From Minisyncoccota bacterium (GTDB lineage Bacteria; Patescibacteriota; Minisyncoccia; Phycocordibacterales; UBA9973): DNA of 64,000 nucleotides. The DNA is taken from positions 2,201 to 66,200 of the forward strand of contig JBBAAI010000003.1 of assembly GCA_041658325.1 (NCBI GenBank). Reading direction: 5' to 3'. Position 1 is the first letter of the stretch, and the number at the start of each line of letters is the position of its first letter. Made by a program: the position numbers and the translations under genes. The notes under the pieces were generated by a model. That model saw only the letters and a program-made list of their open reading frames with translations. It ran no database searches and was not told the DNA's origin. Positions 1 through 64,000 of this stretch are shown one piece after another.

Positions 1-46
1 AAACAATAAACCCGAACACATATTCTAAACCAGTACGATAAAGTCT

Positions 47-76
47 TTTGCAAATAGCTTATATTTTAGGTATTAT
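47..76 (+). promoter_or_regulatory. sigma70-like promoter for leuS (TTTGCA-18-TATTAT), -10 box 8 nt upstream of ATG: probable leaderless mRNA
   Basis: tttgca at 47-52, tattat at 71-76, ATG at 85; no Shine-Dalgarno. Confidence 0.45.
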
Positions 77-84
77 AAGAACAT

Positions 85-2451
85 ATGAAAGAATATGAGC
101 ATTTGAAGCTGGAAAAAAAATGGCAAATACTTTGGGAGAAAAAAGGTATTTATCATGCTCAAAATAACTCTAAAAAACCTAAATATTATAGTTTAATTGA
201 GTTTCCGTATCCTTCTGGAGATGGACTTCATGTTGGACATCCGCGGCCATATATTGGCATGGATATTATTTCTAGAAAAAGAAGAATGGAGGGATTCAAT
301 GTTTTATATCCGATTGGCTGGGATGCCTTCGGTTTGCCGACAGAAAATTATGCGATAAAAACAGGCAAAGATCCGCGAGCAGTTACTAAAAAAAATACTG
401 ATACTTTTCGTCGACAAATAAAATCCTTAGGCGTGTCCTTTGACTGGTCACGAGAAATAAATACTACTGATCCGAAATATTATAAATGGACGCAATGGAT
501 ATTTTTGCAGTTCTTGAAAAAAGGTTTAGCTTATAAAGCTAAAATAGCGATAAATTGGTGTCCAAAAGATAAAACTGGTTTAGCAAATGAAGAAGTTGTC
601 GGTGGTGTTTGTGAGAGATGCGGAACCCCTGTAGAAAAAAGAGAAAAAGAGCAATGGATGCTTGCGATTACTAAATATGCGGAAAAGCTTGATAAGGATT
701 TAGATACGGTAGATTATCTTCCGCAAATAAAATTGGCGCAGAGGAATTGGATAGGGAAGTCCGAAGGGGCGGAGATAGAATTTCTAGTTGGTAAAAAAAT
801 TGTAAAAGTTTTCACTACTCGTCCGGATACAATTTTGGGTGCAACATATTTAGTCCTTGCGCCGGAACATGAATTGGTTCAAAAACTGAAAGATAAAATA
901 AAAAATTGGAATGAAGTTGAAAAATATATTAAAGAAATAAAAAACAAAACAGACATTGAACGTACTGCCGAGGATAAAACAAAAACGGGGGTAGAATTAA
1001 AAGGAATAAAGGCGATAAATCCAGCAAATAAAGAAGAAATTTCCATATGGATAGCTGATTATGTTTTAGCTACCTATGGTACCGGAGCAATAATGGCAGT
1101 ACCAAAGCATGATGAAAGAGACAGAGATTTTGCTCAAAAATACAATTTGCCGATAGTAGATAAACCTCTTGTTGATGCCAAAGAAATAACAAAAAAAGTT
1201 GGGGGGAAAATGGTCGTAAAATTCAAACTTCGCGATTGGGTTTTTTCGCGCCAGCGATATTGGGGAGAACCGATACCGGTTATACATTGTGAAAAGTGCG
1301 GAATTGTTCCTGTGCCGGAAAAGAACTTGCCGGTAGAACTTCCAAAAATAAAAAATTATGAGCCGACAGATAGTGGAGAATCACCATTAGCAAATATTTC
1401 AAAATGGGTGAATACTAAATGTCCAAAATGCAAAGGTAAAGCGAAAAGGGAAACGGACACGATGCCGAACTGGGCAGGTTCAAGTTGGTATTATCTTCGC
1501 TATGCTGATCCAAAAAACAAAAAAGTTTTTGCTGACAAGAAAAATTTAAAATACTGGACACCGGTGGACTGGTATAACGGCGGTAATGAACACACAACAC
1601 TTCATCTTTTATATTCTCGTTTTTGGCATAAATTTTTATACAACGAAGGGCTGGTATCAACTTCTGAACCATATAAAAAGCGCACGGCGCACGGGATGAT
1701 TTTGGGTGAAGGGGGAGTAAAAATGTCTAAGTCACTAGGAAATGTGATTAATCCAGATGAAATTGTAAAAATATACGGTGCAGACACTTTGCGTGTTTAT
1801 GAGATGTTTATGGGTCCATTTAACCAATCTGTCGCTTGGTCCACGGAGAGTATTATTGGTGCGAGAAGATTTATTGAAAAAGTTTGGAGAATTGGCAAAG
1901 GAATTTCAGAAAATCAGAAGAATTTTTCAGGTCCTCGGTTCTCCGAGGCCCCAAACCCCGGCCAGGCCGTTCAAAATTCTTCCGATTTTCTTTCAATAAG
2001 AAAACTTTTCCACAAAACAATTAAAAAAGTCACCGAAGACATAGAAGAGATGCATTTTAATACGGCGATTTCTGCAATGATGATTTTGGCTACGGAAATG
2101 GAAAAAACGGAAAAGATAGAAACAGAAGATTTTAAAAAATTCTTACAAATTTTGTCTCCTTTTGCGCCACACATCACGGAAGAAATCTGGAGTATTTTGG
2201 GAGAAAAAAAATCTATCAATGTTTCTTTGTGGCCCAGATGGGATAAAGATTTAATTCAAGATGAAAATGTGAAAATAGTAGTACAAATAAATGGTAAAGT
2301 TAGAACTGAAATTTTTATAAAATCTGATGAAAAAGAAGAAGAAATAAAGGAACAAACCATTAAAAATGAAGTTGTTTTAAGGTATTTAGCCGGTGGAGAA
2401 GCCAAAAAGATTATTTATGTGAAAAATAGACTTATAAATATTGTTGTTTAG
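85..2451 (+). CDS. leuS: Leucyl-tRNA synthetase
   Basis: 788-aa ORF; class I HIGH-type motif (LHVGHPRPY) and KMSKS (VKMSKSLGN); N-terminal PYPSGDGLHVGH and overall collinearity typical of bacterial LeuRS. Confidence 0.9.
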   Translation: MKEYEHLKLEKKWQILWEKKGIYHAQNNSKKPKYYSLIEFPYPSGDGLHVGHPRPYIGMDIISRKRRMEGFNVLYPIGWDAFGLPTENYAIKTGKDPRAVTKKNTDTFRRQIKSLGVSFDWSREINTTDPKYYKWTQWIFLQFLKKGLAYKAKIAINWCPKDKTGLANEEVVGGVCERCGTPVEKREKEQWMLAITKYAEKLDKDLDTVDYLPQIKLAQRNWIGKSEGAEIEFLVGKKIVKVFTTRPDTILGATYLVLAPEHELVQKLKDKIKNWNEVEKYIKEIKNKTDIERTAEDKTKTGVELKGIKAINPANKEEISIWIADYVLATYGTGAIMAVPKHDERDRDFAQKYNLPIVDKPLVDAKEITKKVGGKMVVKFKLRDWVFSRQRYWGEPIPVIHCEKCGIVPVPEKNLPVELPKIKNYEPTDSGESPLANISKWVNTKCPKCKGKAKRETDTMPNWAGSSWYYLRYADPKNKKVFADKKNLKYWTPVDWYNGGNEHTTLHLLYSRFWHKFLYNEGLVSTSEPYKKRTAHGMILGEGGVKMSKSLGNVINPDEIVKIYGADTLRVYEMFMGPFNQSVAWSTESIIGARRFIEKVWRIGKGISENQKNFSGPRFSEAPNPGQAVQNSSDFLSIRKLFHKTIKKVTEDIEEMHFNTAISAMMILATEMEKTEKIETEDFKKFLQILSPFAPHITEEIWSILGEKKSINVSLWPRWDKDLIQDENVKIVVQINGKVRTEIFIKSDEKEEEIKEQTIKNEVVLRYLAGGEAKKIIYVKNRLINIVV

Positions 2452-2526
2452 TTGTTTTTTAATATAAAGCTATGTATAATTAATCTTTGAACGTGTAGTT
2501 ATTATTTATTAATTTTTAAAAAACTT

Positions 2527-4602
2527 ATGAATTCAAATATTTTTGATAGGCTCTCGTTTTTAACATTGTTTTTAGTTATAGTTTTGTTACCCGTTTTCTT
2601 TTTACCTTTTACCAGTATTCCAGTTGAAATTTCTAAAGGTTTACTCTTGGTTTTAGGACTTTTAGTGTGTGTGATTTTTTGGGCATTGGCTAGATTTTTT
2701 GATGGTAAAATAATTTTACCGAAATCCTGGCTTTTAGTTTCAGGATTTGGAATAGTTTTAGTTTTCTTACTTTCTTCTCTTTTTTCTAAAACGCCTCAAG
2801 TGTCTTTATTTGGAACGATGTTTGATCTTGGTAGTTTTTATTTTATATTTTCTGGTTTTATTTTAATGTTGATGTCTTCTGTTGTTTTTAGAAATCAAAA
2901 AAGAGCAAAAATGGTTTTGTTGGGAACAATACTATCTTCAGCTTTTGTTTTAATTTTCCAAGGTTTTCATTTGTTTATGCCTAAAGTTCTTTCTTTGGGT
3001 GTTTTAGCTGAAAAAACTAGTAATGTTATAGGTTCCTGGAACGCGCTAGGTCTTTTTGCTGGTTTTTCTTGCCTCATGTTTCTTTTAGTAATTGAATTTT
3101 TCCCAATCTCTAAAGTAAGAAAAATTTTGCTAGAAGTATTTATTTTACTTTCAATTCTTTTAGCGGTGGTAATAAATTTCCCATTAGTCTGGGTGCTTCT
3201 TGGAATTTCAAGTTTACTTATCTTTGTTTATAAAGTTTCACTTACTTTTCACAGAGGTGGAGAAGAGGAAGAAAAAAAACAGTTTCCCATAGTTTCTTTT
3301 ATTGTTGTGATAACCTCCTTGTTGTTTTTTCTTTCTGGACAGTTCGTCGGTAATTTTATTCCGAATCGTTTACAGATAGCAAACACTGAAGTGAGTCCTT
3401 TTTTTAGTACGACTATGTCTATAACCAAGGGAGTGTTGATTAAAGACCCCATTTTTGGTATTGGCCCGAACAGATTTGGAGAAGCTTGGGCAATGCATAA
3501 ACCTCTCGCGATAAACACAAATGTAAACGGGAATGATTTTTCAGATATCTATTTTAATTCAGGTTCTGGATTGTTGCCCACTTTTATTGCTACTACCGGA
3601 AGTCTTGGCATTCTCTCTTGGGTTATTTTTTTAGTTTTGTTTTTAATTATTGGAGCGCGATCGGTATTTTCTAGCATTAAAAATGGAGCGAACTGGGAAA
3701 TGATGGCGTTTTTTGTATTATCTCTTTATTTGTTTGTTTCTTCCATATTTTATTCTGGAGGAATAGTGATATTTTTATTATCACTTGCTTTTGCTGGGGT
3801 ATTTATTGGGTTGTATACTTCAAATGAAGACAAAGGAATATTGGTTTCATTTTTAAATGATCATAGGAAAAGTTTTTTTTCCATACTTCTACTTGTGATG
3901 GTTGTAATTTTTTCTGTTATTGCCTCATTTAAATATGTAGAACGCTTTGTTTCTGTATCGTATTTTAAAAAGGCACTTTCGGCGCAAACTATTCCGTTAG
4001 CTCAAGATTATATTGGTAAAGCCCTTTCATTATATTCCAATGATTTATATTTACGTACTTATTCGCAAATATATCTTATGAAATTGAATTCCATCGCTAG
4101 CAAGAACTCAACCTTGTCTGATGTAGATAAGATAGACCTACAAGCAAGTTTTGACCAAGCGGTGAATAGCGCTCAGATGGCAGTGGCTTACGACTCATCA
4201 AATTATCTCAACTTTCAATTACTTGGATCTGTTTATCAAGCAGTCGGGGCGATCGGGGTAAAGGATGCTTATAGTAAAGCAGTTTTAGCTTATCAAAATG
4301 CCTCCAATTTGAATCCACTTAATCCAGGATTAAAACTAGCTGTAGCTAGCGCTTTATTTGCTGAAGAAAAAACAAAAGAAGCGAAAGATTATGCAAATAT
4401 CGCACTTTCTTTAAAGCCAGATTACATTGAAGCTCTCATTACTCTTTCCCAAATAGCAAAAAGTGAAGGTAACAACGCTGAAGCATTGTCTTATGCGCAA
4501 AAAGCCCTCTCGTTCGCCCCTGCTAATAAAAATTTAATAGAATATGTAAATTCTTTTAACACCCCAATTTCTCCTTCTTCCACCAATAAACCTAAACAGT
4601 AG
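2527..4602 (+). CDS. Polytopic membrane protein with C-terminal TPR-like repeats (O-antigen ligase/Wzy-like family, putative)
   Basis: 691-aa ORF, >10 hydrophobic helices in N-terminal 450 aa, C-terminal soluble domain with repeated A/Y/L-rich TPR-like units (LAYQNASNLNPLNP...ALSLKPDYIEA). Confidence 0.5.
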   Translation: MNSNIFDRLSFLTLFLVIVLLPVFFLPFTSIPVEISKGLLLVLGLLVCVIFWALARFFDGKIILPKSWLLVSGFGIVLVFLLSSLFSKTPQVSLFGTMFDLGSFYFIFSGFILMLMSSVVFRNQKRAKMVLLGTILSSAFVLIFQGFHLFMPKVLSLGVLAEKTSNVIGSWNALGLFAGFSCLMFLLVIEFFPISKVRKILLEVFILLSILLAVVINFPLVWVLLGISSLLIFVYKVSLTFHRGGEEEEKKQFPIVSFIVVITSLLFFLSGQFVGNFIPNRLQIANTEVSPFFSTTMSITKGVLIKDPIFGIGPNRFGEAWAMHKPLAINTNVNGNDFSDIYFNSGSGLLPTFIATTGSLGILSWVIFLVLFLIIGARSVFSSIKNGANWEMMAFFVLSLYLFVSSIFYSGGIVIFLLSLAFAGVFIGLYTSNEDKGILVSFLNDHRKSFFSILLLVMVVIFSVIASFKYVERFVSVSYFKKALSAQTIPLAQDYIGKALSLYSNDLYLRTYSQIYLMKLNSIASKNSTLSDVDKIDLQASFDQAVNSAQMAVAYDSSNYLNFQLLGSVYQAVGAIGVKDAYSKAVLAYQNASNLNPLNPGLKLAVASALFAEEKTKEAKDYANIALSLKPDYIEALITLSQIAKSEGNNAEALSYAQKALSFAPANKNLIEYVNSFNTPISPSSTNKPKQ

Positions 4603-4613
4603 ATTTATAACGA

Positions 4614-6293
4614 ATGGAAAAGATTTTACGAATTTTTACTAAAGAATCTGGAAGCATAAATCAAGCCGCTCTTCTTTTAGGTTGTCTGACTTTTTTATCT
4701 CAAATTTTAGCGCTTTTTCGTGATCGTTCTTTTGCTCACTTTATAGGACCATCTCCCGCGCTCGATGCTTATTATGCGGCTTTTCGAGTTCCAGATTTGA
4801 TTTTTATTTCTATAGCATCGCTTGCTTCTATCACAGTGATAATTCCTTTTATCGTCGCTAAGATGGATGGGGACAAGGTGACGCCTGAAGCACGGAAATA
4901 TTTGAATGATATTTTTACAGTTTTCTTTTCTTTAATGGTTTTAGTCGCGCTTATCGCTTTTTTTCTTATGCCGTATTTAACAAATTTTATTGCTCCAGGG
5001 TTTACGCCGTTTTATCAAGCAAAAGTGATTTTACTTTCGCGGATAATGTTGCTTTCGCCGATTTTAATGGGACTTTCAAATCTTTTCGGCACGGTTACTC
5101 AACTTTTCCGTAAATTTTTTATTTATTCTTTAAGTCCAATTTTTTATAATCTAGGAATTATTGTTGGAGTAATATTTTTTTATCCAATTTTTGGAATTTC
5201 TGGTTTAGCAATGGGAGTGGCGCTCGGCGCTCTGATGCATTTTGGAATACAGGCATTAGCTTCACACGGATGTGGTTTTACACCCAAATTTTCATTTTCT
5301 ATTAATTTCAAAGATATAAAAAACGTGGCCTTAACTTCTCTTCCTCGCACATTAGGTCTCGCTTTTAATAACATTTCTCTTATTTTTATAATAGCTCTAG
5401 CTTCCTTTTTAAAGAGTGGTTCTATCTCAGTATTTAATTTTGCGTTTAATCTGCAGTCGGTTCCATTAAATATTATTGGTATATCTTATGCCGTAGCGGC
5501 TTTCCCGACTTTAGCTAAAGCTTTCAGTAATGGCAAAAAAGAGGAATTTAAAAAACACCTAAAAGAAGCTTCTAGGGCAATAGTCTTTTGGTCTTTGCCG
5601 GTGATTTTTCTTTTTATTGTTCTTCGAGCGCAGATCGTTCGTGTTATTCTTGGCTCTGGAACTTTTTCTTGGGATAATACTCGTTTAGTCGCGGCTGGTC
5701 TTGCGATTTTTTCTGTTTCTATTCTTGCTCAAGGAATGATCACTTTGTTATCTCGTTCTTATTATGCTACTGGGAATACCAAGCGTCCACTTATTGTAAA
5801 TTTCTCCTCTTCCATTTTAATAATAATTTTATCTTTTATTTTTATTCGTCTTTTTGAAAATTGGAACTTTTTCCGATATTTTATAGAGTCTTTGCTAAAG
5901 GTGGGGGATATCGCTGGAACAGAAGTATTAATGCTTCCACTTGCATATTCCATAGGAACTATTTTAAATTTTGCGCTACTTTGGATTTTTGTAAAAAAAG
6001 ATTTTATGCCCAATGAGCTTTTTATCACTAAGACTTTTTTCCAAAGTCTGGGCGCGTCATTTTTTTTAGGGCTCATCACTTATTTAAGTCTGAACGTTCT
6101 TTCCCCAGTCTTTGGTACAACTACTTTTTGGGGTGTATTTCTCCAGGGTTTTATTTCTGGGATTTTGGGGATAGCTTCCGCCATTGTGGTTTTATTTTTG
6201 TTAAAGAGTGAAGAGTTAGATGATATTATAAAAACCCTAAAGACCAAATTTTGGCGCGCAAAAATTATTGCTCCTTCTCAAGAAGAACTTTAA
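4614..6293 (+). CDS. murJ: Lipid II flippase MurJ (MviN family)
   Basis: 559 aa, 14 predicted TM helices, N-terminal LLGCLTFLSQILALFRDRSFAHFIG...AFRVPDLIF typical of MurJ. Confidence 0.8.
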   Translation: MEKILRIFTKESGSINQAALLLGCLTFLSQILALFRDRSFAHFIGPSPALDAYYAAFRVPDLIFISIASLASITVIIPFIVAKMDGDKVTPEARKYLNDIFTVFFSLMVLVALIAFFLMPYLTNFIAPGFTPFYQAKVILLSRIMLLSPILMGLSNLFGTVTQLFRKFFIYSLSPIFYNLGIIVGVIFFYPIFGISGLAMGVALGALMHFGIQALASHGCGFTPKFSFSINFKDIKNVALTSLPRTLGLAFNNISLIFIIALASFLKSGSISVFNFAFNLQSVPLNIIGISYAVAAFPTLAKAFSNGKKEEFKKHLKEASRAIVFWSLPVIFLFIVLRAQIVRVILGSGTFSWDNTRLVAAGLAIFSVSILAQGMITLLSRSYYATGNTKRPLIVNFSSSILIIILSFIFIRLFENWNFFRYFIESLLKVGDIAGTEVLMLPLAYSIGTILNFALLWIFVKKDFMPNELFITKTFFQSLGASFFLGLITYLSLNVLSPVFGTTTFWGVFLQGFISGILGIASAIVVLFLLKSEELDDIIKTLKTKFWRAKIIAPSQEEL

Positions 6294-6406
6294 AACTCAG
6301 AGGCCTCTTTATCCACAGTATTTTTCTTTTATTCTTTTATTATGAGGATTATCCTGATATAATATATAAGTCTTGATTCAAGCTTTGAGTTAAGAAAAAG
6401 ATAAAA

Positions 6407-8407
6407 ATGCTAGAAAAAAAAAGCAGATCAAAATTAATTCTATTTAGGTTTTTTATTGTTGTCTTGTTGTTGTTTTTTGGCACTAAATTAGTTTTTGCAT
6501 CTGAAACAAATGGAATAATTGACGGAAATTATAAATACGCTTGGGGTGAAAATATTGGTTGGATTAATTTTGGTTGTGATAATTGCAATGTTAATGTTAC
6601 CGATGATGGTCTTTCGGGATATGCTTGGAGTACACAATATGGTTGGATAAATTTAGATCCAACTACTTCGGGAGTTCAAAATAACGGGCAAGGACTGCTC
6701 TCTGGTTATGCTTGGAGTCCAAATCTTGGTTGGATTAATTTTAACGGAGTTACGATATCCTCTAATGGATATTTTTTAGGTTATGCAACGATAGAATCTG
6801 ATAGTAGCCAAATTAATTTTAATTGCACCAATGCAGATTCTTGTAGTGGGGCAGATTTTAAAGTAAAAACTGATTGGAAACCAGCCAGCGCTAGACAGTC
6901 AGGAGGTAGTGGGGCTGGAGGTTCTGGTTTCCCTGTACCGCCAAATCCACCACCCGTCGTTCCTCCCACCATTCCTCCTGTTGTTCCACCAACAATTGTA
7001 AATGTAGTGGTGGATAATATCTCAGAAACCATAAATTCTATTTCTGATTCTTTTTTTAATTTATTTCAACCACAAAATAAACCTGAAAATACAATAGTTG
7101 AGATTCCTAAAATAGCGCCACTTTCATTAAAGGTGTTGTGGAATCTTTTGCCCAGAAAAGCCATAAAAGAATTTGTCTTTGCGCCGTTGCCATACGAAGT
7201 CCGTGTACTAGCTTCTAAATTTCCAGAACTCGACAGAACACTCAAAAGTGTCGGCATAAAAAGATTAACTGATATGAGTAAATTAAGTGGGGTAACTCTC
7301 AACCTTCCCGGACTTACGGAACTTACCAACACACTTAGAAATGTTGGGGCAGAAAGATTGGCTGGGGTAGATAAATTAAATAGCGTAAATTTCGATATTC
7401 CCGGGCTTTCTAATTTAGATGAAAAAATGGTAAATAATATTGGTGTAAACATAGGTACAGGGAAAATTTCCCTTATAAAAGGATTGCCGTTAACAAAATT
7501 TTCTCTGCTGGAAAAGAAAAACCTACCATCCGAATTCGTATTTGCTCGAACGAATGGTGAGCTTATTGATTTGAATGTAGCGATGTCAGTTAGTGAAAAA
7601 GGGGAAGTAACTCAAAAAATATCTTCTTTACCTGGCAAGACATTACGATTTGTGGTAAAGCCGATCAGCAAAGCTAGAAGCGTAACTGGTTATTTTATAT
7701 TTAAATCGGCCACACCTAAAATCACACAAAATCAAATTCCTCGATCTTCTCTCACTGCCTCGGCGCTATTTTCAATGAGTGGCTTAGTTGAAAAAACTTC
7801 CAAGTCTGTTCCCGTGGAAAATAAATTAGTGCTTTCTTCGTTTGAATACACTGACCTAGATCACGACGGAATATACACGGCTGACGTTGTTTCTCCTTCA
7901 GTGCCCGGTGAATATGAAGTTATCACTGTCATTGATTATTTAGATCCAGTACTCGGGGCTCGCCAAATGAGAATGATAACCGTTATTGACCCAGAAGGAT
8001 ATGTTTTTGAAAAAAATAACGGCAAAGAGACTCGTATTCCGTCAGCTATTATATCTCTTTATTCATTAAATAATTTAACTAAAAAATATGAGCTTTGGGT
8101 CGCGAAAGATTATCAACAGGAAAACCCGCAAATAACAGACGTTAGGGGAACTTATTCGTTTTTAGTGCCAGAAGGTTCCTATTATTTCCAGATAGAGGCA
8201 CCAGGCTATGATTTTTATCAAGGAAAAGCATTTGTTGTCGTAGAGGGAAGTGGAATCCACCAAAACATAGAATTAAAATCCAGCCGAGGGTGGTTTTCTG
8301 TATTTGACTGGAAAACCGTTCTTTTGATTGTCGTGTTATTATTATTAGTGTATAATTTATATCGTAATACCCTGCGAGATAAATTATTAAAATTTTCAAA
8401 CAAATGA
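6407..8407 (+). CDS. Secreted/anchored repeat protein (signal peptide, three Y-A-W-x-x-x-G-W-I-N-F/L repeats, Pro-rich linker, C-terminal TM anchor)
   Basis: N-terminal hydrophobic signal (FFIVVLLLFFGTKLVFA), repeats YAWGENIGWINF / YAWSTQYGWINL / YAWSPNLGWINF, PVPPNPPPVVPPTIPPVVPPTIV linker, C-terminal helix VLLIVVLLLLVY then basic tail; stop overlaps next start (ATGATGA). Confidence 0.5.
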   Translation: MLEKKSRSKLILFRFFIVVLLLFFGTKLVFASETNGIIDGNYKYAWGENIGWINFGCDNCNVNVTDDGLSGYAWSTQYGWINLDPTTSGVQNNGQGLLSGYAWSPNLGWINFNGVTISSNGYFLGYATIESDSSQINFNCTNADSCSGADFKVKTDWKPASARQSGGSGAGGSGFPVPPNPPPVVPPTIPPVVPPTIVNVVVDNISETINSISDSFFNLFQPQNKPENTIVEIPKIAPLSLKVLWNLLPRKAIKEFVFAPLPYEVRVLASKFPELDRTLKSVGIKRLTDMSKLSGVTLNLPGLTELTNTLRNVGAERLAGVDKLNSVNFDIPGLSNLDEKMVNNIGVNIGTGKISLIKGLPLTKFSLLEKKNLPSEFVFARTNGELIDLNVAMSVSEKGEVTQKISSLPGKTLRFVVKPISKARSVTGYFIFKSATPKITQNQIPRSSLTASALFSMSGLVEKTSKSVPVENKLVLSSFEYTDLDHDGIYTADVVSPSVPGEYEVITVIDYLDPVLGARQMRMITVIDPEGYVFEKNNGKETRIPSAIISLYSLNNLTKKYELWVAKDYQQENPQITDVRGTYSFLVPEGSYYFQIEAPGYDFYQGKAFVVVEGSGIHQNIELKSSRGWFSVFDWKTVLLIVVLLLLVYNLYRNTLRDKLLKFSNK

Positions 8408-8772
8408 TGATAGAAAATGAAAAGCGTTTTGTGGTCATATTTATTGTAATACTCGTTATCAGCAATGTATTTTTTGCTTACAAGTTTTTTTCCTTCTCTA
8501 AAGAATTAGAAACAATAAAATCTAATCAGGTAAAAGTTGAATTAAACCAAAAAATAATTAACTTTGCTTCAATGTTTATTAAAAAAGTATTACAAGCAGA
8601 AAAAGAAGTTGATTTTGAAACGAGGCTTTCACTTGAGAATGCGGTGCGTGATTTGAAAGACGAAGAAGTGATGGCCGAATGGCAAAATTTCACTGCGAGT
8701 AAAACAGAAGCAGATGCGCAGAATAGCGTGAAAAAGCTCTTAGGTATTTTGATAACCAAAATCCAGAAGTAA
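8404..8772 (+). CDS. Small membrane-anchored hypothetical protein
   Basis: 122 aa, single N-terminal TM helix (FVVIFIVILVISNVFFAY), start overlaps upstream stop (translational coupling). Confidence 0.4.
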   Translation: MMIENEKRFVVIFIVILVISNVFFAYKFFSFSKELETIKSNQVKVELNQKIINFASMFIKKVLQAEKEVDFETRLSLENAVRDLKDEEVMAEWQNFTASKTEADAQNSVKKLLGILITKIQK

Positions 8773-8799
8773 ATTTTGAAATAAGTCGTATTTGATTGT

Positions 8800-11700
8800 T
8801 TGAAAATTATGAAAAATATATTTTCTAAAATAAAAATAATATCAACGAACAAAATAGCTATTGCTTTATTTGTTTTTGTTGTGCTTGTTTTATTTTCAGC
8901 AAAAATGGTTTTCGCCGTTTGGAACGGTACTTTTTATGAACCGGGAGATACCTTAAATCCAGAATGTTTACCGACAGATGCAGATTGTGATGTTCGATCA
9001 CCACTTACTTCTGTAAATATAAGCGATACTGCCTATGATGCGACGACGTGGGATGGTGTGACGACGATATCTCCAAGTAAAAATGCTGTAAGGGATCAAA
9101 TAGAAACATTAGTAGCAAGTAATCATAATCCTCTTACTATTGGTACCGCTAATGGTCTTTCTTTAGCAACTCAAGTATTAAGTTTAGCGTTAGCTTCTAC
9201 TTCTACTACTGGAGCATTATCAGATACAGACTGGAATACTTTTAATAATAAAGCTTCAGCTCTTGGGGCAGACGATAACTATGTTACCGATGCGCAACTT
9301 GTAGTAGTCGGGAATACTTCCGGAACAAATTCTGGTGACAATGCTGTGAACTCTCTTTACTCTGGGCTCGCTGCTTCTAAACAAGATGCGTTAAATGGTA
9401 CTGGTTTTGTAAAAGCAACTGGTACAACTATTTCTTATGACAATTCAACTTATTTAGATACAGGGACTGCTTCCAGTACATATCTTCCTCTTGCAGGTGG
9501 AACTCTCACTGGTCTTCTGTCAACCAGCATTGATGGGAACAACGCCGTGACGGAGTTCTTGCAACTCACAAACTCAAATGAGCCGACAACAGGGCAAGTA
9601 GGCGACACGGCTTCCATCTCGTTTGATTTTTTCGGCACCATTAACAACGGGTCCAGTTATGCGCAAACTGAGGTCGCGAGGATCGAAGCGTATAAGTATG
9701 GAGATTTCTTCCACGCCACAGCACTCACAGACCATGATGTTGGGTTGAAGTTCTATACAATGGACGGGGGCACACAGAGAGAGACTGCATCCATGTCCGC
9801 TCCATTGGGTATAGGGTGGTTTCAACTCTTCTATGCTGGGACAATCGGCCCTGGGTTCTCTGCCACAAGTAGTTCAGCTATCTCGGCGACTACAAGTACC
9901 ATTGGGAACTTCGCATCCTTTAGTGCTAGTAACATATATGCGAAAGGTGGAGCGCTTCGTTCTCAGAACTCTGCAGCGACAGAGACATATTTCTACGCGG
10001 GTCAAGCATACACCGCTGTCAATTCTCTTTCCGCATATACCTGGGGCAACACAGCTACCGCAATTTCAGGCCTAGACACCGGCCTTTCGCGTGCGGCTGC
10101 GGGGGTTGTCCGCATCGGCTCTGGCGCAAGCGGCACGACGGACACGGGCGACCTCGTAATGCAGGACAACATCGAGTTCGAGGGTAGCGCGGCAGACGAT
10201 TTCGAGACACAGTTCACCGTCACCAACCCCACCGCAGACCGGACAATCACCATCCCCGATCTTACTGGAACGCTGGCACTTACTTCTGATTTAGGAACAT
10301 ATCTACCATTAGCAGGTGGAACCCTCACGGGTAATCTTATTGTTGGCGTTGCACCGACAGCTTCTGCAAACTACGGAACATTTTCTCTAGGAGGCGGTGC
10401 ATTTGATGGATCAACCGCTGGATATTTTGTTGGCTCAGCTTCGGGAACATCTTTAGCAGTGAATGAAGTATCTGGATATGTTGGTAATCTAATAGACGCA
10501 CAGGTGGGGGGAGTAAGTAAGTTTAGTGTGGATAATACAGGGGGAGTGCGCATAGGCACAACCACAACAAATACAGCAGGAACTATTCGTTATCTCAATT
10601 CTGATTTTCAGGGGTATGATGGCACAAGTTGGAAATCTTTGACTAATCTTGCATCAATTACAGGAGAAGCAACTGGTTTTCCGAATAGGACTGATACTGC
10701 AATTTCATTTAATAACGGTACTAGAAATTTTACAATAACCGGAACAAATTTTAAGGTGTATAGCAAGGGTGCAGAATTTACAAAAAATACAGAATCAATA
10801 GAAATACCAGATGTAACTGGATTATATTTTATTTATTATGATGCTACGACTCAAGCTCTTTCACAGAGCACTTCTCCTTGGTCACTCATAGATGGCACTA
10901 TCAACATAGGGACAGTGTATTGGAATACTTCTTTAGCTACAGGTCTTTTAGGGGAAGAACGACACGGGGTCACTATGGATGGAAATACTCATGAATTATT
11001 ACATAACACTGTTGGGTCGAGGTATAATACAGGTTTTACTGGTACTTTTAATTCTCCTCCCACTTTCTCTGTGACAGCTGGAAGTTTTTATGATGAAGAT
11101 ATAAAAAACGAAACTCTTTCTACTGAAACCACAGCTAGAGTTTTATATAGAACAGGGGCAAGTAGTACTTTCACAGCAGAGCAGGTAAATTATTATCACG
11201 AAGTCAGTGATATCATCCAATATGATAATGCTGGTTCGTTAGCTGATGTTACGAACAATAACTATGTCGCTTATTGGATTTTTGCTACCAATGACACAAT
11301 TACCCCCATTTATTCTTTAATGGGGCAAAGACAAGATACTAGCTTAGCAAATGCTCGAGCAAACAATACTTACGAAGGATTGTCTCTTAGCTCATTACCA
11401 TTCAAGGAAATGAAAGCTTTATATAGAATTATTTTAAGAAGAAGTGGCACCAGTGAGACATATCAAGAAATTCAAGATTTACGCTCAATCTCAAATTTAT
11501 CTTCAGGAACTTACCTTGCTTCAAATCACAGTTTACTGACAGGGCTTACGGATGATGATCATCCTCAATATTTGAATATTAATGGCAGAAGTGGAGGACA
11601 GACAGTTATAGGAGGTACAGATGCTACAGATATTTTAACCATACAAAACACGAGTACTACTGGCACGACGCTTACCAATCCAGCAATGTATCTGAAAGTA

Positions 11701-14346
11701 GGTGATTCTGGTGGAACTACAGCAATGACAATACTAAATAATGGCAACGTCGGAATCGGAACGACAGCACCAGCTTCTCGTTTTCATCTCGGTGTTGCGC
11801 CGACAGCTTCTGCAAATTACGGGACACTTTCTCTGGGTGGTGGAGCATTCGACGGCTCAACTTCAGGATACTTTGTTGGCTCGGCTTCTGGAACATCTTT
11901 AGCAGTAAATGAAGTATCTGGATATGTTGGGAATCTTCTTGATGCACAAGTGGCGGGAACAAGTAAGTTTAAGGTGAACAATGCAGGCATGGCGACGGCC
12001 ACCGCGTTCGTAGCGAACAACGGGGCCACCGCCGCTGGGACGCTCCAACTATTCGAGGACTCCGACAACGGTACAAACTCTGTCACTCTCCAGGGACCAG
12101 CGTCAACGGCTGATGTGACCGTGACGCTTCCGGCGTTGACCGGCACCGTGGCGCTCATGGGCGCAGCTACGCAGTCGGGGGATTTTTACACGAGCGGAAA
12201 TACATTCTCTGTGAGATCATGGATCGGTACCGCTTCGGGCAACGGTGAACTTTATGTGCGAAACGCGTCATTGCAACAACTAGTTTATGTCAGTGGGGCC
12301 AATGGTGGAGTCTACCTGCCGTCTACCGGTGCCGTCCGTTTCAGTAATTCTACTACCTCATGGGGGGGGAGCGACTCGGGAATAGACAGGTTCGATGTCG
12401 GGGTGGTTGGGATCACCAATGGCTCAACTGGCGATGGCAACTTGCGCATGCTGAGCAATATCGAGTTCGAGGGGTCAGCCGCCGATACGAATGAAACTCA
12501 GTTGACCGTCACCAACCCCACCACAGACCGGACCATTACCATCCCCGACCTTACTGGGACGCTTGCGACACTGGAGAACGCGAACACTTGGAGCGCCTCG
12601 CAATCACTAACTGCCGCAGATTCTTCTGCTTTGACTGACCTCCTAATTAATCCAACAGCAAAAACAAGCGGGAATTTGATAGATTTGCAAGTAGCATCTG
12701 CAAGTAAATTTTATGTAAGCTCTGCAGGAAACGTATTTCCTGCTGGAGAAATTTATTTGGGAGCAGGACAAGGTTTGTCTACCTTGGCACTTGGTGGAAC
12801 ACTTATTCTACAAGGTAGAAATATGAACGCTGCGACTGGAGCCGCTGCGGTAAGAATGGGGATAGGAACTCATTCTCCAAGTAGTGGAACAAGTATCGGA
12901 GTAGATGTAACGCCAACAATAAATCAAACGGACACTGCAGCAACATCCGTTTTAAGAGTATCACCCTATTTGCAAGCGACAGGTTCAGGAACTCAACTTT
13001 TAGCTGACTTTGGAACAAATACTGCAGGAAGTGGTGGGGGGACACATACTTCAATTTTCAAGTTTGGAACTAATGGAAATTTAACCTTAACTGGAAACGT
13101 TGTAAACTCAAACAGTGGCACAGGATTTTACTCTGGGTATTCGGTATCAGGAACTGGGAATGTTAATTTAATAGTAGCTCAAGGGGCAGCGAGAACCAAC
13201 ACTTCAGGTGCTCAAGCGTTCTTTGCGGTTATCCCGTCATACAACCAAGCTAGTGGAACTGCCGCCAATACCGACCTCCTCATTAACAGAACTCAAACCG
13301 CAGTGGGTAGTGGAGCACAACTTTTGATTGATGCACAAGTGGGAAGCGTAAGTAAGTTTAGTGTAACGAATGCGGGGGTGGTTCAACAAAAAGGTTGTAC
13401 AACAGCTGGAGCGCTATTTGCGGATACTTCAGGGAATGTAATTTGTGATCCTTCAAGAGCAGAATTTAAGGACAATATTGTTGATTTGAATAACGGTCTT
13501 TCAAGTATTCTTGCTCTTCGTCCTGTTTCTTATACTTTTAAACCAGAAATGAATATGGGAAGTGAAACTTATTTTGGATTTATATCTGGGGAAGTTGCTT
13601 TAATTGCTCCAGAATTTGCTACTTATGATGCAGAAGGAAAACCTTATGGATTGGACACAAAGGCTCTTCTTGCCACGACCATCAAAGCTATCCAAGAAAT
13701 GAATTTGAGTTTAGAAGGAATTGCTGGAATTAGTATCCCTGTTCCTGGTTCTCCTACAGAATCTTTTGTTACTGCTTTCTTTGCTAAGATGGGTGCTTGG
13801 TTGGCAGATGCGGGTAATGGAATAGCCAATATTTTTGCCAAAGAAGTTAATACAAATACCCTATGTGTTTCTGACGATTCCGGCTCGAAAACTTGTATAA
13901 CTAAAGCTCAACTAGATACTTTGCTTTCTGGGGCGGGTTCTACTGCTACCTCAACAGTGCCACCAGTAGTAGTCCCTACTTGTACCGCTCCACAAACCTT
14001 AGTAGATAATGTTTGTACCGATCCAGCGCCAGAAACTCCTACTTGTACAGCTCCACAAACCCTCGTGGATAATGTCTGTACTGATCCGACAGCCGTAGAT
14101 CCTCCCGTAGTAGAACCTCCTGTCTGTACAGCTCCTCAAACCTTAGTAGGCAATGTCTGCACTGATCCGACGCCAGTAGCTCCAACATGTATAGATCCAC
14201 AAATTTTAGTAGATAACGTTTGTACGGACCCTGCGCCTGCGCCTGTAATTCCACCACCAGAACCCACTCCGCCACCAGTACCCGATCCCGTAGTAGAACC
14301 GATCCCAACACCCGCACCTGATCCAGTAGTAGAAACTACTCCATAA
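8800..14346 (+). CDS. Giant (1848 aa) membrane-anchored fibre/adhesin-like protein with phage tail-fibre-type intramolecular chaperone (Peptidase S74-like) domain and C-terminal Cys-loop repeats
   Basis: N-terminal signal-anchor; internally duplicated cassettes (LGVAPTASANYGTxSLGGGAFDGST..GYFVGSASGTSLAVNEVSGYVGNL.DAQV.G.SKF; IEFEGSAAD..ETQ.TVTNPT.DRTITIPDLTGTLA); S74-like block SRAEFKDNIVDLNNGLSSILALRPVSYTFK...GFISGEVALIAPEF...GLDTKALLATTIKAIQEMN; five CTAPQTLVDNVCTDP repeats. Confidence 0.7.
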   Translation: MKIMKNIFSKIKIISTNKIAIALFVFVVLVLFSAKMVFAVWNGTFYEPGDTLNPECLPTDADCDVRSPLTSVNISDTAYDATTWDGVTTISPSKNAVRDQIETLVASNHNPLTIGTANGLSLATQVLSLALASTSTTGALSDTDWNTFNNKASALGADDNYVTDAQLVVVGNTSGTNSGDNAVNSLYSGLAASKQDALNGTGFVKATGTTISYDNSTYLDTGTASSTYLPLAGGTLTGLLSTSIDGNNAVTEFLQLTNSNEPTTGQVGDTASISFDFFGTINNGSSYAQTEVARIEAYKYGDFFHATALTDHDVGLKFYTMDGGTQRETASMSAPLGIGWFQLFYAGTIGPGFSATSSSAISATTSTIGNFASFSASNIYAKGGALRSQNSAATETYFYAGQAYTAVNSLSAYTWGNTATAISGLDTGLSRAAAGVVRIGSGASGTTDTGDLVMQDNIEFEGSAADDFETQFTVTNPTADRTITIPDLTGTLALTSDLGTYLPLAGGTLTGNLIVGVAPTASANYGTFSLGGGAFDGSTAGYFVGSASGTSLAVNEVSGYVGNLIDAQVGGVSKFSVDNTGGVRIGTTTTNTAGTIRYLNSDFQGYDGTSWKSLTNLASITGEATGFPNRTDTAISFNNGTRNFTITGTNFKVYSKGAEFTKNTESIEIPDVTGLYFIYYDATTQALSQSTSPWSLIDGTINIGTVYWNTSLATGLLGEERHGVTMDGNTHELLHNTVGSRYNTGFTGTFNSPPTFSVTAGSFYDEDIKNETLSTETTARVLYRTGASSTFTAEQVNYYHEVSDIIQYDNAGSLADVTNNNYVAYWIFATNDTITPIYSLMGQRQDTSLANARANNTYEGLSLSSLPFKEMKALYRIILRRSGTSETYQEIQDLRSISNLSSGTYLASNHSLLTGLTDDDHPQYLNINGRSGGQTVIGGTDATDILTIQNTSTTGTTLTNPAMYLKVGDSGGTTAMTILNNGNVGIGTTAPASRFHLGVAPTASANYGTLSLGGGAFDGSTSGYFVGSASGTSLAVNEVSGYVGNLLDAQVAGTSKFKVNNAGMATATAFVANNGATAAGTLQLFEDSDNGTNSVTLQGPASTADVTVTLPALTGTVALMGAATQSGDFYTSGNTFSVRSWIGTASGNGELYVRNASLQQLVYVSGANGGVYLPSTGAVRFSNSTTSWGGSDSGIDRFDVGVVGITNGSTGDGNLRMLSNIEFEGSAADTNETQLTVTNPTTDRTITIPDLTGTLATLENANTWSASQSLTAADSSALTDLLINPTAKTSGNLIDLQVASASKFYVSSAGNVFPAGEIYLGAGQGLSTLALGGTLILQGRNMNAATGAAAVRMGIGTHSPSSGTSIGVDVTPTINQTDTAATSVLRVSPYLQATGSGTQLLADFGTNTAGSGGGTHTSIFKFGTNGNLTLTGNVVNSNSGTGFYSGYSVSGTGNVNLIVAQGAARTNTSGAQAFFAVIPSYNQASGTAANTDLLINRTQTAVGSGAQLLIDAQVGSVSKFSVTNAGVVQQKGCTTAGALFADTSGNVICDPSRAEFKDNIVDLNNGLSSILALRPVSYTFKPEMNMGSETYFGFISGEVALIAPEFATYDAEGKPYGLDTKALLATTIKAIQEMNLSLEGIAGISIPVPGSPTESFVTAFFAKMGAWLADAGNGIANIFAKEVNTNTLCVSDDSGSKTCITKAQLDTLLSGAGSTATSTVPPVVVPTCTAPQTLVDNVCTDPAPETPTCTAPQTLVDNVCTDPTAVDPPVVEPPVCTAPQTLVGNVCTDPTPVAPTCIDPQILVDNVCTDPAPAPVIPPPEPTPPPVPDPVVEPIPTPAPDPVVETTP
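13453..13710 (+). other. Peptidase S74 / tail-fibre intramolecular chaperone auto-processing domain (putative Ser-Lys dyad S-R-A-E-F-K)
   Basis: Motif-by-motif agreement with the endosialidase/tail-spike C-terminal chaperone consensus (SD.RLK.DI...L.LRPVSY.wK....GfiAQEv....PElV.......dY..L...Li.AiQEL). Confidence 0.6.
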
Positions 14347-14380
14347 AATGCATTCATTTTTAAATTTATGTGTTATAATA

Positions 14381-14408
14381 AAAAAAGGACAGATTCTGTC
14401 CTTTTTTT
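14381..14408. terminator. Bidirectional rho-independent terminator
   Basis: A-run, hairpin ggacagaTTCtgtcc, T-run (ctttttttatt) directly after the giant ORF. Confidence 0.7.
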
Positions 14409-14411
14409 ATT

Positions 14412-16187
14412 ATGGAAAAAGATTATTCAAATTTGCATCGAGGCCTGGTGCTCAAATATTACTGGCAAATAATTAGAAAATACAAAATTTCTTTTTTTGT
14501 TGTTGTCTTTTTTACCATTATTGCTTCAGTGCTCGATGTCTATATACCACTTCAATACCTAAAACTTTGGAATGTTTTGAGTATTAATGATTTCAACGTG
14601 GTTTCTGCAGCCAAATTAATAATTATTTTAGTTTTAATATTGAACATAATTCGTTGGATAATTCGTAGAATTTCAGGATTTTCGCTTGCTTATTTTGAAG
14701 CTAGCACGATGGCGGGCCTTCGAGAACAGGCATTTTCAGCTATGATTAATCATTCACATACTTTTTTTGCAAATAATTTTGGTGGCTCGTTAACTCAAAG
14801 AATAAATAAATACACCAGAGCTTTTGAAAAATTGACTGATAGAATGATGGCGGATGGTTTACCGCTTATTATTCGTGGAGTAGGAATAATAATTGCTTTT
14901 TATACACTGATGCCGAAATATTCTTACATTTTAGGGATTTTTTGTATTGTGTTTTTAGCTACGGCCTTTATTTATATTCGTTTTAAATTAAAATACGATA
15001 TTATCGCCTCAGAAGCTGATTCTAAAACCATCGGTGCCTTATCTGATTCAATAGGCAATCATTCCTCAATACAATTATTTACTGGACATGAATATGAAAA
15101 AAAGAAAATAGGTGAAGTTGTTAAAGATCAAAAAAATAAAATAGTATTCAATTGGTATTTGTGGGAGGGTCTTGGAACGATACAAACTTTCTATACATTT
15201 TGTACTGAATTTATTATTTTTTGGATAATTTTAGGTGATTGGAAGATCGGTTTAGTTACTTTACCGGTAATAGTTTTATTGCAGAGTTATTTCGTGCGTT
15301 TGGTTGATAGTTTGTGGAGTTTCGGTGCTATCGTGCGGGCGTATTATGAAAGTTTTGCTGATGCCGAAGAAATGGCTGTTATTCTTAGCACTCCTTATGA
15401 AATTGTAAACAAACCGACACAAATTTTAAGTGATACTAAGGGGGAAGTTGTCTTTGATAATGTTACATATATTTATGAGAACAATAATTCCAAAGTGTTA
15501 GATAATTTTTCTTTGACGATTAGATCAGGGCAGAAGGTTGCCATTGTTGGTTCTTCTGGGGCGGGGAAAACAACTTTTGTACGACTTTTAATGAGATTAT
15601 TCAATCTTACTTCTGGAAGAATTTTAATTGATGGAGTGGATATTGAAAATATTTCAGAGAAAAATCTCCGTGAACAAATTGGTTTTGTGCCCCAAGATCC
15701 AATTCTTTTTCATCGTACTCTAATGGAGAATATTCGTTATGGTAAACGAGATGCTATCGATGAAGAAGTATTAGTCGCTGCTCATTTAGCGCATTGTGAT
15801 GAATTTATTGATGCTCTACCTAAGGGTTATGATACATATGTTGGTGAACGAGGGGTGAAACTCTCTGGTGGAGAGCGTCAACGTGTCGCCATAGCGCGAG
15901 CCATTCTCAAAAATGCGCCGATCCTCATTTTAGATGAAGCGACATCATCGCTAGATTCTCATTCTGAATCTTTAATTCAAGATGCGCTTCATAAACTTAT
16001 TCAAGGTAAAACAACTATTGTAATAGCGCACAGACTTTCCACTATTCGAGAGATGGATAGAATCATTGTAATTGAAAAAGGAAAGATTGCTGAAGATGGA
16101 AATCACAACGAATTGGCAAATAAAAAAGATGGACTTTATAAAAAATTGTGGGATTTACAAGCCGGGGGATTTAAGAATAGAATATAA
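14412..16187 (+). CDS. ABC transporter, fused permease/ATP-binding protein (MsbA-like exporter)
   Basis: 591 aa; 6-TM N-terminal domain; Walker A GSSGAGKTT, ABC signature LSGGERQRVAIARA, Walker B ILILDEATSSLD, H-loop. Confidence 0.85.
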   Translation: MEKDYSNLHRGLVLKYYWQIIRKYKISFFVVVFFTIIASVLDVYIPLQYLKLWNVLSINDFNVVSAAKLIIILVLILNIIRWIIRRISGFSLAYFEASTMAGLREQAFSAMINHSHTFFANNFGGSLTQRINKYTRAFEKLTDRMMADGLPLIIRGVGIIIAFYTLMPKYSYILGIFCIVFLATAFIYIRFKLKYDIIASEADSKTIGALSDSIGNHSSIQLFTGHEYEKKKIGEVVKDQKNKIVFNWYLWEGLGTIQTFYTFCTEFIIFWIILGDWKIGLVTLPVIVLLQSYFVRLVDSLWSFGAIVRAYYESFADAEEMAVILSTPYEIVNKPTQILSDTKGEVVFDNVTYIYENNNSKVLDNFSLTIRSGQKVAIVGSSGAGKTTFVRLLMRLFNLTSGRILIDGVDIENISEKNLREQIGFVPQDPILFHRTLMENIRYGKRDAIDEEVLVAAHLAHCDEFIDALPKGYDTYVGERGVKLSGGERQRVAIARAILKNAPILILDEATSSLDSHSESLIQDALHKLIQGKTTIVIAHRLSTIREMDRIIVIEKGKIAEDGNHNELANKKDGLYKKLWDLQAGGFKNRI

Positions 16188-16189
16188 TT

Positions 16190-17995
16190 ATGGACTTGAA
16201 GCACATCAGAAATTTTTCTATCATAGCGCATATTGACCACGGTAAGAGTACCTTGGCGGACAGAATGCTTGAGATTACACACACCATTGAATCTCGTAAA
16301 ATGCGCGATCAGGTATTAGATTCTATGGATCTTGAGCGCGAAAGAGGTATTACTATCAAAATGCAACCCGTCAGAATGGAGTATGTTTTGAATGGACAAA
16401 AATACATTTTAAACTTGATAGACACTCCGGGGCACATAGATTTTTCTTATGAAGTTTCTCGCGCTTTAAAGGCTGTAGAAGGCTCTATTTTGCTGATTGA
16501 CTCAACACAGGGGGTTCAAGCGCAAACCCTTACTACGCTTGCTATGGCACGCGAGGGGGGGCTTAAAATCATTCCTGTACTCTCTAAAATCGATTCTCCT
16601 TTATCCAGAGTATCTGAGATAAAAGAAGAAGTAATGAAACTTTTAAACTGTTCTTCAGACGAAATTTTATTGGTTTCTGGACGCACGGGAGAGGGGGTAG
16701 AAAATCTTTTACAAGAAGTCATAAAGCGTATTCCAGAGCCGAAAGAGACATATCACGGAGACAATATTTTACGCGCTTTAGTTTTTGATTTTAAATATTC
16801 GAATCACAGAGGTGTAATAGTCTTTGTGCGTGTATTGGACGGTGTAGTTAAAAAGGGGGATACATTGCTCTTTTCTGTTTCAGGGGAAAAATTTATTGCG
16901 CTAGAAGTGGGTACTTTTTCTCCAGAAGAAACTCCTAAGGATTCTCTCGAAAGAGGGGAGACAGGTTATGTTGTCACGGGGATTAAAAAACCAGGAATAG
17001 CTTCGGTTGGAGACACTGTAACCATGTTCAAAAATCCATTACCCGCTTTCCCGGGTTATATGCAACCGTTGCCGGTAGTCTGGGCGAGCGTATTTCCAGA
17101 AGATGCAGATGATTTTGCGGAATTAAAACTTGCTTTGGGAAAATTAAAACTTTCTGATTCCGCTTTTTCTTATGAAGAAGAAGCTTCGGGGTCTCTGGGA
17201 AAAGGTTTTCGCTGTGGATTTTTAGGTATGCTTCATTTAGAAATTATTACCGAAAGATTAAAAAGAGAATTCAATTTGAAATTAGTTATCACCACACCTT
17301 CTATTACTTATGAAGTATTGCTCCGAAACGGCAAAAGAGAAAAGATTTATTCACCATATTTTTTCCCCGATGATGGGAATATAGAAACTGTGTTTGAGCC
17401 TTGGGTTAAATTGAAAATTATCACACCGGTGGGATATGTTGGTAATATTATGCAACTTCTCTTTGACCATGAAGCAGAAGTTGGAGAGATGGAAAATTTT
17501 GGGGACAATCGTGGAGCTTTATCTGTCAAAATGCCCCTACGTGAGCTGATGCGAAATTTTTTCGATGAGTTAAAAAGTACTTCATCAGGTTATGGTTCTA
17601 TTTCTTACGAAATAGGTGAAATGAGAGAAGCGAATGTTACTAGACTTGATTTATTGGTTGCTGATGAAGCTGTACCAGCTTTTTCTAGAGTTGTTTCTAA
17701 AAAAAGAGCAGAAATCGAAGCGGAAGAAGCTGTTCAAAAACTTTCAACCCTACTGCCTAGACAAATGTTTACTTTAAAAATTCAAGGGAGGGCCCTTGGA
17801 CGTATAATCTCTTCACGCACTCTTTCTGGTATGAAAAAAGACGTGACTCAGCATATGTATGGAGGCGATATTACTCGAAAAATGAAACTTCGGGAGAAGC
17901 AGAAAAAGGGAAAGAAAAAAATGAAAGAGAGAGGAAGAGTAAACATTCCTCAAAATGTATTTTTAAAGATGATGCGTACTGGAGATCGTAGCTAG
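16190..17995 (+). CDS. lepA: Elongation factor 4 (LepA)
   Basis: 601 aa; IRNFSIIAHIDHGKSTLADR G1 motif, DTPGHIDF, characteristic LepA C-terminal domain. Confidence 0.9.
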   Translation: MDLKHIRNFSIIAHIDHGKSTLADRMLEITHTIESRKMRDQVLDSMDLERERGITIKMQPVRMEYVLNGQKYILNLIDTPGHIDFSYEVSRALKAVEGSILLIDSTQGVQAQTLTTLAMAREGGLKIIPVLSKIDSPLSRVSEIKEEVMKLLNCSSDEILLVSGRTGEGVENLLQEVIKRIPEPKETYHGDNILRALVFDFKYSNHRGVIVFVRVLDGVVKKGDTLLFSVSGEKFIALEVGTFSPEETPKDSLERGETGYVVTGIKKPGIASVGDTVTMFKNPLPAFPGYMQPLPVVWASVFPEDADDFAELKLALGKLKLSDSAFSYEEEASGSLGKGFRCGFLGMLHLEIITERLKREFNLKLVITTPSITYEVLLRNGKREKIYSPYFFPDDGNIETVFEPWVKLKIITPVGYVGNIMQLLFDHEAEVGEMENFGDNRGALSVKMPLRELMRNFFDELKSTSSGYGSISYEIGEMREANVTRLDLLVADEAVPAFSRVVSKKRAEIEAEEAVQKLSTLLPRQMFTLKIQGRALGRIISSRTLSGMKKDVTQHMYGGDITRKMKLREKQKKGKKKMKERGRVNIPQNVFLKMMRTGDRS

Positions 17996-18104
17996 ATAAA
18001 GATGTTTTTATCTAAAAATAGGAGAGTAAAGTAATATCATACTAACAATGATTAGCACACTTACCACTGCCCAAGCGACTTGTATTTTCTTTTGATGTTT
18101 TTTA

Positions 18105-18509
18105 TTGAAAAGCATATACTTAGTGTATCACAGTATGAGAAATTTTCAACAAAAAAGTAGCTGGAGAAAGATAGCAGAATCAAAACCCGTTTTGATAGTT
18201 CTAGGTGTTTTGATATTATTTTTCGCTTGGAGTGTTTTTGGTTTTTGGAATAAAATGAAGGAAACTAGTAAAAATAAAGAAATGACCGAAGATAAAATTT
18301 CCGCACTAAAACAACAAAAAGAGAAACTGGTGTTAGATATAGAAAGTTTAAATACTGACGAAGGAAAAGAAAAATTTTTTAGAGAAAATTTTGGTCTAGT
18401 GAAAGAAGGGGAAGATGTAATAGTGGTGGTAGAAGACAAAAATCAGTCTTTATCGCCGGCGTCAAATTCCGGAGGATTTTTCTCGTTTTTTATGAATTGG
18501 TTTAAATAA
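18105..18509 (+). CDS. Septum formation initiator family protein (FtsB/DivIC-like)
   Basis: Single TM helix followed by coiled coil (KISALKQQKEKLVLDIESL) and FRENFGLVKEGEDVIVV motif typical of FtsB/DivIC; true start may be an internal Met. Confidence 0.5.
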   Translation: MKSIYLVYHSMRNFQQKSSWRKIAESKPVLIVLGVLILFFAWSVFGFWNKMKETSKNKEMTEDKISALKQQKEKLVLDIESLNTDEGKEKFFRENFGLVKEGEDVIVVVEDKNQSLSPASNSGGFFSFFMNWFK

Positions 18510-18526
18510 TATGCTATAATATACTT

Positions 18527-19534
18527 ATGAAAATAATATTTTTTGAGGTTCCCAAGATGGAACAACCACTTCTCTTAAAGGCTTTTGAAAGTGAAGATGT
18601 ATTGTTTTTTGAAGAAAAATTAGATGAAAATAATGCTGAGAAGGCAAAAGACGCTGAAATTATTTCTATCTTTATTAATTCGGTGGTCAGTAAAAATATT
18701 ATTAATTTATTACCAAATTTAAAATTTGTTACTACTCGTTCTACAGGATTTGAACATATTGATTTAGAATATTGTGCGACAAAAGAAATAAAGGTTTCTA
18801 ACGTTCCATCTTATGGTTCTCACACTGTGGCTGAATTCGCTTTTTCTTTAATTCTCAATCTTTCTCGAAATATTATTAATGCTAATAATCATTTACGGGA
18901 CTCAATGGATTTCAATTTTTACTCTTCTCTACAAGGTTTTGATTTACAAGGGAAAACTCTCGGCGTTATCGGTACTGGCCGAATTGGTAAAAATGTAATA
19001 AAAATTGCCCGAAGTTTTGAAATGAATGTTTTAGCTTATGATTTATTTCCTGATATAAATTTTGCAAAAGAAAATAATTTTACATATAAAAGTTTGCTAG
19101 AAGTTCTGGAAGTATCTGACATTGTTACCATTCATACTCCATACACTAAAGAAAACTATCATTTAATAAACAAAGAAAATATTTCTAAAATGAAAAAAGG
19201 AATATTTATCATAAATACAGCACGAGGAGCTTTAATCGATACCGAAGCGTTAATCTGGGGGATCAATGAAGGGATTATCGCTGGGGCTGGTTTGGATGTT
19301 TTAGAAGGGGAAAGAGATTTTAAAATTAAAAATGAAATTATTGGCTCAAAAAGTTCTGAGCAAATAGATTACAAAACAATCGTTGAAAATCAGATTTTAA
19401 TCGATATGCCACAGATAATTGTTACTCCTCACATTGCTTTTTACTCTAAAGAAGCTGAAACAGAAATAATAAAAACAACAGTAGAAAATATAAAAGGATT
19501 TATTTCAGGGAATGCACAAAATTTAGTTAAATAA
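18527..19534 (+). CDS. D-isomer-specific 2-hydroxyacid dehydrogenase (glycerate/hydroxypyruvate or D-lactate dehydrogenase family)
   Basis: 335 aa; NAD-binding GVIGTGRIGKNV, catalytic-domain signatures of the D-2-hydroxyacid dehydrogenase family. Confidence 0.8.
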   Translation: MKIIFFEVPKMEQPLLLKAFESEDVLFFEEKLDENNAEKAKDAEIISIFINSVVSKNIINLLPNLKFVTTRSTGFEHIDLEYCATKEIKVSNVPSYGSHTVAEFAFSLILNLSRNIINANNHLRDSMDFNFYSSLQGFDLQGKTLGVIGTGRIGKNVIKIARSFEMNVLAYDLFPDINFAKENNFTYKSLLEVLEVSDIVTIHTPYTKENYHLINKENISKMKKGIFIINTARGALIDTEALIWGINEGIIAGAGLDVLEGERDFKIKNEIIGSKSSEQIDYKTIVENQILIDMPQIIVTPHIAFYSKEAETEIIKTTVENIKGFISGNAQNLVK

Positions 19535-19535
19535 T

Positions 19536-20816
19536 ATGGGGAAAAACCGGATTAATAATTTTAATGAGTTAGCAACGACAGAAAATCGTAAATCGGCTTT
19601 AGCTATTATGGAATCTGGGCTAGAAGCTATTGATACAGAAAGTGTTATTTTTAATTCTATTTTACTTCAAGATAATGTTTTAAGCATTTCAGGAAAAAGT
19701 TTTGATTTAGCGAATTTTAAAAAAATAAAAGTAGTCGGTTTTGGTAAAGGTTCTTCTTTGGCAGCTCTGGCTCTGGAGAAAATCTTAGGTTCTAAAATTG
19801 AAAAGGGTGCGGTTATTGGCCTCCATAAGGTTGATAGCAAATATATTGAAACCTTTGTCGGTACTCACCCAAGACCAAGCGAAATAAATCTTGAAGCTGG
19901 AGAAAAAATATATGAAATAGTTAAAGGTTCTAGTGAAGAAGACTTGATCATTGTTCTTGTTTCCGGTGGTGGTTCGGCCTTATTGTGTAATTCGGAAGAC
20001 GAGTGTGAGCAGGGAATAAGATTATATGATGCATTTTTAAAATCTGGGAAAACAATAACGGAAATTAACACAATCAGAAAACATTTATCTATTTTAAAAG
20101 GTGGAGGCTTGGCAAAAATTGCTTATCCAGCTACAGTCATCGGACTTATCTTTTCTGATATTCCAGGGGGTAATTTTGAAAATGTCGCTTCTGGTCCAAC
20201 CTATAAAGATAAAACCACCGTAGCTGATGCAGAAAAAATTATTACAGAAAATAATCTAGGAGAATTTAATTTAGTAGAAACACCGAAAGAAGAAAAATAT
20301 TTTGAAAAAGTTCATAATTTTATACTTGTTTCAAATGAAATTGCCATAGAAGCTATGGTAAAAAAGGCGCGAGAGCTTAATTTTGAAGTAAATGTTATTT
20401 CTACTGATTTATATGCTGAAGTAGGTGATGTAACTAAAAAAATATTTTCTGAGAAAAAAAACAACGCAGTTGTTTTGGCTGCTGGTGAGCCTCGTCTTGT
20501 AATTCTTAAAAAAGGGGGGAAAGGTGGAAGAAATCTTCATATGGGGCTAACGGCGATTAATAATAAAATGATTGATGCAGATTCTGTTTTTATATCTTTT
20601 GCTTCTGACGGGATGGACAATAGTGATGTCGCAGGAGCGATAGTGGATAAAAATACAACAGAAAAGGCGGAAAAATTGGGTTTAAGCGCTGATGATTATT
20701 TGGATAATTTCGATTCCTATTCTTTTTTCCAAAAAACCGGTGATATGATTATCACTGGCCCCACTGGCGCGAATGTTTCGGACCTAATGATTCTCTTAAC
20801 AAAAAACAATGAGTAA
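19536..20816 (+). CDS. Glycerate 2-kinase (MOFRL family)
   Basis: 426 aa; DLIIVLVSGGGSALL and C-terminal MOFRL-like region; tightly linked to the dehydrogenase and enolase. Confidence 0.7.
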   Translation: MGKNRINNFNELATTENRKSALAIMESGLEAIDTESVIFNSILLQDNVLSISGKSFDLANFKKIKVVGFGKGSSLAALALEKILGSKIEKGAVIGLHKVDSKYIETFVGTHPRPSEINLEAGEKIYEIVKGSSEEDLIIVLVSGGGSALLCNSEDECEQGIRLYDAFLKSGKTITEINTIRKHLSILKGGGLAKIAYPATVIGLIFSDIPGGNFENVASGPTYKDKTTVADAEKIITENNLGEFNLVETPKEEKYFEKVHNFILVSNEIAIEAMVKKARELNFEVNVISTDLYAEVGDVTKKIFSEKKNNAVVLAAGEPRLVILKKGGKGGRNLHMGLTAINNKMIDADSVFISFASDGMDNSDVAGAIVDKNTTEKAEKLGLSADDYLDNFDSYSFFQKTGDMIITGPTGANVSDLMILLTKNNE

Positions 20817-22032
20817 AATTACAAAAATTATAGCAGAAGAAATAAAAGATTCACGTGGAAATCCGACCGTTAAAGTAACAGCATGGGTCGAAGATATTTC
20901 AGATAGTTTTTCTGTTCCCTCTGGGGCTTCTACTGGACTTCATGAAGCGCATGAGTTAAGAGATGAAGATGGGAAGGGGGTAAAAAATGCCATAAATAAA
21001 ATAAACAATGTAATCGCGGGAGCTTTAATCGGCCAAGATATTTTAGATCAAAAAGAAATAGATAGAATTATGGTTGAATTAGATGGTACCCAGAACAAAG
21101 ATAATCTTGGGGGTAATTCTATGATTGGTGTTAGTATTGCTTGCGCAAAAGTCGCAGCTAAGATTTCTGGAAAAGAAATTTTCGAATATTTACAAACACT
21201 TGTTGAAATAAAACCATCTCGTCAAGTGCCATATCTTTATATGAATTTAATTAATGGTGGCAAGCACGCACAAAATAATTTAGCTTTTCAGGAATATCAT
21301 ATTATTCCTAAAGTGGAGGAAGTAGAAGAAGCAATTGAGATAGGAATAACGATACAAAATACTCTTAAAGAGATAATCTTAAAAGATTTAGGAGAAGAAT
21401 CAGTGATTTTCGGTGACGAAGGAGGTTTCGCTCCGAAAATAAGTGACATTAAGCAACCTCTTTTTTATCTTCGAGCAGCCATAAAACAAAATGATTTGGA
21501 AGGCAAGGTGCGACTTGCTCTCGATGTTGCTAGTTCTTCGTTTTATCACAATGGAATGTATAAAATTGAGGGGAAAGATGTCTCTAAAGAGGAACTTTTA
21601 AATATTTACGATTCTTTGATTAAAGAATTTAATTTACTGTCTATTGAAGATCCGTTCGATGAAGAAGATTTTGATAGTTTTAGAAAATTGAAAGAAAATA
21701 ACAGTGAGCTAAAAATAGTTGGTGATGATTTAACCGTAACCAATAAAATTCTTGTTGCTGAAGCGATAGAAAAAAATAGTATAAATGCGATGATTATTAA
21801 ACCGAACCAAATCGGTACTCTTACAGAAACCCTAGAGACTATGAAATTAGCAAGAGAAAATGACATAGAACTTATCGTGAGCCACAGAAGCGGAGAAACA
21901 GATGATGATTTTATTGCTGATCTTGCTTTTGCTTTTAATTGTTTTGGTTTAAAAGCGGGGGCTCCCACAAAACCAGAAAGAATGGTAAAGTATAGAAGGT
22001 TAGTCAAAATTACTAATTTATTATTAAAGTAA
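20809..22032 (+). CDS. eno: Enolase
   Basis: 407 aa; SDSRGNPTVKV, IKPNQIGTLTET, SHRSGETDD enolase signatures. Confidence 0.9.
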   Translation: MSKITKIIAEEIKDSRGNPTVKVTAWVEDISDSFSVPSGASTGLHEAHELRDEDGKGVKNAINKINNVIAGALIGQDILDQKEIDRIMVELDGTQNKDNLGGNSMIGVSIACAKVAAKISGKEIFEYLQTLVEIKPSRQVPYLYMNLINGGKHAQNNLAFQEYHIIPKVEEVEEAIEIGITIQNTLKEIILKDLGEESVIFGDEGGFAPKISDIKQPLFYLRAAIKQNDLEGKVRLALDVASSSFYHNGMYKIEGKDVSKEELLNIYDSLIKEFNLLSIEDPFDEEDFDSFRKLKENNSELKIVGDDLTVTNKILVAEAIEKNSINAMIIKPNQIGTLTETLETMKLARENDIELIVSHRSGETDDDFIADLAFAFNCFGLKAGAPTKPERMVKYRRLVKITNLLLK

Positions 22033-22043
22033 AAGAATTATTT

Positions 22044-24464
22044 ATGTCAGAGGAAAAAAAATTTGTTAAGTGGTTTAGTGAAGTTGGAATTGATGATGTT
22101 CCGGTGGTTGGTGGTAAAAACGCTGCCTTAGGAGAAATGTATTCCAATCTTGTTCCACTTGGCGTAAATGTGCCGGATGGTTTTGCTCTTACTGCAGATG
22201 CTTATCGACATTTTTTTAGGGAAACGGGGCTGGATGAAAAAATAAAACAAATTCTTTCTGATTTAAATACAAAAGATATTCGCAATCTGCAAGTTCGGGG
22301 CAAAAAAGTTCGCGAAGCGATTCTAAAAGAGATTTTGCCCCAAGACTTACAAGATATGATTACAAAATCATATAGAGAATTGGGAGAAAAATATGGGGAA
22401 AATAGTGACGTAGCAGTTCGATCTTCGGCTACCGCAGAAGATCTTCCCGGAGCTTCATTTGCCGGCCAGCAGGAGACATATCTCAATGTGCATGGCATAG
22501 AAAACATACTTGTCGCGACAAAAAAATGCATTGCCTCTCTTTTTACCGATCGGGCTATTTCTTATCGCGCAGATAAAGGATTCTCGCATTTTGATGCGGC
22601 TCTTTCTGTCGGTATTCAACGTATGGTGCGTTCTGATCTTTCTTCCTCTGGTGTTGCTTTTACCATAGATACAGAAACTGGTTTTGATAAAGTAATTGTG
22701 GTGACTGGTATATATGGTTTAGGCGAATTCATCGTGCAGGGGAAAGTTATTCCGGATGAATTTATTATCTTTAAGCCAAATCTAGATGCCAATAAAAAAA
22801 ATCCTATTATTGGTAAAAAAATCGGTAAGAAAAATATTAAACTAGTTTATGCGAAGGATGGTACGAAGCAAGAAAAAGTATCGCCACGAGATCAACAAAA
22901 ATATTCTCTTACGGACGAAGAAGTGGTAAAGATGGGAAAGTGGTGTTATCAAATAGAAAAATATTTTTCCAAGAAACATAATCGTTATCAGCCAATGGAT
23001 ATTGAATGGGCGAAGGATGGGAAAACTGGAGAGCTTTTCATCGTACAAGCTCGTCCTGAAACAGTTGTCTCTGGAAAAGATAAAAATATTTTAAGCGAAT
23101 ATAAATTACAAAAAACAAGCAAGGTTTTGATAAAAGGTATTGCCGTTGGGTCAAAAATCGGCGCTGGGAAAGTTCGAGTACTTCGAAGTGCAAAAAATAT
23201 AAATGTATTTGAAAAAGGAGAGGTGTTGGTAACGGAAATCACTGATCCAGATTGGGAACCAATTATGAAAATAGCTAGCGCCATAGTGACGGACAAAGGG
23301 GGACGCACTTCGCATGCGGCTATCGTTTCTCGCGAGCTCGGTATTCCTTGTATCGTTGGTTCAGATAATGCCACAAAAGTGCTTAAAAATGGTCAGGGCG
23401 TGACTGTAGACGCCTCAGGAGGGCAGGTGGGTAACGTATACGAAGGAATTCTTCCTTTTGAAGTAAAAGAACACCATTTAGACAAGTTGCCCAAGGTGGC
23501 TACAAAAATTATGGTCAATATCGGTTCACCGGATGATGCATTTAAAAATTACAATCTTCCGGCAGAGGGAGTAGGGCTAGGAAGACTAGAATTTATTATT
23601 GCCTCTTATATTCGTCTGCATCCGAATGCATTGATTGATTATGATAAACTTAAAAAAGGGAAAAAGACCCCCGCTGTAACAAAATTATTAAAAGAAATTG
23701 ATAATTTAACTTATGAATACAAAGATAAAACACAATTCTATGTAGACGAGCTTGCTTTAGGTATAGCGAAAATCGGTGCCGCTTTTTATCCCAATAAAGT
23801 GATTATTCGTTTCTCTGACTTTAAGACGAATGAGTATCGTACCTTGATTGGTGGAGATATGTATGAACCGCATGAAGAGAATCCGATGTTAGGCTGGCGC
23901 GGAGCTTCACGATATTATGATCCGAAATTCAAAACAGCTTTTGGTCTCGAATGTAAAGCGATGAAAATCGTGCGGGAAGACATGGGACTTTCGAACGTAA
24001 TTCCGATGATTCCATTTTGCCGAACACCAGAAGAGGGGAAACAAGTTATCGCTGTAATGAAAGAATATGGCCTAGACAGAGAAACAGATAAAGAATTAAA
24101 AATTTATGTAATGTGCGAGATTCCATCAAATATTTTACTCGCTGATGAATTTTTGGAAATTTTTGACGGTATGTCTATCGGTTCTAACGACCTGACTCAG
24201 CTTACTTTAGGTCTTGATAGAGACTCTGGTATTGTCACTCATATTGCGAACGAAAATAATCCATCCGTAAAAAAACTAGTTGCGCAAATTATTCAAAAGT
24301 GTAAAGAAAAAAATAAATATATCGGCATTTGCGGTCAAGCACCATCTGACTATCCTGAATTCGCGCAATTCCTTGTAGATGAAGGGATAGAAAGTATGTC
24401 GCTTAATCCTGATACTATTATCAAGATTATAATGGCACTTGGTTCTAAGGCAGAAAAGAGTTAG
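22044..24464 (+). CDS. ppsA: Phosphoenolpyruvate synthase (pyruvate, water dikinase)
   Basis: 806 aa; N-terminal ATP-grasp (GGKNAALGEM), phospho-His domain GGRTSHAAIVSRELGIPCIVG, C-terminal PEP-utilising TIM domain. Confidence 0.85.
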   Translation: MSEEKKFVKWFSEVGIDDVPVVGGKNAALGEMYSNLVPLGVNVPDGFALTADAYRHFFRETGLDEKIKQILSDLNTKDIRNLQVRGKKVREAILKEILPQDLQDMITKSYRELGEKYGENSDVAVRSSATAEDLPGASFAGQQETYLNVHGIENILVATKKCIASLFTDRAISYRADKGFSHFDAALSVGIQRMVRSDLSSSGVAFTIDTETGFDKVIVVTGIYGLGEFIVQGKVIPDEFIIFKPNLDANKKNPIIGKKIGKKNIKLVYAKDGTKQEKVSPRDQQKYSLTDEEVVKMGKWCYQIEKYFSKKHNRYQPMDIEWAKDGKTGELFIVQARPETVVSGKDKNILSEYKLQKTSKVLIKGIAVGSKIGAGKVRVLRSAKNINVFEKGEVLVTEITDPDWEPIMKIASAIVTDKGGRTSHAAIVSRELGIPCIVGSDNATKVLKNGQGVTVDASGGQVGNVYEGILPFEVKEHHLDKLPKVATKIMVNIGSPDDAFKNYNLPAEGVGLGRLEFIIASYIRLHPNALIDYDKLKKGKKTPAVTKLLKEIDNLTYEYKDKTQFYVDELALGIAKIGAAFYPNKVIIRFSDFKTNEYRTLIGGDMYEPHEENPMLGWRGASRYYDPKFKTAFGLECKAMKIVREDMGLSNVIPMIPFCRTPEEGKQVIAVMKEYGLDRETDKELKIYVMCEIPSNILLADEFLEIFDGMSIGSNDLTQLTLGLDRDSGIVTHIANENNPSVKKLVAQIIQKCKEKNKYIGICGQAPSDYPEFAQFLVDEGIESMSLNPDTIIKIIMALGSKAEKS

Positions 24465-24477
24465 AATATCATCTGCC

Positions 24478-24548
24478 GCGGTCGTAGTTTAGTGGTAGAA
24501 CTGGTGCTTCCCAAGCATCGGGCGCGAGTTCGATTCTCGCCGGCCGCA
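24478..24548 (+). tRNA. tRNA-Gly (anticodon CCC)
   Basis: Cloverleaf folded by hand: acceptor GCGGTCG/CGGCCGC, D arm GTTT-AGTGGTA-GAAC, anticodon arm GGTGC-TTCCCAA-GCATC, T arm GCGAG-TTCGATT-CTCGC, discriminator A; CCA not encoded. Confidence 0.8.
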
Positions 24549-24568
24549 CAAAGTCCCCACTTGACAAG

Positions 24569-24580
24569 CATGCTATAATG
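24569..24580 (+). promoter_or_regulatory. Extended -10 promoter element (TGCTATAAT) upstream of glutaredoxin-like gene
   Basis: tgctataat read directly; an adjacent TTGACA is only 7 nt away so is not a functional -35. Confidence 0.35.
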
Positions 24581-24610
24581 AAGATATTAAAAGTTAAACG
24601 ATAAAATATT

Positions 24611-24844
24611 ATGAAAAACGTAACAATTTATTCAACCCCGACCTGTCACTTTTGTCACATGGCAAAAGATTTTTTTACTGCCAACAGTATTGTTTATACA
24701 GAATATGACGTGGCAAGTGATCTTGATAAAAGAAAAGAAATGATAGAAAAAAGCGGCCAAATGGGTGTGCCGGTAATAGTAATTGATGGCGAAATCACTG
24801 TCGGTTTTGATAAACCAAGAATCGTTGGTTTACTAGCACTTTAA
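24611..24844 (+). CDS. Glutaredoxin-like protein (thioredoxin fold, CxxC)
   Basis: 77 aa; TIYSTPTCHFCHMAKDFF active-site CHFC, GVPVIVIDGE typical of NrdH/glutaredoxin-like proteins. Confidence 0.7.
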   Translation: MKNVTIYSTPTCHFCHMAKDFFTANSIVYTEYDVASDLDKRKEMIEKSGQMGVPVIVIDGEITVGFDKPRIVGLLAL

Positions 24845-24848
24845 TTTG

Positions 24849-24920
24849 TGCCCTCACTCCGAATCGAACGGGGATCTATTCCTTAGGACGGAACTGTTCT
24901 ATCCATTGAACTATGAGGGC
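24849..24920 (-). tRNA. tRNA-Arg (anticodon CCT)
   Basis: Reverse complement folds: acceptor GCCCTCA/TGAGGGC, D arm GTTC-AATGGATA-GAAC, anticodon arm GTTCC-GTCCTAA-GGAAT, T loop TTCGATT (one C-A mismatch in T stem). Confidence 0.7.
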
Positions 24921-24995
24921 TATCCCTACAATCTAACACATAAAAAGCTTATTTGGAATTGGTTTTTTTATTTATTTATGCTAAATTATATATAA

Positions 24996-25252
24996 TGCAA
25001 CCAGAGGAAAAAAAGTTATTAGAACAAACTTACGAGCTTGTCGAAGAGAACAATCGCATGTTGCATTCTATAAAGCGTACCATGTTTATGGCACGTATTA
25101 TGAGTGTTTTGTATTGGGTGTTGATTATAGGTGTTTCTGTCGGGGCATTTTATTTTATTCAGCCATATCTGGATCAATTGATGGATACATATAGTGGTGC
25201 GAAAAGTAATCTCGACAACCTTGGTTCTTTGTTGAAAAAATTGCCAAATTAA
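24996..25252 (+). CDS. Small hypothetical membrane protein
   Basis: ORF 24953-25252; likely start MQPEEKK; one TM helix (IMSVLYWVLIIGVSVGAFYFI). Confidence 0.35.
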
Positions 25253-25256
25253 AACT

Positions 25257-25328
25257 GCCTGGGTAGCTCAGTAGTAGAGCGTTCCCCTGAAGAGGGACAG
25301 GTCGGGTGTGCGATCCACCCCCCAGGCA
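25257..25328 (+). tRNA. tRNA-Phe (anticodon GAA)
   Basis: Acceptor GCCTGGG/CCCAGGC, D arm GCTC-AGTAGTA-GAGC, anticodon loop CTGAAGA, T arm GGGTG-TGCGATC-CACCC, discriminator A. Confidence 0.7.
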
Positions 25329-25335
25329 CAGAATG

Positions 25336-25830
25336 TTAGATTGATTTTATTTTTACGTTGTTTTTCTTTTCTTTATCCACCTTTTTGATTTTTATAGTAA
25401 GAAGGCCATGTCTTTCGGTGGCTTCAACTTGTTCTGGTTCTACTTCTGCGGGAAGTGACAAGGTGCGAGAAAATTTTCCCCAATAAAGTTCTTTAGTAAA
25501 ATAATTATCTTCATCAATGGTTCTAGATTCTTCACGTTTACCACGAATAGTGATCATGTCTCGAGAAATTGATAGTTCTAAATCCTCTGGTCTAACTCCG
25601 GCTACCATTGTTTGGACTATGATGTCAGTTGGTGTTTGAAAAACGTCAATTGATAATTCCGCCTCATCATTTTCTTCTTCTATCCAGCTGTTACCATTTT
25701 TTTTATCCCCCTTATTTCCTTTTGTTGAATAATCTTTTTTAGTTTCTTCACGATCATCGTCTATACTCATACTACCAGTTAATCTTTCAAAAAAACTTCT
25801 TTTTTTATTTTCCATAAATTTCCCCGTCAC
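25336..25830 (-). CDS. Hsp20/alpha-crystallin family small heat-shock protein
   Basis: 164 aa; alpha-crystallin domain (IDVFQTPTDIIVQTMVAGVRPEDLELSISRDMITIRGKRE...GKFSRTLSLP...AEVE...A....GLLTIKI); start may be the internal Met at 25815. Confidence 0.8.
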   Translation of the reverse strand: MTGKFMENKKRSFFERLTGSMSIDDDREETKKDYSTKGNKGDKKNGNSWIEEENDEAELSIDVFQTPTDIIVQTMVAGVRPEDLELSISRDMITIRGKREESRTIDEDNYFTKELYWGKFSRTLSLPAEVEPEQVEATERHGLLTIKIKKVDKEKKNNVKIKSI

Positions 25831-25856
25831 GACGAGGCAAGTTAGTTAATTAATAA

Positions 25857-26549
25857 TTATTCACTCATTCTTCTTACTTTTTCAAAAAGTAACATAACGA
25901 CTACAGTAACGACCCATAAAAATGCAAATACTTTCAAGAAATCATTTCCATCATTTCTTATTATAAAAAAATTAAAGGTACTATGCAAGGCTATGGCAGC
26001 CAGGAAACCGATAAATAGATACCACCCTTTTCTAAAACTTCCTAAATAGAAAGAAATTCCAAGCGCAATACCTAGAATTCCTGAAGAGACAGTATGAAGA
26101 AGAGTAGATCCTAAAAAGCGAAGTTGCCCAGTAAGTAAACCCACAATTGCTTGATTTATTGAAAATGGTTTGATTAAAAACAAAATATTTTCAAGTGCGG
26201 CGAAACCCAAAGCTGCCGTGATGAGATAGATCGGCCAGTCTATAGGTTTATTAATATAATTTGTTTTATAAAGAATAAGTAAGACAGCAAGATATTTTAT
26301 TATTTCTTCTGCGCTGGCCCACATAATGAGCTCCATCTCTTGTGAACTTATATGAGATTGTATAAATTTTTGAATTGGTAAAACTACTATGACTGCTACC
26401 ATCCCCATAATAAAAACAATAGCAAGCAACCCTTTGGGTTCAGGGTTTTCTTCTTCTTTCATCCAAAACCATAACCACAAAAAAGAGGGGATAATTCCTC
26501 CCAGAAACGCTAAGGCTAAAATTTTCGGGTTGCTTAGTAAGAGGGCCAT
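25857..26549 (-). CDS. PrsW-like intramembrane metalloprotease (putative)
   Basis: 230 aa, 7-8 TM helices; EExxK-like AEEIIKYLAV, FxxxE (FAALENILF) and H-containing helices (LLHTVSSGILG, ALHSTFNF) as in the PrsW/CPBP family. Confidence 0.45.
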   Translation of the reverse strand: MALLLSNPKILALAFLGGIIPSFLWLWFWMKEEENPEPKGLLAIVFIMGMVAVIVVLPIQKFIQSHISSQEMELIMWASAEEIIKYLAVLLILYKTNYINKPIDWPIYLITAALGFAALENILFLIKPFSINQAIVGLLTGQLRFLGSTLLHTVSSGILGIALGISFYLGSFRKGWYLFIGFLAAIALHSTFNFFIIRNDGNDFLKVFAFLWVVTVVVMLLFEKVRRMSE

Positions 26550-28669
26550 TTTTCAACCATCAATAGATTTTTATTTTCTTTTTGTAATATCGACCAGATT
26601 TCTTCTGTGACAAATGGAATAAATGGATGAAGAGCTTTTAATAAAGTAGTCAAATGAGTGTAAAGAAGCGCCTTAGCTGAGTCGCCATTTTTATTTTCCA
26701 GTATTTTTCTTTTAGATCTTTCAATAATGATATCTGCAAAGGTGTGCCAAAAGTAATGATAAAGTTTTTCGGAAACAAGATGGAATTTATATTCATCCAT
26801 CTCTTTAGTTATTTCTTTTATAAATATTTTTAATTCTTCGTCTGATTTTTTATCTTCTTCGTCATAGCTCGGTGTTTCTGGAATATTAAAATCTTTTGTA
26901 TTTTCTAATACAAAACGAGTAGCATTCCAAATTTTATTAGCAAAATTTTTATATCCTTTAATTTTTTCTTCAGATATCTTTGAGTCCGTGCCTGGAGCTG
27001 TACCCACGATGAGAGCCATGCGTCCCGCATCAGCACCGAATTTTTCCGCTATCTCAAGCGGATCGATACCATTATTTAAAGATTTGGACATTTTTTGTCC
27101 CTTGGCGTCACGAACTGTTCCATGCAAAAATACATTTTTAAAAGGTATTTCGCCTAAGGCATATTCTGACATCAAAACCATTCTAGCGACCCAAAAGAAA
27201 AGTATTTCATATCCTGTTTCCAAAACATCGGTTGGATGAAAAGTCGTTAGGTCTTTTGTTTTTTCTGGCCAACCTAATGTTGAAAAAGTCCAGAGTCCAG
27301 AAGAAAACCAAGTATCTAATGTATCTTCATCTTCCCTCCATCCACTGCCTGGATTTTCTCCAACAACTATTTCTTCTCCTTTATACCAAACTGGTATTCT
27401 ATGTCCATACCAGATTTGCCTAGAAATACACCAATCACGAAGATTTTCTATCCAATGAAAATATGTTTTAGAAAAATATTCAGGTATTATTTTTATTTCA
27501 TCTTTTTCAAAAGGTTCACGCATTAAATCTTTAAGAGATTTATTATTCCTTTCTTTTATTGGTTTATTTACGTCTATAAACCATTGTAATTTAGGTAGTG
27601 GTTCTATGATTCCACCTGTTCGTTCAGCCGTAGCAATATTTTGTTTTATTTCTTCTTCTTTTTCTAAAAGGTCTTGAGAGCGTAACCATTCTACGATCAC
27701 TTCTCTCGCCTCCGTTGTTTTTTTGCCTAGTAATTTTTCTCCACCAACAGACATTTTTGCGTATTCGTTTATAACTTGAGGGCGAAGTAAGTCGTGTCTT
27801 TCTGCCATTTCCCAATCAATCATAGAATGGGCAGGGGTAACACCAAGCGCACCTGTGCCGAATTCTGGATCAACTTCTTTATCGGCTATTATTTTGATAT
27901 GAATTGGTATTTCACAGAATTCTAAATCATACTCTTTTCCGACAAATTCTGTGTATCTTTTATCATCTGGATGCACTGCCACTGCCACGTCACCAACTTT
28001 TGTTTCTGGTCTACTGGTTGATATAAAAATGGGGAAGTCCTTGCTGTATTTAAAAGTATAAAGTTTTGCGTTACGTTCTTCGTAAACGATTTCATCGTCT
28101 GAAATCGTAGTTTGCCCTTTTGGATCCCAATTAACAATTCTATTCCCACGGTAAATTAATCCATCGTCATACATTTTTTTAAATATTGTATTTACAGCGA
28201 GATTTCTTTTTTTATCTAGAGTAAAAGCTTCACGAGACCAATCGCATGATGCTCCCATTACTTTTATTTGGGAAATGATTGTATCATGGCTTTCCTTAGC
28301 AAATTCGTTTATTCGTTTTAATATTTCTTCTCGCCCTAAATCATAACGAGATTTTCCTTCTTTTTTCTGTATTTCTTTTTCTACCTTTGATTGAGTTGCT
28401 ATGGCAGCGTGGTCTGTGCCCGGAAGCCAAAGAGTCTTGAATCCCTGCATTCTTTTATAACGAATCATTATATCTTCAAGAGTAATCATTAATGCATGTC
28501 CCATGTGAAGTACTCCAGTAACATTCGGCGGGGGCATCATTATTGTAAACGTCTTTTCTCTTTTGTCAGGTAGATTATCTGGATTAAAAAAACCGCTTTC
28601 CTCCCAAAGCTTGTAAATTCTTTTTTCAGTTGTTTTAGGATCATAGGGTTTCAGTAATTTCTCATCCAT
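26534..28669 (-). CDS. valS: Valyl-tRNA synthetase (short form lacking the usual C-terminal extension)
   Basis: 711 aa; PPPNVTGVLHMGHA HIGH region, KMSKS (QKMSKSLNNG), editing-domain collinearity with ValRS. Confidence 0.85.
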   Translation of the reverse strand: MDEKLLKPYDPKTTEKRIYKLWEESGFFNPDNLPDKREKTFTIMMPPPNVTGVLHMGHALMITLEDIMIRYKRMQGFKTLWLPGTDHAAIATQSKVEKEIQKKEGKSRYDLGREEILKRINEFAKESHDTIISQIKVMGASCDWSREAFTLDKKRNLAVNTIFKKMYDDGLIYRGNRIVNWDPKGQTTISDDEIVYEERNAKLYTFKYSKDFPIFISTSRPETKVGDVAVAVHPDDKRYTEFVGKEYDLEFCEIPIHIKIIADKEVDPEFGTGALGVTPAHSMIDWEMAERHDLLRPQVINEYAKMSVGGEKLLGKKTTEAREVIVEWLRSQDLLEKEEEIKQNIATAERTGGIIEPLPKLQWFIDVNKPIKERNNKSLKDLMREPFEKDEIKIIPEYFSKTYFHWIENLRDWCISRQIWYGHRIPVWYKGEEIVVGENPGSGWREDEDTLDTWFSSGLWTFSTLGWPEKTKDLTTFHPTDVLETGYEILFFWVARMVLMSEYALGEIPFKNVFLHGTVRDAKGQKMSKSLNNGIDPLEIAEKFGADAGRMALIVGTAPGTDSKISEEKIKGYKNFANKIWNATRFVLENTKDFNIPETPSYDEEDKKSDEELKIFIKEITKEMDEYKFHLVSEKLYHYFWHTFADIIIERSKRKILENKNGDSAKALLYTHLTTLLKALHPFIPFVTEEIWSILQKENKNLLMVEKWPSY

Positions 28670-28707
28670 ACCTTAATAATATCACATTTATCCTGACTCG
28701 AGAAGGA

Positions 28708-29769
28708 TTAAAGCCTTAAATTACCATTCGCTTTTATACTATCTATTTTAGGAGTTTCCTTTTTATTTTTTATGTAATTTAAATATCCAGCGATACCGAT
28801 CATTAAAGAGTTATCTCCCGTGAGCTCTTTACTCGGCAGAAAAAGTTTTATCTTTTTTCCAGTTATTTCTTTCATTTTGTTCCTCAGATGTTCATTTGCA
28901 GATACTCCTCCTGCCACGATGAGAGTTTTGATTTTATATTTTTCAATTGCTTTAGCTGTTTTGTGTACCAGACACTCAATGGCGGCGTTTTCAAATTCAA
29001 GAGCTATTTGTGCTTTTGTTTTTTTATTTATTGGTTCAATTTTCTTTATTAAATAAAGGACGGCTGTTTTTAGTCCAGAGAAAGAGAAATCTAAATTTTT
29101 GCTATAAAGCATGGGTCGAGGTAGTTTGATATTTTCATTTTTTGTTTTATTTCTTTCTTGTTCAGCTAATTTTGAAATTTCTGGCCCGCCAGGATAGGGA
29201 AGATCTAGCATGCGAGCAACTTTATCAAAAGCTTCGCCGACGGCATCATCTAGAGTTTGTCCAATAATTTCATAATTCATCCATTTTTTAATGAGAACTA
29301 ATTCTGTGTGGCCACCAGAGACTAATAACGCGAGCGCTGGGTTTTTTATTTTTAAAACTTTAAACTTCTTTTTTTTATTTGCAAAAATAGAAAGCATATG
29401 TCCTTCCATGTGGTTTACTGGCATGATGGGCACATTCCATTTTTTTGCCAACTCTTGTGCAAAGGTAATTCCTGTCCAAAGTGTTGGTTCTAATCCTGGA
29501 CCATAGGTTACGGTAATAAGGTCAACGGGCTTTTTTTTATTTTTTATTTTTGATTCTTTTAAAGTCTTTTCCAGAATAATAGGCAGATTTTTTATGTGTT
29601 CTCTCTTGGCAAGCGCTGGAAAAACTCCTCCGTAAGGAATATGGATACTAATTTGCGAGGAGACATTGTTTGCCAGAACTTCAAAAGAAGCATTTGTGAT
29701 GCCTCCTTTTACTTCCATTATACTTATTCCTGTATCGTCACAAGATGTTTCTATACTTAAAATTTTCAT
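28708..29769 (-). CDS. tsaD: tRNA N6-adenosine threonylcarbamoyltransferase TsaD
   Basis: Kae1/TsaD motifs (MKILSIETSCDDTGISI, HMEGHML, GGVSAN); ORF-track N-terminal extension to 29844 overlaps tRNA-Val so the start is placed at MKILSIETS. Confidence 0.85.
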   Translation of the reverse strand: MKILSIETSCDDTGISIMEVKGGITNASFEVLANNVSSQISIHIPYGGVFPALAKREHIKNLPIILEKTLKESKIKNKKKPVDLITVTYGPGLEPTLWTGITFAQELAKKWNVPIMPVNHMEGHMLSIFANKKKKFKVLKIKNPALALLVSGGHTELVLIKKWMNYEIIGQTLDDAVGEAFDKVARMLDLPYPGGPEISKLAEQERNKTKNENIKLPRPMLYSKNLDFSFSGLKTAVLYLIKKIEPINKKTKAQIALEFENAAIECLVHKTAKAIEKYKIKTLIVAGGVSANEHLRNKMKEITGKKIKLFLPSKELTGDNSLMIGIAGYLNYIKNKKETPKIDSIKANGNLRL

Positions 29770-29783
29770 GCTAATTTTTATTT

Positions 29784-29859
29784 TGGTGCGCGATACAGGG
29801 ATCGAACCTGTGACCTTGTCTACGTCAAAGACACGCTCTACCAACTGAGCTAACCGCGC
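29784..29859 (-). tRNA. tRNA-Val (anticodon GAC), CCA encoded
   Basis: Reverse complement: acceptor GCGCGGT/ATCGCGC, D arm GCTC-AGTTGGTA-GAGC, anticodon arm TGTCT-TTGACGT-AGACA, T arm ACAGG-TTCGATC-CCTGT, 3-prime ACCA. Confidence 0.8.
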
Positions 29860-29868
29860 GCCCTTTAT

Positions 29869-31098
29869 TTATAGCATTTTTTCTTTGATTCTTTCAAGCG
29901 CCAAGATAAAAGCCCCCATACGAAGAGATGTTTTATTTTCTTGTGCGTTTTGAAATATTTTTTTACCTGCGTCTTCCATCATCGGTTTTAATTTTTCAAA
30001 AACCTGTTGCTCGGTCCAATGTTCCTTTTTTAGGTTTTGTTCCCATTCAAAACAAGAAACTATAACGCCTCCAGAATTTGCCCAAATATCTGGCAATATA
30101 GGAATATTTTTTTTGAACAAAATTTCGTCTGCTTCTGGGTTAATAGGACCATTTGCAAGTTCTAAAATGACTTTAGCTTTGACATTGTCTGCGTTTTTTT
30201 CATTGATTTCATTTTCAAATGCGGCGGGGATTAAAAGATCGCACCCTGTGGCTAACAGTTCCAAATTTGTTATATCTTTACTGCCAGGGAAATTAGAAAG
30301 GTTGCTCGTTGTTTTTTTGTGCTCTAAAAGTTTTTCTATGTCTATTCCATCCGGATTATAAACTCCTCCTTTGGAATCTGAAATTGCGATAATCGTATGT
30401 CCAGCCTTATTCCAAATTTTTGCCGCGTTACTACCAGCATTTCCGAAACCCTGAATGGCTACTTTGCATTTTTCTGGTAAATTTAATTCTTTTTTTAATG
30501 CTTCAAAAGCATAAAAACCGCCCTGAGCAGTAGATGTTCCTCTTCCTTCAGAACCGCCTTTATCAAGTGGTTTGCCTGTTATAACTGCTCCGCTTGTGTC
30601 ACCAGTAATTTTCCCGTATTCGTCTGAAATCCAGGCCATTATCTCTGGTGTCGTGTTTACGTCTGGAGCAGGGACATCTTTACGAGGTCCAATAACATCT
30701 GTAAGTCTTTGTGCCCATCCACGCGAGAGCCTTTCCAGTTCTCCTTTTGATAATTTTTTAGGATCTACAGTTACTCCACCTTTTCCACCACCCATAGGAA
30801 TACCTCCAACGGCGCACTTAAGAGTCATCCAAAAAGCGAGTGCTTTTACTTCATTTATTTCAGTATCGGCGTGATATCTAATTCCTCCTTTATAAGGTCC
30901 AAGTGCGTCATTATACTGCACTCTGTATCCTTCAAAGATTTTCAGGGTGCCATCGTCCATCTTAACTGGAATTGAAATTCTAATGTCTCGATCGGGTTGC
31001 CTTAGGCGGGCAATAAATTCATTACCGAAATTTTTTGCTGTAGTTATTTTGGCGACCTTGTCTAATTGGGCCATTGCGTTTTGAAAAGGGTTTTGCAT
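29869..31098 (-). CDS. Glutamate dehydrogenase (Glu/Leu/Phe/Val dehydrogenase family)
   Basis: 409 aa; catalytic GGGKGG-containing region (AVGGIPMGGGKGGVTVDPK), NAD(P)-binding GFGNAGSNAA. Confidence 0.85.
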   Translation of the reverse strand: MQNPFQNAMAQLDKVAKITTAKNFGNEFIARLRQPDRDIRISIPVKMDDGTLKIFEGYRVQYNDALGPYKGGIRYHADTEINEVKALAFWMTLKCAVGGIPMGGGKGGVTVDPKKLSKGELERLSRGWAQRLTDVIGPRKDVPAPDVNTTPEIMAWISDEYGKITGDTSGAVITGKPLDKGGSEGRGTSTAQGGFYAFEALKKELNLPEKCKVAIQGFGNAGSNAAKIWNKAGHTIIAISDSKGGVYNPDGIDIEKLLEHKKTTSNLSNFPGSKDITNLELLATGCDLLIPAAFENEINEKNADNVKAKVILELANGPINPEADEILFKKNIPILPDIWANSGGVIVSCFEWEQNLKKEHWTEQQVFEKLKPMMEDAGKKIFQNAQENKTSLRMGAFILALERIKEKML

Positions 31099-31212
31099 AT
31101 TATTTTACTTTTAATTATTAATGACTTTTATTCTACTCTTTCTATTAAAATTCGCTATAAAATATTTATGAAGACAGATTTTTTATAATAGCGCAAGTTT
31201 TTTTACTATTAA

Positions 31213-31800
31213 TTAAGTTTGACGTTTTTCAATTTCTTTTAGTACTTTTGGGATTTTTTTAAAATCTGCTATCAGAACCTCACGCATAGAGCCGTCGTAT
31301 AATGCCGCGGCTGGATGATAAAGAGGGAAGAAATATTTTGTAGATACATCTTTAAAAGGTTTAATTAATAGTTTTCCATGGGCGCCCGAAATTTGTAAAT
31401 CTGGAAAAAAGTTATTCATTGCGTGACGCCCTAGGAAAATTATCAGCTTGGGTGAAATTATTTTCAGTTCTTCTGAGAGCCATTCTCGGCAAGATGCTTT
31501 TTCTTCAGGCAGGGGATCGCGATTATCTGGCGGGCGATATTTTACTATATTTGTGATATAAATATCTTTTCTTTCTAGTTTTATTAATCCAAGCATTTCG
31601 TTCAAGAATTTTCCCGCTGCTCCTACAAAGGGTTCTCCTTGTTCATCTTCTTTTTTTCCTGGCGCTTCACCGATAAAAACAATTTCTGCATTAGCATTAC
31701 CGACTCCGGGCACGGCTTGTGTCGCAGTTTTTTTGAGTTCACTCTCACATTCCTCCTTCCACTTTTTGTGTAGATTTTCTAGTTTTTTATTTTTATCCAT
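31213..31800 (-). CDS. Uracil-DNA glycosylase, family 4
   Basis: GEAPGKKEDEQGEPFVGAAGKFL motif and HPAAALY; ORF-track N-terminus (to 31824) overlaps tRNA-Glu so start placed at MDKNKK. Confidence 0.8.
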   Translation of the reverse strand: MDKNKKLENLHKKWKEECESELKKTATQAVPGVGNANAEIVFIGEAPGKKEDEQGEPFVGAAGKFLNEMLGLIKLERKDIYITNIVKYRPPDNRDPLPEEKASCREWLSEELKIISPKLIIFLGRHAMNNFFPDLQISGAHGKLLIKPFKDVSTKYFFPLYHPAAALYDGSMREVLIADFKKIPKVLKEIEKRQT

Positions 31801-31803
31801 TTG

Positions 31804-31875
31804 TGACCCTACTGGGAATCGCACCCAGATTACCAGCTTGAAAAGCTGATGTCCTAACTATTAGACGATAGGGCC
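31804..31875 (-). tRNA. tRNA-Glu (anticodon TTC)
   Basis: Reverse complement GGCCCTATCGTCTAATAGTTAGGAC...; anticodon arm TCAGC-TTTTCAA-GCTGG; T arm CTGGG-TGCGATT-CCCAG. Confidence 0.8.
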
Positions 31876-31901
31876 AAAAACATTTAGTATCATAACATTT
31901 T

Positions 31902-31930
31902 TTGAAAAAATCGCAATTTATTGTTATAAT
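31902..31930 (+). promoter_or_regulatory. sigma70-like promoter TTGAAA-17-TATAAT; -10 box 6 nt upstream of ATG (leaderless MFS transcript)
   Basis: ttgaaa 31902-31907, tataat 31925-31930, ATG 31937. Confidence 0.5.
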
Positions 31931-31936
31931 TCAAGA

Positions 31937-33124
31937 ATGGAAAAAAGATTTTTGAATGTTCATCCGGACGTACTCAAGTTGGGAATCGTTAGTTTTTTGA
32001 CAGACATTAGTTCCGAATCTATTTTTGCAGTTTTCTCTATATTTTTCACTGTTATTGTCGGCGCACCGGCAACACTCCTTGGTTTTGTTGAAGGTTTGTC
32101 GGATTTTTCTGCATCTTCCTTGGATTATTTTGTAGGCTGGTTGTCAGACAAAACTGGAAAGAGGAAATCATTAGCTCTGACGGGTTACGGCTTTTCCACT
32201 TTTGCAAAAATAATGTTATTGATGGGGAGTTCTGCTTTTGCGCTTTCGGCGTTTAGAATAATTGAACGTTTAGGAAAAAGTTTTCGTGGTCCACCGAGAG
32301 ATGCTTGGCTTTCAGCTGTAGCAGAAGAATCTACTAGGGGATATGCTTTTGGTTTACATAAAGCTATGGATAAAGCAGGGGCTATTTTAGGACCACTTAT
32401 CGCATATTTTTTGCTTCTTTATTTGGGCCAGAGTGAAAGTACTTTTCGTTTAATTTTTATTATTGCAGTTGTCGGAGCTGTGGCAGCGGTCGCTGTTCTA
32501 GCTCTCATGAAAGATCGTCCAGGTATTCCACACAAAAGAGAAAATATTTTTAAGGCTTGGGGAGTTTTAAATAGAGGGTTCAAACTTTATCTTATTCCAG
32601 CGGGAATTTTTTCTTTAGCCTATTTTAGTTTCGGTTTTCTGCTTCTGCGTGCATATAATGTGGGTTTTGCGATTAAGGACGTGGTATTGCTTTATGCGTT
32701 ATTTAATATTTCTTTTGTTATTTTTTCAATACCTATCGGTAAACTAGGGGATTTTATTGGAAGAAAATATATTATTGTTTTGGGATATTTAGTTTATATT
32801 ATTATGTCCTTGGGTTTTATTTTTGTTCAAGAAAAATGGGAAGTAATTATTTTATTTATATTGTTTGGTATTTTTTATACGATTGATGAAGCTCAAAGTA
32901 AGGCTTTTATTTCTGATATAGAACAAGACAGAAGAGCGACCGCTATCGGTATGTATAATTTTGTCACTGGTTTAATCTATCTTCCAGCTTCTGTAATCGC
33001 AGGTGCGTTTTGGATATTAAGTCCAGCATACACTTTCATTTTTGCGGCGGTAACCGCATTTGTTGCAATGAGTATCTTTATTTTTCTTCAGAACAAGATA
33101 ACAAGCGGAGGCGGTGAGATTTGA
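31937..33124 (+). CDS. MFS transporter
   Basis: 395 aa, 12 predicted TM helices with MFS-like loop motifs; last ~19 nt overlap tRNA-Ser on the opposite strand. Confidence 0.75.
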   Translation: MEKRFLNVHPDVLKLGIVSFLTDISSESIFAVFSIFFTVIVGAPATLLGFVEGLSDFSASSLDYFVGWLSDKTGKRKSLALTGYGFSTFAKIMLLMGSSAFALSAFRIIERLGKSFRGPPRDAWLSAVAEESTRGYAFGLHKAMDKAGAILGPLIAYFLLLYLGQSESTFRLIFIIAVVGAVAAVAVLALMKDRPGIPHKRENIFKAWGVLNRGFKLYLIPAGIFSLAYFSFGFLLLRAYNVGFAIKDVVLLYALFNISFVIFSIPIGKLGDFIGRKYIIVLGYLVYIIMSLGFIFVQEKWEVIILFILFGIFYTIDEAQSKAFISDIEQDRRATAIGMYNFVTGLIYLPASVIAGAFWILSPAYTFIFAAVTAFVAMSIFIFLQNKITSGGGEI

Positions 33125-33192
33125 ACTCACGATCGAGTTGCCCCGATGCCGGTTTTCGAAACCGGTGCCTTCAACCACTCAGCCACGCCTCC
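33106..33192 (-). tRNA. tRNA-Ser (anticodon CGA), long variable arm
   Basis: Reverse complement GGAGGCGTGGCTGAGTGGTTGAAGGC ACCGG-TTTCGAA-AACCGG... long variable arm CATCGGGGCAACTCGATCG, T arm GTGAG-TTCAAAT-CTCAC, discriminator G. Confidence 0.8.
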
Positions 33193-33210
33193 GTTTTTTA
33201 GTATGTTAAT

Positions 33211-34137
33211 CTATTTCGTATGTATTGCCAAATATATATCTTCTAGAGCTCGGACAGCGTCACCAGCGGCGATATTGTTTTGATGATAGAGAACATTAGT
33301 ACAATCTCCAGCGGCCCAGATGCCTGGGACTTCGGTTTTTTGCGACCACGCATCAATTTTTATTCTTCCTATTTTATCAAGGGGCACTAAATCTTTTAAA
33401 AAATCAGTATTTGGGATTTGTCCGATCTCAACGAAAATTCCGGATACTTTTAATTCATTTTCGGTACTGGAGGCTTTATCCTTGTAGACTAATCCTTCTA
33501 CAAATTTATCACCTTGTATTTCTAAAATATCTACATTCTTGATAGCTTTGATTTTTGGATTTTTCAAAACTCTATCTATTGTGATCTGGTCAGCGCGGAA
33601 GGTGTCACTTCGGTTTATGAGAACAACAGACTTGCAATAAGCGAGAAGTTGAGCGGCAGTTTCAAAAGCAGCATTGCCTCCGCCGATGACAGCCACATCC
33701 ATATCAGCAAAAAGTGGTCCGTCACAAGAAGCACAATAAGTGAGACCTTTGTGTTCTAATTTATCTGCATTTTTTGCTTCCAATTTTCTGCGTCCGCTTC
33801 CGGTTGCGATTAAAATTGTTTTTGTTAAAAATTCTTCACTATTTTCTGTTTTTACTGAAAATTCATTTTCTTTCTTTGTTACAGCGCTCACTTTCTGATT
33901 TTCTTTAACTTCTAAACTATCTCCAACATTGGTTAATACGTGTTTTTTAAAATTTTCCGCAAGCTCTGCACCGGGAATAGAAGGGGAACCAATCCAGTTA
34001 TATATCTTTTCTGACACAACACTTTGTCCACCCCATTCGGATGTTATAAAAAGTGTTTTTAATCTTTTCCTGGCAGCGTAAACAGCTGCCGCACTTCCGG
34101 CTGGACCTCCACCAATAATTATAAGATCGTATGTCAT
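33211..34137 (-). CDS. trxB: Thioredoxin-disulfide reductase
   Basis: FAD motif DLIIIGGGPAGSAAAVYAA, redox CASCDG, NADPH motif; start moved from ORF-track 34152 to MTYDLIII because the upstream Met codon lies inside an extended -10 (TGTATAATG). Confidence 0.8.
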   Translation of the reverse strand: MTYDLIIIGGGPAGSAAAVYAARKRLKTLFITSEWGGQSVVSEKIYNWIGSPSIPGAELAENFKKHVLTNVGDSLEVKENQKVSAVTKKENEFSVKTENSEEFLTKTILIATGSGRRKLEAKNADKLEHKGLTYCASCDGPLFADMDVAVIGGGNAAFETAAQLLAYCKSVVLINRSDTFRADQITIDRVLKNPKIKAIKNVDILEIQGDKFVEGLVYKDKASSTENELKVSGIFVEIGQIPNTDFLKDLVPLDKIGRIKIDAWSQKTEVPGIWAAGDCTNVLYHQNNIAAGDAVRALEDIYLAIHTK

Positions 34138-34143
34138 CTTTGC

Positions 34144-34152
34144 ATTATACAC
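34144..34152 (-). promoter_or_regulatory. Extended -10 (TGTATAAT) 6 nt upstream of trxB ATG: leaderless transcript
   Basis: minus-strand ...tagTGTATAATgcaaagATGaca. Confidence 0.45.
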
Positions 34153-34524
34153 TAGGTATCGAATTTCATTTCATTGACGTAAAACTATTTATTTGGTATT
34201 ATGAAGACTAATATATTTTGCTCTTTAAATCTTTCATGCTCTGCGTTTTTGCGGGGCGTGTTTATATAAATCACAAACACCAGAAAGGGGGAAACAATGC
34301 TAGCTTTTTGGGGAACACTTCTCGATATCAATTGGGATGGAGAAGAAAGGAGAAAAAAAACAATTCCTAGGTTGGTTTTAGTCTCTCCGAATACCGAGGA
34401 GAGGAGAAAACATTCTGTTTCACCAAGAGAGGAGAAAGGGAAGGTGTTTCCCTTCTTTGCCAAGCGCAAGGGGGGAACGGCCGGACTTCATTTTCCTGGC
34501 TGTCAGTGCGAATTCGAGTGAGAT

Positions 34525-34575
34525 CAAAAAAGGCCCCGCGGAGCAGTATGCTTCCGCGAGGCCTTTGTTGTTTGT
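34525..34575. terminator. Bidirectional rho-independent terminator (downstream of ftsZ on minus strand)
   Basis: aaaaaa-GGCCCCGCGGAGCAgtaTGCTTCCGCGAGGCC-tttgttgtttg. Confidence 0.7.
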
Positions 34576-34577
34576 AA

Positions 34578-35765
34578 CTATTTTTTATTACGTCTCAAAA
34601 AAGCTGGAACAGCGCTCCAATCGCCTCCGTCATCTTCTATGATTTCTTCTTTAACTTCCTTTTTGTCCATTTTTTTAATGAAATCATTGTTGTTTATATT
34701 TCCATTTTGGAAACTATTATGGATTTCTTTTTTTACTACAGCCGGAGCTTCATCTTTTAGAAGTGTTTGATTTATATTTGTCGCGCTGAAAAGACTTTTA
34801 CGAGGCGCATCAGCAGGGAAGCTGGTGGCAATAACTGTAACCTTTATTTCTCCTTTTTTTAATTTTTCATCTCGGATTGTTCCAAAAATTACTTTTGCAT
34901 CTTTGTCGATTGACTCAGTGATTATTTTTGCTGCTTCTTGAATTTCATTAATAGTTAAATCGTCTCCGCCGGAGATAGCAAAGAGTACTCCTTTTGCTCC
35001 GTGGATAGAAACTTCAAGTAATGGCGAATTTATAGCAGCTAGGGCTGCTTTTTCTGCCCGTTTTTCGCCAGAGGCACTACCTATGCCCATAAGAGCTGAC
35101 CCAGCATTAGCCATAACAGCTTTAATGTCTGCAAAATCAACGTTTATGACGCCTGGGGTAGTAATTAGATCAGAAATACCTTCTACTGCTTGACGTAACA
35201 CATCGTCACACTTTATAAAAGCATCTTTGAAATTAGTATTTTTCTCAGCCAATTGAAGCAATTTGTCATTTGGAATAATGATTATAGCATCTACTTCTTT
35301 TGCTAATTCTTCGATGCCTTTTTCTGCAATTTTCATTCGGTGATTACCTTCAAAGAAGAAAGGTTTAGTTGTAACAGCAACAGTTAAAATACCTTGTTCT
35401 CTCGCTGCGCGAGCGACGATTGGAGCCGCGCCAGTACCCGTACCTCCTCCCATTCCACAAGCTAGAAAAACCATATCTGCTCCTTTGATAACATCTTGAA
35501 TTTCAGATTTTGTTTCCTCAGCTGCTTTCTTACCAATCTCTGGATCCATTCCTGCACCGAGACCTTTAGTTAAATTTTTCCCAATATGAATTTTTTTCTC
35601 TGCCAAAGAGTGATGTAAATCTTGTGTATCTGTATTCATACAAATAAAAGATACGCCATTCACTTTAGAATTTATCATATGATTTACAGCATTTTTACCT
35701 GATCCTCCGATACCGATAACCATAATGCGAGCGAAACTTTGTATTGCTTGATTTACTTTTGGCAT
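34578..35765 (-). CDS. ftsZ: Cell division protein FtsZ
   Basis: [17 protein letters not shown], tubulin signature [13 protein letters not shown], acidic/basic C-terminal tail. Confidence 0.9.
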
Positions 35766-35871
35766 ATTTTTACTTATTCAAGATTTAACTTATATGAAAA
35801 CATACTAACACTAGCGCAAAAAAAAGCAAAGTTTTTGTTTTTTAAATAGATTGCCCCAAAAGAGGGCTTTT

Positions 35872-37035
35872 CTATGGCATTAGTTGTTTTAAACTTGATT
35901 TTACTATATTTTTTAACTCTTTTAAAATATTTTTTAAAGAGCTTTCGGAGTAATCCGCTCCATTTTTGCCAGAGGTTAAAAGACCTAGTGCGGTGAAATA
36001 AGATGAATCACGAAGTTTGGTTTTAGTATTACCGAAAATCTCAGTCGTTCCGATACTTGAAGGAAGTTTTAAAATAGATTTTGATAATTCTATCAGACCT
36101 GGTATATTAGCACCGCCACCCACAAACACTATTCCTGCTGGTAAAAGTTCTGATCTTTTTATTTTTTTTAAATTATTTTCTATCGATTCAAAAATATCAC
36201 AAAGACGTGCCTCGATTATTTCATTAAGTTTTTTCTTTGAAAATTCTTCTCCAACATTTCCAAACTTTAAATCTTCCGCTTTTTCTAATGGGATTTTAAA
36301 TCCCAAAGCAATATCATTAGTAATATCTGAAGAACCAATTGAAAAAGTATAAATTGATACCAATAATCCATTTTCAAAAACAGAAATAGATGTGGTTTGA
36401 TCTCCGATGTTTACTAAAGCTACCCCGACGATTTTTTGTTTTTCAGATAAAACAAGATTATTGATAGCTATCGGGGAAGCTATTACATTGATAGTTTCTA
36501 CTCCAGCTTCTGCGATGACTTCAAGTAAATCTTCTAGATGAACAATAGAATAAGTAATAAAAAGGGCTTTAGCTTCAAGCTTGGTTCCGCGCATTCCTTC
36601 TAGTCTGCCCAATATTTCTTTTCCATCGAGTCGAAAGGAAATAGGGTACGTGTGAATAATTTTCTTATTACCTAAACTCAAATTATCTTCACAATTTTGT
36701 AGTGCTTTACCGATATCTAGGTTTGTTACCTCACCATCAGCCTTAGAGATAATTGTTCCACCAGAACTCATTTCTCCTCGCAGGGTTGTTCCAGAAAGTG
36801 AGACAAAAGCACGTTTTATTTTTATACCAGAAGACTTTTCTGCTTGAGCAACAGCATTTTTTATTGAAGTTTTAGCAAGATCTGAATTTACGACATAGCC
36901 ATGTCTAAGTCCGAGTGTGGTATTTTCACCCATGCCAATAACTCTAGGATTTTTTTCTCCTTTTAGAAATTCTCCGACCACGACTCGCGTCATGGACGAT
37001 CCCACATCTATCCCGACAGAAATATTTCTTATCAT
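35872..37035 (-). CDS. ftsA: Cell division protein FtsA
   Basis: 387 aa actin-like ATPase (ISVGIDVGSSMTRVVVGE, DIGDQTTSISVF, GIVFVGGGANIPGL). Confidence 0.85.
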   Translation of the reverse strand: MIRNISVGIDVGSSMTRVVVGEFLKGEKNPRVIGMGENTTLGLRHGYVVNSDLAKTSIKNAVAQAEKSSGIKIKRAFVSLSGTTLRGEMSSGGTIISKADGEVTNLDIGKALQNCEDNLSLGNKKIIHTYPISFRLDGKEILGRLEGMRGTKLEAKALFITYSIVHLEDLLEVIAEAGVETINVIASPIAINNLVLSEKQKIVGVALVNIGDQTTSISVFENGLLVSIYTFSIGSSDITNDIALGFKIPLEKAEDLKFGNVGEEFSKKKLNEIIEARLCDIFESIENNLKKIKRSELLPAGIVFVGGGANIPGLIELSKSILKLPSSIGTTEIFGNTKTKLRDSSYFTALGLLTSGKNGADYSESSLKNILKELKNIVKSSLKQLMP

Positions 37036-37396
37036 ATTTTTCTTCAGCTTTCTCCATTGTACTACTATGTTCCATTCCTTTCAAATGAAGCATTCCGTGG
37101 ATAACTAAAAAACCCAAGAATTGGCTAAAGGTTTTTCCGAAACTTTTAGCTTCTCGTTTTATGACCTGTGGACACATTACAATTTCTCCTTCATTTTTAT
37201 GTAAAAGGAAAGATAAAATATTTGTAGGTTTGTTTTTTCCTCTATATTTTTTATTTATATTTCTAGATTCTTCACTATCTACAAAAGCAAGAGAAAGGGA
37301 ATAATTTTTTCCTAAAATATCCTTTTTTATATCCAGAAGAGGCAAGCAAGGTAATTTTGCTTTTGTTTTATTTATTACAGAAAATTTTTCCTGCAT
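36944..37396 (-). CDS. ybeY: rRNA maturation endoribonuclease YbeY
   Basis: 150 aa; H-x-x-x-H-x-x-G-x-x-H zinc motif VIHGMLHLKGMEH; 3-prime end overlaps ftsA start by ~90 nt. Confidence 0.8.
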   Translation of the reverse strand: MQEKFSVINKTKAKLPCLPLLDIKKDILGKNYSLSLAFVDSEESRNINKKYRGKNKPTNILSFLLHKNEGEIVMCPQVIKREAKSFGKTFSQFLGFLVIHGMLHLKGMEHSSTMEKAEEKYDKKYFCRDRCGIVHDASRGRRISKRRKKS

Positions 37397-37400
37397 ATTT

Positions 37401-37634
37401 TTATTTAGATGCCATTTTACCCAATTTGCGAAGTTTTTCTATTTCCTTTCTTCGGCCCATTCTCTTTAGGGCACTTTTTTTTATTTTAAGTTTGGATTCT
37501 TTTCTTACGTTATAGCGAGCGCCCTTAACTTTTCGGACAATGCCGGATTCTTGAATTCTGCGAGAAAAACGACGTAAAACGCTGGAATTATTTTCATTTG
37601 GATTTTTCTTTACTTCTATTACTGTTTTTGCCAT
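37401..37634 (-). CDS. rpsU: 30S ribosomal protein S21
   Basis: 77 aa, very basic; VLRRFSRRIQESGIVRKVKGARYNVRKESKLK matches the S21 core. Confidence 0.7.
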   Translation of the reverse strand: MAKTVIEVKKNPNENNSSVLRRFSRRIQESGIVRKVKGARYNVRKESKLKIKKSALKRMGRRKEIEKLRKLGKMASK

Positions 37635-37688
37635 ATGTTTCTAAGGTTATCATATAAAAGATTTTTAGCAAGTTTTTAAAGCTTTTTA

Positions 37689-37716
37689 TTGACTTTTTCG
37701 TAAAAAAAACTATTAT
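37689..37716 (+). promoter_or_regulatory. sigma70-like promoter TTGACT-16-TATTAT ending 7 nt before greA ATG (leaderless)
   Basis: ttgact 37689-37694, tattat 37711-37716, ATG 37724. Confidence 0.5.
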
Positions 37717-37723
37717 ATAAATT

Positions 37724-38191
37724 ATGCAACAAGCAGGAGATTATATAACCGAAGAAAAAAGGAAAGCGTTGGAAGTCGAATTGAAAGATCTTAAAGGACC
37801 TAAAAGGAAAGAAATCCTGGAGAATTTAGAGTATGCTAAATCATTGGGTGATTTGTCAGAAAATGCAGAATATCACCAAACTCGTGAAGAACAAGGTAAA
37901 TTAGAAGAACGAATTGCTAAAATAGAAAAGATTTTGCAATCTTCGCAAACAGTAAAGGGAGGTGGGGGAGAAATAATCGAAGTAGGTTCTAAGGTGGTTG
38001 TCCAGAAAAACGGCACTAAAGAACAAAAAACTTATGTTATCGTAGGATCTGAAGAGGCGGATATGGCAGAAGGGAAAATTTCTAATCGATCTCCTTTTGG
38101 CAAAGCGCTTTTTGGAAAAAAGAAAGGTGATGATGTTTCTTTTAAAACTCCCAACGGTTTAGTTGATTACAAAATAATAAATGTATCTTAA
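37724..38191 (+). CDS. greA: Transcription elongation factor GreA
   Basis: 155 aa; N-terminal coiled coil with LGDLSENAEYHQTREEQGKLEERIAKIEKIL, C-terminal FKBP-like domain. Confidence 0.85.
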   Translation: MQQAGDYITEEKRKALEVELKDLKGPKRKEILENLEYAKSLGDLSENAEYHQTREEQGKLEERIAKIEKILQSSQTVKGGGGEIIEVGSKVVVQKNGTKEQKTYVIVGSEEADMAEGKISNRSPFGKALFGKKKGDDVSFKTPNGLVDYKIINVS

Positions 38192-38220
38192 AAATCTTCG
38201 TTATAACGAAGTGAATTAAA

Positions 38221-39675
38221 ATGTCTTCAATTGATGAAATTAGGGACGCTAGAATAAAAAAACTTAAACTCTTGCAAGACAAGGGGATAAATCCATATCC
38301 AGCAGAATCAAAAAGAGAAATTTCTCTTAAAATAGCTGTTGATGATTTTGAAAATTTAGAGAAAGATAAAGAAATAAAATGGATTGCTGGTAGAGTAATG
38401 TCTATTCGTGGACAAGGCGCAATCATTTTTATCACTCTCAACGATGGAACTGAGATTTTTCAAGGATTACTAAAAAAGGATGTTATCGGTGATGAGAAGC
38501 TTAGTTTTTGGAATGAAGTCGTTGACATCGGAGACTTTGTTGAAGTGCAAGGAACTTTTTTAAAAACTAATAGGGGAGAAAAAACAACAGAAATAAAAGA
38601 TTGGCGCATGCTCGCAAAGAGCTTGAGCCCGTTGCCAGAAAAATGGCATGGTCTAGTAGACGCAGAAGAACGATTTAGAAAACGTTATTTAGATATTTTG
38701 ATGAATCCTGAGATTAAAGATACTTTTGAAAAAAAGGCGAAATTTTGGGAGACTACAAGGAATTTTTTGAAAGATAAAGGATTTTTAGAAGTAGAAACAC
38801 CGACACTTGAGGTTACTACTGGTGGAGCAGAAGCTAGACCATTTAAAACTCATCACAATGATTTTGATATTGATGTTTTTATGAGAATATCGGTCGGAGA
38901 ACTTTGGCAAAAGAGATTAATGGCGGCTGGATTTCCTAAAACTTTTGAGATCGGAAGGGTTTATAGAAACGAAGGAGGAAGCGCTGAACATCTACAGGAA
39001 TTCACTAATATGGAATTCTACGCTTCTTATATGAACATCAAAAAAGGAAAGAAATTAGTTAGAGATTTGTATATAAAAATAGCGAATGAAGTTTTTGGAA
39101 AAACTGAATTTGAAACCAGGGGACATAAATTTGATTTAGCTTCTGATTGGCAGGAGATAGATTATGTGGAAGAAATAAAAAAACAAACCGGTATTGATGT
39201 GCTTGAAGACGGAGAAGAAAAAATGGAACAAACTCTTAAAAAACTGGGTGTGGAATTTGAAGGGGAAAATAGAGAAAGAATGACTGATTCTCTTTGGAAA
39301 TATTGTCGAAAAAATATTACAGGTCCAGCATATCTTGTGAATCATCCGAAACTTGTCGCTCCGCTTTCCAAGGAAAATGCAAAAGACAAGAGAAAGACTG
39401 AAACGTTTCAAGTTATTCTCGCTGGAAGTGAGATGGGTAGAGCACATGCAGAATTAAATGATCCAATTGACCAAGAAAAAAGATTTAATGAACAAAAAAA
39501 ACTGATTGAAAAAGGGGATGAAGAAGCGATGATGCCGGACTCAGAATTTGTGGAAATGCTTGAATACGGAATGCCCCCGTGTTTCGGTTTCGGTTTTGGA
39601 GAAAGATTGTTTGCTTTTCTTGTAGATAAACCAGTCCGCGAAACACAACTATTTCCATTAATGCGTCCAAAATAA
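38221..39675 (+). CDS. lysS: Lysyl-tRNA synthetase (class II)
   Basis: 484 aa; N-terminal OB anticodon-binding domain, class II motifs (FEIGRVYRNEG, GFGFGERL); greA-lysS adjacency is common. Confidence 0.85.
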   Translation: MSSIDEIRDARIKKLKLLQDKGINPYPAESKREISLKIAVDDFENLEKDKEIKWIAGRVMSIRGQGAIIFITLNDGTEIFQGLLKKDVIGDEKLSFWNEVVDIGDFVEVQGTFLKTNRGEKTTEIKDWRMLAKSLSPLPEKWHGLVDAEERFRKRYLDILMNPEIKDTFEKKAKFWETTRNFLKDKGFLEVETPTLEVTTGGAEARPFKTHHNDFDIDVFMRISVGELWQKRLMAAGFPKTFEIGRVYRNEGGSAEHLQEFTNMEFYASYMNIKKGKKLVRDLYIKIANEVFGKTEFETRGHKFDLASDWQEIDYVEEIKKQTGIDVLEDGEEKMEQTLKKLGVEFEGENRERMTDSLWKYCRKNITGPAYLVNHPKLVAPLSKENAKDKRKTETFQVILAGSEMGRAHAELNDPIDQEKRFNEQKKLIEKGDEEAMMPDSEFVEMLEYGMPPCFGFGFGERLFAFLVDKPVRETQLFPLMRPK

Positions 39676-39700
39676 AATTAAAATAATATAGAAAGTTTAA

Positions 39701-39741
39701 GGCCCCTGTTGCTCATGCAACCAGGGGCCCCTCGATTTTGA
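39701..39741. terminator. Rho-independent terminator after lysS; on the opposite strand also closes the small-peptide operon
   Basis: GGCCCCTGttgctcatgcaaCCAGGGGCC then ctcgattttgattc. Confidence 0.6.
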
Positions 39742-39742
39742 T

Positions 39743-39874
39743 TCATATTCCTCCGTCTCCGCACCCACAATCGCCGTCGGGTTTATCGTGGTTTTCTTCT
39801 CGTTTCTTGGGAAACCAACTTATCAGGAATATTGCGACAATAGCCCCCGAAAACACGAATATTTCTAGTAACAT
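39743..39874 (-). CDS. Small single-TM peptide 4 (43 aa, MLLEIFVFSGAIVAIFLISWFPKKREENHDKPDGDCGCGDGGI)
   Basis: Hand-translated; below ORF-track size cutoff; SD AGGGGTGA 6 nt upstream of ATG; hydrophobic helix then charged, Cys/Gly/Asp-rich tail. Confidence 0.45.
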   Translation of the reverse strand: MLLEIFVFSGAIVAIFLISWFPKKREENHDKPDGDCGCGDGGI

Positions 39875-39883
39875 CGTCACCCC

Positions 39884-39991
39884 CTATGATTTTCCGCTGC
39901 TTGCGGCTTTTATATAAGCACGAAAGCAAACGAACATGATAATCCCTACAACAATCACAATTCCTGCCGGGATTATTAACCATAGCGGCAT
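39884..39991 (-). CDS. Small single-TM peptide 3 (35 aa, MPLWLIIPAGIVIVVGIIMFVCFRAYIKAASSGKS)
   Basis: Hand-translated; SD AAAGGGGG upstream of ATG; 9-nt spacer to next gene. Confidence 0.45.
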   Translation of the reverse strand: MPLWLIIPAGIVIVVGIIMFVCFRAYIKAASSGKS

Positions 39992-40004
39992 GTGTAACCC
40001 CCTT

Positions 40005-40124
40005 TCAGTTTATTGGAGGATTAATCGCAATCGTCCGGTTCTGTTTTTTTTTGAAAAGTGTCCTACACAGAAGGACGAAGCATGCGAAGAGCACAACACC
40101 GATGACCAACAGAACTTTTCCCAT
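40005..40124 (-). CDS. Small single-TM peptide 2 (39 aa, MGKVLLVIGVVLFACFVLLCRTLFKKKQNRTIAINPPIN)
   Basis: Hand-translated; SD AAAGGAGA 6 nt upstream of ATG. Confidence 0.45.
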   Translation of the reverse strand: MGKVLLVIGVVLFACFVLLCRTLFKKKQNRTIAINPPIN

Positions 40125-40142
40125 GAGGTTTCTCCTTTGGGT

Positions 40143-40262
40143 TTATCCTTGAGAGCTCTTTTCTTTTGTAGCCAAGAACCATGCAAGGAGAAGTAAAATT
40201 ACCACAACAACCGCCTTCACTATGTTTATAAGAACAACCCATCCTTCTTCTTTGGGTACCAT
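40143..40262 (-). CDS. Small single-TM peptide 1 (39 aa, MVPKEEGWVVLINIVKAVVVVILLLLAWFLATKEKSSQG)
   Basis: Hand-translated; SD GGAGGTGA 6 nt upstream of ATG; first gene of the unit. Confidence 0.45.
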   Translation of the reverse strand: MVPKEEGWVVLINIVKAVVVVILLLLAWFLATKEKSSQG

Positions 40263-40297
40263 TTTCACCTCCATTTATGAGAAGTTTATCCACCTTA

Positions 40298-40326
40298 AAT
40301 ATAACATATTAAACGACCCAAGTCAA
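40298..40326 (-). promoter_or_regulatory. sigma70-type promoter TTGACT-17-TATATT driving the four-peptide operon
   Basis: minus strand ttgact(40326-40321) tgggtcgtttaatatgt tatatt(40303-40298); about 28 nt to the SD and ATG at 40262. Confidence 0.5.
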
Positions 40327-40350
40327 TTTTAACAGATGAGAGTTTTCCTC

Positions 40351-40391
40351 CAAAAACAATAATTCCCCGAAATGCAAATCTGCACTCGGGG
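40351..40391 (-). terminator. Rho-independent terminator after the 74-aa gene
   Basis: minus strand CCCCGAGTGCAGATTTGCATTTCGGGG then aattattgttttt. Confidence 0.55.
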
Positions 40392-40420
40392 AGTTTTCAA
40401 TTCTCTAGATAAAGAATATC

Positions 40421-40645
40421 CTATTTTTCGATAGACACCACTATCACGCCGAAACCTCTTCTGATTAATTCGTCGACGAACTTTGGTGGTATTTTGATGT
40501 GTCCCGGACGGTCGCTTGAACTGTAAGTAATGACCTTGGTTTCTTCATCGTGGCTCGAAGTTTTTTCGATGATCTTCTTGATTGTGTCAAAGGAACTTTT
40601 CTTCGGCCAATAGGTAATCCGAACAAACGCCTTTCCTGTTTTCAT
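40421..40645 (-). CDS. Small hypothetical protein (74 aa), paralogue of the 68-aa neighbour
   Basis: Strong SD (AGGAGGG) before ATG; N-terminal motif FVRITYWPKK shared with neighbour (KRIHITEWPPK); C-terminal GHIKIPPKFVDELIRRGFGVIVV. Confidence 0.55.
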   Translation of the reverse strand: MKTGKAFVRITYWPKKSSFDTIKKIIEKTSSHDEETKVITYSSSDRPGHIKIPPKFVDELIRRGFGVIVVSIEK

Positions 40646-40663
40646 AATACATGCCCTCCTTTC

Positions 40664-40870
40664 CTAGGCGAGTAACTCGAATTTGAATCCTGCACCGGTG
40701 ATTTTTTTAGGATCCAACTTCTCCTTCCAGTTAGGAACATAAATAGTCTCTGGCCGAAGACCTGCGGTGTTGGGAAAAACGAACCTTCCTAAAGCTGTTC
40801 CAACATCCTCGACCGCTGTTTTGGGCGGCCATTCTGTAATATGGATTCTTTTTACTCTCTCTTTTTTCAT
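40664..40870 (-). CDS. Small hypothetical protein (68 aa), paralogue of the 74-aa neighbour
   Basis: Strong SD (GGAGGAGGTG) before ATG; possible TTGACT-17-CATATT promoter upstream. Confidence 0.55.
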   Translation of the reverse strand: MKKERVKRIHITEWPPKTAVEDVGTALGRFVFPNTAGLRPETIYVPNWKEKLDPKKITGAGFKFELLA

Positions 40871-41000
40871 CGAACACCTCCTCCATTAAGTAATATGTCA
40901 TATTTATGAGCTTTAGTCAATAAATTATCGCCCGAATTAGAAGGGGAGTTATCCACAGTTTATGCTTGGTATTACTGTTGAATTTGGAATATAATATATC

Positions 41001-41020
41001 AAGTGGGAAAAAGTGGGAAA
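41001..41020 (+). promoter_or_regulatory. Tandem MraZ-box-like direct repeats (AAGTGGGAAA x2, 10-bp phasing) just upstream of mraZ
   Basis: aagtgggaaa aagtgggaaa read directly; GTGGG repeats at helical spacing are the known MraZ operator architecture; TATAAT-like box at 40990-40995. Confidence 0.5.
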
Positions 41021-41046
41021 TTAAAAAAAGAGTAAAAATAAATTTT

Positions 41047-41493
41047 ATGTTGATCGGCGAATACATACACACAATAGATGAAAAAAATCGTATTTCAATG
41101 CCGGTAAAATTTCGAAAAGAAATGGGCAAGAAAATTATTATTACTCCTGGATTAGATTCTTGTTTGTTTATTTTCACAATTAAAGAATGGATAAAGGTTA
41201 GTAAAAGACTTTCTGATAATAATAATGACCTTTCTTTTTTAAAAGCTGATCAAAGAAGTTTTAATAGATATATGTTTGGACGAGCCGCAGAAGTAGAGAT
41301 AGATTCTATCGGAAGAATATTAATCCCAGATTTTTTGAAAGACAGAATTGGACTTAAAGACAAAGCAGCGATTATCGGAGTAGAGGATAGGGTGGAGGTT
41401 TGGAATGACAAAGTATGGTTGCAAAATCAAGAAGTTGTAGAGAAGCAAGCAGGAGAGTTAGCAGAAAAGCTTGGTAATGAGAAGACCAAATAA
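41047..41493 (+). CDS. mraZ: Transcriptional regulator MraZ
   Basis: Duplicated SpoVT/AbrB-like halves, MLIGEYIHTIDEKNRISMPVKFR ... FGRAAEVEIDSIGRILIPDFLK; ORF-track start 40966 trimmed to the first conserved Met. Confidence 0.85.
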   Translation: MLIGEYIHTIDEKNRISMPVKFRKEMGKKIIITPGLDSCLFIFTIKEWIKVSKRLSDNNNDLSFLKADQRSFNRYMFGRAAEVEIDSIGRILIPDFLKDRIGLKDKAAIIGVEDRVEVWNDKVWLQNQEVVEKQAGELAEKLGNEKTK

Positions 41494-41494
41494 A

Positions 41495-42370
41495 ATGGAC
41501 AGTATACACAGGACAGTTCTTTTAAATGAAACAATAAATGGTTTGAATTTGAAGCCAGATTCCGTTGTCTTGGATTGTACGTTTGGCGGAGGTGGACACA
41601 GCGCAGAAATTTTGAGGAGATTTACAAAAGCAAAAATAATCGCGCTTGATCAAGACAAAAAGGCATGGAGACAAAATGATGTTCGAATTTCTTTTCACAA
41701 TGAAAATTTTTCCAATTTAGACAAAGTTCTAAAAAACGAAAAAGTTGACAGCATAATTTTTGATTTAGGTTTAAGTTCAGACCAATTAGAGAATTCCGGA
41801 AGAGGATTTTCTTTTTTGAAAAATGAACCGCTTTTAATGACGATGAAAGACAATCCTTCAACAGAAGATATTACCGCAAATGATGTTGTAAACACGTGGA
41901 GTGAGAAAAGCTTAGCTGACATTATTTATGGTTATGGGGAAGAAAAGTATTCAAGAAGAATTGCGAAAGGAATAGTAGAAGCTAGAGAGAAAGCAGAAAT
42001 TAAAACCACTTCTGATTTAGTAAAAATAATTAGCGAAGCAGTGCCAGGAATATATAAAAGGGGAAGACTTCATTTTGCCACCAGGACGTTTCAAGCATTA
42101 CGGATAGCGGTAAACGATGAGTTAGGGGTTTTGCAAACGGGATTAGAAAAAGGATTTGAAACATTAAAAACAGGGGGGAGAATGTCAGTAATTTCCTTTC
42201 ATAGTTTAGAAGATAGGGTTACAAAAAAATTTTACAAGACACTAGAGAAAGAAGGCAAGGCGATTTTAATAAATAAAAAACCAATTTTAGCAAAAGAAGA
42301 AGAATTAAAAAATAATCCCCGATCAAGAAGTGCAAAATTAAGAATTTTAGAAAAAATAACAAAAATATGA
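41495..42370 (+). CDS. rsmH: 16S rRNA (cytosine1402-N4)-methyltransferase RsmH
   Basis: HRTVLLNETI, SAM motif DCTFGGGGHS, FDLGLSSDQL, ISFHSLEDR. Confidence 0.85.
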   Translation: MDSIHRTVLLNETINGLNLKPDSVVLDCTFGGGGHSAEILRRFTKAKIIALDQDKKAWRQNDVRISFHNENFSNLDKVLKNEKVDSIIFDLGLSSDQLENSGRGFSFLKNEPLLMTMKDNPSTEDITANDVVNTWSEKSLADIIYGYGEEKYSRRIAKGIVEAREKAEIKTTSDLVKIISEAVPGIYKRGRLHFATRTFQALRIAVNDELGVLQTGLEKGFETLKTGGRMSVISFHSLEDRVTKKFYKTLEKEGKAILINKKPILAKEEELKNNPRSRSAKLRILEKITKI

Positions 42371-42738
42371 GACAAGCGACATTACAACTTAAGACACGTA
42401 TACAGAATGTAAATATTATGAACAATAATATTGAAATTAGGGGAATTATTCTTAATGCAATGCTTTTTGTTATAGTGGCGTTAGCCTTTTGGTATGTTTT
42501 GATATTAGGGAATATGGTTTTTGATATTGTGCAAAGAAAAACCCTAGAAAAAGAAATGCTTACTCTTTCTAACGAAGTGGGGAATTTAGAGCTCACTTAT
42601 TTATCTATTTCAAACAATGTTGATATGGCCCTCTCTTCTTCTATGGGATTTAAGGAAACAAAAGCAATATTTGCAACTCGTAAAGCTGTCGGTTTTAATT
42701 CTATTGATAATATAAAATCTGCTAACAATGAAATATAG
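42367..42738 (+). CDS. Cell division protein FtsL-like
   Basis: 123 aa, single TM then coiled coil, positioned between rsmH and the PBP as in dcw clusters. Confidence 0.5.
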   Translation: MRQATLQLKTRIQNVNIMNNNIEIRGIILNAMLFVIVALAFWYVLILGNMVFDIVQRKTLEKEMLTLSNEVGNLELTYLSISNNVDMALSSSMGFKETKAIFATRKAVGFNSIDNIKSANNEI

Positions 42739-44443
42739 TTTTCTTGTTAGGTCTAGGATTGTTCTTTTTTTTGTTGTATCTTTTGCTTTGATTCTTTTAG
42801 CAAAACTTTTTTTTGTGCAGATTATACACGGTAATGTTTATAGAGAGGCGGCTGATCGTCAATATGCTACACCATCTACCAATGTTTATGAACGTGGAAC
42901 TATTTATTTTGAACGTAAAGATGGAGAACTTGTTTCTGCTGCTACCCAAACTTCTGGTTTTAAAGTCGCAATCAACCCGGGGAAAATCATTGATTTAGAA
43001 AATGTTTATGAAAAATTATCAAGAATCATAACTCTTGATTATGAAGATTTTTCAAAAAAAGCAGGACAAAAGAATGATCCGTATGAAGAAATAGCGAATC
43101 GTCTTTCGAAAGATAAAGCAGACGCTATCTCTAAACTAAAAATTCCAGGAGTAAATATTTATAAAGAAAAATGGCGTTTTTATCCTGGTGGAAATTTAGC
43201 TTCTCACACGTTGGGTCTTATGGGATATAGTGGCGATGAATTAGGTGGGCGTTATGGATTAGAAAGACAATATAATTCTCTCCTTGCTCGCAATATAGAC
43301 AATCCCTATGTTAACTTCTTTGCAGAAGTTTTTTCCAATATTCGTAAAACTTTATTTGAAAATGAAACACCCCAAGGAGACGTGACAATTACTATTGAAC
43401 CCCAAGTTCAGAATTTTTTAGAAAAAAAATTGATGGAAGTAAAAAACAAATATCAAATCGATTCCATTGGCGGGATAATAATGAACCCTAAAGATGGATC
43501 TATCTATGCTATGGGGGCAAAGCCTGATTTTGATCCAAATAATTTTTCTCAAGTTAAAACAATTTCAGTTTTTTCAAATCCACTTGTGGAAAATGTTTTA
43601 GAATTTGGATCTGTGGTAAAACCATTAGTTATGGCGGGAGCGCTTAATGAAGGAGTTGTTACTGCCGATACTACTTATAATGATAAAGGATCTGTGGTAG
43701 TAGAAAAACATGAAATATTTAATTTTGATAAAAAGGGTAGAGGTCCAGGTACTAGTATGCAAGAAGTATTAAGTCAGTCGCTCAATACAGGGATGGTTTT
43801 TGTGGAGCAAAAATTAGGCAAAGTGAAATTACGTGATTATTTACTTTCTTATGGTATTAAAAATAAAACAGGAATTGATTTACCAAATGAAACTAGCGGA
43901 TTAATTTCTGGGATATTGACAAGTCCTAGAGAAATTGAATATGCTAATGCAGCTTTTGGCCAAGGAATCGCTCTTACTCCAGTCGAATTAGTACGAGCGC
44001 TTGCTTCGTTGGGGAATGGAGGGAATTTGGTCGTTCCGCATATAGTTAAAAAGATACAATACAACGATGGTAGTTCGAAAGAAATGGTTTATCCCACCAC
44101 TGCTACAAAAATAACAAAAGAAACCTCGCAAGAAATAACCAGAATGCTGGTGACAGCGATGGATAAAGGAATGGCAGGTGGTACAAAAAAATTAGAAAAT
44201 TTTAGTGTAGCGGTAAAAACAGGGACAGCACAAGTTGCAGATAATGTTAACGGAGGATATTATGAAGATAGGCACACTCATTCATTTTTTGGTTATTTCC
44301 CAGCGTATAATCCGAAGTTTATAGTTTTTCTTTACGCTATAAATCCTAAAGGTGTGCCCTATGCTGCTACGACTTGGACCGATCCATTTTTAGATATTAC
44401 AAAATTTTTATTAAATTATTACAATATTCCGCCAGATCGATAA
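42728..44443 (+). CDS. ftsI: Peptidoglycan D,D-transpeptidase (class B PBP, FtsI-like)
   Basis: 571 aa; N-terminal TM, dimerisation domain, transpeptidase motifs S-x-x-K (SVVKP), SxN (SLN), KTG (KTGTA). Confidence 0.85.
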   Translation: MKYSFLVRSRIVLFFVVSFALILLAKLFFVQIIHGNVYREAADRQYATPSTNVYERGTIYFERKDGELVSAATQTSGFKVAINPGKIIDLENVYEKLSRIITLDYEDFSKKAGQKNDPYEEIANRLSKDKADAISKLKIPGVNIYKEKWRFYPGGNLASHTLGLMGYSGDELGGRYGLERQYNSLLARNIDNPYVNFFAEVFSNIRKTLFENETPQGDVTITIEPQVQNFLEKKLMEVKNKYQIDSIGGIIMNPKDGSIYAMGAKPDFDPNNFSQVKTISVFSNPLVENVLEFGSVVKPLVMAGALNEGVVTADTTYNDKGSVVVEKHEIFNFDKKGRGPGTSMQEVLSQSLNTGMVFVEQKLGKVKLRDYLLSYGIKNKTGIDLPNETSGLISGILTSPREIEYANAAFGQGIALTPVELVRALASLGNGGNLVVPHIVKKIQYNDGSSKEMVYPTTATKITKETSQEITRMLVTAMDKGMAGGTKKLENFSVAVKTGTAQVADNVNGGYYEDRHTHSFFGYFPAYNPKFIVFLYAINPKGVPYAATTWTDPFLDITKFLLNYYNIPPDR

Positions 44444-44444
44444 T

Positions 44445-45749
44445 ATGAAAACAAGTTTTAAAAAAATTATAATTTTTATTTTGAAAGTTGAGTCACAACT
44501 TGTACTTTGGAAATATAAACCTAAAATTGTTGCCATCACTGGATCAGTTGGTAAAACTTCCACTAAGGACGCAGTTTACGCTATTTTTTCTAAAATATCA
44601 TATGTTCGTAAAAGTGAGAAAAGTTTTAATAGCGAAATAGGTTTGCCTCTTACTGTTTTAGGATGTCCAAATGGATGGAACAATCCACTTGTTTGGTTTC
44701 TTAATGTTCTGAGAGGGTTGTGGCTTTTTATTTGGCCCCATAAATATCCTGAATGGCTTATTCTTGAGGTGGGCATAGGAAAACCAAATGATATGAAGAA
44801 AACCGCTTCCTGGCTTAAGACAGATGCAGTTATTATAACGACAATAGGGCAAACTCCTCCTCACATTGAATTTTTTAATTCGCATAAACATCTAGTAGAA
44901 GAAAAAAGTCAGCTTTTAAAAACCTTGAAACAGGATGGTCTTTTGGTCCTAAATGCTGATGATGAAGTCGCACTTGAAATGAAGGCAAAAAGTAAACATC
45001 GTTCCATTACGTATGGATTTAATGAAGGATCAGATGTGTTGGGTTCAGGAGATACTATTTTTTATAATGACAAAGAAGAACCGGAAGGAATAATTTTTAG
45101 AGTAGATGAAGGGGGAAGTAGTTTGCCTGTTATTATAGAAGGGGTGTTTGGACGAAATCATGTTTATGCATCTCTAGCGGCCCTCGCTCTTTTTTCTGGT
45201 TTAAAATTTAATATGTTAACAGCCATAAATTCGCTTAAAAATTATGATGTTCCACCAGGTAGAATGCGACTTTTAAAAGGCATAAAAAATTGTTCAATTA
45301 TAGATGATACTTATAATTCTTCTCCTTTTGCGTGTGAGTCTGCCCTTAAAACTTTAAATGAAGTAAGATCAAAAGGTAAGGACGGGAGAAAAATTGCTAT
45401 TTTAGGTGATATGCTAGAGCTTGGTCGTCATACAGCAGAAGCACATAAAAATATTGGCAAAATTATAATAGGCAATGCAGATATATTAATTGTGGTTGGT
45501 CCTAGGGCAAAATTAATAAAAGAAGGCGCTTTGGAATCTGGGATGAATAAAGAAAATATTTTTGAATTTTTGAATTCGCATGAGACAGCAAATTTTGTAA
45601 AAACTTTTTTGCAGAAAAATGATATTGTGTTGATTAAAGGCTCACAAGGTATGCGCATGGAACGTGTGGTGGAAACGATACTTTTAGATCAAGAAAATAA
45701 AAATAAACTTTTAGTTCGACAGGATGATGAGTGGCTGAAGAAAAAATAA
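44445..45749 (+). CDS. murF: UDP-N-acetylmuramoyl-tripeptide--D-alanyl-D-alanine ligase (Mur ligase, MurF-like)
   Basis: 434 aa; P-loop ITGSVGKTSTKD, C-terminal ILGDMLELG characteristic of MurF. Confidence 0.7.
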   Translation: MKTSFKKIIIFILKVESQLVLWKYKPKIVAITGSVGKTSTKDAVYAIFSKISYVRKSEKSFNSEIGLPLTVLGCPNGWNNPLVWFLNVLRGLWLFIWPHKYPEWLILEVGIGKPNDMKKTASWLKTDAVIITTIGQTPPHIEFFNSHKHLVEEKSQLLKTLKQDGLLVLNADDEVALEMKAKSKHRSITYGFNEGSDVLGSGDTIFYNDKEEPEGIIFRVDEGGSSLPVIIEGVFGRNHVYASLAALALFSGLKFNMLTAINSLKNYDVPPGRMRLLKGIKNCSIIDDTYNSSPFACESALKTLNEVRSKGKDGRKIAILGDMLELGRHTAEAHKNIGKIIIGNADILIVVGPRAKLIKEGALESGMNKENIFEFLNSHETANFVKTFLQKNDIVLIKGSQGMRMERVVETILLDQENKNKLLVRQDDEWLKKK

Positions 45750-45765
45750 AAACAAAAACAAGAAG

Positions 45766-45803
45766 GGGAGTCCGCGATAACGGACTCCCCTTGAGATTGT
45801 GTT
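45766..45803 (+). terminator. Rho-independent terminator after murF
   Basis: GGGGAGTCCGcgataaCGGACTCCCC then ttgagattgtgtt. Confidence 0.6.
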
Positions 45804-45827
45804 GCAGTTTTGTTTCTGCATAATAAA

Positions 45828-46517
45828 TTAAACCCTGTTCGCAATATTTGAATCGATTGCGACTGGAATACCTCTGTTGCAACGAGGACAATTTTCCTTA
45901 CTCCAAGTACTGAGTCTTTTTTCAAGAAGAGCAACGAGTTTCACATTCGCCATATCCTGCGATGTAATCCCACTTAAATTGCAAAAGACACCTAGGCCAA
46001 CGATGTTTCCACCTGCTAGTTGAGTAGCTTTGATAACCTTCTTGGTGGAGCCACCAGTAGCGAGAACATTTCCAACTACCAGAATATTCTTTCCAATAAT
46101 GAGTTTTTCGTAATCTTGCTTAATGGCAAAAAATTTCTCAGGTGCTTTACCAAGTTGCGGAAATTTTTTCCACCATAGACGCAAACCAAAGCAAATATGC
46201 CACAACGGAGATGTCGATTTCTCCGTCTCCTCAGCATATACACTGAGTACCTTGCGATTGTTTAATTTTGCAAGATGGTGCGCCACCCACTGAGAAAGAA
46301 TTACTCCACCGATCGCTGGAGCAATAACTGCCTCTATGTTGTCGTCAGCAAATTGTTCAGCAATTTTTCGACAAAGATGAGAAATTTCTGTCACATGCGG
46401 ATATGTCGCATCCTCGTCTATATATACTCTTCCGTGTTCTCCATTTGGGTAGATTACATGGCTATCTTTGATAACCGCATTGATCGTCTCGAGTATCCCT
46501 AGAACTTTTTCTGGCAT
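45828..46517 (-). CDS. Phosphoribosyltransferase family protein
   Basis: PRPP-binding loop ILVVGNVLATGGSTKK; GC-richer than surroundings and preceded by SD GGAGGGA; start trimmed to MPEKVLG. Confidence 0.6.
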   Translation of the reverse strand: MPEKVLGILETINAVIKDSHVIYPNGEHGRVYIDEDATYPHVTEISHLCRKIAEQFADDNIEAVIAPAIGGVILSQWVAHHLAKLNNRKVLSVYAEETEKSTSPLWHICFGLRLWWKKFPQLGKAPEKFFAIKQDYEKLIIGKNILVVGNVLATGGSTKKVIKATQLAGGNIVGLGVFCNLSGITSQDMANVKLVALLEKRLSTWSKENCPRCNRGIPVAIDSNIANRV

Positions 46518-46656
46518 TTCGTATCCCTCCACGGTGTTTAGTTAAAAATGTACTATTATAGCCAGAAGTTTTCCGACTATTGCCCAAAGTATAATAACAG
46601 CAATATAAAGAATAGTCAAATTCAGTATATTTTTGTATTGTGTTAATATATAGAGT

Positions 46657-47277
46657 ATGAAGAAGAAAAAATTAAAATATATGTCGTTCACTGTTTTGAT
46701 AATTTTGATAATTTTTTTAGGTTATGAGATTAAAAATAAATCAGATCAAGATGAATCAGATACAACGATACCAGACACAAATACGATTGATTCTATGGAC
46801 TGGACAACACTATCTCAAAAAGAATTGGCGAATATTTTATCTAAAGAACCAGACATATATTATATAAAAGATTTTGGTCTTAAAATTTCACAAACAATAG
46901 ATTTGACAGGGGATGGAAAAAAAGAGGGAATTGTTAGTGGAGATGGGGGGAATAGTGATGTTTCATTTATTCTTATAAGAAATTCAGACAACACCATCTC
47001 TTTAGCGAAACAGAAAAATAAAGATGGCAGTATTTCTCCTGTGTCACTTTATCAAATAGGGAGAACTATGGTGAACGTAAATTTTAAATTACTTACGACG
47101 GAGCGTGGATTTTATACAGCATCATTGTCTTTTGATGAATCAGCCGATAATTCTCAAACTTCTCATTTTAAATGTACAGAAGATTCGATAGATGCTTATG
47201 TTTGGAATAAACAAATAGAATTTTTCGTTTGGAATCAATCATTGACTACGAAATATATTGCACAAATTTGTAAATAA
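46657..47277 (+). CDS. Hypothetical secreted/membrane-anchored protein
   Basis: 206 aa, N-terminal signal anchor (FTVLIILIIFLGY), AT-rich, no SD. Confidence 0.4.
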   Translation: MKKKKLKYMSFTVLIILIIFLGYEIKNKSDQDESDTTIPDTNTIDSMDWTTLSQKELANILSKEPDIYYIKDFGLKISQTIDLTGDGKKEGIVSGDGGNSDVSFILIRNSDNTISLAKQKNKDGSISPVSLYQIGRTMVNVNFKLLTTERGFYTASLSFDESADNSQTSHFKCTEDSIDAYVWNKQIEFFVWNQSLTTKYIAQICK

Positions 47278-47362
47278 ATAATCTGGACACAACTATAAGT
47301 GTATGTTAGAATCCTGTTTAGAAATTAAAATAGTAGTTTTCTCTCTAAGGAAAGGGGGCAAT

Positions 47363-47578
47363 ATGCCACTAATGATCGCAGAAGTAAAAGATGAGATCAT
47401 CGGGGAGTGGAAGGAGTTTCCATTTTCTACCATTGAAGAGTGGAAGGAAAATGCTTTCAGGGGTTGGGGTACGTTGTTTTCACAACCGGACTTAGATTTT
47501 CCTGATATTCAAATCTTCAAGCTTGTTAGTTGCAGAGAGAAAGATATGTTTTTTGCCGTTCAAATCCCGCCAACATGA
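47363..47578 (+). CDS. Hypothetical small protein (72 aa)
   Basis: ORF-track 47303-47578 trimmed to Met following SD-like AAGGAAAGGGGG; stop lies in the loop of a terminator hairpin. Confidence 0.35.
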   Translation: MPLMIAEVKDEIIGEWKEFPFSTIEEWKENAFRGWGTLFSQPDLDFPDIQIFKLVSCREKDMFFAVQIPPT

Positions 47579-47591
47579 GCGGGATTTTTTA
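47562..47591 (+). terminator. Rho-independent terminator
   Basis: ATCCCGCcaacatgaGCGGGAT followed by tttttt. Confidence 0.65.
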
Positions 47592-47897
47592 TTAATTTTT
47601 CTGCGCTGTTTTATTCGGCATGCCAATAATTTCTTTGTAGAATGTTATGAACACCGTATTAGTAGCTTGTCGCACCCCATATACGGTATCAGTAATAGTA
47701 CAATCATAAGATACTTTTTCAGTGTATCCAAAAGGCACTTTACGTATTGAATCTCTATCAATAAACATTGCGCAAAGATTTTCATTTTGTTCTTGCATTT
47801 GAGCAACTCTTGAATCAACTATATTCAAAGCTTCTTCCACTTTCAGCCACGGAGCCCAAGCTAAAACAACTAAACCTAAAATTATTAAGTATTTCAT
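47592..47897 (-). CDS. Hypothetical secreted protein
   Basis: 101 aa with signal peptide MKYLIILGLVVLAWAPWLKVEEA; AT-rich, no SD. Confidence 0.4.
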   Translation of the reverse strand: MKYLIILGLVVLAWAPWLKVEEALNIVDSRVAQMQEQNENLCAMFIDRDSIRKVPFGYTEKVSYDCTITDTVYGVRQATNTVFITFYKEIIGMPNKTAQKN

Positions 47898-47956
47898 AGT
47901 AAATTTATTATATCATTTTGCGATTTTGTGTGATTATTAGCCTGTTAAGAACGTAG

Positions 47957-47986
47957 TTGACAAAAGCATATTAATAGTGTTACAAT
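47957..47986 (+). promoter_or_regulatory. Near-consensus sigma70 promoter TTGACA-18-TACAAT with TGn extension
   Basis: ttgaca 47957-47962, tgt-tacaat 47978-47986; a small 5-prime UTR hairpin GTCCCCtacGGGGAC follows, then SD GGAAAGGAGGG. Confidence 0.6.
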
Positions 47987-48046
47987 ACGCAAGGAATATT
48001 TTAGGTTAAATAACTTGTCCCGTAGGGGACGGAAAGGAGGGCCCCG

Positions 48047-48457
48047 ATGTGGCTAACCGTAGAAAAGGCAAGACATCTTCGCCGCGGAATCCTGGAAATC
48101 GTGTTTATTGAAAAGTGTTGCATGTTTTTGGGCAAAATTGAAGATGAAGAGGTTGTTGTCACTGACGGCAAGCTCTCCATCAAGATTGCGCTTCAAGAAC
48201 ACAAACAGCTCAAGGGGGTAAGAAAGGACTTAACCCCAACACCGTCGGAATATGTGGTGGGTCGACCCATTGAGCTCGAGATCGATTTGACTGTTTTTTC
48301 CGTCGAAAACCTCGGACCTTCTTCTGGTGAGGTGGGCGGAGGAGACAGGATTTTCATTATCTCACCAGATACCAAAAAAGTATTCATCTTCTACCCAGCG
48401 AGTGACATTCGGGAAGAAGAGTATCTCTTGAACGAACCTTCCGTTGCCAACATGTGA
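48047..48457 (+). CDS. Hypothetical protein (136 aa) in GC-rich, SD-bearing island
   Basis: Strong SD + ATG; no recognisable family from sequence; terminator hairpin GAACCTTCCG...CGGAGGGTTC + T7 overlaps the stop. Confidence 0.45.
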   Translation: MWLTVEKARHLRRGILEIVFIEKCCMFLGKIEDEEVVVTDGKLSIKIALQEHKQLKGVRKDLTPTPSEYVVGRPIELEIDLTVFSVENLGPSSGEVGGGDRIFIISPDTKKVFIFYPASDIREEEYLLNEPSVANM

Positions 48458-48476
48458 GCGGAGGGTTCTTTTTTTA
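48434..48476 (+). terminator. Rho-independent terminator
   Basis: gaaccttccg-ttgccaacatgtga-gcggagggttc-ttttttt. Confidence 0.55.
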
Positions 48477-48520
48477 CCTATTTGTGAACTAATCATGACA
48501 TTTGCAAAAGTTTCATTTTG

Positions 48521-48592
48521 TGACCCTACCGGGAATCGAACCCGAATTTAATCCTTGAGAAGGATCCGTCCTAACCGTTAGACGATAGGGCC
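48521..48592 (-). tRNA. tRNA-Glu (anticodon CTC)
   Basis: Reverse complement GGCCCTATCGTCTAACGGTTAGGAC GGATCC-TTCTCAA-GGATT ... T arm CCGGG-TTCGATT-CCCGG; near-identical backbone to the tRNA-Glu(TTC) at 31.8 kb. Confidence 0.8.
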
Positions 48593-48708
48593 AATTAGGA
48601 AAATATAGCATTTTTAATGAAAAATCAAAAATATTTTTGGGTGTGTGTATGATATAATGTAAATAATCTTTGTTTTGTAATAAAATAACAGATTATTCGT
48701 CATTAACT

Positions 48709-49218
48709 ATGGATACCAAAGAAGAAAAAAACAATAATTTGTTCATTGAGCTTTACGATACTCACGCAGACGCTATTTTTCGTTTTTGTTATTTTAAAAC
48801 GGGGAATAGAGAAATTGCAAAAGATCTCACCCAAGACATTTTCATAAAAGTATTAAATTATCTTGGAAGGAAAGAATTGCGAAATGCTAAAAGTTTTATT
48901 TATACAATTGCGAAAAATACCGTTATTGATTATTGGAGAAAAAGCAAAAGCCTTACCGAAAATCAATTGCCCGAAGGATTTTTGGAAGCTGTAGCAGAAA
49001 AAGACAATACAGAAAGCGACATAGATTATTCAATTTTTCTTTCATTATTAGACAAGTTATCTGAATCTGATCGAGAAGTTATTCTTTTACGTTACATCGA
49101 AGATATGAGTTCTAAAGACATGGCAGAATTACTCGGTGAACGTGAAAACACAATATTGGTACGGATCAGCCGAGCCAAGGAAAAATTGAGGAATTTATTA
49201 AAAGAAATTGCAAATTAA
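48709..49218 (+). CDS. RNA polymerase sigma factor, ECF (sigma-70 group 4)
   Basis: Region 2 (DAIFRFCYFKTGNREIAKDLTQDIFIKV) and region 4 HTH (EVILLRYIEDMSSKDMAELLGERENTILVRISRA). Confidence 0.75.
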   Translation: MDTKEEKNNNLFIELYDTHADAIFRFCYFKTGNREIAKDLTQDIFIKVLNYLGRKELRNAKSFIYTIAKNTVIDYWRKSKSLTENQLPEGFLEAVAEKDNTESDIDYSIFLSLLDKLSESDREVILLRYIEDMSSKDMAELLGERENTILVRISRAKEKLRNLLKEIAN

Positions 49219-50308
49219 AATGGATAAAGAATTTGAGTCTATAATTAAAGCGGTAAAAAATATTAAACTCTCAGAAAACGAGAAAGCGGAAATGCGTGCC
49301 TCTTTGTTTGCAAACTTTGCTTCTTTGGAAAAAGAGGAATACCAAAATGAAACTGGTTTCAGAAACACTCGTTTGTATTATTTTATGACCGGTGGATACA
49401 GATATAAATTTGCGCCAGCATTTATGATAATTCTCATAGTTATTCTTACCGGCGGCACTTCTACTTTTGCAGAGAAAGCTATCCCTGGGAATTTTCTTTA
49501 TGTAGCAAAAATATTAATAAATGAGCCCATCATAGAGGCACTTTCTTTGTCAGAAGAAAAAAAAGTTGAATGGCAAGGGAAACTTGTAGAGCGCAGACTT
49601 GAAGAAGCGCAAAAGCTTGTTTCTCGTAATAGTCTTGATGAAAATACAAGAATTTTTCTAGAAGATAAAATAAAAAATCAGATTGATGAGTTTAGCGTAA
49701 GTGCGAACGAACTTGCTTTACAAAAAAACGAATCTACAAATTCTTCCGATTTGAATATCAGATTGCAAGCGTCCCTTAAAGCTTATCGAAACGTGCTTAC
49801 GACGCTTTCTGATAAAACAGATATCGAGACAAATACAAAAAAAGAAACAAAAAAATTACTTGCCACCTTGGAAAAATCTCAAAACAAAGTGAGAGGTAAT
49901 CATGATAATCTTGAATTAAATATGAATTCTTCTCTGCTTGCGAAAAAAACTGAAGCTTTAAATTTATTAAATTCAGCAAAACTTTTATATGAAAAAGAAA
50001 AAGTAAATTTATCAATCAATATTCAAAATCAAATTAATTACAAGCTTGCAGAAGCTGAAACAAGGCTAGAAGAAGATAAAACAGCTGTTTCTTCTATTGA
50101 AAACATAAATGAATTTGACGAATCCCTGTCTGCTATAAATTCAATAAATGAAGCAAAATTGTTAATGCTTTCCAATGTAATGAAGGATGATATTGAGAAC
50201 CAAATGGGCATTAAGGAATATGGTAGTGATATCGAAGATAGTCAATTAGAAAATACTGAAGAAGTTAAGGTAAATTTATCTGAGCCGGAATTAAATAAAA
50301 CAAACTAG
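49208..50308 (+). CDS. Putative anti-sigma factor (single-TM, coiled-coil extracytoplasmic domain)
   Basis: Start overlaps sigma-factor stop; one TM helix (FAPAFMIILIVILTGGTSTFA); long coiled-coil C-terminal region; arrangement typical of ECF sigma/anti-sigma pairs. Confidence 0.45.
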   Translation: MQIKMDKEFESIIKAVKNIKLSENEKAEMRASLFANFASLEKEEYQNETGFRNTRLYYFMTGGYRYKFAPAFMIILIVILTGGTSTFAEKAIPGNFLYVAKILINEPIIEALSLSEEKKVEWQGKLVERRLEEAQKLVSRNSLDENTRIFLEDKIKNQIDEFSVSANELALQKNESTNSSDLNIRLQASLKAYRNVLTTLSDKTDIETNTKKETKKLLATLEKSQNKVRGNHDNLELNMNSSLLAKKTEALNLLNSAKLLYEKEKVNLSINIQNQINYKLAEAETRLEEDKTAVSSIENINEFDESLSAINSINEAKLLMLSNVMKDDIENQMGIKEYGSDIEDSQLENTEEVKVNLSEPELNKTN

Positions 50309-50332
50309 TTAAAACTTTATTATATTATCTGT

Positions 50333-50370
50333 AAAAAAAGAGTGGGGCGGTCTGCAACGCAGACCGCCCC
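50333..50370 (-). terminator. Strong rho-independent terminator (12-bp perfect stem) on minus strand
   Basis: minus strand GGGGCGGTCTGCgttGCAGACCGCCCC followed by actcttttttt. Confidence 0.7.
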
Positions 50371-50600
50371 GATGGAGACCTGGAATGTCCGGTGGAGCCA
50401 TGTTCTGACGCCTAAGGATACGCGTTCCGGGCGAAAGGGGGAGGGGTGCCCTCTTCCAAGCAGTGCCCGTATTGTAACCCTTACACGTCGTCCGGATTTT
50501 CGATGAGAACGTCTTTGGGGTAGAGATGCTGGATATCTAATCCAGCGAAGACACCTCATGAGCCGCTTCCAGGTCGATAGGTGTATCTTATATTAAATAC
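50371..50600 (-). ncRNA. Candidate structured ncRNA of unknown class (GC-rich, between rmuC stop and terminator)
   Basis: ~230-nt visibly GC-rich segment with multiple self-complementary stretches (GGATTAGATATCC palindrome, GTCCGG/CCGGAT pair), no credible ORF, ends at strong terminator. Confidence 0.3.
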
Positions 50601-50621
50601 TATAAAAAATCAAGAATAGTT

Positions 50622-51665
50622 TTAATCCTCAATTTTGGGTTTTTCTATTTCAAGGAGAGAAAGTTCTGGCGAAGAACCGGCGATGCGAAGCACGTCTTTA
50701 TCTATCTTTTTTAATTCTTTATTGGAAGAATTGTAGTGATTTACTACTGTGCCCAAAGCATTACCGAGTTTATTATGATATTCATCATAGGATTTTAAAT
50801 GCTTTCCGAGGTCTTCCACTTTTTTAATTATTTCCTTGGCGGACTCTTCGATTTTTAATGCCTTAAGTCCTTGTAAAACAGTTTGTAAATATGCGAGGAA
50901 AGAAGTGGGAGAAGTAATAATAACTTTATATTTTCCAGCCGCACGCTGAATAAGATTTTCATTATCTTCCGAGGCGCCGACCTTATTTGTAATTAAATCA
51001 TAATAGATAGCTTCATGTGGAATAAACATAAAAGCAAAATCAGTGGTGCCCTTTGCGGGTTGAATATATTTTGCTGTTTCAGTAATGCGATTTTTTAAAT
51101 CGTTTACGAAAATAGTTTCTAGTCTTTTTTTCTCTGCGCCTTCGCGTTCCTCTGCCATTTTATTATAATTTTCTAGTGAGAATTTTGAATCTATCGGAAT
51201 AATTTTATCTTTTACAAAAACAACAGCATCCACGATAGTGCCGTCTGGGAAAGGATATTGCATTTGATAGCTACCGGGAGGAAGAACATTTTTCAAAACA
51301 GTTTCTAAATAATATTCGCCGAGAATTCCGCGTTGTTTTGGGTTTTTTAAAATATTTTCTAGGCTTTGAAGCTGATCAGCAAAAGAAATGACTTGCTTGT
51401 TCGTCTCATCTAAGCGAGTGAGTCGTTCTGTGACGTCACGAATTATTTTATTTGATTCAGAAGAATGAAATTTAAGACTTTCGTTGACCTGTTTATGTGA
51501 TTCGCCGATTTTATTATCTACTGTTCTAGAAAGCTCATTTAATTGAGTAAGAATAAGTTGCAAACCAATGTCGTCATTTTTTTCTTCTTTTTTTCTACCA
51601 AAAATAAAATAGGCAACTATCCCACCTCCTATTATCCCGATTATTATCCAAACAGTGTTTTGCAT
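50622..51665 (-). CDS. rmuC: DNA recombination protein RmuC
   Basis: N-terminal TM, long coiled coil, C-terminal RmuC nuclease-like region (GTTDFAFMFIPHEAIYYDL). Confidence 0.75.
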   Translation of the reverse strand: MQNTVWIIIGIIGGGIVAYFIFGRKKEEKNDDIGLQLILTQLNELSRTVDNKIGESHKQVNESLKFHSSESNKIIRDVTERLTRLDETNKQVISFADQLQSLENILKNPKQRGILGEYYLETVLKNVLPPGSYQMQYPFPDGTIVDAVVFVKDKIIPIDSKFSLENYNKMAEEREGAEKKRLETIFVNDLKNRITETAKYIQPAKGTTDFAFMFIPHEAIYYDLITNKVGASEDNENLIQRAAGKYKVIITSPTSFLAYLQTVLQGLKALKIEESAKEIIKKVEDLGKHLKSYDEYHNKLGNALGTVVNHYNSSNKELKKIDKDVLRIAGSSPELSLLEIEKPKIED

Positions 51666-51669
51666 AAGT

Positions 51670-52386
51670 TTATTTTCCTAAATGATGTTTTAATGTATAA
51701 ATCCAATCTTCGTCTATTTGGTCACTTTCAAGTTTCTGAGCAAGTAGCCATTCTAAATATCCGCGATCAATTTTAGCAACTTCCTCAATTTGTTTACCGT
51801 TGTGTTTGCCGAAACTAAATGAACGTAAAAGGGAAGGATGCGAAGAAATTTCTATCATTTTTTCTATTGCTTGATTTTCGTCTGAATTTTCCTCTTTCAT
51901 TATTTTGTCTTTTAATCTTTCAAAAAGTTTTTCTAAAACTAAAACATCGCCCATGGCGTCATGTGCTACAGCTTCCACGTCGAGGTCGAGCAAATACCGC
52001 AAATATTGCAAATTATACCTTTCTATTTTTCCTTCTTTGTTTAATTCTCTCGCGACGCGAAGAGTGCAAATGAATTTGTTCGGTTTTATTCCTTCTTTTT
52101 CTATAATCATTAAGTCAAAAGGCGCATTGTGTGCTATAACAACAGAATTTTTATTTTCAAAAAGTTTCTTAATTATTGGTTGGTCAGTGCTTTCTTTAAA
52201 AATTGGTTTATCCGCAACCATCTTATTTGTAATATGATGTATCGCCGAAGCTTCAGGGGGGATTTTAGTTTCGGGTAGGTAAAGGCCAACGAAACTTTCA
52301 TCGTCATATTTATATGCAATTTGGACAAGAAAATCTTTCTCTGTGTTGCCTGTGGTCTCTGTATCAAAAAATATTAACTTCTGCAT
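51670..52386 (-). CDS. 3-prime-5-prime exonuclease (DnaQ/DEDDh family) with C-terminal KxxGK...GYLEWLL extension
   Basis: Exo motifs FFDTETTG, VIAHNAPFDLMII, HDAMGDVLVL; C-terminal FGKHNGKQIEEV...DRGYLEWLL. Confidence 0.7.
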   Translation of the reverse strand: MQKLIFFDTETTGNTEKDFLVQIAYKYDDESFVGLYLPETKIPPEASAIHHITNKMVADKPIFKESTDQPIIKKLFENKNSVVIAHNAPFDLMIIEKEGIKPNKFICTLRVARELNKEGKIERYNLQYLRYLLDLDVEAVAHDAMGDVLVLEKLFERLKDKIMKEENSDENQAIEKMIEISSHPSLLRSFSFGKHNGKQIEEVAKIDRGYLEWLLAQKLESDQIDEDWIYTLKHHLGK

Positions 52387-52425
52387 AGTGTTATTTTAGC
52401 ACATTTCTGATATAATTTATCTATT

Positions 52426-52875
52426 ATGTTGCACGAACAAATTAAAAATGGAATTAAAGAGGCGATACTAGCGAAGGATGCCTTGCGTTTGAAGGTTTTT
52501 CGAGGGATGTCCGCGGCTTTTACTAATGAGCTTGTTGCTAAAAGCAAAAAACCAAATGAAATGCTTGCGGATGAAGAAGCGTTGGCTGTTATAGCGCGTC
52601 TTGCAAAACAGAGAAAAGACTCAATAGAACAATTCAAAAAGGGGAATCGCGAAGATTTAGTAAAAGAAGAAGAGTCCGAATTAGCAATTTTAGATACATT
52701 TCTACCTAAATTGATGGAGAAGACTGAAGTAGAAAAAATTGTCAAGCAAAAAAAAGATGAACTCAATATTATTGATGCCACAAAAAAGGGAATGTTGATG
52801 TCTGCATTAATGAAAGAATTAAAAGGAAAAGCTGACGGAATGGTAGTGAAAGAAGTTGTGGATTCTCTTTTCTAA
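52426..52875 (+). CDS. GatB/YqeY domain-containing protein
   Basis: 149 aa; IKEAILAKDALRLKVFRG...ADEEALAVIARLAKQRKDSIEQF...LPK typical of YqeY. Confidence 0.7.
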   Translation: MLHEQIKNGIKEAILAKDALRLKVFRGMSAAFTNELVAKSKKPNEMLADEEALAVIARLAKQRKDSIEQFKKGNREDLVKEEESELAILDTFLPKLMEKTEVEKIVKQKKDELNIIDATKKGMLMSALMKELKGKADGMVVKEVVDSLF

Positions 52876-52878
52876 TTT

Positions 52879-53484
52879 ATGCATACAGTAAATCTTTTAA
52901 TCAGCTTAGTGGAAGATCATCAAGTTTTAGCTTACATTTTAATTTTTTTAGGATTAATTCTAGAAGGAGAGTTTTTCTTAATTTTTACAGGAATTTTAAC
53001 TCATTTAGGTGCATTAAATTTGTATATTACTCTTTTCGTTGTTCTTTCGGGGGGACTATCTAAAACTTTTATCGGATATGCCTTGGGAGAATTTTTATTT
53101 AAAATATTTAATCATCATAAATTTTTCAAATATATCCAAAAACGAGTATATAGTATTTTACCTAGATTCAAAACAAAACCTTTTTGGTCTATTTTTATTT
53201 CCAAATTTATAATTGGTGCAAATAATATTGTTATCATATTTTCTGGCTATGAAAAAATTGATTATAGAAAATTTTTAAAAGCAGAAATTTCAGCTACAAT
53301 GATTTGGGCGCCGTTAATGTTACTGCTTGGTTATTTCTTCAGTTATACCGCACTTAATATCAGTAAAGATGTTTGGAATTTTTTAGTAGTGATTTTTGTA
53401 TTATATATAATATTTATTTTATTTGATAAACTAATCAGTTGGATTTATGAATTATTTGAAGAACCAGATGATGAAAACAATTAA
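52879..53484 (+). CDS. DedA/SNARE-associated (VTT domain) membrane protein
   Basis: 201 aa, 4-5 TM; LAYILIFLGLILEGEFFLIFTG resembles the DedA re-entrant motif. Confidence 0.65.
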   Translation: MHTVNLLISLVEDHQVLAYILIFLGLILEGEFFLIFTGILTHLGALNLYITLFVVLSGGLSKTFIGYALGEFLFKIFNHHKFFKYIQKRVYSILPRFKTKPFWSIFISKFIIGANNIVIIFSGYEKIDYRKFLKAEISATMIWAPLMLLLGYFFSYTALNISKDVWNFLVVIFVLYIIFILFDKLISWIYELFEEPDDENN

Positions 53485-54373
53485 AATTAACAAATTAGTT
53501 ACCCATGATGGACCCTTTCATTCCGATGATATTTTCGCTTGCGCCACCATTGCTCTTTTTTTAGAAAAGAAGAAGGAAAAGTTTAAAATAATTAGAACTA
53601 GAGACGAAAAAATAATAAATAATGGAGATTATGTTTTTGATATTGGAGGAATTTACAATGAAAAGAAAAATATATTTGATCATCATCAAAAAGGAGGTGC
53701 AGGAAAAAGAAGTAACGGAATAGAATATGCTTCATTTGGCTTAGTGTGGAAGAAATTCGGTCCGAAAATTTCTGGATCCTCTACCATAGCAAGTGCTATA
53801 GATGAAAGTTTGGTTTCTCCCATCGATGCCGACGATAACGGTATAGATTTATTCAAAAGCACACACGACGTTTCTCCTTTTCTGCTTCAAGATTTTTTTA
53901 AATTAATGCGTCCCATATCTAATCAGAAGCCAGAAAATTATGATAAAAACTTTTTAAAGTCTGTAAAAGTAGCAAAAGAGATTTTATCCAGAATCATCAT
54001 ACGTGGTAAAAATGAAATTCAGAATGAACGCATTGTTGCTAGGGCTTGTGAGAGTGCCGTCAATAAGAAAATTATTATTTTGGATAAATATTATCCACCT
54101 GGAAAAACTTTTTACAAATTTCCTAAAGCACTTTTTATTATTTTTCCAAAAGAAATTGATCATTCCTGGGTTATAAAAACTATCAAAAAAAACGGAGAAG
54201 GTTATAAAAGCAGAAAAGATTTTCCTTCAATGTGGGGTGGGCTTCAAGATAAGGAATTGCAAAAAGTATCCGGAATTAAAGAAGCTGTATTTTGTCACAA
54301 GGGGCTTTTCTTGGCTGTGGCGAAAACAAAAGAAGGGGCTATTAAATTGGCGCAAATTGCGGTAGAATCATAA
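53471..54373 (+). CDS. MYG1/UPF0160 family metal-dependent hydrolase
   Basis: THDGPFHSDDIFA, DIGG...FDHHQ, IDADDNGI conserved MYG1 motifs; start trimmed to MKTIKINKL. Confidence 0.65.
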   Translation: MKTIKINKLVTHDGPFHSDDIFACATIALFLEKKKEKFKIIRTRDEKIINNGDYVFDIGGIYNEKKNIFDHHQKGGAGKRSNGIEYASFGLVWKKFGPKISGSSTIASAIDESLVSPIDADDNGIDLFKSTHDVSPFLLQDFFKLMRPISNQKPENYDKNFLKSVKVAKEILSRIIIRGKNEIQNERIVARACESAVNKKIIILDKYYPPGKTFYKFPKALFIIFPKEIDHSWVIKTIKKNGEGYKSRKDFPSMWGGLQDKELQKVSGIKEAVFCHKGLFLAVAKTKEGAIKLAQIAVES

Positions 54374-54374
54374 T

Positions 54375-55385
54375 ATGGCGTTTATCGATGAAATGAAAAT
54401 AGAAGCTGCCGCTGGACGTGGCGGTGATGGCGTTGTGCGTTGGCGTCAAGAAAAATTTGTACCAAAAGGTGGACCGGCAGGGGGAGATGCTGGACGCGGG
54501 GGAAATTTTTATATTCTAGCAGTACGAGATGTACACATACTTTCAAAATATAAAGCAAAAAAAAGTTTTGCTGCTGGGCGAGGTGAAGATGGAGGTAAAA
54601 AAAGTTTGCATGGAAAAAATGGAGAAGATTTTGTTTTAGAATTGCCCATTGGTTCTATTATTACAAATCTTGAGACCGACGAAAGTTGGCAACTCCTTGA
54701 AGAAGGGCAAAAAGAATTAATTTTAAAAGGTGGATATGGTGGTTTCGGCAATGAACATTTTAAAAGTTCTACCAATACGACTCCAAAAGAATCACGACAA
54801 GGGCAAGAAGGAGAAAAAGGAAATTTCAAAATAGAATTAGAACTTTTCGCTGATATTGGATTGATTGGACTTCCCAACGCTGGTAAAACATCATTACTTA
54901 ATTCATTAACAAACGCACAGGCCAAAGTCGGAGATTACGCTTTTACCACACTTGACCCTAATTTGGGTGATTTTTATGGTTATATTATCGCCGATATCCC
55001 GGGACTTATAGAAGGAGCATCGGAAGGTAAGGGTCTTGGTATTAAATTTTTACGTCATATAAAACGTACTAAAATGCTTGCGCACTTAATATCTTTTGAA
55101 AATTTATCAAAAGGTTCCACGGGCATGATGAAAGTATATAAAGAGATTCGCAAAGAGTTGGAACAATATGATAAAAAATTGGGTTTAGGGGATGAAGGAT
55201 TGGCTTCAAAAAAAGAAATAATAATTTTAACTAAGAGTGATGTAATAGATGATGAAAAAATAATCAAAAAAGAAGTTGAAAAATTTAAAAAACTCGATAA
55301 TAAAGTTTTTATTTTGTCGTTGTTTGATGATAAAATGGTAAAGAAATTTAGCGATGAATTGGCAAAAATTCTAAAAAAGAAATAA
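54375..55385 (+). CDS. obg: GTPase Obg
   Basis: Gly-rich Obg fold (AAAGRGGDGVVRWR, GGDAGRGGN), GTPase G1 GLPNAGKTS, G3 DIPG. Confidence 0.9.
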   Translation: MAFIDEMKIEAAAGRGGDGVVRWRQEKFVPKGGPAGGDAGRGGNFYILAVRDVHILSKYKAKKSFAAGRGEDGGKKSLHGKNGEDFVLELPIGSIITNLETDESWQLLEEGQKELILKGGYGGFGNEHFKSSTNTTPKESRQGQEGEKGNFKIELELFADIGLIGLPNAGKTSLLNSLTNAQAKVGDYAFTTLDPNLGDFYGYIIADIPGLIEGASEGKGLGIKFLRHIKRTKMLAHLISFENLSKGSTGMMKVYKEIRKELEQYDKKLGLGDEGLASKKEIIILTKSDVIDDEKIIKKEVEKFKKLDNKVFILSLFDDKMVKKFSDELAKILKKK

Positions 55386-55387
55386 AT

Positions 55388-56839
55388 ATGGCGACTAAAT
55401 ATTATCCGACAATTGGACTTGAAATACATGCAGAATTAAAAACACGAACTAAAATGTTTTGTGGATGCAAGAATGATCCAGACGAAGAAAAACCGAATGT
55501 AAATATTTGTCCCGTATGTATGGCACATCCAGGGGCTTTACCTGTGGCAAACAAAAAAGCCATAGAAAATGTGATAAAAGTTGGCTTGGCGATTAATGGG
55601 AAAATTGCAGATTTTTCAGAATTTGATCGAAAAAATTATTTTTATCCAGACATACCAAAAGGCTACCAAATTTCTCAATACAAATATCCAATAGTTTCTG
55701 GCGGGCATTTAGCTGATATGGATGTTACTCGTATACACCTAGAAGAAGATACAGCGAATAATAAACATTTGGCTGGCGACCCCGCCGGAGACGGGGCAGG
55801 TTTCTCCTTAATAGATTTTAATCGTGCCGGAGTGCCGTTAATGGAACTTGTTACTGAACCGCATACTTTTGATAATGCTGAAGAAACAGCGAAAAAAGCT
55901 ACGAAATTTGCCAAGGAATTGCAATTAGTACTTTGGTATTTGGATGTATCTGAAGCGAATATGGAAAAGGGAGAAATGCGAGTAGAGGCAAACATTTCTA
56001 TCTCTCCAGATAAAAATAAATTAGGCACGAAAGTAGAAGTAAAAAATCTAAATTCTTTTAGAGCTGTTGAGCGTGCTATCAAATATGAAGTGGATAGGAT
56101 GACAGAACTTTTAGAGAATGACAAGGGCGCAGAAATTGTGCAAGAAACGCGTGGTTGGGATGAAAACAAACAGCAAACTTTTTCCCAAAGGAAAAAAGAG
56201 GGAAGTGCGGACTATCGATACTTCCCGGATCCAGATTTGCCAAAAATGAAACTGCACGAAGCATTTCCATTAGAGAAAATGAAAAAAGAATTACCAGAAT
56301 TACCAGAAACAAAAAGAGCGAGATATAAAAAAGATTTTGGTATAAAAGATGAAGACATAGAAGTTTATATTAATGATCCAGTCCTTGGAATTTGGTTTGA
56401 GAATGTTGCTAAAATTTTAAACGATAAAGACAAGATAAAAACAGCATCGAATTATGTGACTTCTGATTATTTAGGAATTAAAAAGAATAATCCAGAAGCG
56501 AAACTGCCCATTTCGAATAATTTTTCTGAATTAATTAATTTGGTTGTTGAAAATAAAATTTCTTCTCGCGCGGCAAAAGATATTTTAGCAATGATTGTTA
56601 TTAATGATGAATCACCATTTAAAATTGCCACAGATAAAAACTTACTTCAGAGTAGTGATACAAATGCCCTAAAAGAAGTTGCGCAAAAGATAATTGATAC
56701 TAATCCGAAAGTCGTGGCAGACTACAAGGGTGGTAAAGAACAAGCATTGATGTCCCTAGTCGGGCAGATGATGAAAGAAACAAAAGGAAGCGCTAATCCA
56801 GCAGTTACTAAACAATTATTCATAGACTTGTTAAAATAA
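55388..56839 (+). CDS. gatB: Asp-tRNA(Asn)/Glu-tRNA(Gln) amidotransferase subunit B
   Basis: 483 aa; IGLEIHAELKTRTKMFCGC, C-terminal YqeY-like tail. Confidence 0.9.
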   Translation: MATKYYPTIGLEIHAELKTRTKMFCGCKNDPDEEKPNVNICPVCMAHPGALPVANKKAIENVIKVGLAINGKIADFSEFDRKNYFYPDIPKGYQISQYKYPIVSGGHLADMDVTRIHLEEDTANNKHLAGDPAGDGAGFSLIDFNRAGVPLMELVTEPHTFDNAEETAKKATKFAKELQLVLWYLDVSEANMEKGEMRVEANISISPDKNKLGTKVEVKNLNSFRAVERAIKYEVDRMTELLENDKGAEIVQETRGWDENKQQTFSQRKKEGSADYRYFPDPDLPKMKLHEAFPLEKMKKELPELPETKRARYKKDFGIKDEDIEVYINDPVLGIWFENVAKILNDKDKIKTASNYVTSDYLGIKKNNPEAKLPISNNFSELINLVVENKISSRAAKDILAMIVINDESPFKIATDKNLLQSSDTNALKEVAQKIIDTNPKVVADYKGGKEQALMSLVGQMMKETKGSANPAVTKQLFIDLLK

Positions 56840-56844
56840 TAATC

Positions 56845-57699
56845 ATGAAAACTTTACGTGAATATATAAAAGAAGCAGAGGAAAAACATGTGGCGATTGG
56901 GCATTTTAATATTTCAAACCTAGAAGGATTTCATGGTGTTTTCAAAGCTGCAAAAAAATTAAATGTTCCTGTGATTATAGGTTTATCTGAAGGAGAAGAG
57001 GATTTTATCGGCAGGAGTGAAGCCGTAGGAATGATAAAAGAAATTAGAGAGAAAGAAAATTATCCGATTTTTCTAAACGCAGATCATCATTATAGTCTTG
57101 AACGCGTAATGCTTGCCGTTGATGCCGGTTTCGATTCTGTCATTATTGATGCTGCGAATTTAAGCTTTGAGGAGAATGTAAAAATTACCAAAGAATGTGT
57201 TGATTATGCTAGAAAAATAAATCCCGCAATAATTGTAGAAGCAGAAATAGGATATATAGGTTCTGGTTCAAACATCAAAGAAACTATTCCTGAAGGAGCA
57301 GGGGTAAAAACAAAACCAGAGGAAGCTCAAAAATTCGTAGAAATGACTGGGGTTGATATGCTGGCGCCGTCTGTCGGGAGTATTCACGGATTAATAAAAA
57401 GTGGGAAGCCACACATTGATACAGAACTTGTAGCAGAAATAAAAAAGGCAACCGGAGTACCTTTAGTATTGCACGGTGGTTCAGGTTTACGGGATGAAGA
57501 TTTTACTAATGGAATAAAAGCCGGTATCTCGATTGTGCATATCAGTACTGAAATTAGATTGGCCTACGATGAAGCCCTTAAAAAATCCCTTGCTGATAAT
57601 CCGAAAGAAACTACTCCTTACAAGATTTTACAACCAGCCGTAGATGCGATTGAAAAAATAGCAGAAGCAAGGCTGAAACTTTTTAACACGCTGAATTAA
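56845..57699 (+). CDS. fba: Class II fructose-bisphosphate aldolase
   Basis: 284 aa; VAIGHFNISNLEG, DHH zinc ligands, LVLHGGSG. Confidence 0.85.
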   Translation: MKTLREYIKEAEEKHVAIGHFNISNLEGFHGVFKAAKKLNVPVIIGLSEGEEDFIGRSEAVGMIKEIREKENYPIFLNADHHYSLERVMLAVDAGFDSVIIDAANLSFEENVKITKECVDYARKINPAIIVEAEIGYIGSGSNIKETIPEGAGVKTKPEEAQKFVEMTGVDMLAPSVGSIHGLIKSGKPHIDTELVAEIKKATGVPLVLHGGSGLRDEDFTNGIKAGISIVHISTEIRLAYDEALKKSLADNPKETTPYKILQPAVDAIEKIAEARLKLFNTLN

Positions 57700-57703
57700 A
57701 TCA

Positions 57704-59392
57704 GTGAAAGAAGAAATATTAAAATTTTTAAAGGGGGACGCAGATGATAGCGAAGAAACACTCGTAAAATATTCGCATGATGCGAGCTTGTTGGAAGTGC
57801 GACCCCAAATTGTGCTTTTTCCAAAAGATTCGGAAGACATAAAAAATTTAGTAAAATGGGTATATCAAAATAAAGAAAAATATCCCGATCTTTCTATAAC
57901 TGCCAGATGCGCAGGCACTGATATGTCCGGTGGAGCAATAGGGGAATCTATTATCTTAGATTTTACTCGGTATATGAATAAGTTGATAGGTGGTCCGTTG
58001 CCCCTTAAAACTAGATCTGTTTGGGAAATTGCCGTCGAGCCTGGGATGCTTTATAGAGATTTTGAAAAAATAACTTTAGAAAAAGGGCTGATTTTGCCTT
58101 GTTACACAGCTTCTAAAAGTCTAAATGCTATGGGTGGAATGTATGGTAATAATTCTGCCGGAGAAAGAACTTTAAAATATGGGAAAATGGAAGATTACAT
58201 TTTATCTGCAAAAGTAATCTTTGCAGATGGTATTGAAAGAACAGTAAAATCTTTTCCTTTAAATGAAATTCCAGAAAAAGAAGAAATCTATAAAAAAGTT
58301 TTTGATTTAATTAAACAAAATGAAGAAGAAATAAAACAAGCTAAACCAAATGTGCATAAAAATTCGGCTGGTTACTATCTGTGGAATGTGATACAAAACA
58401 ACCCACGCCAGAGCGGGGCAAGTATTTTTGATTTAAATAAATTGCTTGTTGGTTCGCAAGGAACCCTTGGTATCGTTACCGAAATGACCTTGAAGCTAAT
58501 TCCAGAAAATAAACATTCAAAACTTGTTGCTATTTTTATGAAGGACCTAGAACCACTTGGTCGTCTGGTGGGTGAGATTTTGACTCTTAATCCTGAAACG
58601 CTTGAAACCTATGATGATAAAACGATGAAATTGGCGGTTAAATTTTTCCCAGATTTTCTTAAGAACAAAGGATTTATAGGAATGTTTAAATTTATGTGGA
58701 GTTTTTTACCAGAATTTTTTATGATGATTACTGGCGGTTTCCCAAAGTTAATCATTCTAGCTGAATTTGCCGGAGAGGACGAAAAAACAGTAAACGATAA
58801 GTGCGTTCAATTAGCAGAAAAGATAAAAGATTTTAAATTAAAAGTTCATATTACTAAATCTGAAATAGAGGCGAATAAATATTGGGACATAAGAAGAGAA
58901 AGTTTTGTATTGTTGCGTAAGCATGTAAAAGGAATGCGGACTGCTCCATTTATAGACGATATTATCGTTCGTCCAGAATTTTTACCGAAATTTCTTCCAG
59001 AACTTAGGGCTATTTTAAACAAATACAATTTAGTTTTTACTTTGGCTGGGCATGCGGGAGATGGTAATTTCCATGTTATTCCTTTAATGGATTTTAAGCG
59101 TTCTGATACAGCTACAATAATAATAGAGCTTGGTGAAGCTGTTTATGATTTAGTTGTAAAATATCATGGCTCAATTACAGCAGAACATAACGATGGTTTA
59201 ATTCGTACGCCGTATTTACGTAAAATGTATGGAGATAGAATGATTAAAATTTTTGAAAACATAAAGGAAATTTTTGATCCCAAAAATATTTTTAATCCTG
59301 GCAAAAAAATTGCCACTTTAAATCTAGGAGGAACTAAAGAATACATAGTTTTACATATAGCAGAAGAGCATGAAACGAAGCATCAAGTTTAG
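57704..59392 (+). CDS. FAD-binding oxidoreductase (FAD-linked oxidase, GlcD/D-lactate dehydrogenase-like)
   Basis: 562 aa; PCMH-type FAD-binding segment ITARCAGTDMSGGAIG, C-terminal FAD-oxidase domain. Confidence 0.65.
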   Translation: MKEEILKFLKGDADDSEETLVKYSHDASLLEVRPQIVLFPKDSEDIKNLVKWVYQNKEKYPDLSITARCAGTDMSGGAIGESIILDFTRYMNKLIGGPLPLKTRSVWEIAVEPGMLYRDFEKITLEKGLILPCYTASKSLNAMGGMYGNNSAGERTLKYGKMEDYILSAKVIFADGIERTVKSFPLNEIPEKEEIYKKVFDLIKQNEEEIKQAKPNVHKNSAGYYLWNVIQNNPRQSGASIFDLNKLLVGSQGTLGIVTEMTLKLIPENKHSKLVAIFMKDLEPLGRLVGEILTLNPETLETYDDKTMKLAVKFFPDFLKNKGFIGMFKFMWSFLPEFFMMITGGFPKLIILAEFAGEDEKTVNDKCVQLAEKIKDFKLKVHITKSEIEANKYWDIRRESFVLLRKHVKGMRTAPFIDDIIVRPEFLPKFLPELRAILNKYNLVFTLAGHAGDGNFHVIPLMDFKRSDTATIIIELGEAVYDLVVKYHGSITAEHNDGLIRTPYLRKMYGDRMIKIFENIKEIFDPKNIFNPGKKIATLNLGGTKEYIVLHIAEEHETKHQV

Positions 59393-59428
59393 AGTTGCTT
59401 TTTCGCTATTTTTATATATACTATCTTT

Positions 59429-60109
59429 ATGTTTGCAATTAAAGCTAAAAAAAGAGAAGACGGGCTAAAATTAGAGGTATTAAAAAAATCTGGGGATATC
59501 CCAGCTGTTTTTTACGGAGCAGGGAAAAAGACAACCCCAATTTCAATTTCCAAAATTGATTTTAAGAAAATTTGGAGAGATGCAGGAGAATCTTCAGCTG
59601 TGAAAATAGAAATTGGAGAAGGAGACGTTGATGTCCTTATTCATGAAGTGCAAGTTGACCCAGTAACCAGTGAGCCTATTCACGTTGATTTCTTGGCTAT
59701 AGATATGAAAAAGAAAATACGCGTTCATGTATCACTTGAATTTGAAGGCGTATCGAACGCAGTTAAAAGTGGAATCGGAAATCTTGTTAAGGTGCTTCAT
59801 GAGCTTGAAATTGAAGCCTTGCCAGCTGATTTACCACACAATCTTGTTGTTGATATTTCTAAATTAGAAACGCTAGAGAGTCAAATTTTTGTTTCTGATA
59901 TTAAGCTTCCTAAGGGAGTTGCAGTTATAAATAATCCTTCTGACGTTGTGGCTTCTATTGTTGAACAAGTCGAAGAAAAAGAAGAAGTTGTAGTTCCGGT
60001 TGATTTGTCTGCAATCGAAGTAGAAAAGAAAGGTAAGAAAGAGGAAGAGGGAGAAGCGACAGCTGAAGCTACTGCTCCGACGAAAGAAGACAAAACCGGA
60101 AATAAATAA
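59429..60109 (+). CDS. rplY: 50S ribosomal protein L25 / general stress protein Ctc
   Basis: 226 aa; L25 N-terminal domain (EKRGDGLKLEVLKKSGDIPAVFYG) with acidic C-terminal Ctc extension. Confidence 0.8.
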   Translation: MFAIKAKKREDGLKLEVLKKSGDIPAVFYGAGKKTTPISISKIDFKKIWRDAGESSAVKIEIGEGDVDVLIHEVQVDPVTSEPIHVDFLAIDMKKKIRVHVSLEFEGVSNAVKSGIGNLVKVLHELEIEALPADLPHNLVVDISKLETLESQIFVSDIKLPKGVAVINNPSDVVASIVEQVEEKEEVVVPVDLSAIEVEKKGKKEEEGEATAEATAPTKEDKTGNK

Positions 60110-60125
60110 TTAAAAGTATCGATAG

Positions 60126-60162
60126 AAAATAATTTAAAAAATAAAAGGGCGGAAATTTTCCG
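60126..60162. terminator. Bidirectional rho-independent terminator
   Basis: aaaaaataaaa-GGGCGGaaattttCCGCCC-tttttt. Confidence 0.7.
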
Positions 60163-60186
60163 CCCTTTTTTCGTACGATCTTGAGT

Positions 60187-61104
60187 TTATTTGTTTGTAA
60201 TTTCACCTCCTTGTATTGTGAAGGGAAGTAAACACAAACTGAATGTGGTGTTTATCACATCTTTACTAGAAGTGACGAATATTCCAGACGAAGACGCCAT
60301 ATCAAAATCAAAACTTCCTAAGGCGTAGTTTCCGTCTGGTAAATCAGATTCAAGTGTTACCTTGTAAACATCCTTGTAGACTTCTTCCACCTTAAGGCGT
60401 ATTAGACGCTTGATTAGTTTCTCACGATATTTATATTTAAATATGATTCGATCGTTTTCCTTTTCCAATTTAACAACAGCGAGATTTTGAAGTGGTAAGT
60501 CGGCTAATTGGCGGAACTCTTCATTCTCAATATTAGAGGCAAATCTAGTTTGCGAAATGTAAAATGTAAACGAAGGACGATGTGAGGTTACGACTGGAGG
60601 CTTCACGTTATTGAAATAACACGTTTCTCCGTCACCGACAGAAAAGGGGGTTAACGCAAGAACGGCCAAGTTGGGCGCCTTTTCTTTTCGTGTCAATTTT
60701 CCAGGTTCTAGTTTGGCAAGTTTGCCATCGTCACCCATAATATATACACCCGGATTGTATCCTGCCATTGGATCATTGGGGTCGGTTTGTGTTTCCGGTA
60801 TTTCAGAGATCGCTGGAGAGGCCAGTTTTTGTTGGCTTTTTAGCATCTCTGTAATGATCTCGTTGGAGATACCCGCGCTCTTGAGTGCTTTTAGAGCTTC
60901 GATACTCGTGTCGTATTCACCGATCACGGTTTGAATTTTTGCAATCACGGCTTCATCAGGCAGATCCATGTTGTGCATCTCCACGATTTGTGCATTATCG
61001 AACATTTGGACTTGATCAGTCTCTTGAGACACAGGTTGTTGTGTGAAAGTTGTTACAGTGCAGGTGATGACAAGAACAACGATGAAAAGCTTGCTTTTTA
61101 ACAT
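60187..61104 (-). CDS. Hypothetical secreted protein in GC-richer, SD-bearing island
   Basis: Signal peptide MLKSKLFIVVLVITCTVTTFT; strong SD GAAGGAGGAG 5 nt upstream of ATG, unlike neighbouring native genes. Confidence 0.45.
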   Translation of the reverse strand: MLKSKLFIVVLVITCTVTTFTQQPVSQETDQVQMFDNAQIVEMHNMDLPDEAVIAKIQTVIGEYDTSIEALKALKSAGISNEIITEMLKSQQKLASPAISEIPETQTDPNDPMAGYNPGVYIMGDDGKLAKLEPGKLTRKEKAPNLAVLALTPFSVGDGETCYFNNVKPPVVTSHRPSFTFYISQTRFASNIENEEFRQLADLPLQNLAVVKLEKENDRIIFKYKYREKLIKRLIRLKVEEVYKDVYKVTLESDLPDGNYALGSFDFDMASSSGIFVTSSKDVINTTFSLCLLPFTIQGGEITNK

Positions 61105-61343
61105 GTTCTCCTCCTTCTGCAACCTTTCAGATTGCGGGATTGTTATTGCTTAGATTAATGTGATTTAACAACAAAAAAACGACGTGTGTGCAGAGAAGCT
61201 TGTTTCTAAGCATCATTGAAAGTGCATTATGTCAAGTAACTTTACTAATATTAAAATACCACAACTTAAAATTTTTATCAATAGATATTTTTTATATCCT
61301 AAAGATATTCTTAGCTATTTATTATTATGTTATAATAGAAACG

Positions 61344-62702
61344 ATGGAAAAAAGAATCAAAATTTTCATTTTTTTAAGTTTATTTTTTATTAATATTATT
61401 GTCCTACTAGCACCGAAACCAGTAGTGGCTTTTGATTGTTTGAATTTAACAACCTTATCTTCTCAATCAGATAAAGATTATTGCAGAAATGAGTTGAATA
61501 TTTTATTAAAAGAATTAGCTGATCTTGAAATTAAATCAAAAGAACAGAGTAAACAAACAGGTACCCTGAAAGGTGATGTCGCGGCACTTACTGCTCAGAT
61601 TAATGCTCTTAAGGCCAAAATAAAAGCTCGATCACTCGTTATTGCTCAATTGAAAGTTAATATAGCAGAGAAGGTCAGTACGATTAATTCACTTTCAGAA
61701 AAAATTAATCGTGAACGTGAATCATTGGCTCAACTACTTAGAAATACACGAGAATTTGATAATGAAAATTTAGTAGACTTAGTTCTTTCTAATGATACTA
61801 TTTCAAATTTTTATGCCGATTTAGAATCATATAATTCTATCAAACAAGCGATAAAGGCTTCTGTCGATAGAATCAACGGAGTAAAAACACAAACTGAAAT
61901 GGCAAAACAAGATCTTGAAAAAAAACAAGATGCTGAGACTGATGCAAAAGCAGAATTAGAAAATGCGCAAAAAGCTATTGCTAAATCTGAGGCCGATAAG
62001 AAAGAATTATTAGCTATTTCTAAACAAAAAGAAGCAGCTTATCAAACACTTGCTGCACAAAAAAAAGCTCAAGCAGATAAAATTCGCGCTGCGTTGTTCC
62101 CACTGGCTGGTATTTCTACTAAAATTGATTTTGGTACTGCTCTTGCTTATGCCAATGAGGTAAATATTAAACTGGGGGTTGAGCCAGCATTTTTACTTGC
62201 TATTCTTACCCAAGAAAGTAATCTTGGAGCGAATGTCGGTCAGTGTTATTTGACTAATCCAGATACTGGTGCAGGGGTTGGTAAAAATACAGGAACACCA
62301 TTTGCAAATGTTATGAAGCCCACACGTGACGTCGCACCATTTCTGGAAATAACAAATGCGCTTGGTTTTAATGCATTTCAAACTGCTGTTTCTTGTCCTA
62401 TCGCTGGTGTGGTCGGGTATGGAGGGGCTATGGGTCCGGCACAATTTATTCCTTCAACCTGGAAACTTTTTATTAGTCGTCTTGAAGATATTTTAGGACA
62501 TTATGCGAATCCGTGGGCTCCCCGGGATGCTTTTATGGCTTCGGGTATGTATTTATCTGACCTAGGAGCGGTGGGAACTAGTACTAGCGCACAAAGTAGG
62601 GCTGCCTGTAAATATTATGGTTCGGGTGGGTCAACGTGTTCTTATAGTAGAAGCGTAATGAAATTAAAATCCTCAATACAGGCCAATATAAATTTGCTTT
62701 AA
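61344..62702 (+). CDS. Secreted coiled-coil protein with C-terminal lytic transglycosylase (SLT-like) domain
   Basis: Signal peptide, long coiled coil, C-terminal ...LLAILTQESNLGANVGQ...GAMGPAQFIPSTW resembling the SLT E-S...G-x-M-Q...T motif; TATAAT 7 nt before ATG (leaderless); ORF-track start 61188 trimmed. Confidence 0.55.
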   Translation: MEKRIKIFIFLSLFFINIIVLLAPKPVVAFDCLNLTTLSSQSDKDYCRNELNILLKELADLEIKSKEQSKQTGTLKGDVAALTAQINALKAKIKARSLVIAQLKVNIAEKVSTINSLSEKINRERESLAQLLRNTREFDNENLVDLVLSNDTISNFYADLESYNSIKQAIKASVDRINGVKTQTEMAKQDLEKKQDAETDAKAELENAQKAIAKSEADKKELLAISKQKEAAYQTLAAQKKAQADKIRAALFPLAGISTKIDFGTALAYANEVNIKLGVEPAFLLAILTQESNLGANVGQCYLTNPDTGAGVGKNTGTPFANVMKPTRDVAPFLEITNALGFNAFQTAVSCPIAGVVGYGGAMGPAQFIPSTWKLFISRLEDILGHYANPWAPRDAFMASGMYLSDLGAVGTSTSAQSRAACKYYGSGGSTCSYSRSVMKLKSSIQANINLL

Positions 62703-62731
62703 AATAAAATTCGTGATAATCTTGGTGAGTT

Positions 62732-62950
62732 ATGCAAAAAGATATACATCCAAAATATGATTTAAAAACAAAGGCAATCTGCGCTTGCGGAGCGGTTTTT
62801 GAGGTTGGTTCCACTATGCCCGAAATTAAAATGGAAATTTGTAGCCAGTGTCATCCTTTCTATACTGGTAATGAAAAGATCATGGACACCGCTGGACGCG
62901 TAGAACGTTTCAAGAAAAGAGCGGCTGCATCTGTAAAAGCTAAGAAATAA
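62732..62950 (+). CDS. rpmE: 50S ribosomal protein L31
   Basis: 72 aa; MQKDIHPKY...C-x-C...C-x-x-CHPFYTG zinc-ribbon L31 signature. Confidence 0.85.
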
Positions 62951-63048
62951 GTAAAATTCACCGTAATAATTTTTTGAAACTGCGCCCTCGGAGTCATAAG
63001 GACAGGGGACCCACACGTTTCTTAAAATTTTTACGGGGAATTATCTTT

Positions 63049-64000
63049 ATGAGTTTAGATATAGACGAATTAAAAAAAGATCATCGAACTAGCTATTTTG
63101 CGGGTGTTCTGGAAAAACTTGCGCGTGAAGAGGGAGAAGTACGAGAAATGCTTGCTAGTGACGAAAGCTTGCATGAAATGGCAGCTAAGGAATTGAAATT
63201 TATTCAAGAAGAAAGAGAAAGAATAGAGGGTCAAGTAAAAGATATTTTAGATAAAGATAAAGAAGCAGAAGAATTTCCCAATGAAATAGTTTTAGAAGTA
63301 CGAGCAGGTGCCGGTGGAGACGAAGCATCGCTTTTTGCCTGGGAACTTGCGCACATGTATGAAAAATTTGCAGAAATGAAAGGTTGGCAGTGGAAAGTAA
63401 ATTATGAATCCAAAAGTGATTTAAGTGGTTACAAAGAAGCCAGTTTTGAAATAAAAGGTAAAGATGTTTATAAAAAAATGCGCTATGAAACCGGTGTGCA
63501 TCGGGTGCAAAGGATTCCTGCTACTGAAAAAAATGGACGAGTGCACACCTCTACCGCATCTGTTGCTGTTCTGCCTATTAGAAAAAAAATAACTTTTCAA
63601 ATAAACCCAGCTGATTTTGAAATGGAATATTCTCGCTCAGGTGGAAAAGGAGGTCAAAATGTGAATAAAGTTGAGACGGCGGTAAGAATCATTCACAAAC
63701 CAACGGGTCTTGATGTGCGTTCGACAAATGAAAGAAGTCAGCTTGCGAACCGCGAACAAGCGATGCTGATTTTAACTGCGAAACTGCAACAGCTCGAAGA
63801 AGAAAAAGAAGCAGCCAAACATGCTGGTATTCGCAAAAACCAAATTGGTACTGGTGATCGTTCAGAAAAAATTCGTACCTATAATTTTTCTCAAGATCGT
63901 GTTACTGATCATCGAATAAAAAAATCCTGGCATAATTTGCCGAAAATAATGGAAGGAGAGATCGGAGACATCATTGACAGTATTGATTCTGGTGTGGTGG
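63049..64000 (+). CDS. prfA: Peptide chain release factor 1 (3-prime partial, runs off window)
   Basis: PAT tripeptide motif (QRIPATEK) and GGQ motif (SGGKGGQNVNKVETAVRI). Confidence 0.85.
   Translation, partial: MSLDIDELKKDHRTSYFAGVLEKLAREEGEVREMLASDESLHEMAAKELKFIQEERERIEGQVKDILDKDKEAEEFPNEIVLEVRAGAGGDEASLFAWELAHMYEKFAEMKGWQWKVNYESKSDLSGYKEASFEIKGKDVYKKMRYETGVHRVQRIPATEKNGRVHTSTASVAVLPIRKKITFQINPADFEMEYSRSGGKGGQNVNKVETAVRIIHKPTGLDVRSTNERSQLANREQAMLILTAKLQQLEEEKEAAKHAGIRKNQIGTGDRSEKIRTYNFSQDRVTDHRIKKSWHNLPKIMEGEIGDIIDSIDSGVV

Follow-up and report, generated by a model that had tools for sequence, protein, structure and literature searches.

The gene at 8800..14346 encodes a protein that we read, with about even confidence, as a Sec-exported trimeric surface fibre of a CPR (Paceibacterota) bacterium, made largely of domesticated phage tail-fibre parts, cut by its own S74 domain and equipped with a C-terminal module and tail for extracytoplasmic assembly. 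Coordinates here and below are those of the window, that is, the whole 64,000-nucleotide stretch of DNA analysed, and all features lie on its + strand. The parts follow one another in the order signal peptide (aa 1-39), N-terminal region (aa 40-265), fibre, shoulder domain (aa 623-897), fibre, S74 domain (aa 1552-1640), module, and Pro-rich tail with four Cys loops. The open reading frame is the 1848-aa one reported in the first-pass annotation and begins with TTG; NCBI starts translation at an ATG at 8809, giving a 1845-aa product that is identical to protein P0001 and is named 'tail fiber domain-containing protein'. The source organism is labelled Candidatus Paceibacterota by NCBI, i.e., CPR, in agreement with the small-genome bacterium envisaged initially.

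The presence of a Peptidase_S74, or intramolecular chaperone auto-processing, domain with a Ser-Lys dyad, as proposed in the first-pass annotation, was confirmed at aa 1552-1640 (13453..13719) by Pfam, a custom HMM, AF2, Foldseek and tblastn. Pfam PF13884 (Peptidase_S74) matched aa 1554-1606 with E=1.4e-5, scoring 25.7 bits where the gathering score is 22, and the custom HMM built from the domain covered aa 1552-1640, leaving 208-211 aa on its C-terminal side, close to the ~210 aa given at first reading. The Ser...Lys pair is also in its expected place, with nt 13453 opening the Ser1552 codon and Lys1557 lying at +5. Both columns were invariant in a 40-sequence alignment and conserved to 90% or more in 61 sequences, and the Pro preceding the dyad is strictly conserved too. 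A predicted autocleavage site is thereby placed at P1551↓S1552 (13450..13455). This P↓S-x4-K layout is the same as that of MyRF, in which the cleavage site has been experimentally mapped to P586↓S587/K592, and of endoNF, with the equivalent residues S911/K916. The single-chain AF2 model had a pLDDT >90 across the S74 domain and resembled the structures of the MyRF ICA, phi29-type gp12 and the endoNF chaperone, a fold in which beta-strands surround the cleavage strand and a C-terminal helix forms a coiled coil, the top Foldseek matches in the PDB being 7dc3 (E 4e-4, prob 1.00), 3gud (prob 0.96) and 3gw6 (prob 0.63-0.75). Matches to annotated phage tail fibres and to 'chaperone of endosialidase' were obtained by tblastn, and a PDB sequence search with the full protein or its C-terminal 348 aa returned no match at E<=1. 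With a profile score over the curated cutoff, conserved Ser and Lys columns and a matching fold, the S74 signal is thus well above chance, and the assignment withstands all three of the refuting checks proposed in the first-pass annotation. From what is known of the family, S1552/K1557-dependent autocleavage and trimerisation would be expected. Just before the cleavage site, a Cys pair kept in close homologues (C1533...C1549, 13396..13446) is predicted to form a disulfide that staples the C-terminal tip of the mature fibre.

The N-terminus was originally taken for a membrane anchor. The hydrophobic segment is real (Kyte-Doolittle 2.76) and is the sole TM-like stretch of the whole protein. However, aa 1-39 (8800..8916) comprise a basic n-region, a 16-aa hydrophobic core and a putative signal-peptidase site, V-F-A↓V-W, and both this n-h-c layout and a VFA↓(V/A/T)W motif are kept in about 30 homologue N-termini. 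The N-terminus thus looks like a cleavable Sec-type signal peptide instead of an anchor. The 14 Cys of the whole protein fall into 7 sequential local pairs, and the ~1470 residues separating C63 from C1533 are free of Cys. Export is supported both by the conserved n-h-c signal with its VFA↓VW motif and by the restriction of Cys to sequential local pairs.

The fibre is more likely to be attached to the cell through two membrane proteins encoded alongside it and through its conserved N-terminal region. This family-defining region (aa 40-265, 8917..9594), which includes the C56-C63 loop, is common to about 100/120 homologues, co-occurs with an upstream two-gene cassette and is a probable docking region. 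The product of the first cassette gene (6407..8407) is exported, is 666 aa long and has GWINF-type repeats, a Pro-rich linker and, at its C-terminus, a TM helix. The second (8404..8772), whose start overlaps the stop of the first and whose end lies 27 nt before the fibre gene, encodes a 122-aa protein whose TM helix is N-terminal. At 8/8 informative loci where the fibre includes the conserved N-terminal region, the 666-aa protein has a homologue encoded upstream of the fibre, compared with just one (L012) of ~14 other loci with visible upstream sequence, and in 5 loci the 122-aa gene sits between the 666-aa gene and the fibre gene. The fibre gene and the two upstream membrane-protein genes are thus a conserved cassette, which may form the membrane base of the fibre; gene linkage suggests that the fibre docks on the cassette proteins. 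Promoter and terminator scans around the cassette yielded results at shuffle level.

There are two fibre segments, the first of which, before the shoulder domain, is rich in Thr, Gly, Ala and Ser with internal duplications, while the second comes after that domain. One copy at 10345..10541 recurs at 11791-11987 with 83% nt identity, and a further 74-nt segment is found at both 10204-10277 and 12493-12566. Between the two fibre segments lies a phage receptor-binding-protein (RBP) 'shoulder'-type beta domain (10666..11490) with the invariant residues R721, H722, H731, H735, D765, D767, E870, D893 and R895. The domain has 168 homologues, and the two that were checked are sited in structural modules of T4-like and SU10-like phages, which makes the tail-fibre-like nature of the protein firmer than was first claimed. 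An RBP-type domain is thus found upstream of the S74 chaperone. Phage-type homologues have the shoulder domain at a median distance of 63 aa from the N-terminus, and any S74 domain they contain is terminal. Among chains of known structure, 9euj chain G is a baseplate chain of phage 812.

Directly behind the S74 domain lies a module of ~80 aa (aa ~1636-1715, 13705..13944), characterized by profile search, alignment and AF2, that consists of a helix, the stretch WLADAGNGI..IF, a disulfide beta-hairpin (C1689-C1699) and a second helix (TKAQLDTLL). Its consensus, ...WLADAxNGIxxIF...LC(V)xDxxGxxTC(I)TKxQLDxLL, stands near the C-terminus and is followed by a low-complexity Pro-rich tail; N, C and C are invariant in the alignment, and W, F and L nearly so. 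Against the module profile, the protein under study scored 108.5 bits (E 1.3e-26). How the module is distributed was taken from an exhaustive profile search, which found it in 2288 protein cluster representatives, always close to the C-terminus; a homologue search with the 89-aa module alone scored 4 short candidates, missed the parent protein and has no bearing on distribution. The module directly followed S74 in 131/163 proteins of one set and 47/58 of another (~80%). In about 11-20% of cases the C-terminal domain in front of it is not S74, so its role is not strictly S74-specific. In a survey of source genomes, for which related loci were found with a tight 8-sequence alignment, all named genomes were CPR except for one 3-kb 'Nanoarchaeia' contig. 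Neither pattern scans of IMG/VR nor a search of 50,697 GenBank phages found the module, and it has no Pfam family, a scan of 28 module sequences giving scattered matches at E>0.03. On these sequence surveys, the extra C-terminal module appears to be a recurrent CPR feature, so far seen only in CPR genomes. The first-pass view of a non-canonical C-terminus thus holds relative to characterized phage proteins; it is not unusual among CPR, where it recurs behind S74, and the S74 domain of MyRF was already known to be non-terminal.

The Pro/Thr/Val-rich low-complexity tail (aa 1716-1848, 13945..14343) contains 27% Pro. Five Cys-loop repeats were counted in it at first, but there are four CX10C(T)DP loops (CTAPQTLVDNVCTDP), at aa 1728, 1749, 1776 and 1797 (nt 13981-14025, 14044-14088, 14125-14169 and 14188-14232), and a fifth, unrelated loop of CX9C type (C1689-C1699) lies within the module. 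The four were not reported as an array by DNA-level tandem-repeat finding because of their irregular spacing. The tails of module-bearing relatives have a median length of 91 aa (10-90% range 53-146). Loops similar to those seen here occur in 17/163 relatives and a hydrophobic stretch in 2/163, and in some other relatives the same place is taken by another type of Cys loop, C.DG..NQDE.DID.GG.C.

In the reading that we favor, the chain would be exported and its signal peptide removed at VFA↓VW. The C-terminal S74 domains of three chains would then trimerise via their C-terminal helices and template the folding of the upstream fibre, with the module and tail keeping the C-termini, which leave the cell last, gathered at the envelope until the chains trimerise. 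The Ser1552/Lys1557 dyad would cut P1551↓S1552, giving a mature fibre of 1512 aa whose tip is disulfide-stapled, and a detached 297-aa fragment (S74, module and tail), in which the module and tail would be lost with the chaperone. The conserved N-terminal region would dock on the two upstream-encoded membrane proteins and so keep the mature fibre on the cell. In its tether step, the process would be like that of MyRF, in which the ICA domain stays on the tethered side. Such a tether is suggested by correlation with export signals: a signal-peptide-like N-terminus was found in 0/41 terminal-S74 proteins versus 41/74 module-bearing ones (Fisher p=7.5e-11), the two sets coming from different searches and being phylogenetically non-independent, and many of the 33 module-bearing proteins without a detectable signal being seemingly truncated. 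The module and Pro-rich tail are thus probably an adaptation for assembly outside the cell, and the role of the fibre as an adhesin for host attachment is putative. More tentatively, we suggest that CPR/Patescibacteria may have domesticated whole phage receptor-binding fibres (shoulder, fibre and S74), which they would export by Sec and mount, by way of a lineage-specific N-terminal region, on a two-protein membrane platform from the same cassette. A lineage-specific 'tether-and-release' module and a Pro-rich tail, removed along with S74, would have been added so that a trimer which evolved to fold in the cytoplasm, nucleated from its C-terminus, could fold outside the cell.

No TM segment was detected after S74 (maximum 19-residue Kyte-Doolittle mean of 0.91, in windows starting at aa 1630-1700), and a TM anchor in the module or tail was rejected on hydropathy. 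A sortase signal was likewise rejected: LPXTG-like strings are internal only (aa 229, 502 and 1173), and the C-terminus (...PDPVVETTP) lacks a hydrophobic segment. The module helix is weakly amphipathic, with a low hydrophobic moment of 0.19-0.26. Together, these properties speak to a degree against tethering by the module. The lack of a TM or sortase signal also favors an explanation that we consider rather doubtful overall, in which the protein is an exported S74 fibre whose module just stabilises the S74 trimer through its extra helices and hairpin, the tail being a neutral disordered appendage with no tethering function. Consistent with this, the first module helix runs on directly from the last S74 helix in the single-chain AF2 model, and characterized phage chaperone domains are helix-rich, larger than the 58-position Pfam core and driven to trimerise by a C-terminal coiled coil. 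The high variability of the tails in length and sequence, and the scarcity of Cys loops among them, would also be expected of a neutral appendage. However, stabilisation of S74 does not readily explain a module that is also found behind unrelated C-terminal domains, that is missing from every phage-type terminal S74 protein examined and that correlates with export signals, nor a Pro-rich tail of at least ~50 aa that is almost always there.

The conserved W/N/F/C/C/L residues and the Cys loops are somewhat unexpected in a fragment that is supposedly discarded, and this too speaks against tether-and-release. Small disulfide knobs atop Pro-rich stalks are typical of extracellular binding proteins, and conservation of the module and of the CTAPQTLVDNVCTDP loops could indicate, although we think it unlikely, that the C-terminal region is the working end of the protein. 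S74 would then serve for trimerisation only, either uncleaved or kept in place after cleavage, and the module and tail would form a distal adhesive tip in contact with the host or with the cell's own wall; the alternative loop in relatives suggests exchangeable binding units in such a tip. Yet the strict conservation of the Ser/Lys dyad and its preceding Pro is hard to explain without cleavage, the two sides part after cleavage in both characterized contexts (phage and MyRF), and the majority of tails are pure low-complexity sequence free of loops.

The genomic setting bears out the chromosomal location claimed initially, the fibre gene lying between MurJ/LeuRS on one side and an ABC exporter/LepA on the other, with a TPR protein also among the neighbours. 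This housekeeping synteny was seen again in other CPR genomes. No phage genes were found in the flanks, scans of the whole protein yielded no match in PHROGs and nothing useful in NCBIfam, and an Rfam scan of the window found 7 tRNAs and nothing else. The overall GC of the fibre gene is higher than that of its surroundings. However, its GC3 (0.33) is close to that of its neighbours (0.25-0.33) and the excess sits in codon positions 1 and 2; the excess is thus compositional, and recent horizontal transfer was rejected as its cause. That the gene encodes a structural tail fibre of a prophage or of a phage remnant, as the NCBI name, the phage homologues of the central domain and S74 and the raised GC might suggest, is therefore largely refuted and highly improbable, being at odds with the housekeeping neighbourhood, on which a prophage origin was rejected, with a Sec signal peptide, unexpected on a virion protein, and with the absence of the module from the viral collections searched.

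Little is known about how CPR/Patescibacteria recognize and hold their hosts, and very few of them are in culture. Under our favored reading of an exported, self-cleaved surface fibre, this locus suggests that they reuse a phage solution and have rebuilt it for Sec export, namely trimeric receptor-binding fibres that are modular and whose folding domain cleaves itself. We found no paper linking S74 domains with CPR/Patescibacteria. The locus offers concrete, testable objects in the predicted site P1551↓S1552, the conserved three-gene cassette and a C-terminal domain family, as yet without a name, which comprises at least 2288 protein clusters and serves as a marker of exported S74 fibres. For annotation, the name 'tail fiber domain-containing protein' in a CPR genome is no evidence of a prophage. 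If the more tentative scenario of whole domesticated fibres on a membrane platform is true, phage virions and eukaryotic MyRF would be joined by a third setting in which the S74 autoprotease functions, and the fibre would be a candidate apparatus by which episymbiotic ultra-small bacteria recognize their hosts, its phage-like specificity modules being swappable. For S74/ICA biology, the locus would provide an architecture intermediate between those of phage and MyRF, in that it is bacterial, extracytoplasmic and non-terminal.

Among known systems, phage endosialidases, K5 lyases, the T5 L-shaped tail fibre and the GA-1/phi29-type gp12 neck appendage belong to the same S74 HMM family. Phage S74 domains share with the one described here the S-x4-K dyad, the fold (3gw6, 3gud) and a place after a long fibre and an RBP-type domain. 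In phage fibres the domain is at the extreme C-terminus, with relatives ending 2-21 aa past it, whereas here ~210 more residues follow. Unlike virion fibres, the CPR protein has a Sec signal peptide, is encoded on the chromosome with no phage structural gene module around it and lacks a virion adaptor, and its assembly would have to occur outside the cytoplasm. The shoulder domain was compared with those of siphophage RBPs (lactococcal phages p2 and 1358), T6SS TssK and the long tail fibre of cyanophage A-1(L), with which merely ~120-150 residues superpose at 9-12% identity. The domain is here mid-chain after a ~600-aa CPR-specific stalk, not near the N-terminus, where it would dock on a baseplate, and it carries an invariant and uncharacterized His/Asp/Glu/Arg constellation. 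With YadA-type trimeric autotransporters and Gram-positive wall-spanning Pro-rich proteins the CPR protein shares the general logic of a long exported surface protein, trimeric or fibrous, in which parts are Pro-rich. YadA head repeats (PF05658) are present in some relatives; in the protein itself no YadA or autotransporter feature was matched in Pfam at E<=1 and LPXTG features are lacking, and its trimerisation is predicted to be via a phage S74 chaperone, as opposed to the membrane beta-barrel anchor of the YadA type. The best structural match is the MyRF ICA (PDB 7dc3; prob 1.00, TM 0.52-0.55 on target), which has the same P↓S-x4-K and an internal S74 domain with more polypeptide behind it, and whose cleavage parts an N-terminal trimer from a C-terminal remnant. 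The domain described here is internal in the same sense, with 208 of the 297 aa on the C-terminal side of the predicted cut lying beyond S74. However, the MyRF remnant has a true TM helix and its freed part is a transcription factor, whereas the CPR protein has no TM helix past S74 and its N-terminal product is predicted to be an extracellular fibre.

The fibre gene (8800-14346, forward strand) encodes 1848 aa from a TTG start and was found on at least three assembled contigs with identical neighbours. A Pfam scan of the protein gave a single match, to the intramolecular chaperone autoprotease (ICA) domain Peptidase_S74 (PF13884; aa 1554-1606, E = 1.4e-5), and its 25.7 bits exceed the gathering score of 22, bearing out the S74-like chaperone domain reported in the first-pass annotation. 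An HMM made from this domain and its relatives placed the full domain at aa 1552-1640 and therefore leaves 208-211 residues beyond it, in line with the ~210 aa first claimed. Nucleotide 13453 is base 1 of the Ser1552 codon, with Lys1557 five residues on. The two columns are invariant in a 40-sequence alignment (A2; S63 and K68) and conserved to 90% or more across 61 domains, confirming the Ser...Lys pair proposed earlier. An AlphaFold2 (AF2) model of aa 1490-1725 had pLDDT >90 over the S74 part, and its best Foldseek PDB matches were the family's three solved members: the MyRF ICA domain (7dc3; E 4e-4, probability 1.00, TM 0.52-0.55 on the target), a gp12-type chaperone (3gud) and the endoNF chaperone (3gw6). 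The fold anticipated from the sequence is thus recovered in the model. The mapped cut in MyRF separates P586 from S587, and its S587/K592 pair corresponds to S911/K916 of endoNF (PMC8326128). The fibre, with ...ICDP/SRAEFK, has the same P/S-x4-K layout. When 50,697 GenBank phages were searched with tblastn, tail-fibre and 'chaperone of endosialidase' genes were matched at 31-35% identity, over the S74 part only. On every testable feature, the fibre is a member of the S74/ICA family.

The sequence beyond S74 had been described as non-canonical, with five Cys-loop repeats. We found four CX10C(T)DP loops (aa 1728, 1749, 1776 and 1797) and one separate, different CX9C loop (C1689-C1699). S74 is present in 62 of the best 120 homologues, 36 of which end canonically, 3-11 aa past the domain, while 26 have tails of 58-232 aa. 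Common to the long tails is a block, ...ESFVTAFF....WLADAxNGIxNIFAxEVxTxxLCVSDxxGxKTCITKxQLDALLxxAG, followed by Pro/Thr/Glu-rich low-complexity sequence, and several carry CTAPQTLVDNVCTDP-type loops. In this module (fibre aa ~1636-1715) the N and both Cys are invariant and the W, F and L nearly so. The AF2 model shows a helix, a disulfide beta-hairpin and a second helix (pLDDT 70-90), and a Pfam scan of 28 module sequences matched no family.

A HMMER profile of the module (84 positions), searched exhaustively against 1.84 billion cluster representatives, matched 2288 proteins at E<=1e-3 (894 of them at E<=1e-10), always near the C-terminus. At 2288 representatives, what had seemed an unusual tail is a common CPR architecture. 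Among 163 module-bearing proteins, S74 lies directly upstream in 131 and another domain in 18, the other 14 being fragments; tails past the module are 91 aa long at the median (10-90% range 53-146), their Pro fraction has a median of 0.185, and Cys loops are seen in 17 of the 163 and a hydrophobic stretch in only two. In species-representative genomes the module occurs at 57 loci, with S74 upstream in 47 of 58 module ORFs. Labelled source genomes are all CPR/Patescibacteria (Paceibacterota, Nomura-, Zambryski- and Kaiserbacteria, Minisyncoccia and 'Saccharibacteria'), commonly with several copies per genome, except for one 3-kb contig binned as Nanoarchaeia. This contig (locus L006; DATDXK010000115.1, 2991 bp, 'Candidatus Nanoarchaeia archaeon') holds a module-bearing S74 fibre fragment; it was probably mis-binned and belongs to CPR, whereas a genuine DPANN origin would be notable. 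A pattern scan of IMG/VR yielded no module, and no tblastn match among the GenBank phages reached into it. Since the module also comes after non-S74 C-terminal domains in some CPR fibres, it can be considered an independent C-terminal unit. The tails of three homologues (P0015, P0034 and P0043) hold a different Cys loop, C.DG(I).NQDE.(D/G)ID.GG(V/I)C, resembling a calcium-binding DxDxDG-type motif, which suggests that tails may bear exchangeable mini-knobs. In three others (P0012, P0016 and P0019) a second type of C-terminal fibre domain, distinct from S74, lies ~150 aa ahead of the module (...TEGTNHLDIFDGTAPVGTL...LLSPH...NYWVFDS...GKSL.IDME..), and P0022 has yet another (NPDYVFEKYF...).

Residues 545-1000 of the fibre have 168 homologues (30-56% identity) in proteins of 350-790 aa from many non-CPR sources, some with collagen repeats, Mtd_N or a terminal S74. 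Two loci were checked, and both are unmistakably modules of phage structural genes: P0273 lies amid T4-type Gp23, gp13 and prohead protease, and P0317, which has a terminal S74, comes after a portal, capsid and adaptor of SU10 type. This receptor-binding-protein (RBP) beta domain, of shoulder type, is present in an uncultured megaphage of 735 kb as well. The AF2 model of aa 613-1000 was confident at aa ~623-897 (pLDDT >90, pTM 0.73), and Foldseek ranked a phage 812 baseplate chain first for it (probability 1.00). Because the median distance from the N-terminus to the shoulder is 63 aa in phage-type homologues, none of which has the CPR module, residues ~613-1640 resemble an entire phage fibre (shoulder, shaft and S74) set between a CPR-specific front and back. 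Across 64 shoulder homologues, drawn from phages, CPR and other bacteria, R721, H722, H731, H735, D765, D767, E870, D893 and R895 (10960-11490, forward strand; aa 721-895) are invariant and H910 and H921 nearly so; the motifs are ERHG..MD..THE.LH, DEDI and DDDHPQY. Judged by conservation, the cluster may bind a metal on the trimer axis or form a catalytic centre that has so far escaped recognition.

The sole TM-like stretch of the fibre by hydropathy is its N-terminus, previously taken for a membrane anchor. About 30 homologues begin M-K/R...KK, then ~15 hydrophobic residues and K-x-V-F-A, followed by (V/A/T)-W-(N/D)-G-x-F-Y-x-P-G-(D/E)-T-L-N-P-E-C-L-P-(T/S)-D-x-(D/N)-C-D-V. This follows the n-h-c order of Sec signal peptides and includes an AXA-type site, with V at -3 and A at -1. 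As the predicted mature N-terminus is the exact point where conservation sets in, we infer that aa 1-39 are a cleavable signal peptide instead. All 14 Cys fall into seven local pairs, with none across the ~1470 residues from C63 to C1533, a pattern that fits an extracytoplasmic protein. The public NCBI entry (P0001, 'tail fiber domain-containing protein [Candidatus Paceibacterota bacterium]') counts the same protein as 1845 aa from the ATG at 8809 (MKNIFSK...), 3 aa from the TTG at 8800 in the ORF listing (MKIMKN...), and conclusions are unaffected by the choice. Two module-bearing S74 fibres, P0153 and P0162, begin with a conserved cytoplasmic-looking segment (MSP.LFFDNKKYISAKEAS.ITGYS.DY.GQLAR..KIDSK.I), and a TM helix comes after it, at aa ~80-150; such fibres are, on sequence grounds, a signal-anchor variant of the family.

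Residues ~100-250 are common to ~100 of the best 120 homologues and the middle of the protein to at most five, indicating a mosaic of a constant N-terminal region and exchangeable distal parts. Immediately upstream lie the genes for a 666-aa exported protein (6407-8407, forward strand) and for a protein of 122 aa whose N-terminus has a TM helix (8404-8772, forward strand). The second gene overlaps the stop of the first with its start and ends 27 nt short of the fibre gene; neither product has a Pfam or NCBIfam assignment. Besides its C-terminal TM helix, the 666-aa protein has four (G)YAW..(I)GWINF-type repeats, a linker rich in Pro and a weak CarboxypepD_reg-like domain. Its homologue is upstream in 8/8 loci with the conserved N-terminal region and visible upstream DNA, with the small protein in between in five of the eight, and in only one (L012) of the ~14 remaining module-bearing loci whose upstream DNA is visible. 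The two-gene unit is thus conserved in other CPR genomes; outside the window, it directly precedes fibres with this N-terminal region at loci L013, L017, L019, L020, L024, L039, L041 and L045. From this gene linkage we infer that the two membrane proteins are a docking platform or assembly factor for the N-terminal region.

For the fibre, the analysis establishes the domain identities, dyad, folds, distributions and gene linkage. In the S74 family, the C-terminal helices bring about trimerisation, the domains serve as template for the trimer upstream, and cleavage at Ser follows. By analogy, a cut at Ser1552 would yield a predicted 1512-aa mature fibre ending ...GNVICDP, with the C1533-C1549 pair just ahead of the cut, and release a 297-aa fragment. 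The module and tail may adapt to Sec export an assembly that evolved in the cytoplasm and nucleates at the C-terminus: they would hold the last-emerging C-termini at the envelope until trimerisation and then depart together with the chaperone. The main support for this role is that a signal-peptide-like N-terminus was found in 0/41 terminal-S74 vs 41/74 module-bearing proteins (Fisher p=7.5e-11), two sets gathered by different searches and phylogenetically non-independent. At least two of the module-bearing proteins lacking such an N-terminus have a later TM segment, and many others look truncated. Real caveats are that no TM or sortase signal was found in the module and that it also follows non-S74 domains. 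In a less favoured rival explanation, the module is an extended chaperone and the tail a neutral spacer. Another rival, less probable still, is that the C-terminal part is a retained adhesive tip.

That the fibre gene, with its phage-type core, is simply a phage gene is the weakest rival: it sits among LeuRS, a TPR protein, MurJ, an ABC exporter, LepA and a dehydrogenase, which upholds the chromosomal location first claimed, and a PHROGs scan of the fibre found no match. Related fibres in other CPR genomes are flanked by the same housekeeping neighbours. The gene has a GC of 0.43-0.47 vs ~0.35 in its surroundings; as the excess is in codon positions 1 and 2 (0.50), it reflects the composition of a Thr/Gly/Ala/Ser-rich protein. 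With GC3 (0.33) near the neighbours' 0.25-0.33, recent transfer was rejected. The window also holds seven tRNA genes (Gly-CCC, Arg-CCT, Phe-GAA, Val-GAC, Glu-TTC, Ser-CGA and Glu-CTC; 24478-33192 and 48520-48592), beyond which no Rfam family reached its gathering score in the 64 kb.

Our literature search found no paper linking S74 with CPR/Patescibacteria. Since the protein is already publicly annotated and has thousands of relatives, the fibre gene typifies a class that is large but has yet to be described. Also undescribed, and open to direct test, are the CPR architecture, the module that lacks a name, the phage RBP core that was domesticated and the conserved cassette of membrane proteins. 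Phage-type S74 proteins have a terminal S74 and a phage gene context, whereas the fibre has neither. MyRF, in which the ICA domain is followed by a TM helix that the fibre lacks, is the nearest to it in both structure and logic.

Follow-up and report, generated by a model that had tools for sequence, protein, structure and literature searches.

Mosaic tail-fibre genes of tailed phages, such as T-even gp37/gp38 and P2 gene H, vary through recombination between short conserved motifs, which swaps adhesin segments. For phage fibres, an exchange of modules at such motifs is textbook knowledge. Giant proteins annotated as 'tail fiber domain-containing protein' are also encoded in Paceibacterota/Patescibacteria, including P0004 (JBAZXO010000001), P0011, P0015 and L008 of Nomurabacteria GW2011_GWB1_40_7. 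The tiny genomes of CPR/Patescibacteria retain several very large surface proteins, and a locus of this type may bear on partner recognition. Our literature searches brought up no specific work on giant proteins of the S74 or tail-fibre-like type in CPR.

We analyzed one such gene in a 64-kb stretch of DNA (the window) from an AT-rich, Nomurabacteria-like member of the Paceibacterota (CPR). Its product is deposited at NCBI as MFA5778352.1, 'tail fiber domain-containing protein' [Candidatus Paceibacterota bacterium]. The gene and its main parts were as follows.

8809(ATG)..14346, + strand: giant ORF, 1845 aa plus stop; alternative TTG start at 8800
8809..8916, + strand: N-terminal hydrophobic segment MKNIFSKIKIISTNKIAIALFVFVVLVLFSAKMVFA, read from the translation
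10669..11496, + strand: core of a central AT-style, beta-rich domain, unannotated and widespread
13459..13617, + strand: Peptidase_S74 domain (Pfam PF13884), the intramolecular chaperone of endosialidase and tail fibres
13960..14237, + strand: four Cys-containing repeats CTAPQTLVDNVCTDP, then a Pro-rich tail, read from the translation; GC3 0.23-0.30

The hydrophobic segment may act as a signal or an anchor. The PF13884 match scored 25.7 bits (gathering cut-off 22; E 1.4e-5) and covered aa 1551-1603 (1554-1606 in the 1848-aa translation). The sequence PSRAEFKDNI has a Lys five positions after a Ser, and this pair may sit at the place expected for the Ser-Lys dyad of Peptidase_S74. The central domain was found in 882 cluster representatives at E<1e-30, and was structurally like fibre-type proteins of uncultured tailed phages (Caudovirales) that carry S74 or Mtd_N domains. 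No matches were returned by PDB sequence searches with the whole protein and the central-domain profile, by an NCBIfam search of the protein, or by a PHROGs search with the whole protein.

The neighbours of the gene encode LeuRS, MurJ, an ABC transporter, LepA, enolase and PPDK, and other phage genes were absent nearby. With these housekeeping neighbours and a syntenic locus (see below), the gene belongs to the chromosome of a CPR bacterium and lies outside any phage or prophage. Its product is predicted to be an N-terminally anchored, phage-tail-fibre-like giant surface protein.

The first-pass annotation had described a switch from AT-rich to GC-rich composition within this ORF, and the computed GC profile was indeed not flat. 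The GC content per 300-nt window climbed from about 0.35 to 0.58-0.59, twice within the ORF. The two blocks had a GC3 of 0.5-0.8, compared with 0.2-0.25 for 15 neighbouring genes and the remainder of this gene. Maximum-likelihood change points were placed at 9517 (support interval 9502-9538), 10258 (10252-10279), 11965 (11944-11986) and 12601 (12595-12616), which resolved the block edges to 20-40 nt.

9517..10258, + strand: GC-rich block A; GC3 about 0.6, foreign codon usage
11965..12601, + strand: GC-rich block B; GC3 about 0.63, paralogous to block A

The fitted GC3 was 0.62 within the blocks and 0.23 elsewhere, with a gain in lnL of 111 over a homogeneous model. GC1 and GC2 were nearly constant between the blocks and the remainder of the gene. 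This placed the shift at synonymous sites and excluded amino-acid composition as its cause. Both blocks preferred GGC/GGG, ACC, AAC, GAC and ATC and lacked TTA, and in both GC3 dipped to 0.40-0.47 in mid-block.

No other ORF of the window resembled the gene in this respect. The highest GC3 over 60 codons was 0.78 in the giant gene and at most 0.55 in every other ORF (38 long ORFs); host genes of the window had GC3 of 0.20-0.32. The gene was also the extreme outlier in a comparison with about 77 giant ORFs from the fetched loci of relatives: it had 347 GC3 island windows, and the runner-up had 110. Atypical synonymous composition with discrete boundaries, as in A and B, is what is expected of horizontally acquired DNA.

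A third GC-rich spot at 13865-14375, in the Cys/Pro-rich tail, had a normal GC3 of 0.23-0.30. Its high GC is therefore driven by amino-acid composition, and it stands outside the mosaic and serves as an internal control. Elsewhere in the window, mild rises at 34.3, 48.0-48.5 and 50.3-50.7 kb reached a GC of just 0.43-0.45; an Rfam search of these spots gave one tRNA and no other match.

The repeats reported within the gene were also recovered, including the near-identical module that ends both GC-rich stretches, the second module present twice, and its partial third and fourth copies. With the linker motifs they were distributed as follows (slashes mark composition junctions).

9481..9513, + strand: linker motif YLPLAGGTLTG, copy 1; left junction of block A just 3'
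10171..10278, + strand: module 1, copy A (IEFEGSAADDFETQFTVTNPTADRTITIPDLTGTLA); GC style, right junction of A inside (TITIP/DLTGTLA)
10300..10332, + strand: linker motif YLPLAGGTLTG, copy 2; AT style, 83% nt identity to copy 1
10345..10541, + strand: module 2, copy 1 (GVAPTASANYGT...LIDAQVGGVSKF); AT style
11791..11987, + strand: module 2, copy 2; AT style up to the tail, left junction of B in the tail (LLDAQVAGTS/KFKV)
12052..12156, + strand: diverged module-1-like copy (FEDSDNGTNSVTLQGPASTADVTVTLPALTGTVAL), which opens cassette B; at most 80% identity to small phage-like proteins
12460..12567, + strand: module 1, copy B (IEFEGSAADTNETQLTVTNPTTDRTITIPDLTGTLA); GC style
12676..12711, + strand: module-2 tail motif, third copy (LIDLQVASASKF); AT style
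13324..13359, + strand: module-2 tail motif, fourth copy (LIDAQVGSVSKF); coding DNA 80-90% nt identical among related genomes

The copies of module 1 (IEFEGSAAD..TITIPDLTGTLA), located at the 3' end of both blocks, were identical at 32 of 36 aa and at 80% of nucleotides over 121 nt. Those of module 2 (GVAPTASANYGT...SKF) were identical at 56 of 62 aa and at 83% of nucleotides over 197 nt. The third and fourth partial copies consist of the module 2 tail (L[IL]D[AL]QV..SKF), and the fourth can be recognized in the DNA as well (84% over 38 nt). Exact matches shared by repeat copies reached about 23 nt at most. The protein is best explained as a chain of modules, in which YLPLAGGTLTG, module 1 (..TITIPDLTGTLA), the module 2 tail (LIDAQVxGxSKF) and GNVGIGT serve as linkers.

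Blocks A and B were 37% identical over 184 aa (E 3e-29). Judged from their sequences, they are paralogous cassettes, each with the arrangement module-1-like repeat, body and module 1. A model of cassette B by AlphaFold was of low confidence (pLDDT 50, from a 17-sequence alignment). The module 1 pair had a dS of about 1.0, with both copies still GC-rich; the module 2 pair had a dS of 0.64 and a dN of 0.06, with both copies in AT style. These values indicated old duplicates and no recent in-situ copying, and, together with the low identity between A and B, led us to reject a recent in-situ duplication of the cassettes or modules. Since both copies of module 2 are in the native AT style, they represent conserved linkers and no imported material.

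Three of the four composition junctions fell within or at conserved motifs: YLPLAGGTLTGL/, TITIP/DLTGTLA and LLDAQVAGTS/KF. The fourth (12601) lay 12 codons past module 1. Similarity to about 430 relatives stopped at aa 226-240, 481-525 and 1261-1275, and these ends coincided with the composition edges. In P0007, similarity ran to aa 229 and restarted at aa 1262.

At aa 41-140 the closest allele (P0002, at locus L003) was 90-100% identical in protein sequence, and at aa 1269-1348 its identity was 85-95%. In nucleotide terms L003 was about 80% identical overall, and a patch at 9379-9456 reached 97%. Across block B the allele was just 10-30% identical and carried a shorter AT-style segment (GC3 0.23). 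This was considered as an AT-style homologue of B and rejected, as a residue-level check gave 22% identity with large gaps, which indicated a different segment. Nucleotide homology to L003 was missing across B and restarted 15 nt beyond the change point at 12601, at 12616.

The locus was syntenic in three other Paceibacterota MAGs. L008 was colinear with 162-9344 of the window. L010 and L011 had the two upstream genes and the 5' and 3' ends of the gene in common with it, and their interiors were unrelated. The locus and the ends of the gene are thus conserved, and the interiors are swapped among syntenic relatives. The first-pass annotation had proposed to compare the alleles of related strains for cassette variation; among the relatives examined, the variation lay in the interior between the conserved ends, and the repeats were not carried identically by all relatives. 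Breakpoints at short conserved motifs that flank variable segments are the pattern of mosaic phage tail fibres.

Module 1 matched phrog_38058, 'tail fiber protein', and small phage-like proteins, some of which carried T4_gp9_10, Mtd_N or Phage_T7_tail domains. It was present in the Pelagibacter phages HTVC008M, Kolga, Mosig and HTVC115P and in cyanophage SS120-1. IMG/VR contigs that contained it ranged from 39 to 67% GC, some of them at 66-67%. Module 1 and the central domain thus each recur in fibre genes from phages or genomes that are unrelated. Those phage copies in the sample that were more similar at the protein level were all in AT style, so that a phage origin of A and B is suggested by the distribution of the module.

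The suggestion that searches with the GC-rich segments would lead to a donor lineage was not borne out in the collections searched. Identity to the best homologue was 48% over 83 aa for the A body and 38-44% for the B body. Searches with the A and B bodies found no close homologue among 5.8 billion protein clusters, in IMG/VR or in JGI metagenome contigs; an exact GC-style pattern search of IMG/VR gave no close donor match, and word-indexed protein searches with each block gave no close match. A degenerate GC-style probe for module 1, applied to metagenome and viral contigs, detected three viral contigs that shared the module alone. The central domain dominated the exhaustive HMMER search, in which the matches listed scored at least about 243 bits; that search therefore says little about A and B. 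As no donor or partner allele for an exchanged segment was identified in the protein, viral or metagenome collections, we infer the import from composition and from the breakpoints in the comparison with relatives.

We interpreted A and B as horizontally acquired tail-fibre cassettes from a higher-GC donor or donors, most likely phage-borne or phage-derived, that were inserted by recombination at the linkers, and we regard this reading as probable. A and B would have diverged from each other in a GC-rich background ahead of the import. The donor, or more than one, would have had roughly 55% GC or more, with a phage-borne or phage-derived tail-fibre gene as the most likely source. Recombination in the conserved linker-coding sequences, or directly beside them, would have made the cassettes replace whatever stood between the linkers, recently enough for the synonymous sites to have yet to drift to the host AT bias. 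As a likely consequence, a cell-surface fibre would have been altered in its length, antigenicity or binding specificity.

The first-pass annotation had proposed cassette shuffling or recombination, with segments from a higher-GC source and of the type seen in tail-fibre host-range determinants. Import by recombination agrees with the GC3 values, the edges and the relatives, and programmed or in-genome shuffling was not upheld, given the lack of silent copies in the window and the age of the duplicates. The synonymous-site shift and the sharp edges support the higher-GC source, and the tail-fibre type of exchange gained support from the repeat module of the cassettes, which is a phage tail-fibre/baseplate module. 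The process is already known; the gene is a clean example of it and involves no new mechanism.

The same import may have come from a cellular donor, either a mid- or high-GC member of the Patescibacteria or another bacterium with a tail-fibre-like surface protein. Family members do occur in hosts with GC3 of 0.53-0.75 (L009, L017, L056 of a Paceibacterota with 54% GC, and L084), and the first 60-85 aa of A resemble the region after YLPLAGGTLTG in the giants P0098, P0040 and others (41%, q109-320). On the other hand, none of the fetched higher-GC loci encoded an A- or B-like sequence, and the block-specific searches led to short proteins, with no cellular giant among the matches. The matches that were examined by contig or PHROG (P0241, P0246, P0128 and the giant P0017) looked phage-like, and module 1 was nearly missing from the 120 closest CPR relatives. 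A cellular source is therefore rather unlikely. An origin of the high GC3 within the native sequence, by codon-usage selection, GC-biased gene conversion or local mutational bias, is very unlikely. Recombination-associated GC enrichment occurs in bacteria, and some motif-coding stretches of relatives showed mild rises of GC3 to 0.45-0.55. An increase of 0.39 in GC3 with edges of 20-40 nt is far above the known effects of gBGC, however, and the closest allele has an ordinary AT-style segment at the position of block B. In addition, the copies of module 2 and the central domain, equally repeated or conserved, remained in AT style, and the pattern was unique to the giant gene within 64 kb.

We give still less credence to an assembly artifact, in which reads of a GC-richer organism were joined into the contig via shared repeats. 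The source is a metagenome-assembled genome and repeated motifs bound both blocks, but identical DNA was present in the NCBI MAG, the ENA MEGAHIT (k141) and the Logan assemblies, made by different assemblers. These three may derive from the same sample or a single read set. The 5.5-kb reading frame was unbroken through the four junctions, the exact repeat matches of about 23 nt at most were far under the final k, and the protein architecture across the junctions was the norm of the family. Programmed diversification, by a DGR with template and variable repeats or by silent-cassette recombination as in pilE/pilS and vlsE, is the least credible of all. DGRs reportedly target tail-fibre-type proteins, as described in a metagenome survey, and the Mtd_N domain occurs in some homologues of the module. 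The differences between repeat copies nevertheless involved every one of the twelve kinds of substitution and were not specific to adenines, which led us to reject a DGR template/variable pair, and their dS of 0.64-1.0 also argues against this process. No DGR signature was seen in these comparisons. When the gene was searched with blastn and tblastn against the other 58 kb, no matches were returned: no part of the gene was repeated elsewhere in the window, and the window contained no silent cassettes and no array of promoterless partial copies. Horizontal acquisition of tail-fibre cassettes, most likely from a phage-related donor, thus remained the preferred reading.

Phage-tail-fibre-like parts make up at least one predicted giant surface protein of CPR, with a conserved chromosomal position and an interior replaced between related species. 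Two of its cassettes are still in the codons of a genome about 20 percentage points higher in GC, and they would provide a concrete, datable case of intragenic transfer over a wide compositional gap. The linker motifs may be used as markers for cassette exchange in other CPR genomes or populations. More speculatively, and in our view improbably, the CPR cell, presumed to be attached to other microbes, might retarget a surface attachment fibre with receptor-binding cassettes from phages of GC-richer bacteria. If so, those phages possibly infect the cell's own host or its neighbours. Host-range determinants of phages would then be recycled as host-range determinants of a symbiont, and the foreign codons would mark a very recent capture.

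The gene resembles the mosaic fibre genes of T-even phages and P2 in encoding a modular protein in which linker motifs flank variable segments, in having breakpoints at or near these motifs and segments common to unrelated genomes, and in its C-terminal chaperone-type domain. Unlike them, it lies on a cellular chromosome amid housekeeping genes and without phage neighbours, and its product has an N-terminal signal or anchor, as predicted above. The exchange is also visible here as a large jump in GC3, without a match to a known donor. In contrast to the PF13884 domain of endosialidases and tail spikes, the domain is followed here by about 240 residues (the Cys repeats and the Pro-rich tail), and so it does not form the C-terminus.

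With the giants of Paceibacterota/Patescibacteria named at the outset, the protein shares the N-terminal domain (up to 88% aa identity), the locus with its upstream genes, the Peptidase_S74 C-terminal region and the linker motifs. Their interiors, however, are unrelated to its own, and they lack comparable GC3 islands; the next best (L012) had a GC3 of about 0.52, against 0.29 for its host.

The marine phage carriers of the module include the 'baseplate wedge initiator' of HTVC008M, the 'tail fiber' of Kolga, the 'putative peptidase S74' of Mosig, the SS120-1 protein and phrog_38058. Their motif (FEG..AD..ET.L.V..PTADRT.T.PD.sGT) was 52-65% identical to module 1 and occurred in several copies per protein, in HTVC008M in 6-9 places. 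Unlike the cassettes, these homologues are virion proteins of AT-rich phages with AT-style codons, and similarity beyond the module of about 40 aa was weak. The unit of module, body and module is nevertheless common to B and the HTVC008M protein, which were 35% identical over 75% of B.

The giant gene encodes a protein identical to MFA5778352.1 in NCBI ('MAG: tail fiber domain-containing protein [Candidatus Paceibacterota bacterium]'). Its features, all on the + strand, are as follows; GC3 denotes GC at the third codon position.

8809 (ATG; alternative TTG 8800) to 14346, +: giant ORF, 1845 aa
9481 and 10300, +: YLPLAGGTLTG motif
9517-10258, +: GC-rich block A
11965-12601, +: GC-rich block B
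9517 (support interval 9502-9538), +: GC3 change point, junction YLPLAGGTLTGL / LSTS
10258 (10252-10279), +: GC3 change point, junction TITIP / DLTGTLA
11965 (11944-11986), +: GC3 change point, junction LLDAQVAGTS / KFKV
12601 (12595-12616), +: GC3 change point, junction TLATLENANTWSAS / QSLT, 12 codons past module 1
10171-10278 and 12460-12567, +: module 1 (IEFEGSAAD...TITIPDLTGTLA), 80% nt identity over 121 nt, 32/36 aa identical, both copies GC-style
10345-10541 and 11791-11987, +: module 2 (GVAPTASANYGT...SKF), 83% nt identity over 197 nt, 56/62 aa identical, both copies AT-style
12676 and 13324, +: extra copies of the module 2 tail (L[IL]D[AL]QV..SKF)

The gene is flanked by housekeeping genes (LeuRS, TPR protein, MurJ, ABC transporter, LepA, 2-hydroxyacid dehydrogenase, enolase and PPDK), with a DUF5671 protein farther upstream on the longer contig. 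The mean GC of the window is 36%. The gene is carried on the chromosome of a CPR/Patescibacteria cell and does not belong to a prophage.

The sole Pfam match in the protein was Peptidase_S74, near the C-terminus. In endosialidases and tail fibres this domain acts as an intramolecular chaperone. Together with an N-terminal hydrophobic segment and the fibre modules, it suggested that the product is a cell-surface fibre. The chaperone forms the C-terminus of characterised S74 proteins; here about 240 residues (13618-14343) follow it, made up of an amphipathic stretch, then four CTAPQTLVDNVCTDP repeats (13960-14237), then a Pro-rich tail. Counterparts of this tail were seen in the homologue P0002 (89% identity over 37 aa) and in L012, the locus of a relative.

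In 300-nt windows the gene showed two GC peaks of 0.58-0.59, against about 0.35 elsewhere. Splitting by codon position showed that GC3 climbed from 0.2-0.25 to 0.5-0.8 in the blocks, while positions 1 and 2 stayed roughly constant; in 15 neighbouring genes GC3 was 0.20-0.32. The change points came from a two-state maximum-likelihood fit, which gave GC3 of 0.62 inside the blocks and 0.23 outside, with a log-likelihood gain of 111 over a homogeneous gene. The switches from AT-rich to GC-rich composition within one ORF, reported in the first-pass annotation, were thus borne out. The Cys/Pro-rich tail (13865-14375), a third GC-rich spot, had ordinary GC3 (0.23-0.30). Its GC rise comes from amino-acid composition only, and it therefore served as an internal control.

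Blocks A and B were alike in codon choice (GGC/GGG, ACC, AAC, GAC and ATC, with TTA absent), a pattern usual for genomes of medium to high GC. The 60-codon GC3 peak was 0.78 in the giant gene and at most 0.55 in every other long ORF of the 64-kb window. The giant ORFs of 79 fetched loci encoding relatives of the N-terminal domain were scanned jointly with those of relatives' loci obtained earlier. Windows more than 0.25 above the host median GC3 numbered 347 in the giant gene and 110 and 62 in the next two, making it an extreme outlier among the ORFs scanned.

Several smaller compositional features were also seen. GC3 dipped to 0.40-0.47 at 9790-10000 in A and 12160-12300 in B, with 0.6-0.8 on either side, which could be finer mosaicism or partial amelioration. 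The antisense ORFs in the blocks, 10002-10328 (-, 108 aa) and 11817-12158 (-, 113 aa), are most likely a by-product of stop-codon scarcity in GC-rich sequence. The only other mild outlier among the window's long ORFs was 60187-61122 (-; 311 aa, no Pfam match), with GC3 of 0.41 (maximum 0.55) on a background of about 0.25.

The duplications reported earlier were also recovered: module 1 at the ends of both GC-rich blocks, module 2 in two copies at about the 80% identity first estimated, and the partial third and fourth copies, which are module 2 tails. For the module 2 pair, Nei-Gojobori estimates were dS 0.64 and dN 0.06; for module 1 they were dS about 1.0 and dN 0.14. The copies are therefore old and constrained by purifying selection. 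Since the module 1 copies stayed GC-rich as they drifted apart, their divergence took place outside this genome, and that of the module 2 copies in an AT-rich setting. A and B are themselves paralogous (37% identity over 184 aa, E 3e-29), with a common layout of module-1-like repeat, body and module 1.

About 430 relatives were aligned to the giant protein, and ends of similarity were counted only where the relative's own sequence continued. The ends clustered at aa 226-240, 481-525 and 1261-1275, coinciding with the composition junctions. The similarity of one homologue, P0007, ran to aa 229 and resumed from aa 1262 on.

The most informative relative was P0002 (locus L003, ENA sample ERZ27247817). 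It was 90-100% identical over aa 41-140 and 85-95% over aa 1269-1348, but only 10-30%, with large gaps, opposite block B. Its segment there was shorter (167 vs 212 codons), with GC3 of 0.23. It was considered as an AT-style homologue of B, which a residue-level check rejected; it is a different cassette between the same flanks. Nucleotide homology between L003 and the giant gene was absent across B and returned at 12616 (82% over 212 nt), so that the change point in composition lies 15 nt away. A 78-nt patch (9379-9456, L003 557-634) shortly before block A was 97% identical, compared with about 80% in the flanking 5' region. This suggested recent gene conversion between related lineages.

The locus of Candidatus Nomurabacteria GW2011_GWB1_40_7 (L008) was colinear with window 162-9344 at 73-82% nt identity and diverged inside the giant gene. 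A Paceibacterota and a Nomurabacteria MAG (L010 and L011) keep both genes before it (666 and 122 aa), and they match the giant gene itself at the 5' end to about 9250 and at the 3' end from about 13150-13230, with unrelated interiors. Among 5.8 billion clusters, no protein covered more than 40% of the giant protein. The stretches coding for GNVGIGTT (11742-11777) and LIDAQVGSVSKF (13311-13381) were 80-90% nt identical between genomes and their flanks 66-73%; such better conserved stretches offer micro-homology for exchange.

The 666-aa gene (weak CarboxypepD_reg match) and the 122-aa gene (no family match) lie directly 5' of the giant gene (6407-8772) and hold the same position in L008, L010 and L011. 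The three genes may form a functional unit. In L012 (Paceibacterota SO_2017_GW1_189, 10523-11570), tandem repeats of about 125 aa (ALGADDNYVTDAQLVVLGNTSGTNSG...) had GC3 of about 0.52 where the host median is 0.29, a second, weaker island in the same protein family. The giant fibre-like ORFs of L009, L011, L021 and L049 had GC3 markedly below that of host genes (e.g. 0.30 vs 0.41, 0.22 vs 0.37), which would fit exchange running either way between GC classes.

The modules of the giant gene are phage tail-fibre parts. When A and B were searched separately, most hits were short metagenomic proteins (150-460 aa) of marine and other origin, some with T4_gp9_10, Mtd_N or Phage_T7_tail domains. Matches were chiefly to the ~40-aa module (70-86% identity), and a few spanned a whole cassette (31-44%). 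Module 1 matched phrog_38058 ('tail fiber protein'), as did 13 stretches of P0017, a giant protein on a phage-like contig. Among cultured phages, it was present in the Pelagibacter phages HTVC008M ('baseplate wedge initiator', 6-9 places), HTVC115P, Kolga ('tail fiber') and Mosig ('putative peptidase S74'), and in cyanophage SS120-1. A GC-style probe matched three contigs, all also in IMG/VR; two had 66-67% GC and encoded a 274-aa protein that carries the module close to the N-terminus. The module thus circulates in phages over the whole GC range.

Between the cassettes lies an AT-style, beta-rich central domain (core ~10669-11496, aa ~621-896), with 882 cluster representatives at E<1e-30 and no Pfam, PHROG, NCBIfam or PDB sequence match. 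Foldseek with its AlphaFold model (core pLDDT ~90) found uncultured Caudovirales proteins of ~1000-1250 aa, some with S74 or Mtd_N (E ~1e-27, TM 0.57), and, weakly, phi812 baseplate proteins in the PDB (E 3e-6, TM-score 0.25). About 25 residues were invariant, including E151, H153, H341 and H352 (numbering of the aligned segment). The domain could serve to define a new family.

We consider it probable that A and B are tail-fibre cassettes acquired horizontally from at least one higher-GC donor through linker recombination, and not yet ameliorated. The cassettes would have come from one or more such donors and been integrated by recombination in or adjoining conserved linker-coding sequences, recently enough that amelioration has not occurred. 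An assembly chimera is unlikely, as three assemblers gave identical DNA, the reading frame is intact and exact repeats do not exceed about 23 nt. Codon selection or biased gene conversion in situ is not plausible: a GC3 rise of 0.39 with edges of 20-40 nt would be implausibly large and sharp, and the closest relative carries an ordinary AT-style segment opposite B. Programmed diversification failed its tests. The repeat copies did not differ preferentially at adenines and are therefore no DGR template/variable pair, and no other copy of any part of the giant gene occurred in the rest of the window, which leaves no local store of silent cassettes.

As to the donor under horizontal acquisition, GC3 near 0.6 pairs with genome GC of roughly 55-60% in the fetched loci. 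No homologue exceeded 48% identity (over 83 aa) for the A body or 38-44% for the B body, viral and metagenome scans for close relatives of the blocks were empty, and the higher-GC family members L009, L017, L056 and L084 encoded nothing similar to either. A phage or phage-derived donor is favoured over a cellular one, since cassettes of this type are characteristic of phages and almost missing from the nearest CPR relatives. The core of the import proposed in the first-pass annotation is supported, with no donor found; for its 'shuffling', as an active process, there was no evidence.

With an exchangeable interior, the binding or antigenic properties of the fibre are presumably exchangeable too. 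Module exchange in fibre genes is a well-known evolutionary process, of which this is a clean new example in an unusual setting, a giant surface protein on a CPR chromosome.

Follow-up and report, generated by a model that had tools for sequence, protein, structure and literature searches.

The minus-strand gene islet of ~1.2 kb that lies at the lysS–mraZ junction of an uncultured Nomurabacteria (CPR) genome consists of two compact operons and is, in our estimation, probably a coding islet lodged in a hypervariable slot, in which a pair of proteins of the family here called WPxK is accompanied by young accessory membrane micro-proteins (the window, throughout, is the whole stretch of 64,000 nucleotides that was analysed). 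It is a genuine but ordinary-looking small-gene locus, and what it offers at present are hypothetical genes with good support rather than a new mechanism.

No part of CPR/Patescibacteria proteomes is less well charted than their small proteins, and of the four peptides of this islet three (pepB, pepC and pepD), passed over by the gene callers, are absent from every annotation. The locus exemplifies an "expression slot" (lysS, divergent promoter, mraZ) that is itself conserved but exchanges its cargo from species to species, an orphan family that evolves fast and occurs in one subclade only, and the complete turnover, between sister species, of co-transcribed membrane micro-proteins; if the peptides are translated, it would be a tractable case of young bacterial membrane-protein genes, and, should the module prove to be linked to the promoter of the neighbouring division cluster, it could indicate a control of the envelope peculiar to the lineage, in organisms not yet cultured.

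Architecture and signals of the islet

The features of the islet, from its right-hand boundary leftwards, are the following:

40949..40957, plus strand: right-hand boundary of the islet, TTATCCACA, a DnaA-box consensus that is part of the near-invariant mraZ promoter region
40892..40920, minus strand: promoter-like site P1 (p68–p74 operon), TTGACT-17-CATATT; 9/12 in the consensus scan, with TG
40664..40870, minus strand: p68, 68 aa, basic, pI 9.8, WPxK family; SD GGAGGAGGTG at 40884-40875; NCBI hypothetical protein WC870_02760
40421..40645, minus strand: p74, 74 aa, basic, divergent paralogue of p68; SD AAGGAGG 9 nt upstream; NCBI hypothetical protein WC870_02755
40351..40392, minus strand: terminator-like hairpin 3' of p74; stem-loop 40392-40364, then the U-rich run UUAUUGUUUUU
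40298..40326, minus strand: promoter-like site P2 (peptide operon), TTGACT-17-TATATT with TG; 10/12, best match in the region
40143..40262, minus strand: pepA, 39 aa, single TM; SD GGAGGTG; hydrophobic 17-mer of mean KD 3.1
40005..40124, minus strand: pepB, 39 aa, single TM, KKKQNR tail; SD AAGGAG; unannotated
39884..39991, minus strand: pepC, 35 aa, single TM, basic tail; SD AAGGGGGT; unannotated
39743..39874, minus strand: pepD, 43 aa, single TM, KKREENHDKPDGDCGCGDGG tail; SD AGGGGGTGA; alternative GTG start at 39880; unannotated
39699..39731, either strand: G+C-rich bidirectional terminator-like hairpin common to the convergent lysS and peptide operon; folds on both strands

All six minus-strand ORFs were confirmed at the coordinates given in an earlier reading of this DNA (the original prediction), including the four tandem, SD-led, single-helix peptides of 39, 39, 35 and 43 aa separated by spacers of 18, 13 and 9 nt; a 43-aa form of pepA, starting from the upstream ATG at 40274, is the NCBI-annotated WC870_02750. 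The two minus-strand transcription units that had been proposed between lysS and mraZ, each with a promoter and a terminator of its own and with the lysS terminator acting in both directions, were likewise recovered, as a promoter-like site in the consensus scan and a stable hairpin in RNA folding for each operon. The elements of P1 are a -35 TTGACT (40920-40915) and a TG-extended -10 TGaCATATT (40900-40892), and the same element, ATTGACTAA...AATATGnCATATT, stands upstream of the WPxK operon in the related loci L088, L085, L004, L005, L003 and L030; P2 aligns with P1 and with its orthologues and, to judge from this alignment, appears to be a paralogous copy of P1. A simple terminator scan missed both hairpins, which were revealed by RNA folding against shuffles: that 3' of p74 has an MFE of -24.3 kcal/mol in an 81-nt stretch (centroid of the hairpin alone -18.3; z = -3.0), and that at 39731-39699 reaches -24.6 and -24.5 kcal/mol (z = -3.6 and -4.0) on the two strands. 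An SD of the AGGAGGTGA type is found 3-9 nt 5' of all six ORFs, exact for p68, p74, pepA and pepB; the description of these sites as GGAGG at 6 nt from the ATG stands as regards the presence of an SD before every ORF and is only approximate as regards motif and distance, since the SDs of pepC and pepD are one-mismatch variants and the spacing varies.

The genes called within 6 kb of the islet are ftsZ, ftsA, ybeY, greA, lysS, mraZ, rsmH and those for a PBP, a Mur ligase and a PRTase. The DnaA box was considered as a feature of the cassette and rejected: it occurs in 65 of 79 related loci, whatever cargo they carry and whether or not the cassette is there, and belongs to the mraZ promoter.

The islet is, as had been noticed, GC-rich relative to its flanks (GC 0.42-0.49 versus 0.28-0.37), and its GC3 (0.35-0.52) exceeds that of the 48 window genes (0.27 +/- 0.05). 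GC-rich intergenic regions of AT-rich genomes are often structured non-coding RNAs, and the local GC excess would suit such an RNA here; this explanation is nevertheless very improbable, given that no Rfam model matches the region even at E <= 1 (the whole window yields only tRNAs elsewhere), that notable folding is limited to the two terminator hairpins, that the p68 protein sequence is conserved (tblastn 1e-24) and that 492 of the 532 nt of the peptide stretch (92%) lie in SD-led ORFs. Four tandem ORFs of >= 30 aa did not arise in any of 5000 dinucleotide shuffles of this 532-nt stretch, and only six TM-like, SD-led ATG ORFs of 25-60 aa exist in the window, four of them being pepA-D; a chance origin of the four-ORF array is excluded. 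The peptide ORFs are read as coding because of their SDs, spacing, TM-plus-tail design, density and clustering, together with the shuffle tests.

The WPxK family and its variable slot

The WPxK family is defined here as proteins of 63-76 aa with W-P-x-K after beta1, R/H-P before beta2 and G-F/Y before the last strand, whose genes lie between lysS and mraZ in the opposite orientation; p68 and p74 belong to it by profile, alignment and context. A profile built without the window sequences finds p68 at E = 1.7e-24 and p74 at E = 1e-4, the latter over the N-terminal 31 positions only, and the predicted order of secondary-structure elements is the same in both (beta-alpha-beta-alpha-beta; AF2 model of p68 with pLDDT 75), which bears out the proposal that the two are paralogues. 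The fold is predicted to be ferredoxin-like, similar to that of an RRM; compared with the beta-alpha-beta-beta-alpha-beta domains of the HMA/ferredoxin-like type (Atx1, CopZ, Ccc2a), p68 and p74 have neither the GMxCxxC of the beta1-alpha1 loop nor a Pfam match to the HMA domain (PF00403). All family members (10/10) are basic (pI 9.0-10.1).

L004, L005 and L088 carry homologues of p68, with 54-58% identity, at this same junction. In word-indexed protein searches p68 and p74 hit nothing but themselves, a search with the family alignment gained just two further proteins, and a metagenome scan returned only the L004 lineage again; the exhaustive profile search of 1.84 billion representative proteins, among which ~8 lineages with the family were counted, found only P0002, P0004, P0005, P0009 and P0010, and no homologue outside the clade. 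Every member with a readable context lies between mraZ and lysS on the opposite strand. Two candidates, L067 (94 aa, a WPxK-like domain fused to a TM anchor) and L021 (79 aa), score 8-12 bits and are unproven members. On the strength of these searches, WPxK appears to be an undescribed family restricted to Nomurabacteria and resident in one subclade.

In related genomes the lysS–mraZ slot measures 138-2677 bp and its contents differ in almost every species; in some it holds a HicB-like ORF or IS200/RayT-like ORFs. At least six lineages with a LysS identity of 84-87%, and a divergent one at ~70%, have WPxK at this junction, in the same orientation and with the conserved promoter before it. The family is tandemly duplicated both in the window and in L088; it is absent from L006, L008 and L043 despite a LysS identity of 80-84%. 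Identity matrices (window, L003, L004, L005, L030, L088) range over 68-87% for LysS, 84-93% for MraZ and 18-58% for WPxK, which, by this sequence comparison, seems to diverge several-fold faster than the neighbouring genes. All available contigs of the window lineage are 100% identical, the cassette shows no variation among the 11 contigs of the L004 lineage, and the stretch 39743-40262 cannot be aligned between species.

These observations bear directly on the view, advanced in the original prediction, that the islet is a discrete insert acquired horizontally. A recent cassette from a GC-richer donor would explain why GC and GC3 are clearly above those of the host (GC3 of the WPxK islet is well above host genes in every lineage, an excess for which simple vertical descent does not account), and it fits the variable hotspot with its differing cargo, the recombination patch found in lysS ~400 nt from the cassette when L083 is compared with L004, and the patchiness of WPxK among loci with closely similar LysS. 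The synteny check, however, showed that the closest relatives carry WPxK at the same place, and a recent insertion is unsupported because, in all readable contexts, the family sits at the same junction behind the same promoter; no direct repeats, integrase or tRNA flank the islet, no relatives of phage or plasmid type were found, nor any among viral contigs and phage records, a star-like pattern is seen in the pairwise identities of both WPxK and LysS, and no donor is visible, the 1.84 billion representatives holding no homologue outside the clade. We therefore consider a recent horizontal origin unlikely, and prefer to regard WPxK as inherited in place and as what may be, within one subclade, the slot's stable core.

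Four single-helix peptides

Each peptide consists of one continuous hydrophobic helix (cores of 17-24 residues) and a short charged tail, with pI values of 8.2, 10.5, 9.8 and 4.6 from pepA to pepD and GRAVY of up to 1.5. A basic cluster follows the helix on its C-terminal side in all four, which suggests independent peptides and not the fragments of a polytopic protein, in which successive loops would lie on alternating sides; a degraded polytopic membrane gene was rejected on this charge topology, and also on the lack of a family match above cut-off for the concatenated peptides. The four show no significant similarity to each other (pairwise z <= 3.1 against segment-preserving shuffles), and an origin by tandem duplication was discarded, the DNA having no tandem repeat apart from short repeats in the SD regions. 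Orthologues or paralogues were not detected, even in loci with LysS 84-87% identical, and the resemblance of pepD to peptides of L018 and L005 (a shared KKR-EENH or Cys tail) is not significant.

Conservation of the four ORFs at homologous loci, set as a test when they were first described, was accordingly not found; what those loci hold are analogous SD-led TM peptides. Sister species have from zero to two of them, each time different ones, upstream or downstream of WPxK and in its operon: 45 and 39 aa in L003, 30 aa in L004, 42 and 54 aa in L005, while a 37-aa gene is called downstream in the P0009 contig and L088 and L085 carry WPxK genes without any peptide. A second TM ORF in L004 has no stop codon before the terminator, suggesting birth-and-death turnover.

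It could be argued from this lack of conserved sequence and from the turnover that the genes here are limited to p68, p74 and perhaps pepA, the rest being chance frames, decayed membrane-gene remnants or functionless proto-genes in a transcribed spacer; that gene callers skipped the other three, and that de novo ORFs typically encode peptides rich in TM segments (Vakirlis et al. 2020, PMC7005711), would agree with this. The shuffle result and the concentration of qualifying small ORFs in this one stretch of the 64 kb speak against it, as do the SDs, properly spaced before each peptide and deviating in no more than one position, the dedicated promoter copy and terminator, and the same-side basic tails; we judge it decidedly unlikely. 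Most likely, the peptides are accessory micro-proteins of the membrane, young and confined to their lineage, that have a cytosolic partner family. They share with the de novo micro-proteins described in yeast (PMC7005711) their youth, lineage specificity, single TM helix, possible emergence from transcribed non-genic sequence and full sister-species turnover, and differ in lying in a GC-enriched stretch, where those arose from T-rich sequence, with near-consensus SDs and tight operon packing.

Known small-protein systems and a possible role

No match above threshold was obtained for the six products in Pfam, NCBIfam, PADLOC, PHROGs, solved structures or viral collections, in agreement with the earlier statement that the arrangement corresponds to no recognised family; the best E value in PADLOC/PHROGs was 0.013, all matches falling on TM segments, and 10 related products gave nothing above threshold in Pfam, NCBIfam, PADLOC and PHROGs. 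AcrZ, MgtS, CydX and KdpF are small bitopic membrane proteins encoded by bacterial sORFs that annotation usually misses. With this class pepA-D share a length of 30-50 aa, one N-terminal TM helix, a short basic cytosolic tail and an SD of their own; family homology is lacking, and a dedicated operon with four unrelated peptides is unusual.

A different possibility is a conflict module (toxin-antitoxin, abortive infection or leaderless bacteriocin), with the peptides as membrane toxins, bacteriocin-like or immunity peptides and the WPxK proteins as antidotes or partners. The fast evolution, tandem duplication, patchy distribution and atypical composition of WPxK would be in keeping with it, and so would the HicB-like and IS200/RayT-like ORFs in the same slot elsewhere. 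A type I toxin (Fst, TisB, Hok, Ldr, BsrG) comes from a single gene whose translation is restrained and which is paired with an antisense RNA. Such toxins resemble pepA-D in size, single hydrophobic helix and charged C-terminal tail; here, instead, there are four peptides with a near-consensus promoter and strong SDs, and antisense to them neither a plus-strand promoter-like site (consensus scan) nor an Rfam antitoxin RNA was found. The four tandem sORFs also recall the operons of aureocin A70 (AurA-D), garvicin KS and the cereucins, with 3-4 unannotated leaderless sORFs of ~30-45 aa, each with its own start (PMC6131525). Those peptides, however, are mutually homologous, of 30-34 aa, pI ~11 and net charge +4 to +5, amphipathic, and encoded next to conserved transporter or immunity genes (PMC6131525), whereas pepA-D are dissimilar, not uniformly cationic and built on classical TM cores, and no ABC transporter, immunity gene or regulator is among the genes called within 6 kb. 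As the peptides, moreover, have a promoter of their own and a terminator between them and p68/p74, as WPxK genes are also found alone, and as PADLOC, PHROGs, Pfam and NCBIfam are silent, the toxin or bacteriocin/immunity reading, first raised with the original prediction, finds no positive evidence and is considered unlikely.

In the accessory micro-protein reading, which is preferred here, a strong extended -10 promoter, present in two copies, would drive the two co-oriented operons, opposite the mraZ promoter. The first would supply the duplicated p68 and p74 as basic cytosolic proteins with conserved W-P-x-K, R-P and G-F positions; the second would supply four unrelated bitopic micro-proteins, inserted in the cytoplasmic membrane with N-out/C-in topology, as their juxtamembrane basic residues suggest. 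The role of the peptides may be that of small modulators or anchors in the membrane, regulated together with the WPxK proteins, which possibly bind them; a physical partnership is conjecture, given the WPxK genes without peptides in L088 and L085. The module as a whole would be dispensable and adaptive, not housekeeping.

A bolder version, which we hold to be improbable, makes WPxK and its variable micro-peptide arrays a hitherto unrecognised two-part system specific to Nomurabacteria that may tune envelope growth or division, or host-cell contact, in these episymbionts, the conserved promoter standing back-to-back with the mraZ/dcw promoter across the shared TTATCCACA. The slot would then be a nursery, where new membrane micro-proteins arise and are tried behind a strong promoter.

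The Cys/Gly-rich tail of pepD is reminiscent of the FeoB-associated Cys-rich membrane protein family (PF12669, cut-off 27 bits). No feoB or other partner-complex gene is called within 6 kb, and pepD itself does not match this family; the weak match of pepB, at 15.1 bits, lies on its TM and Lys-rich part, and the peptides in concatenated form reach 17 bits.

Gene content and base composition of the islet

In the window, whose source is an uncultured Candidatus Paceibacterota/Nomurabacteria genome, the 1371 bp between the lysS stop codon (39675, +) and the mraZ start codon (41047, +) hold six packed minus-strand ORFs, encoding two small proteins of 68 and 74 aa (p68 and p74) and four peptides of 39, 39, 35 and 43 aa (pepA to pepD). 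A match to AGGAGGTGA lies 3-9 nt upstream of all six (exact in four, with one mismatch in two), and successive peptide ORFs are spaced by 18, 13 and 9 nt. Both hairpins listed below were overlooked by a simple terminator scan and detected by folding; coordinates, Shine-Dalgarno (SD) matches, scans and folding together confirm the six small ORFs, promoter-like sites and terminator-like hairpins of the original prediction.

Features of the islet
40920-40892, minus strand: P1, promoter-like site before p68, TTGACT-17-CATATT with extended -10 TG (promoter scan)
40870-40664, minus strand: p68, exact SD match; deposited as hypothetical protein WC870_02760
40645-40421, minus strand: p74, exact SD match; deposited as hypothetical protein WC870_02755
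40392-40364, minus strand: hairpin 3' of p74, z = -3.0 (RNA fold), followed by a U-rich run
40326-40298, minus strand: P2, promoter-like site before pepA, TTGACT-17-TATATT with extended -10 TG; top promoter-scan match of the region
40262-40143, minus strand: pepA, exact SD match; the sole NCBI-annotated peptide, in a 43-aa form
40124-40005, minus strand: pepB, exact SD match
39991-39884, minus strand: pepC, SD with one mismatch
39874-39743, minus strand: pepD, SD with one mismatch
39731-39699, both strands: hairpin common to the convergent lysS and peptide operon, z = -3.6 / -4.0 per strand

The predicted GC excess is likewise borne out, both by sliding-window GC (0.42-0.49 in the islet vs 0.28-0.37 in the flanks) and by GC3 (0.35-0.52 for the six islet genes vs 0.27 +/- 0.05 for 48 window genes). 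Raised GC3 of islet-type genes is seen again in every lineage compared, and the highly expressed L25 gene (GC3 = 0.24) is without it; candidate causes are a foreign ancestry of the whole family and biased gene conversion at a recombination hotspot. A structured RNA is unsupported as a reading of the GC-rich stretch, since neither Rfam, even at E <= 1, nor a tRNA search returned any match in the islet. Elsewhere in the window, a 136-aa orphan ORF (48047-48457, +; GC 0.46, GC3 0.51, the window maximum) with no Pfam match adjoins tRNA-Glu(ctc) at 48520-48592 and adds one more gene of atypical composition.

A variable slot bounded by the mraZ promoter region

The synteny of lysS and mraZ is kept in about 70 of the 80 related genomes retrieved, with a gap of 138-2677 bp (loci L003-L082) whose small-gene cargo differs in nearly every species.

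Cargo of the lysS-mraZ slot
WPxK genes (the family of p68 and p74)
Other small membrane proteins: L010, L012, L018, L020, L046, L067
Cys-rich small proteins: L006, L030, L054
HicB-like ORF: L010
IS200/RayT-like 'PNHFH' ORFs: L017, L035, L047

The slot has a fixed right edge, the mraZ upstream region (window 40940-41025, +), which is almost invariant across Nomurabacteria (~79 loci) and comprises TTATCCACA, a -35/-10 pair and two copies of the AAGTGGGAAA repeat. TTATCCACA, a perfect DnaA-box consensus, is found in 65/79 loci and lies in the window at 40949-40957, ~20 nt 5' of the -35; it is followed by GTGGTTTATAAT and then by the two repeats, 10 nt apart (41001-41020), which look like MraZ boxes. 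A copy with one mismatch, TTATCCACC, stands within the peptide operon's 5' UTR (40286-40294). The minus-strand TTGAC box adjoining TTATCCACA is retained in many loci, which points to a conserved divergent promoter and suggests that this promoter would drive any cargo residing in the slot.

In the window lineage all three contigs agree at 100% identity, and in the L004 lineage eleven contigs share one cassette sequence, their differences being confined to a recombination patch inside lysS. When L004 is compared with L083, 24/25 differences, mostly AT (L083) / GC (L004) and none inside the cassette, fall within ~170 nt of the 3' half of lysS (L004 5886-6052), the contigs being otherwise identical; the cluster looks like a recombination tract adjoining the slot.

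The WPxK family

BLAST similarity between p68 and p74 is limited to 15 residues. The family alignment, however, reveals invariant W-P-x-K, V, R-P and G-F positions common to both; a profile built without window sequences recovers p68 at E = 1.7e-24 and p74 at E = 1e-4 (the latter aligned over its N-terminal 31 positions only), and both AlphaFold models display a beta-alpha-beta-alpha-beta order (pLDDT 75 for p68, 82.5 for p74). The two proteins are therefore divergent paralogues, as had been proposed. All members considered (10/10) are basic, with a pI of 9.0-10.1, compatible with nucleic-acid or membrane-surface binding, although in a proteome rich in Lys this carries little weight.

The family is small: a word-indexed search of 5.8 billion proteins with p68 or p74 returned self-matches only, a family-alignment query of the same collection four proteins in total, and an exhaustive profile search over 1.84 billion representatives yielded five small members judged credible (P0002, P0004, P0005, P0009, P0010), its few other matches being repeat-protein artefacts. 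WPxK genes lie between mraZ and lysS, on the opposite strand, in the window and in L003, L004, L005, L030, L088 and L085; at the level of gene calls the P0009 contig has a like arrangement, with presumptive flanking genes. A ATTGACTAA...AATATGnCATATT promoter is kept upstream of these WPxK operons, P2 being its second copy in the window. Two ORFs gave weak, non-significant matches to the WPxK profile: a gap ORF of 79 aa in L021 (8.3 bits) and one of 94 aa in L067 (~6603-6884, -). In the latter the similarity, at 11.8 bits, is between the middle of the ORF and the profile's C-terminal half; as this ORF ends in a TM helix, it could be a soluble domain fused to a membrane anchor.

Among the window, L003, L004, L005 and L088, identities are 84-87% for LysS and 84-93% for MraZ, against 31-58% for WPxK proteins (18-38% for the divergent L030 member vs the others), and pairwise WPxK identities are star-like, as are those of LysS; a resident, fast-diverging gene thus fits these comparisons better than a recent insertion. 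The original prediction of a horizontally acquired system is left unsupported by these in-place genes in sister loci, and a search of viral contigs and phage genomes returned no relative; defence and phage profiles gave no match.

The predicted membrane peptides and the possible role of the islet

In each of pepA-pepD, an uninterrupted hydrophobic core, 17-24 residues long and with a mean Kyte-Doolittle hydropathy of 2.7-3.3, precedes a set of basic residues. As the basic cluster is C-terminal to the helix in 4/4, four independent N-out/C-in peptides are predicted; in a fragmented polytopic protein the loops would alternate sides. No Pfam family reaches its cut-off with the concatenated product, the peptides share no detectable similarity with one another or with those of related slots, no tandem DNA repeat underlies their ORFs, and pepB, pepC and pepD are not present in a 15-billion-protein collection.

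Their tandem array is more than chance: four non-overlapping ORFs of at least 30 aa, covering 492 of the 532 nt, were obtained in 0/5000 dinucleotide-preserving shuffles of this stretch (the maximum, three, was reached in 67/5000), and among all ATG ORFs of 25-60 aa in the 64-kb window (both strands) just six combine an SD with a TM-like stretch, four of them being the adjacent pepA-pepD. De novo gene birth (PMC7005711) is a plausible origin, but alone does not account for four near-consensus SDs in tight tandem.

Analogous SD-led single-TM ORFs share an operon with the WPxK gene in three sister species: 45 aa upstream and 39 aa downstream in L003, 30 aa downstream in L004, and 42 aa upstream and 54 aa downstream (with Cys in its tail) in L005; on the P0009 contig, a gene of 37 aa is called downstream. 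No peptide accompanies the two WPxK paralogues of L088 or the single one of L085, so that peptides per locus range from zero to four. Given the absence of sequence similarity, what is conserved is the kind of gene, not its sequence. A second SD-led TM ORF of L004 (MDTFDIVMYLLLVIGVLMVIK..., minus strand, downstream of 6620, after the WPxK gene), identical in 11 contigs, meets no stop codon ahead of the terminator hairpin and continues into lysS in antisense orientation, possibly as a small ORF in decay or of the non-stop kind.

The best-supported reading is that of an islet of accessory small genes occupying a hypervariable slot. The islet would combine a fast-evolving cytosolic WPxK family, restricted to one subclade and duplicated in the window, with a co-regulated operon dedicated to four young, bitopic membrane micro-proteins. 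Its main functional rival, a role in conflict (toxin, immunity or bacteriocin-like), would suit the rapid evolution and the hotspot location; yet the peptides lack mutual homology, are not uniformly cationic and amphipathic and carry strong autonomous expression signals, WPxK genes are able to stand alone, and there was no sign of a transporter, an immunity gene or an antisense RNA. With every hallmark testable here missing, the toxin and bacteriocin analogies first drawn are unsupported, while the claim of undescribed small-protein genes stands: the locus comprises a new orphan family together with unannotated micro-proteins, not a new kind of system.

The two remaining SD-led TM-like ORFs of the window, at 18115-18008 (-; 35 aa, MLFNKKHQKKIQVAWAVVSVLIIVSMILLYSPIFR) and 35874-35996 (+; 40 aa), are possibly further unannotated micro-proteins. 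Finally, gene orientation and GC skew both change sign at 37400-37720, between ftsA/ybeY (minus) on the left and greA/lysS/dcw (plus) on the right; this could be a mere strand-switch effect or a replication landmark.
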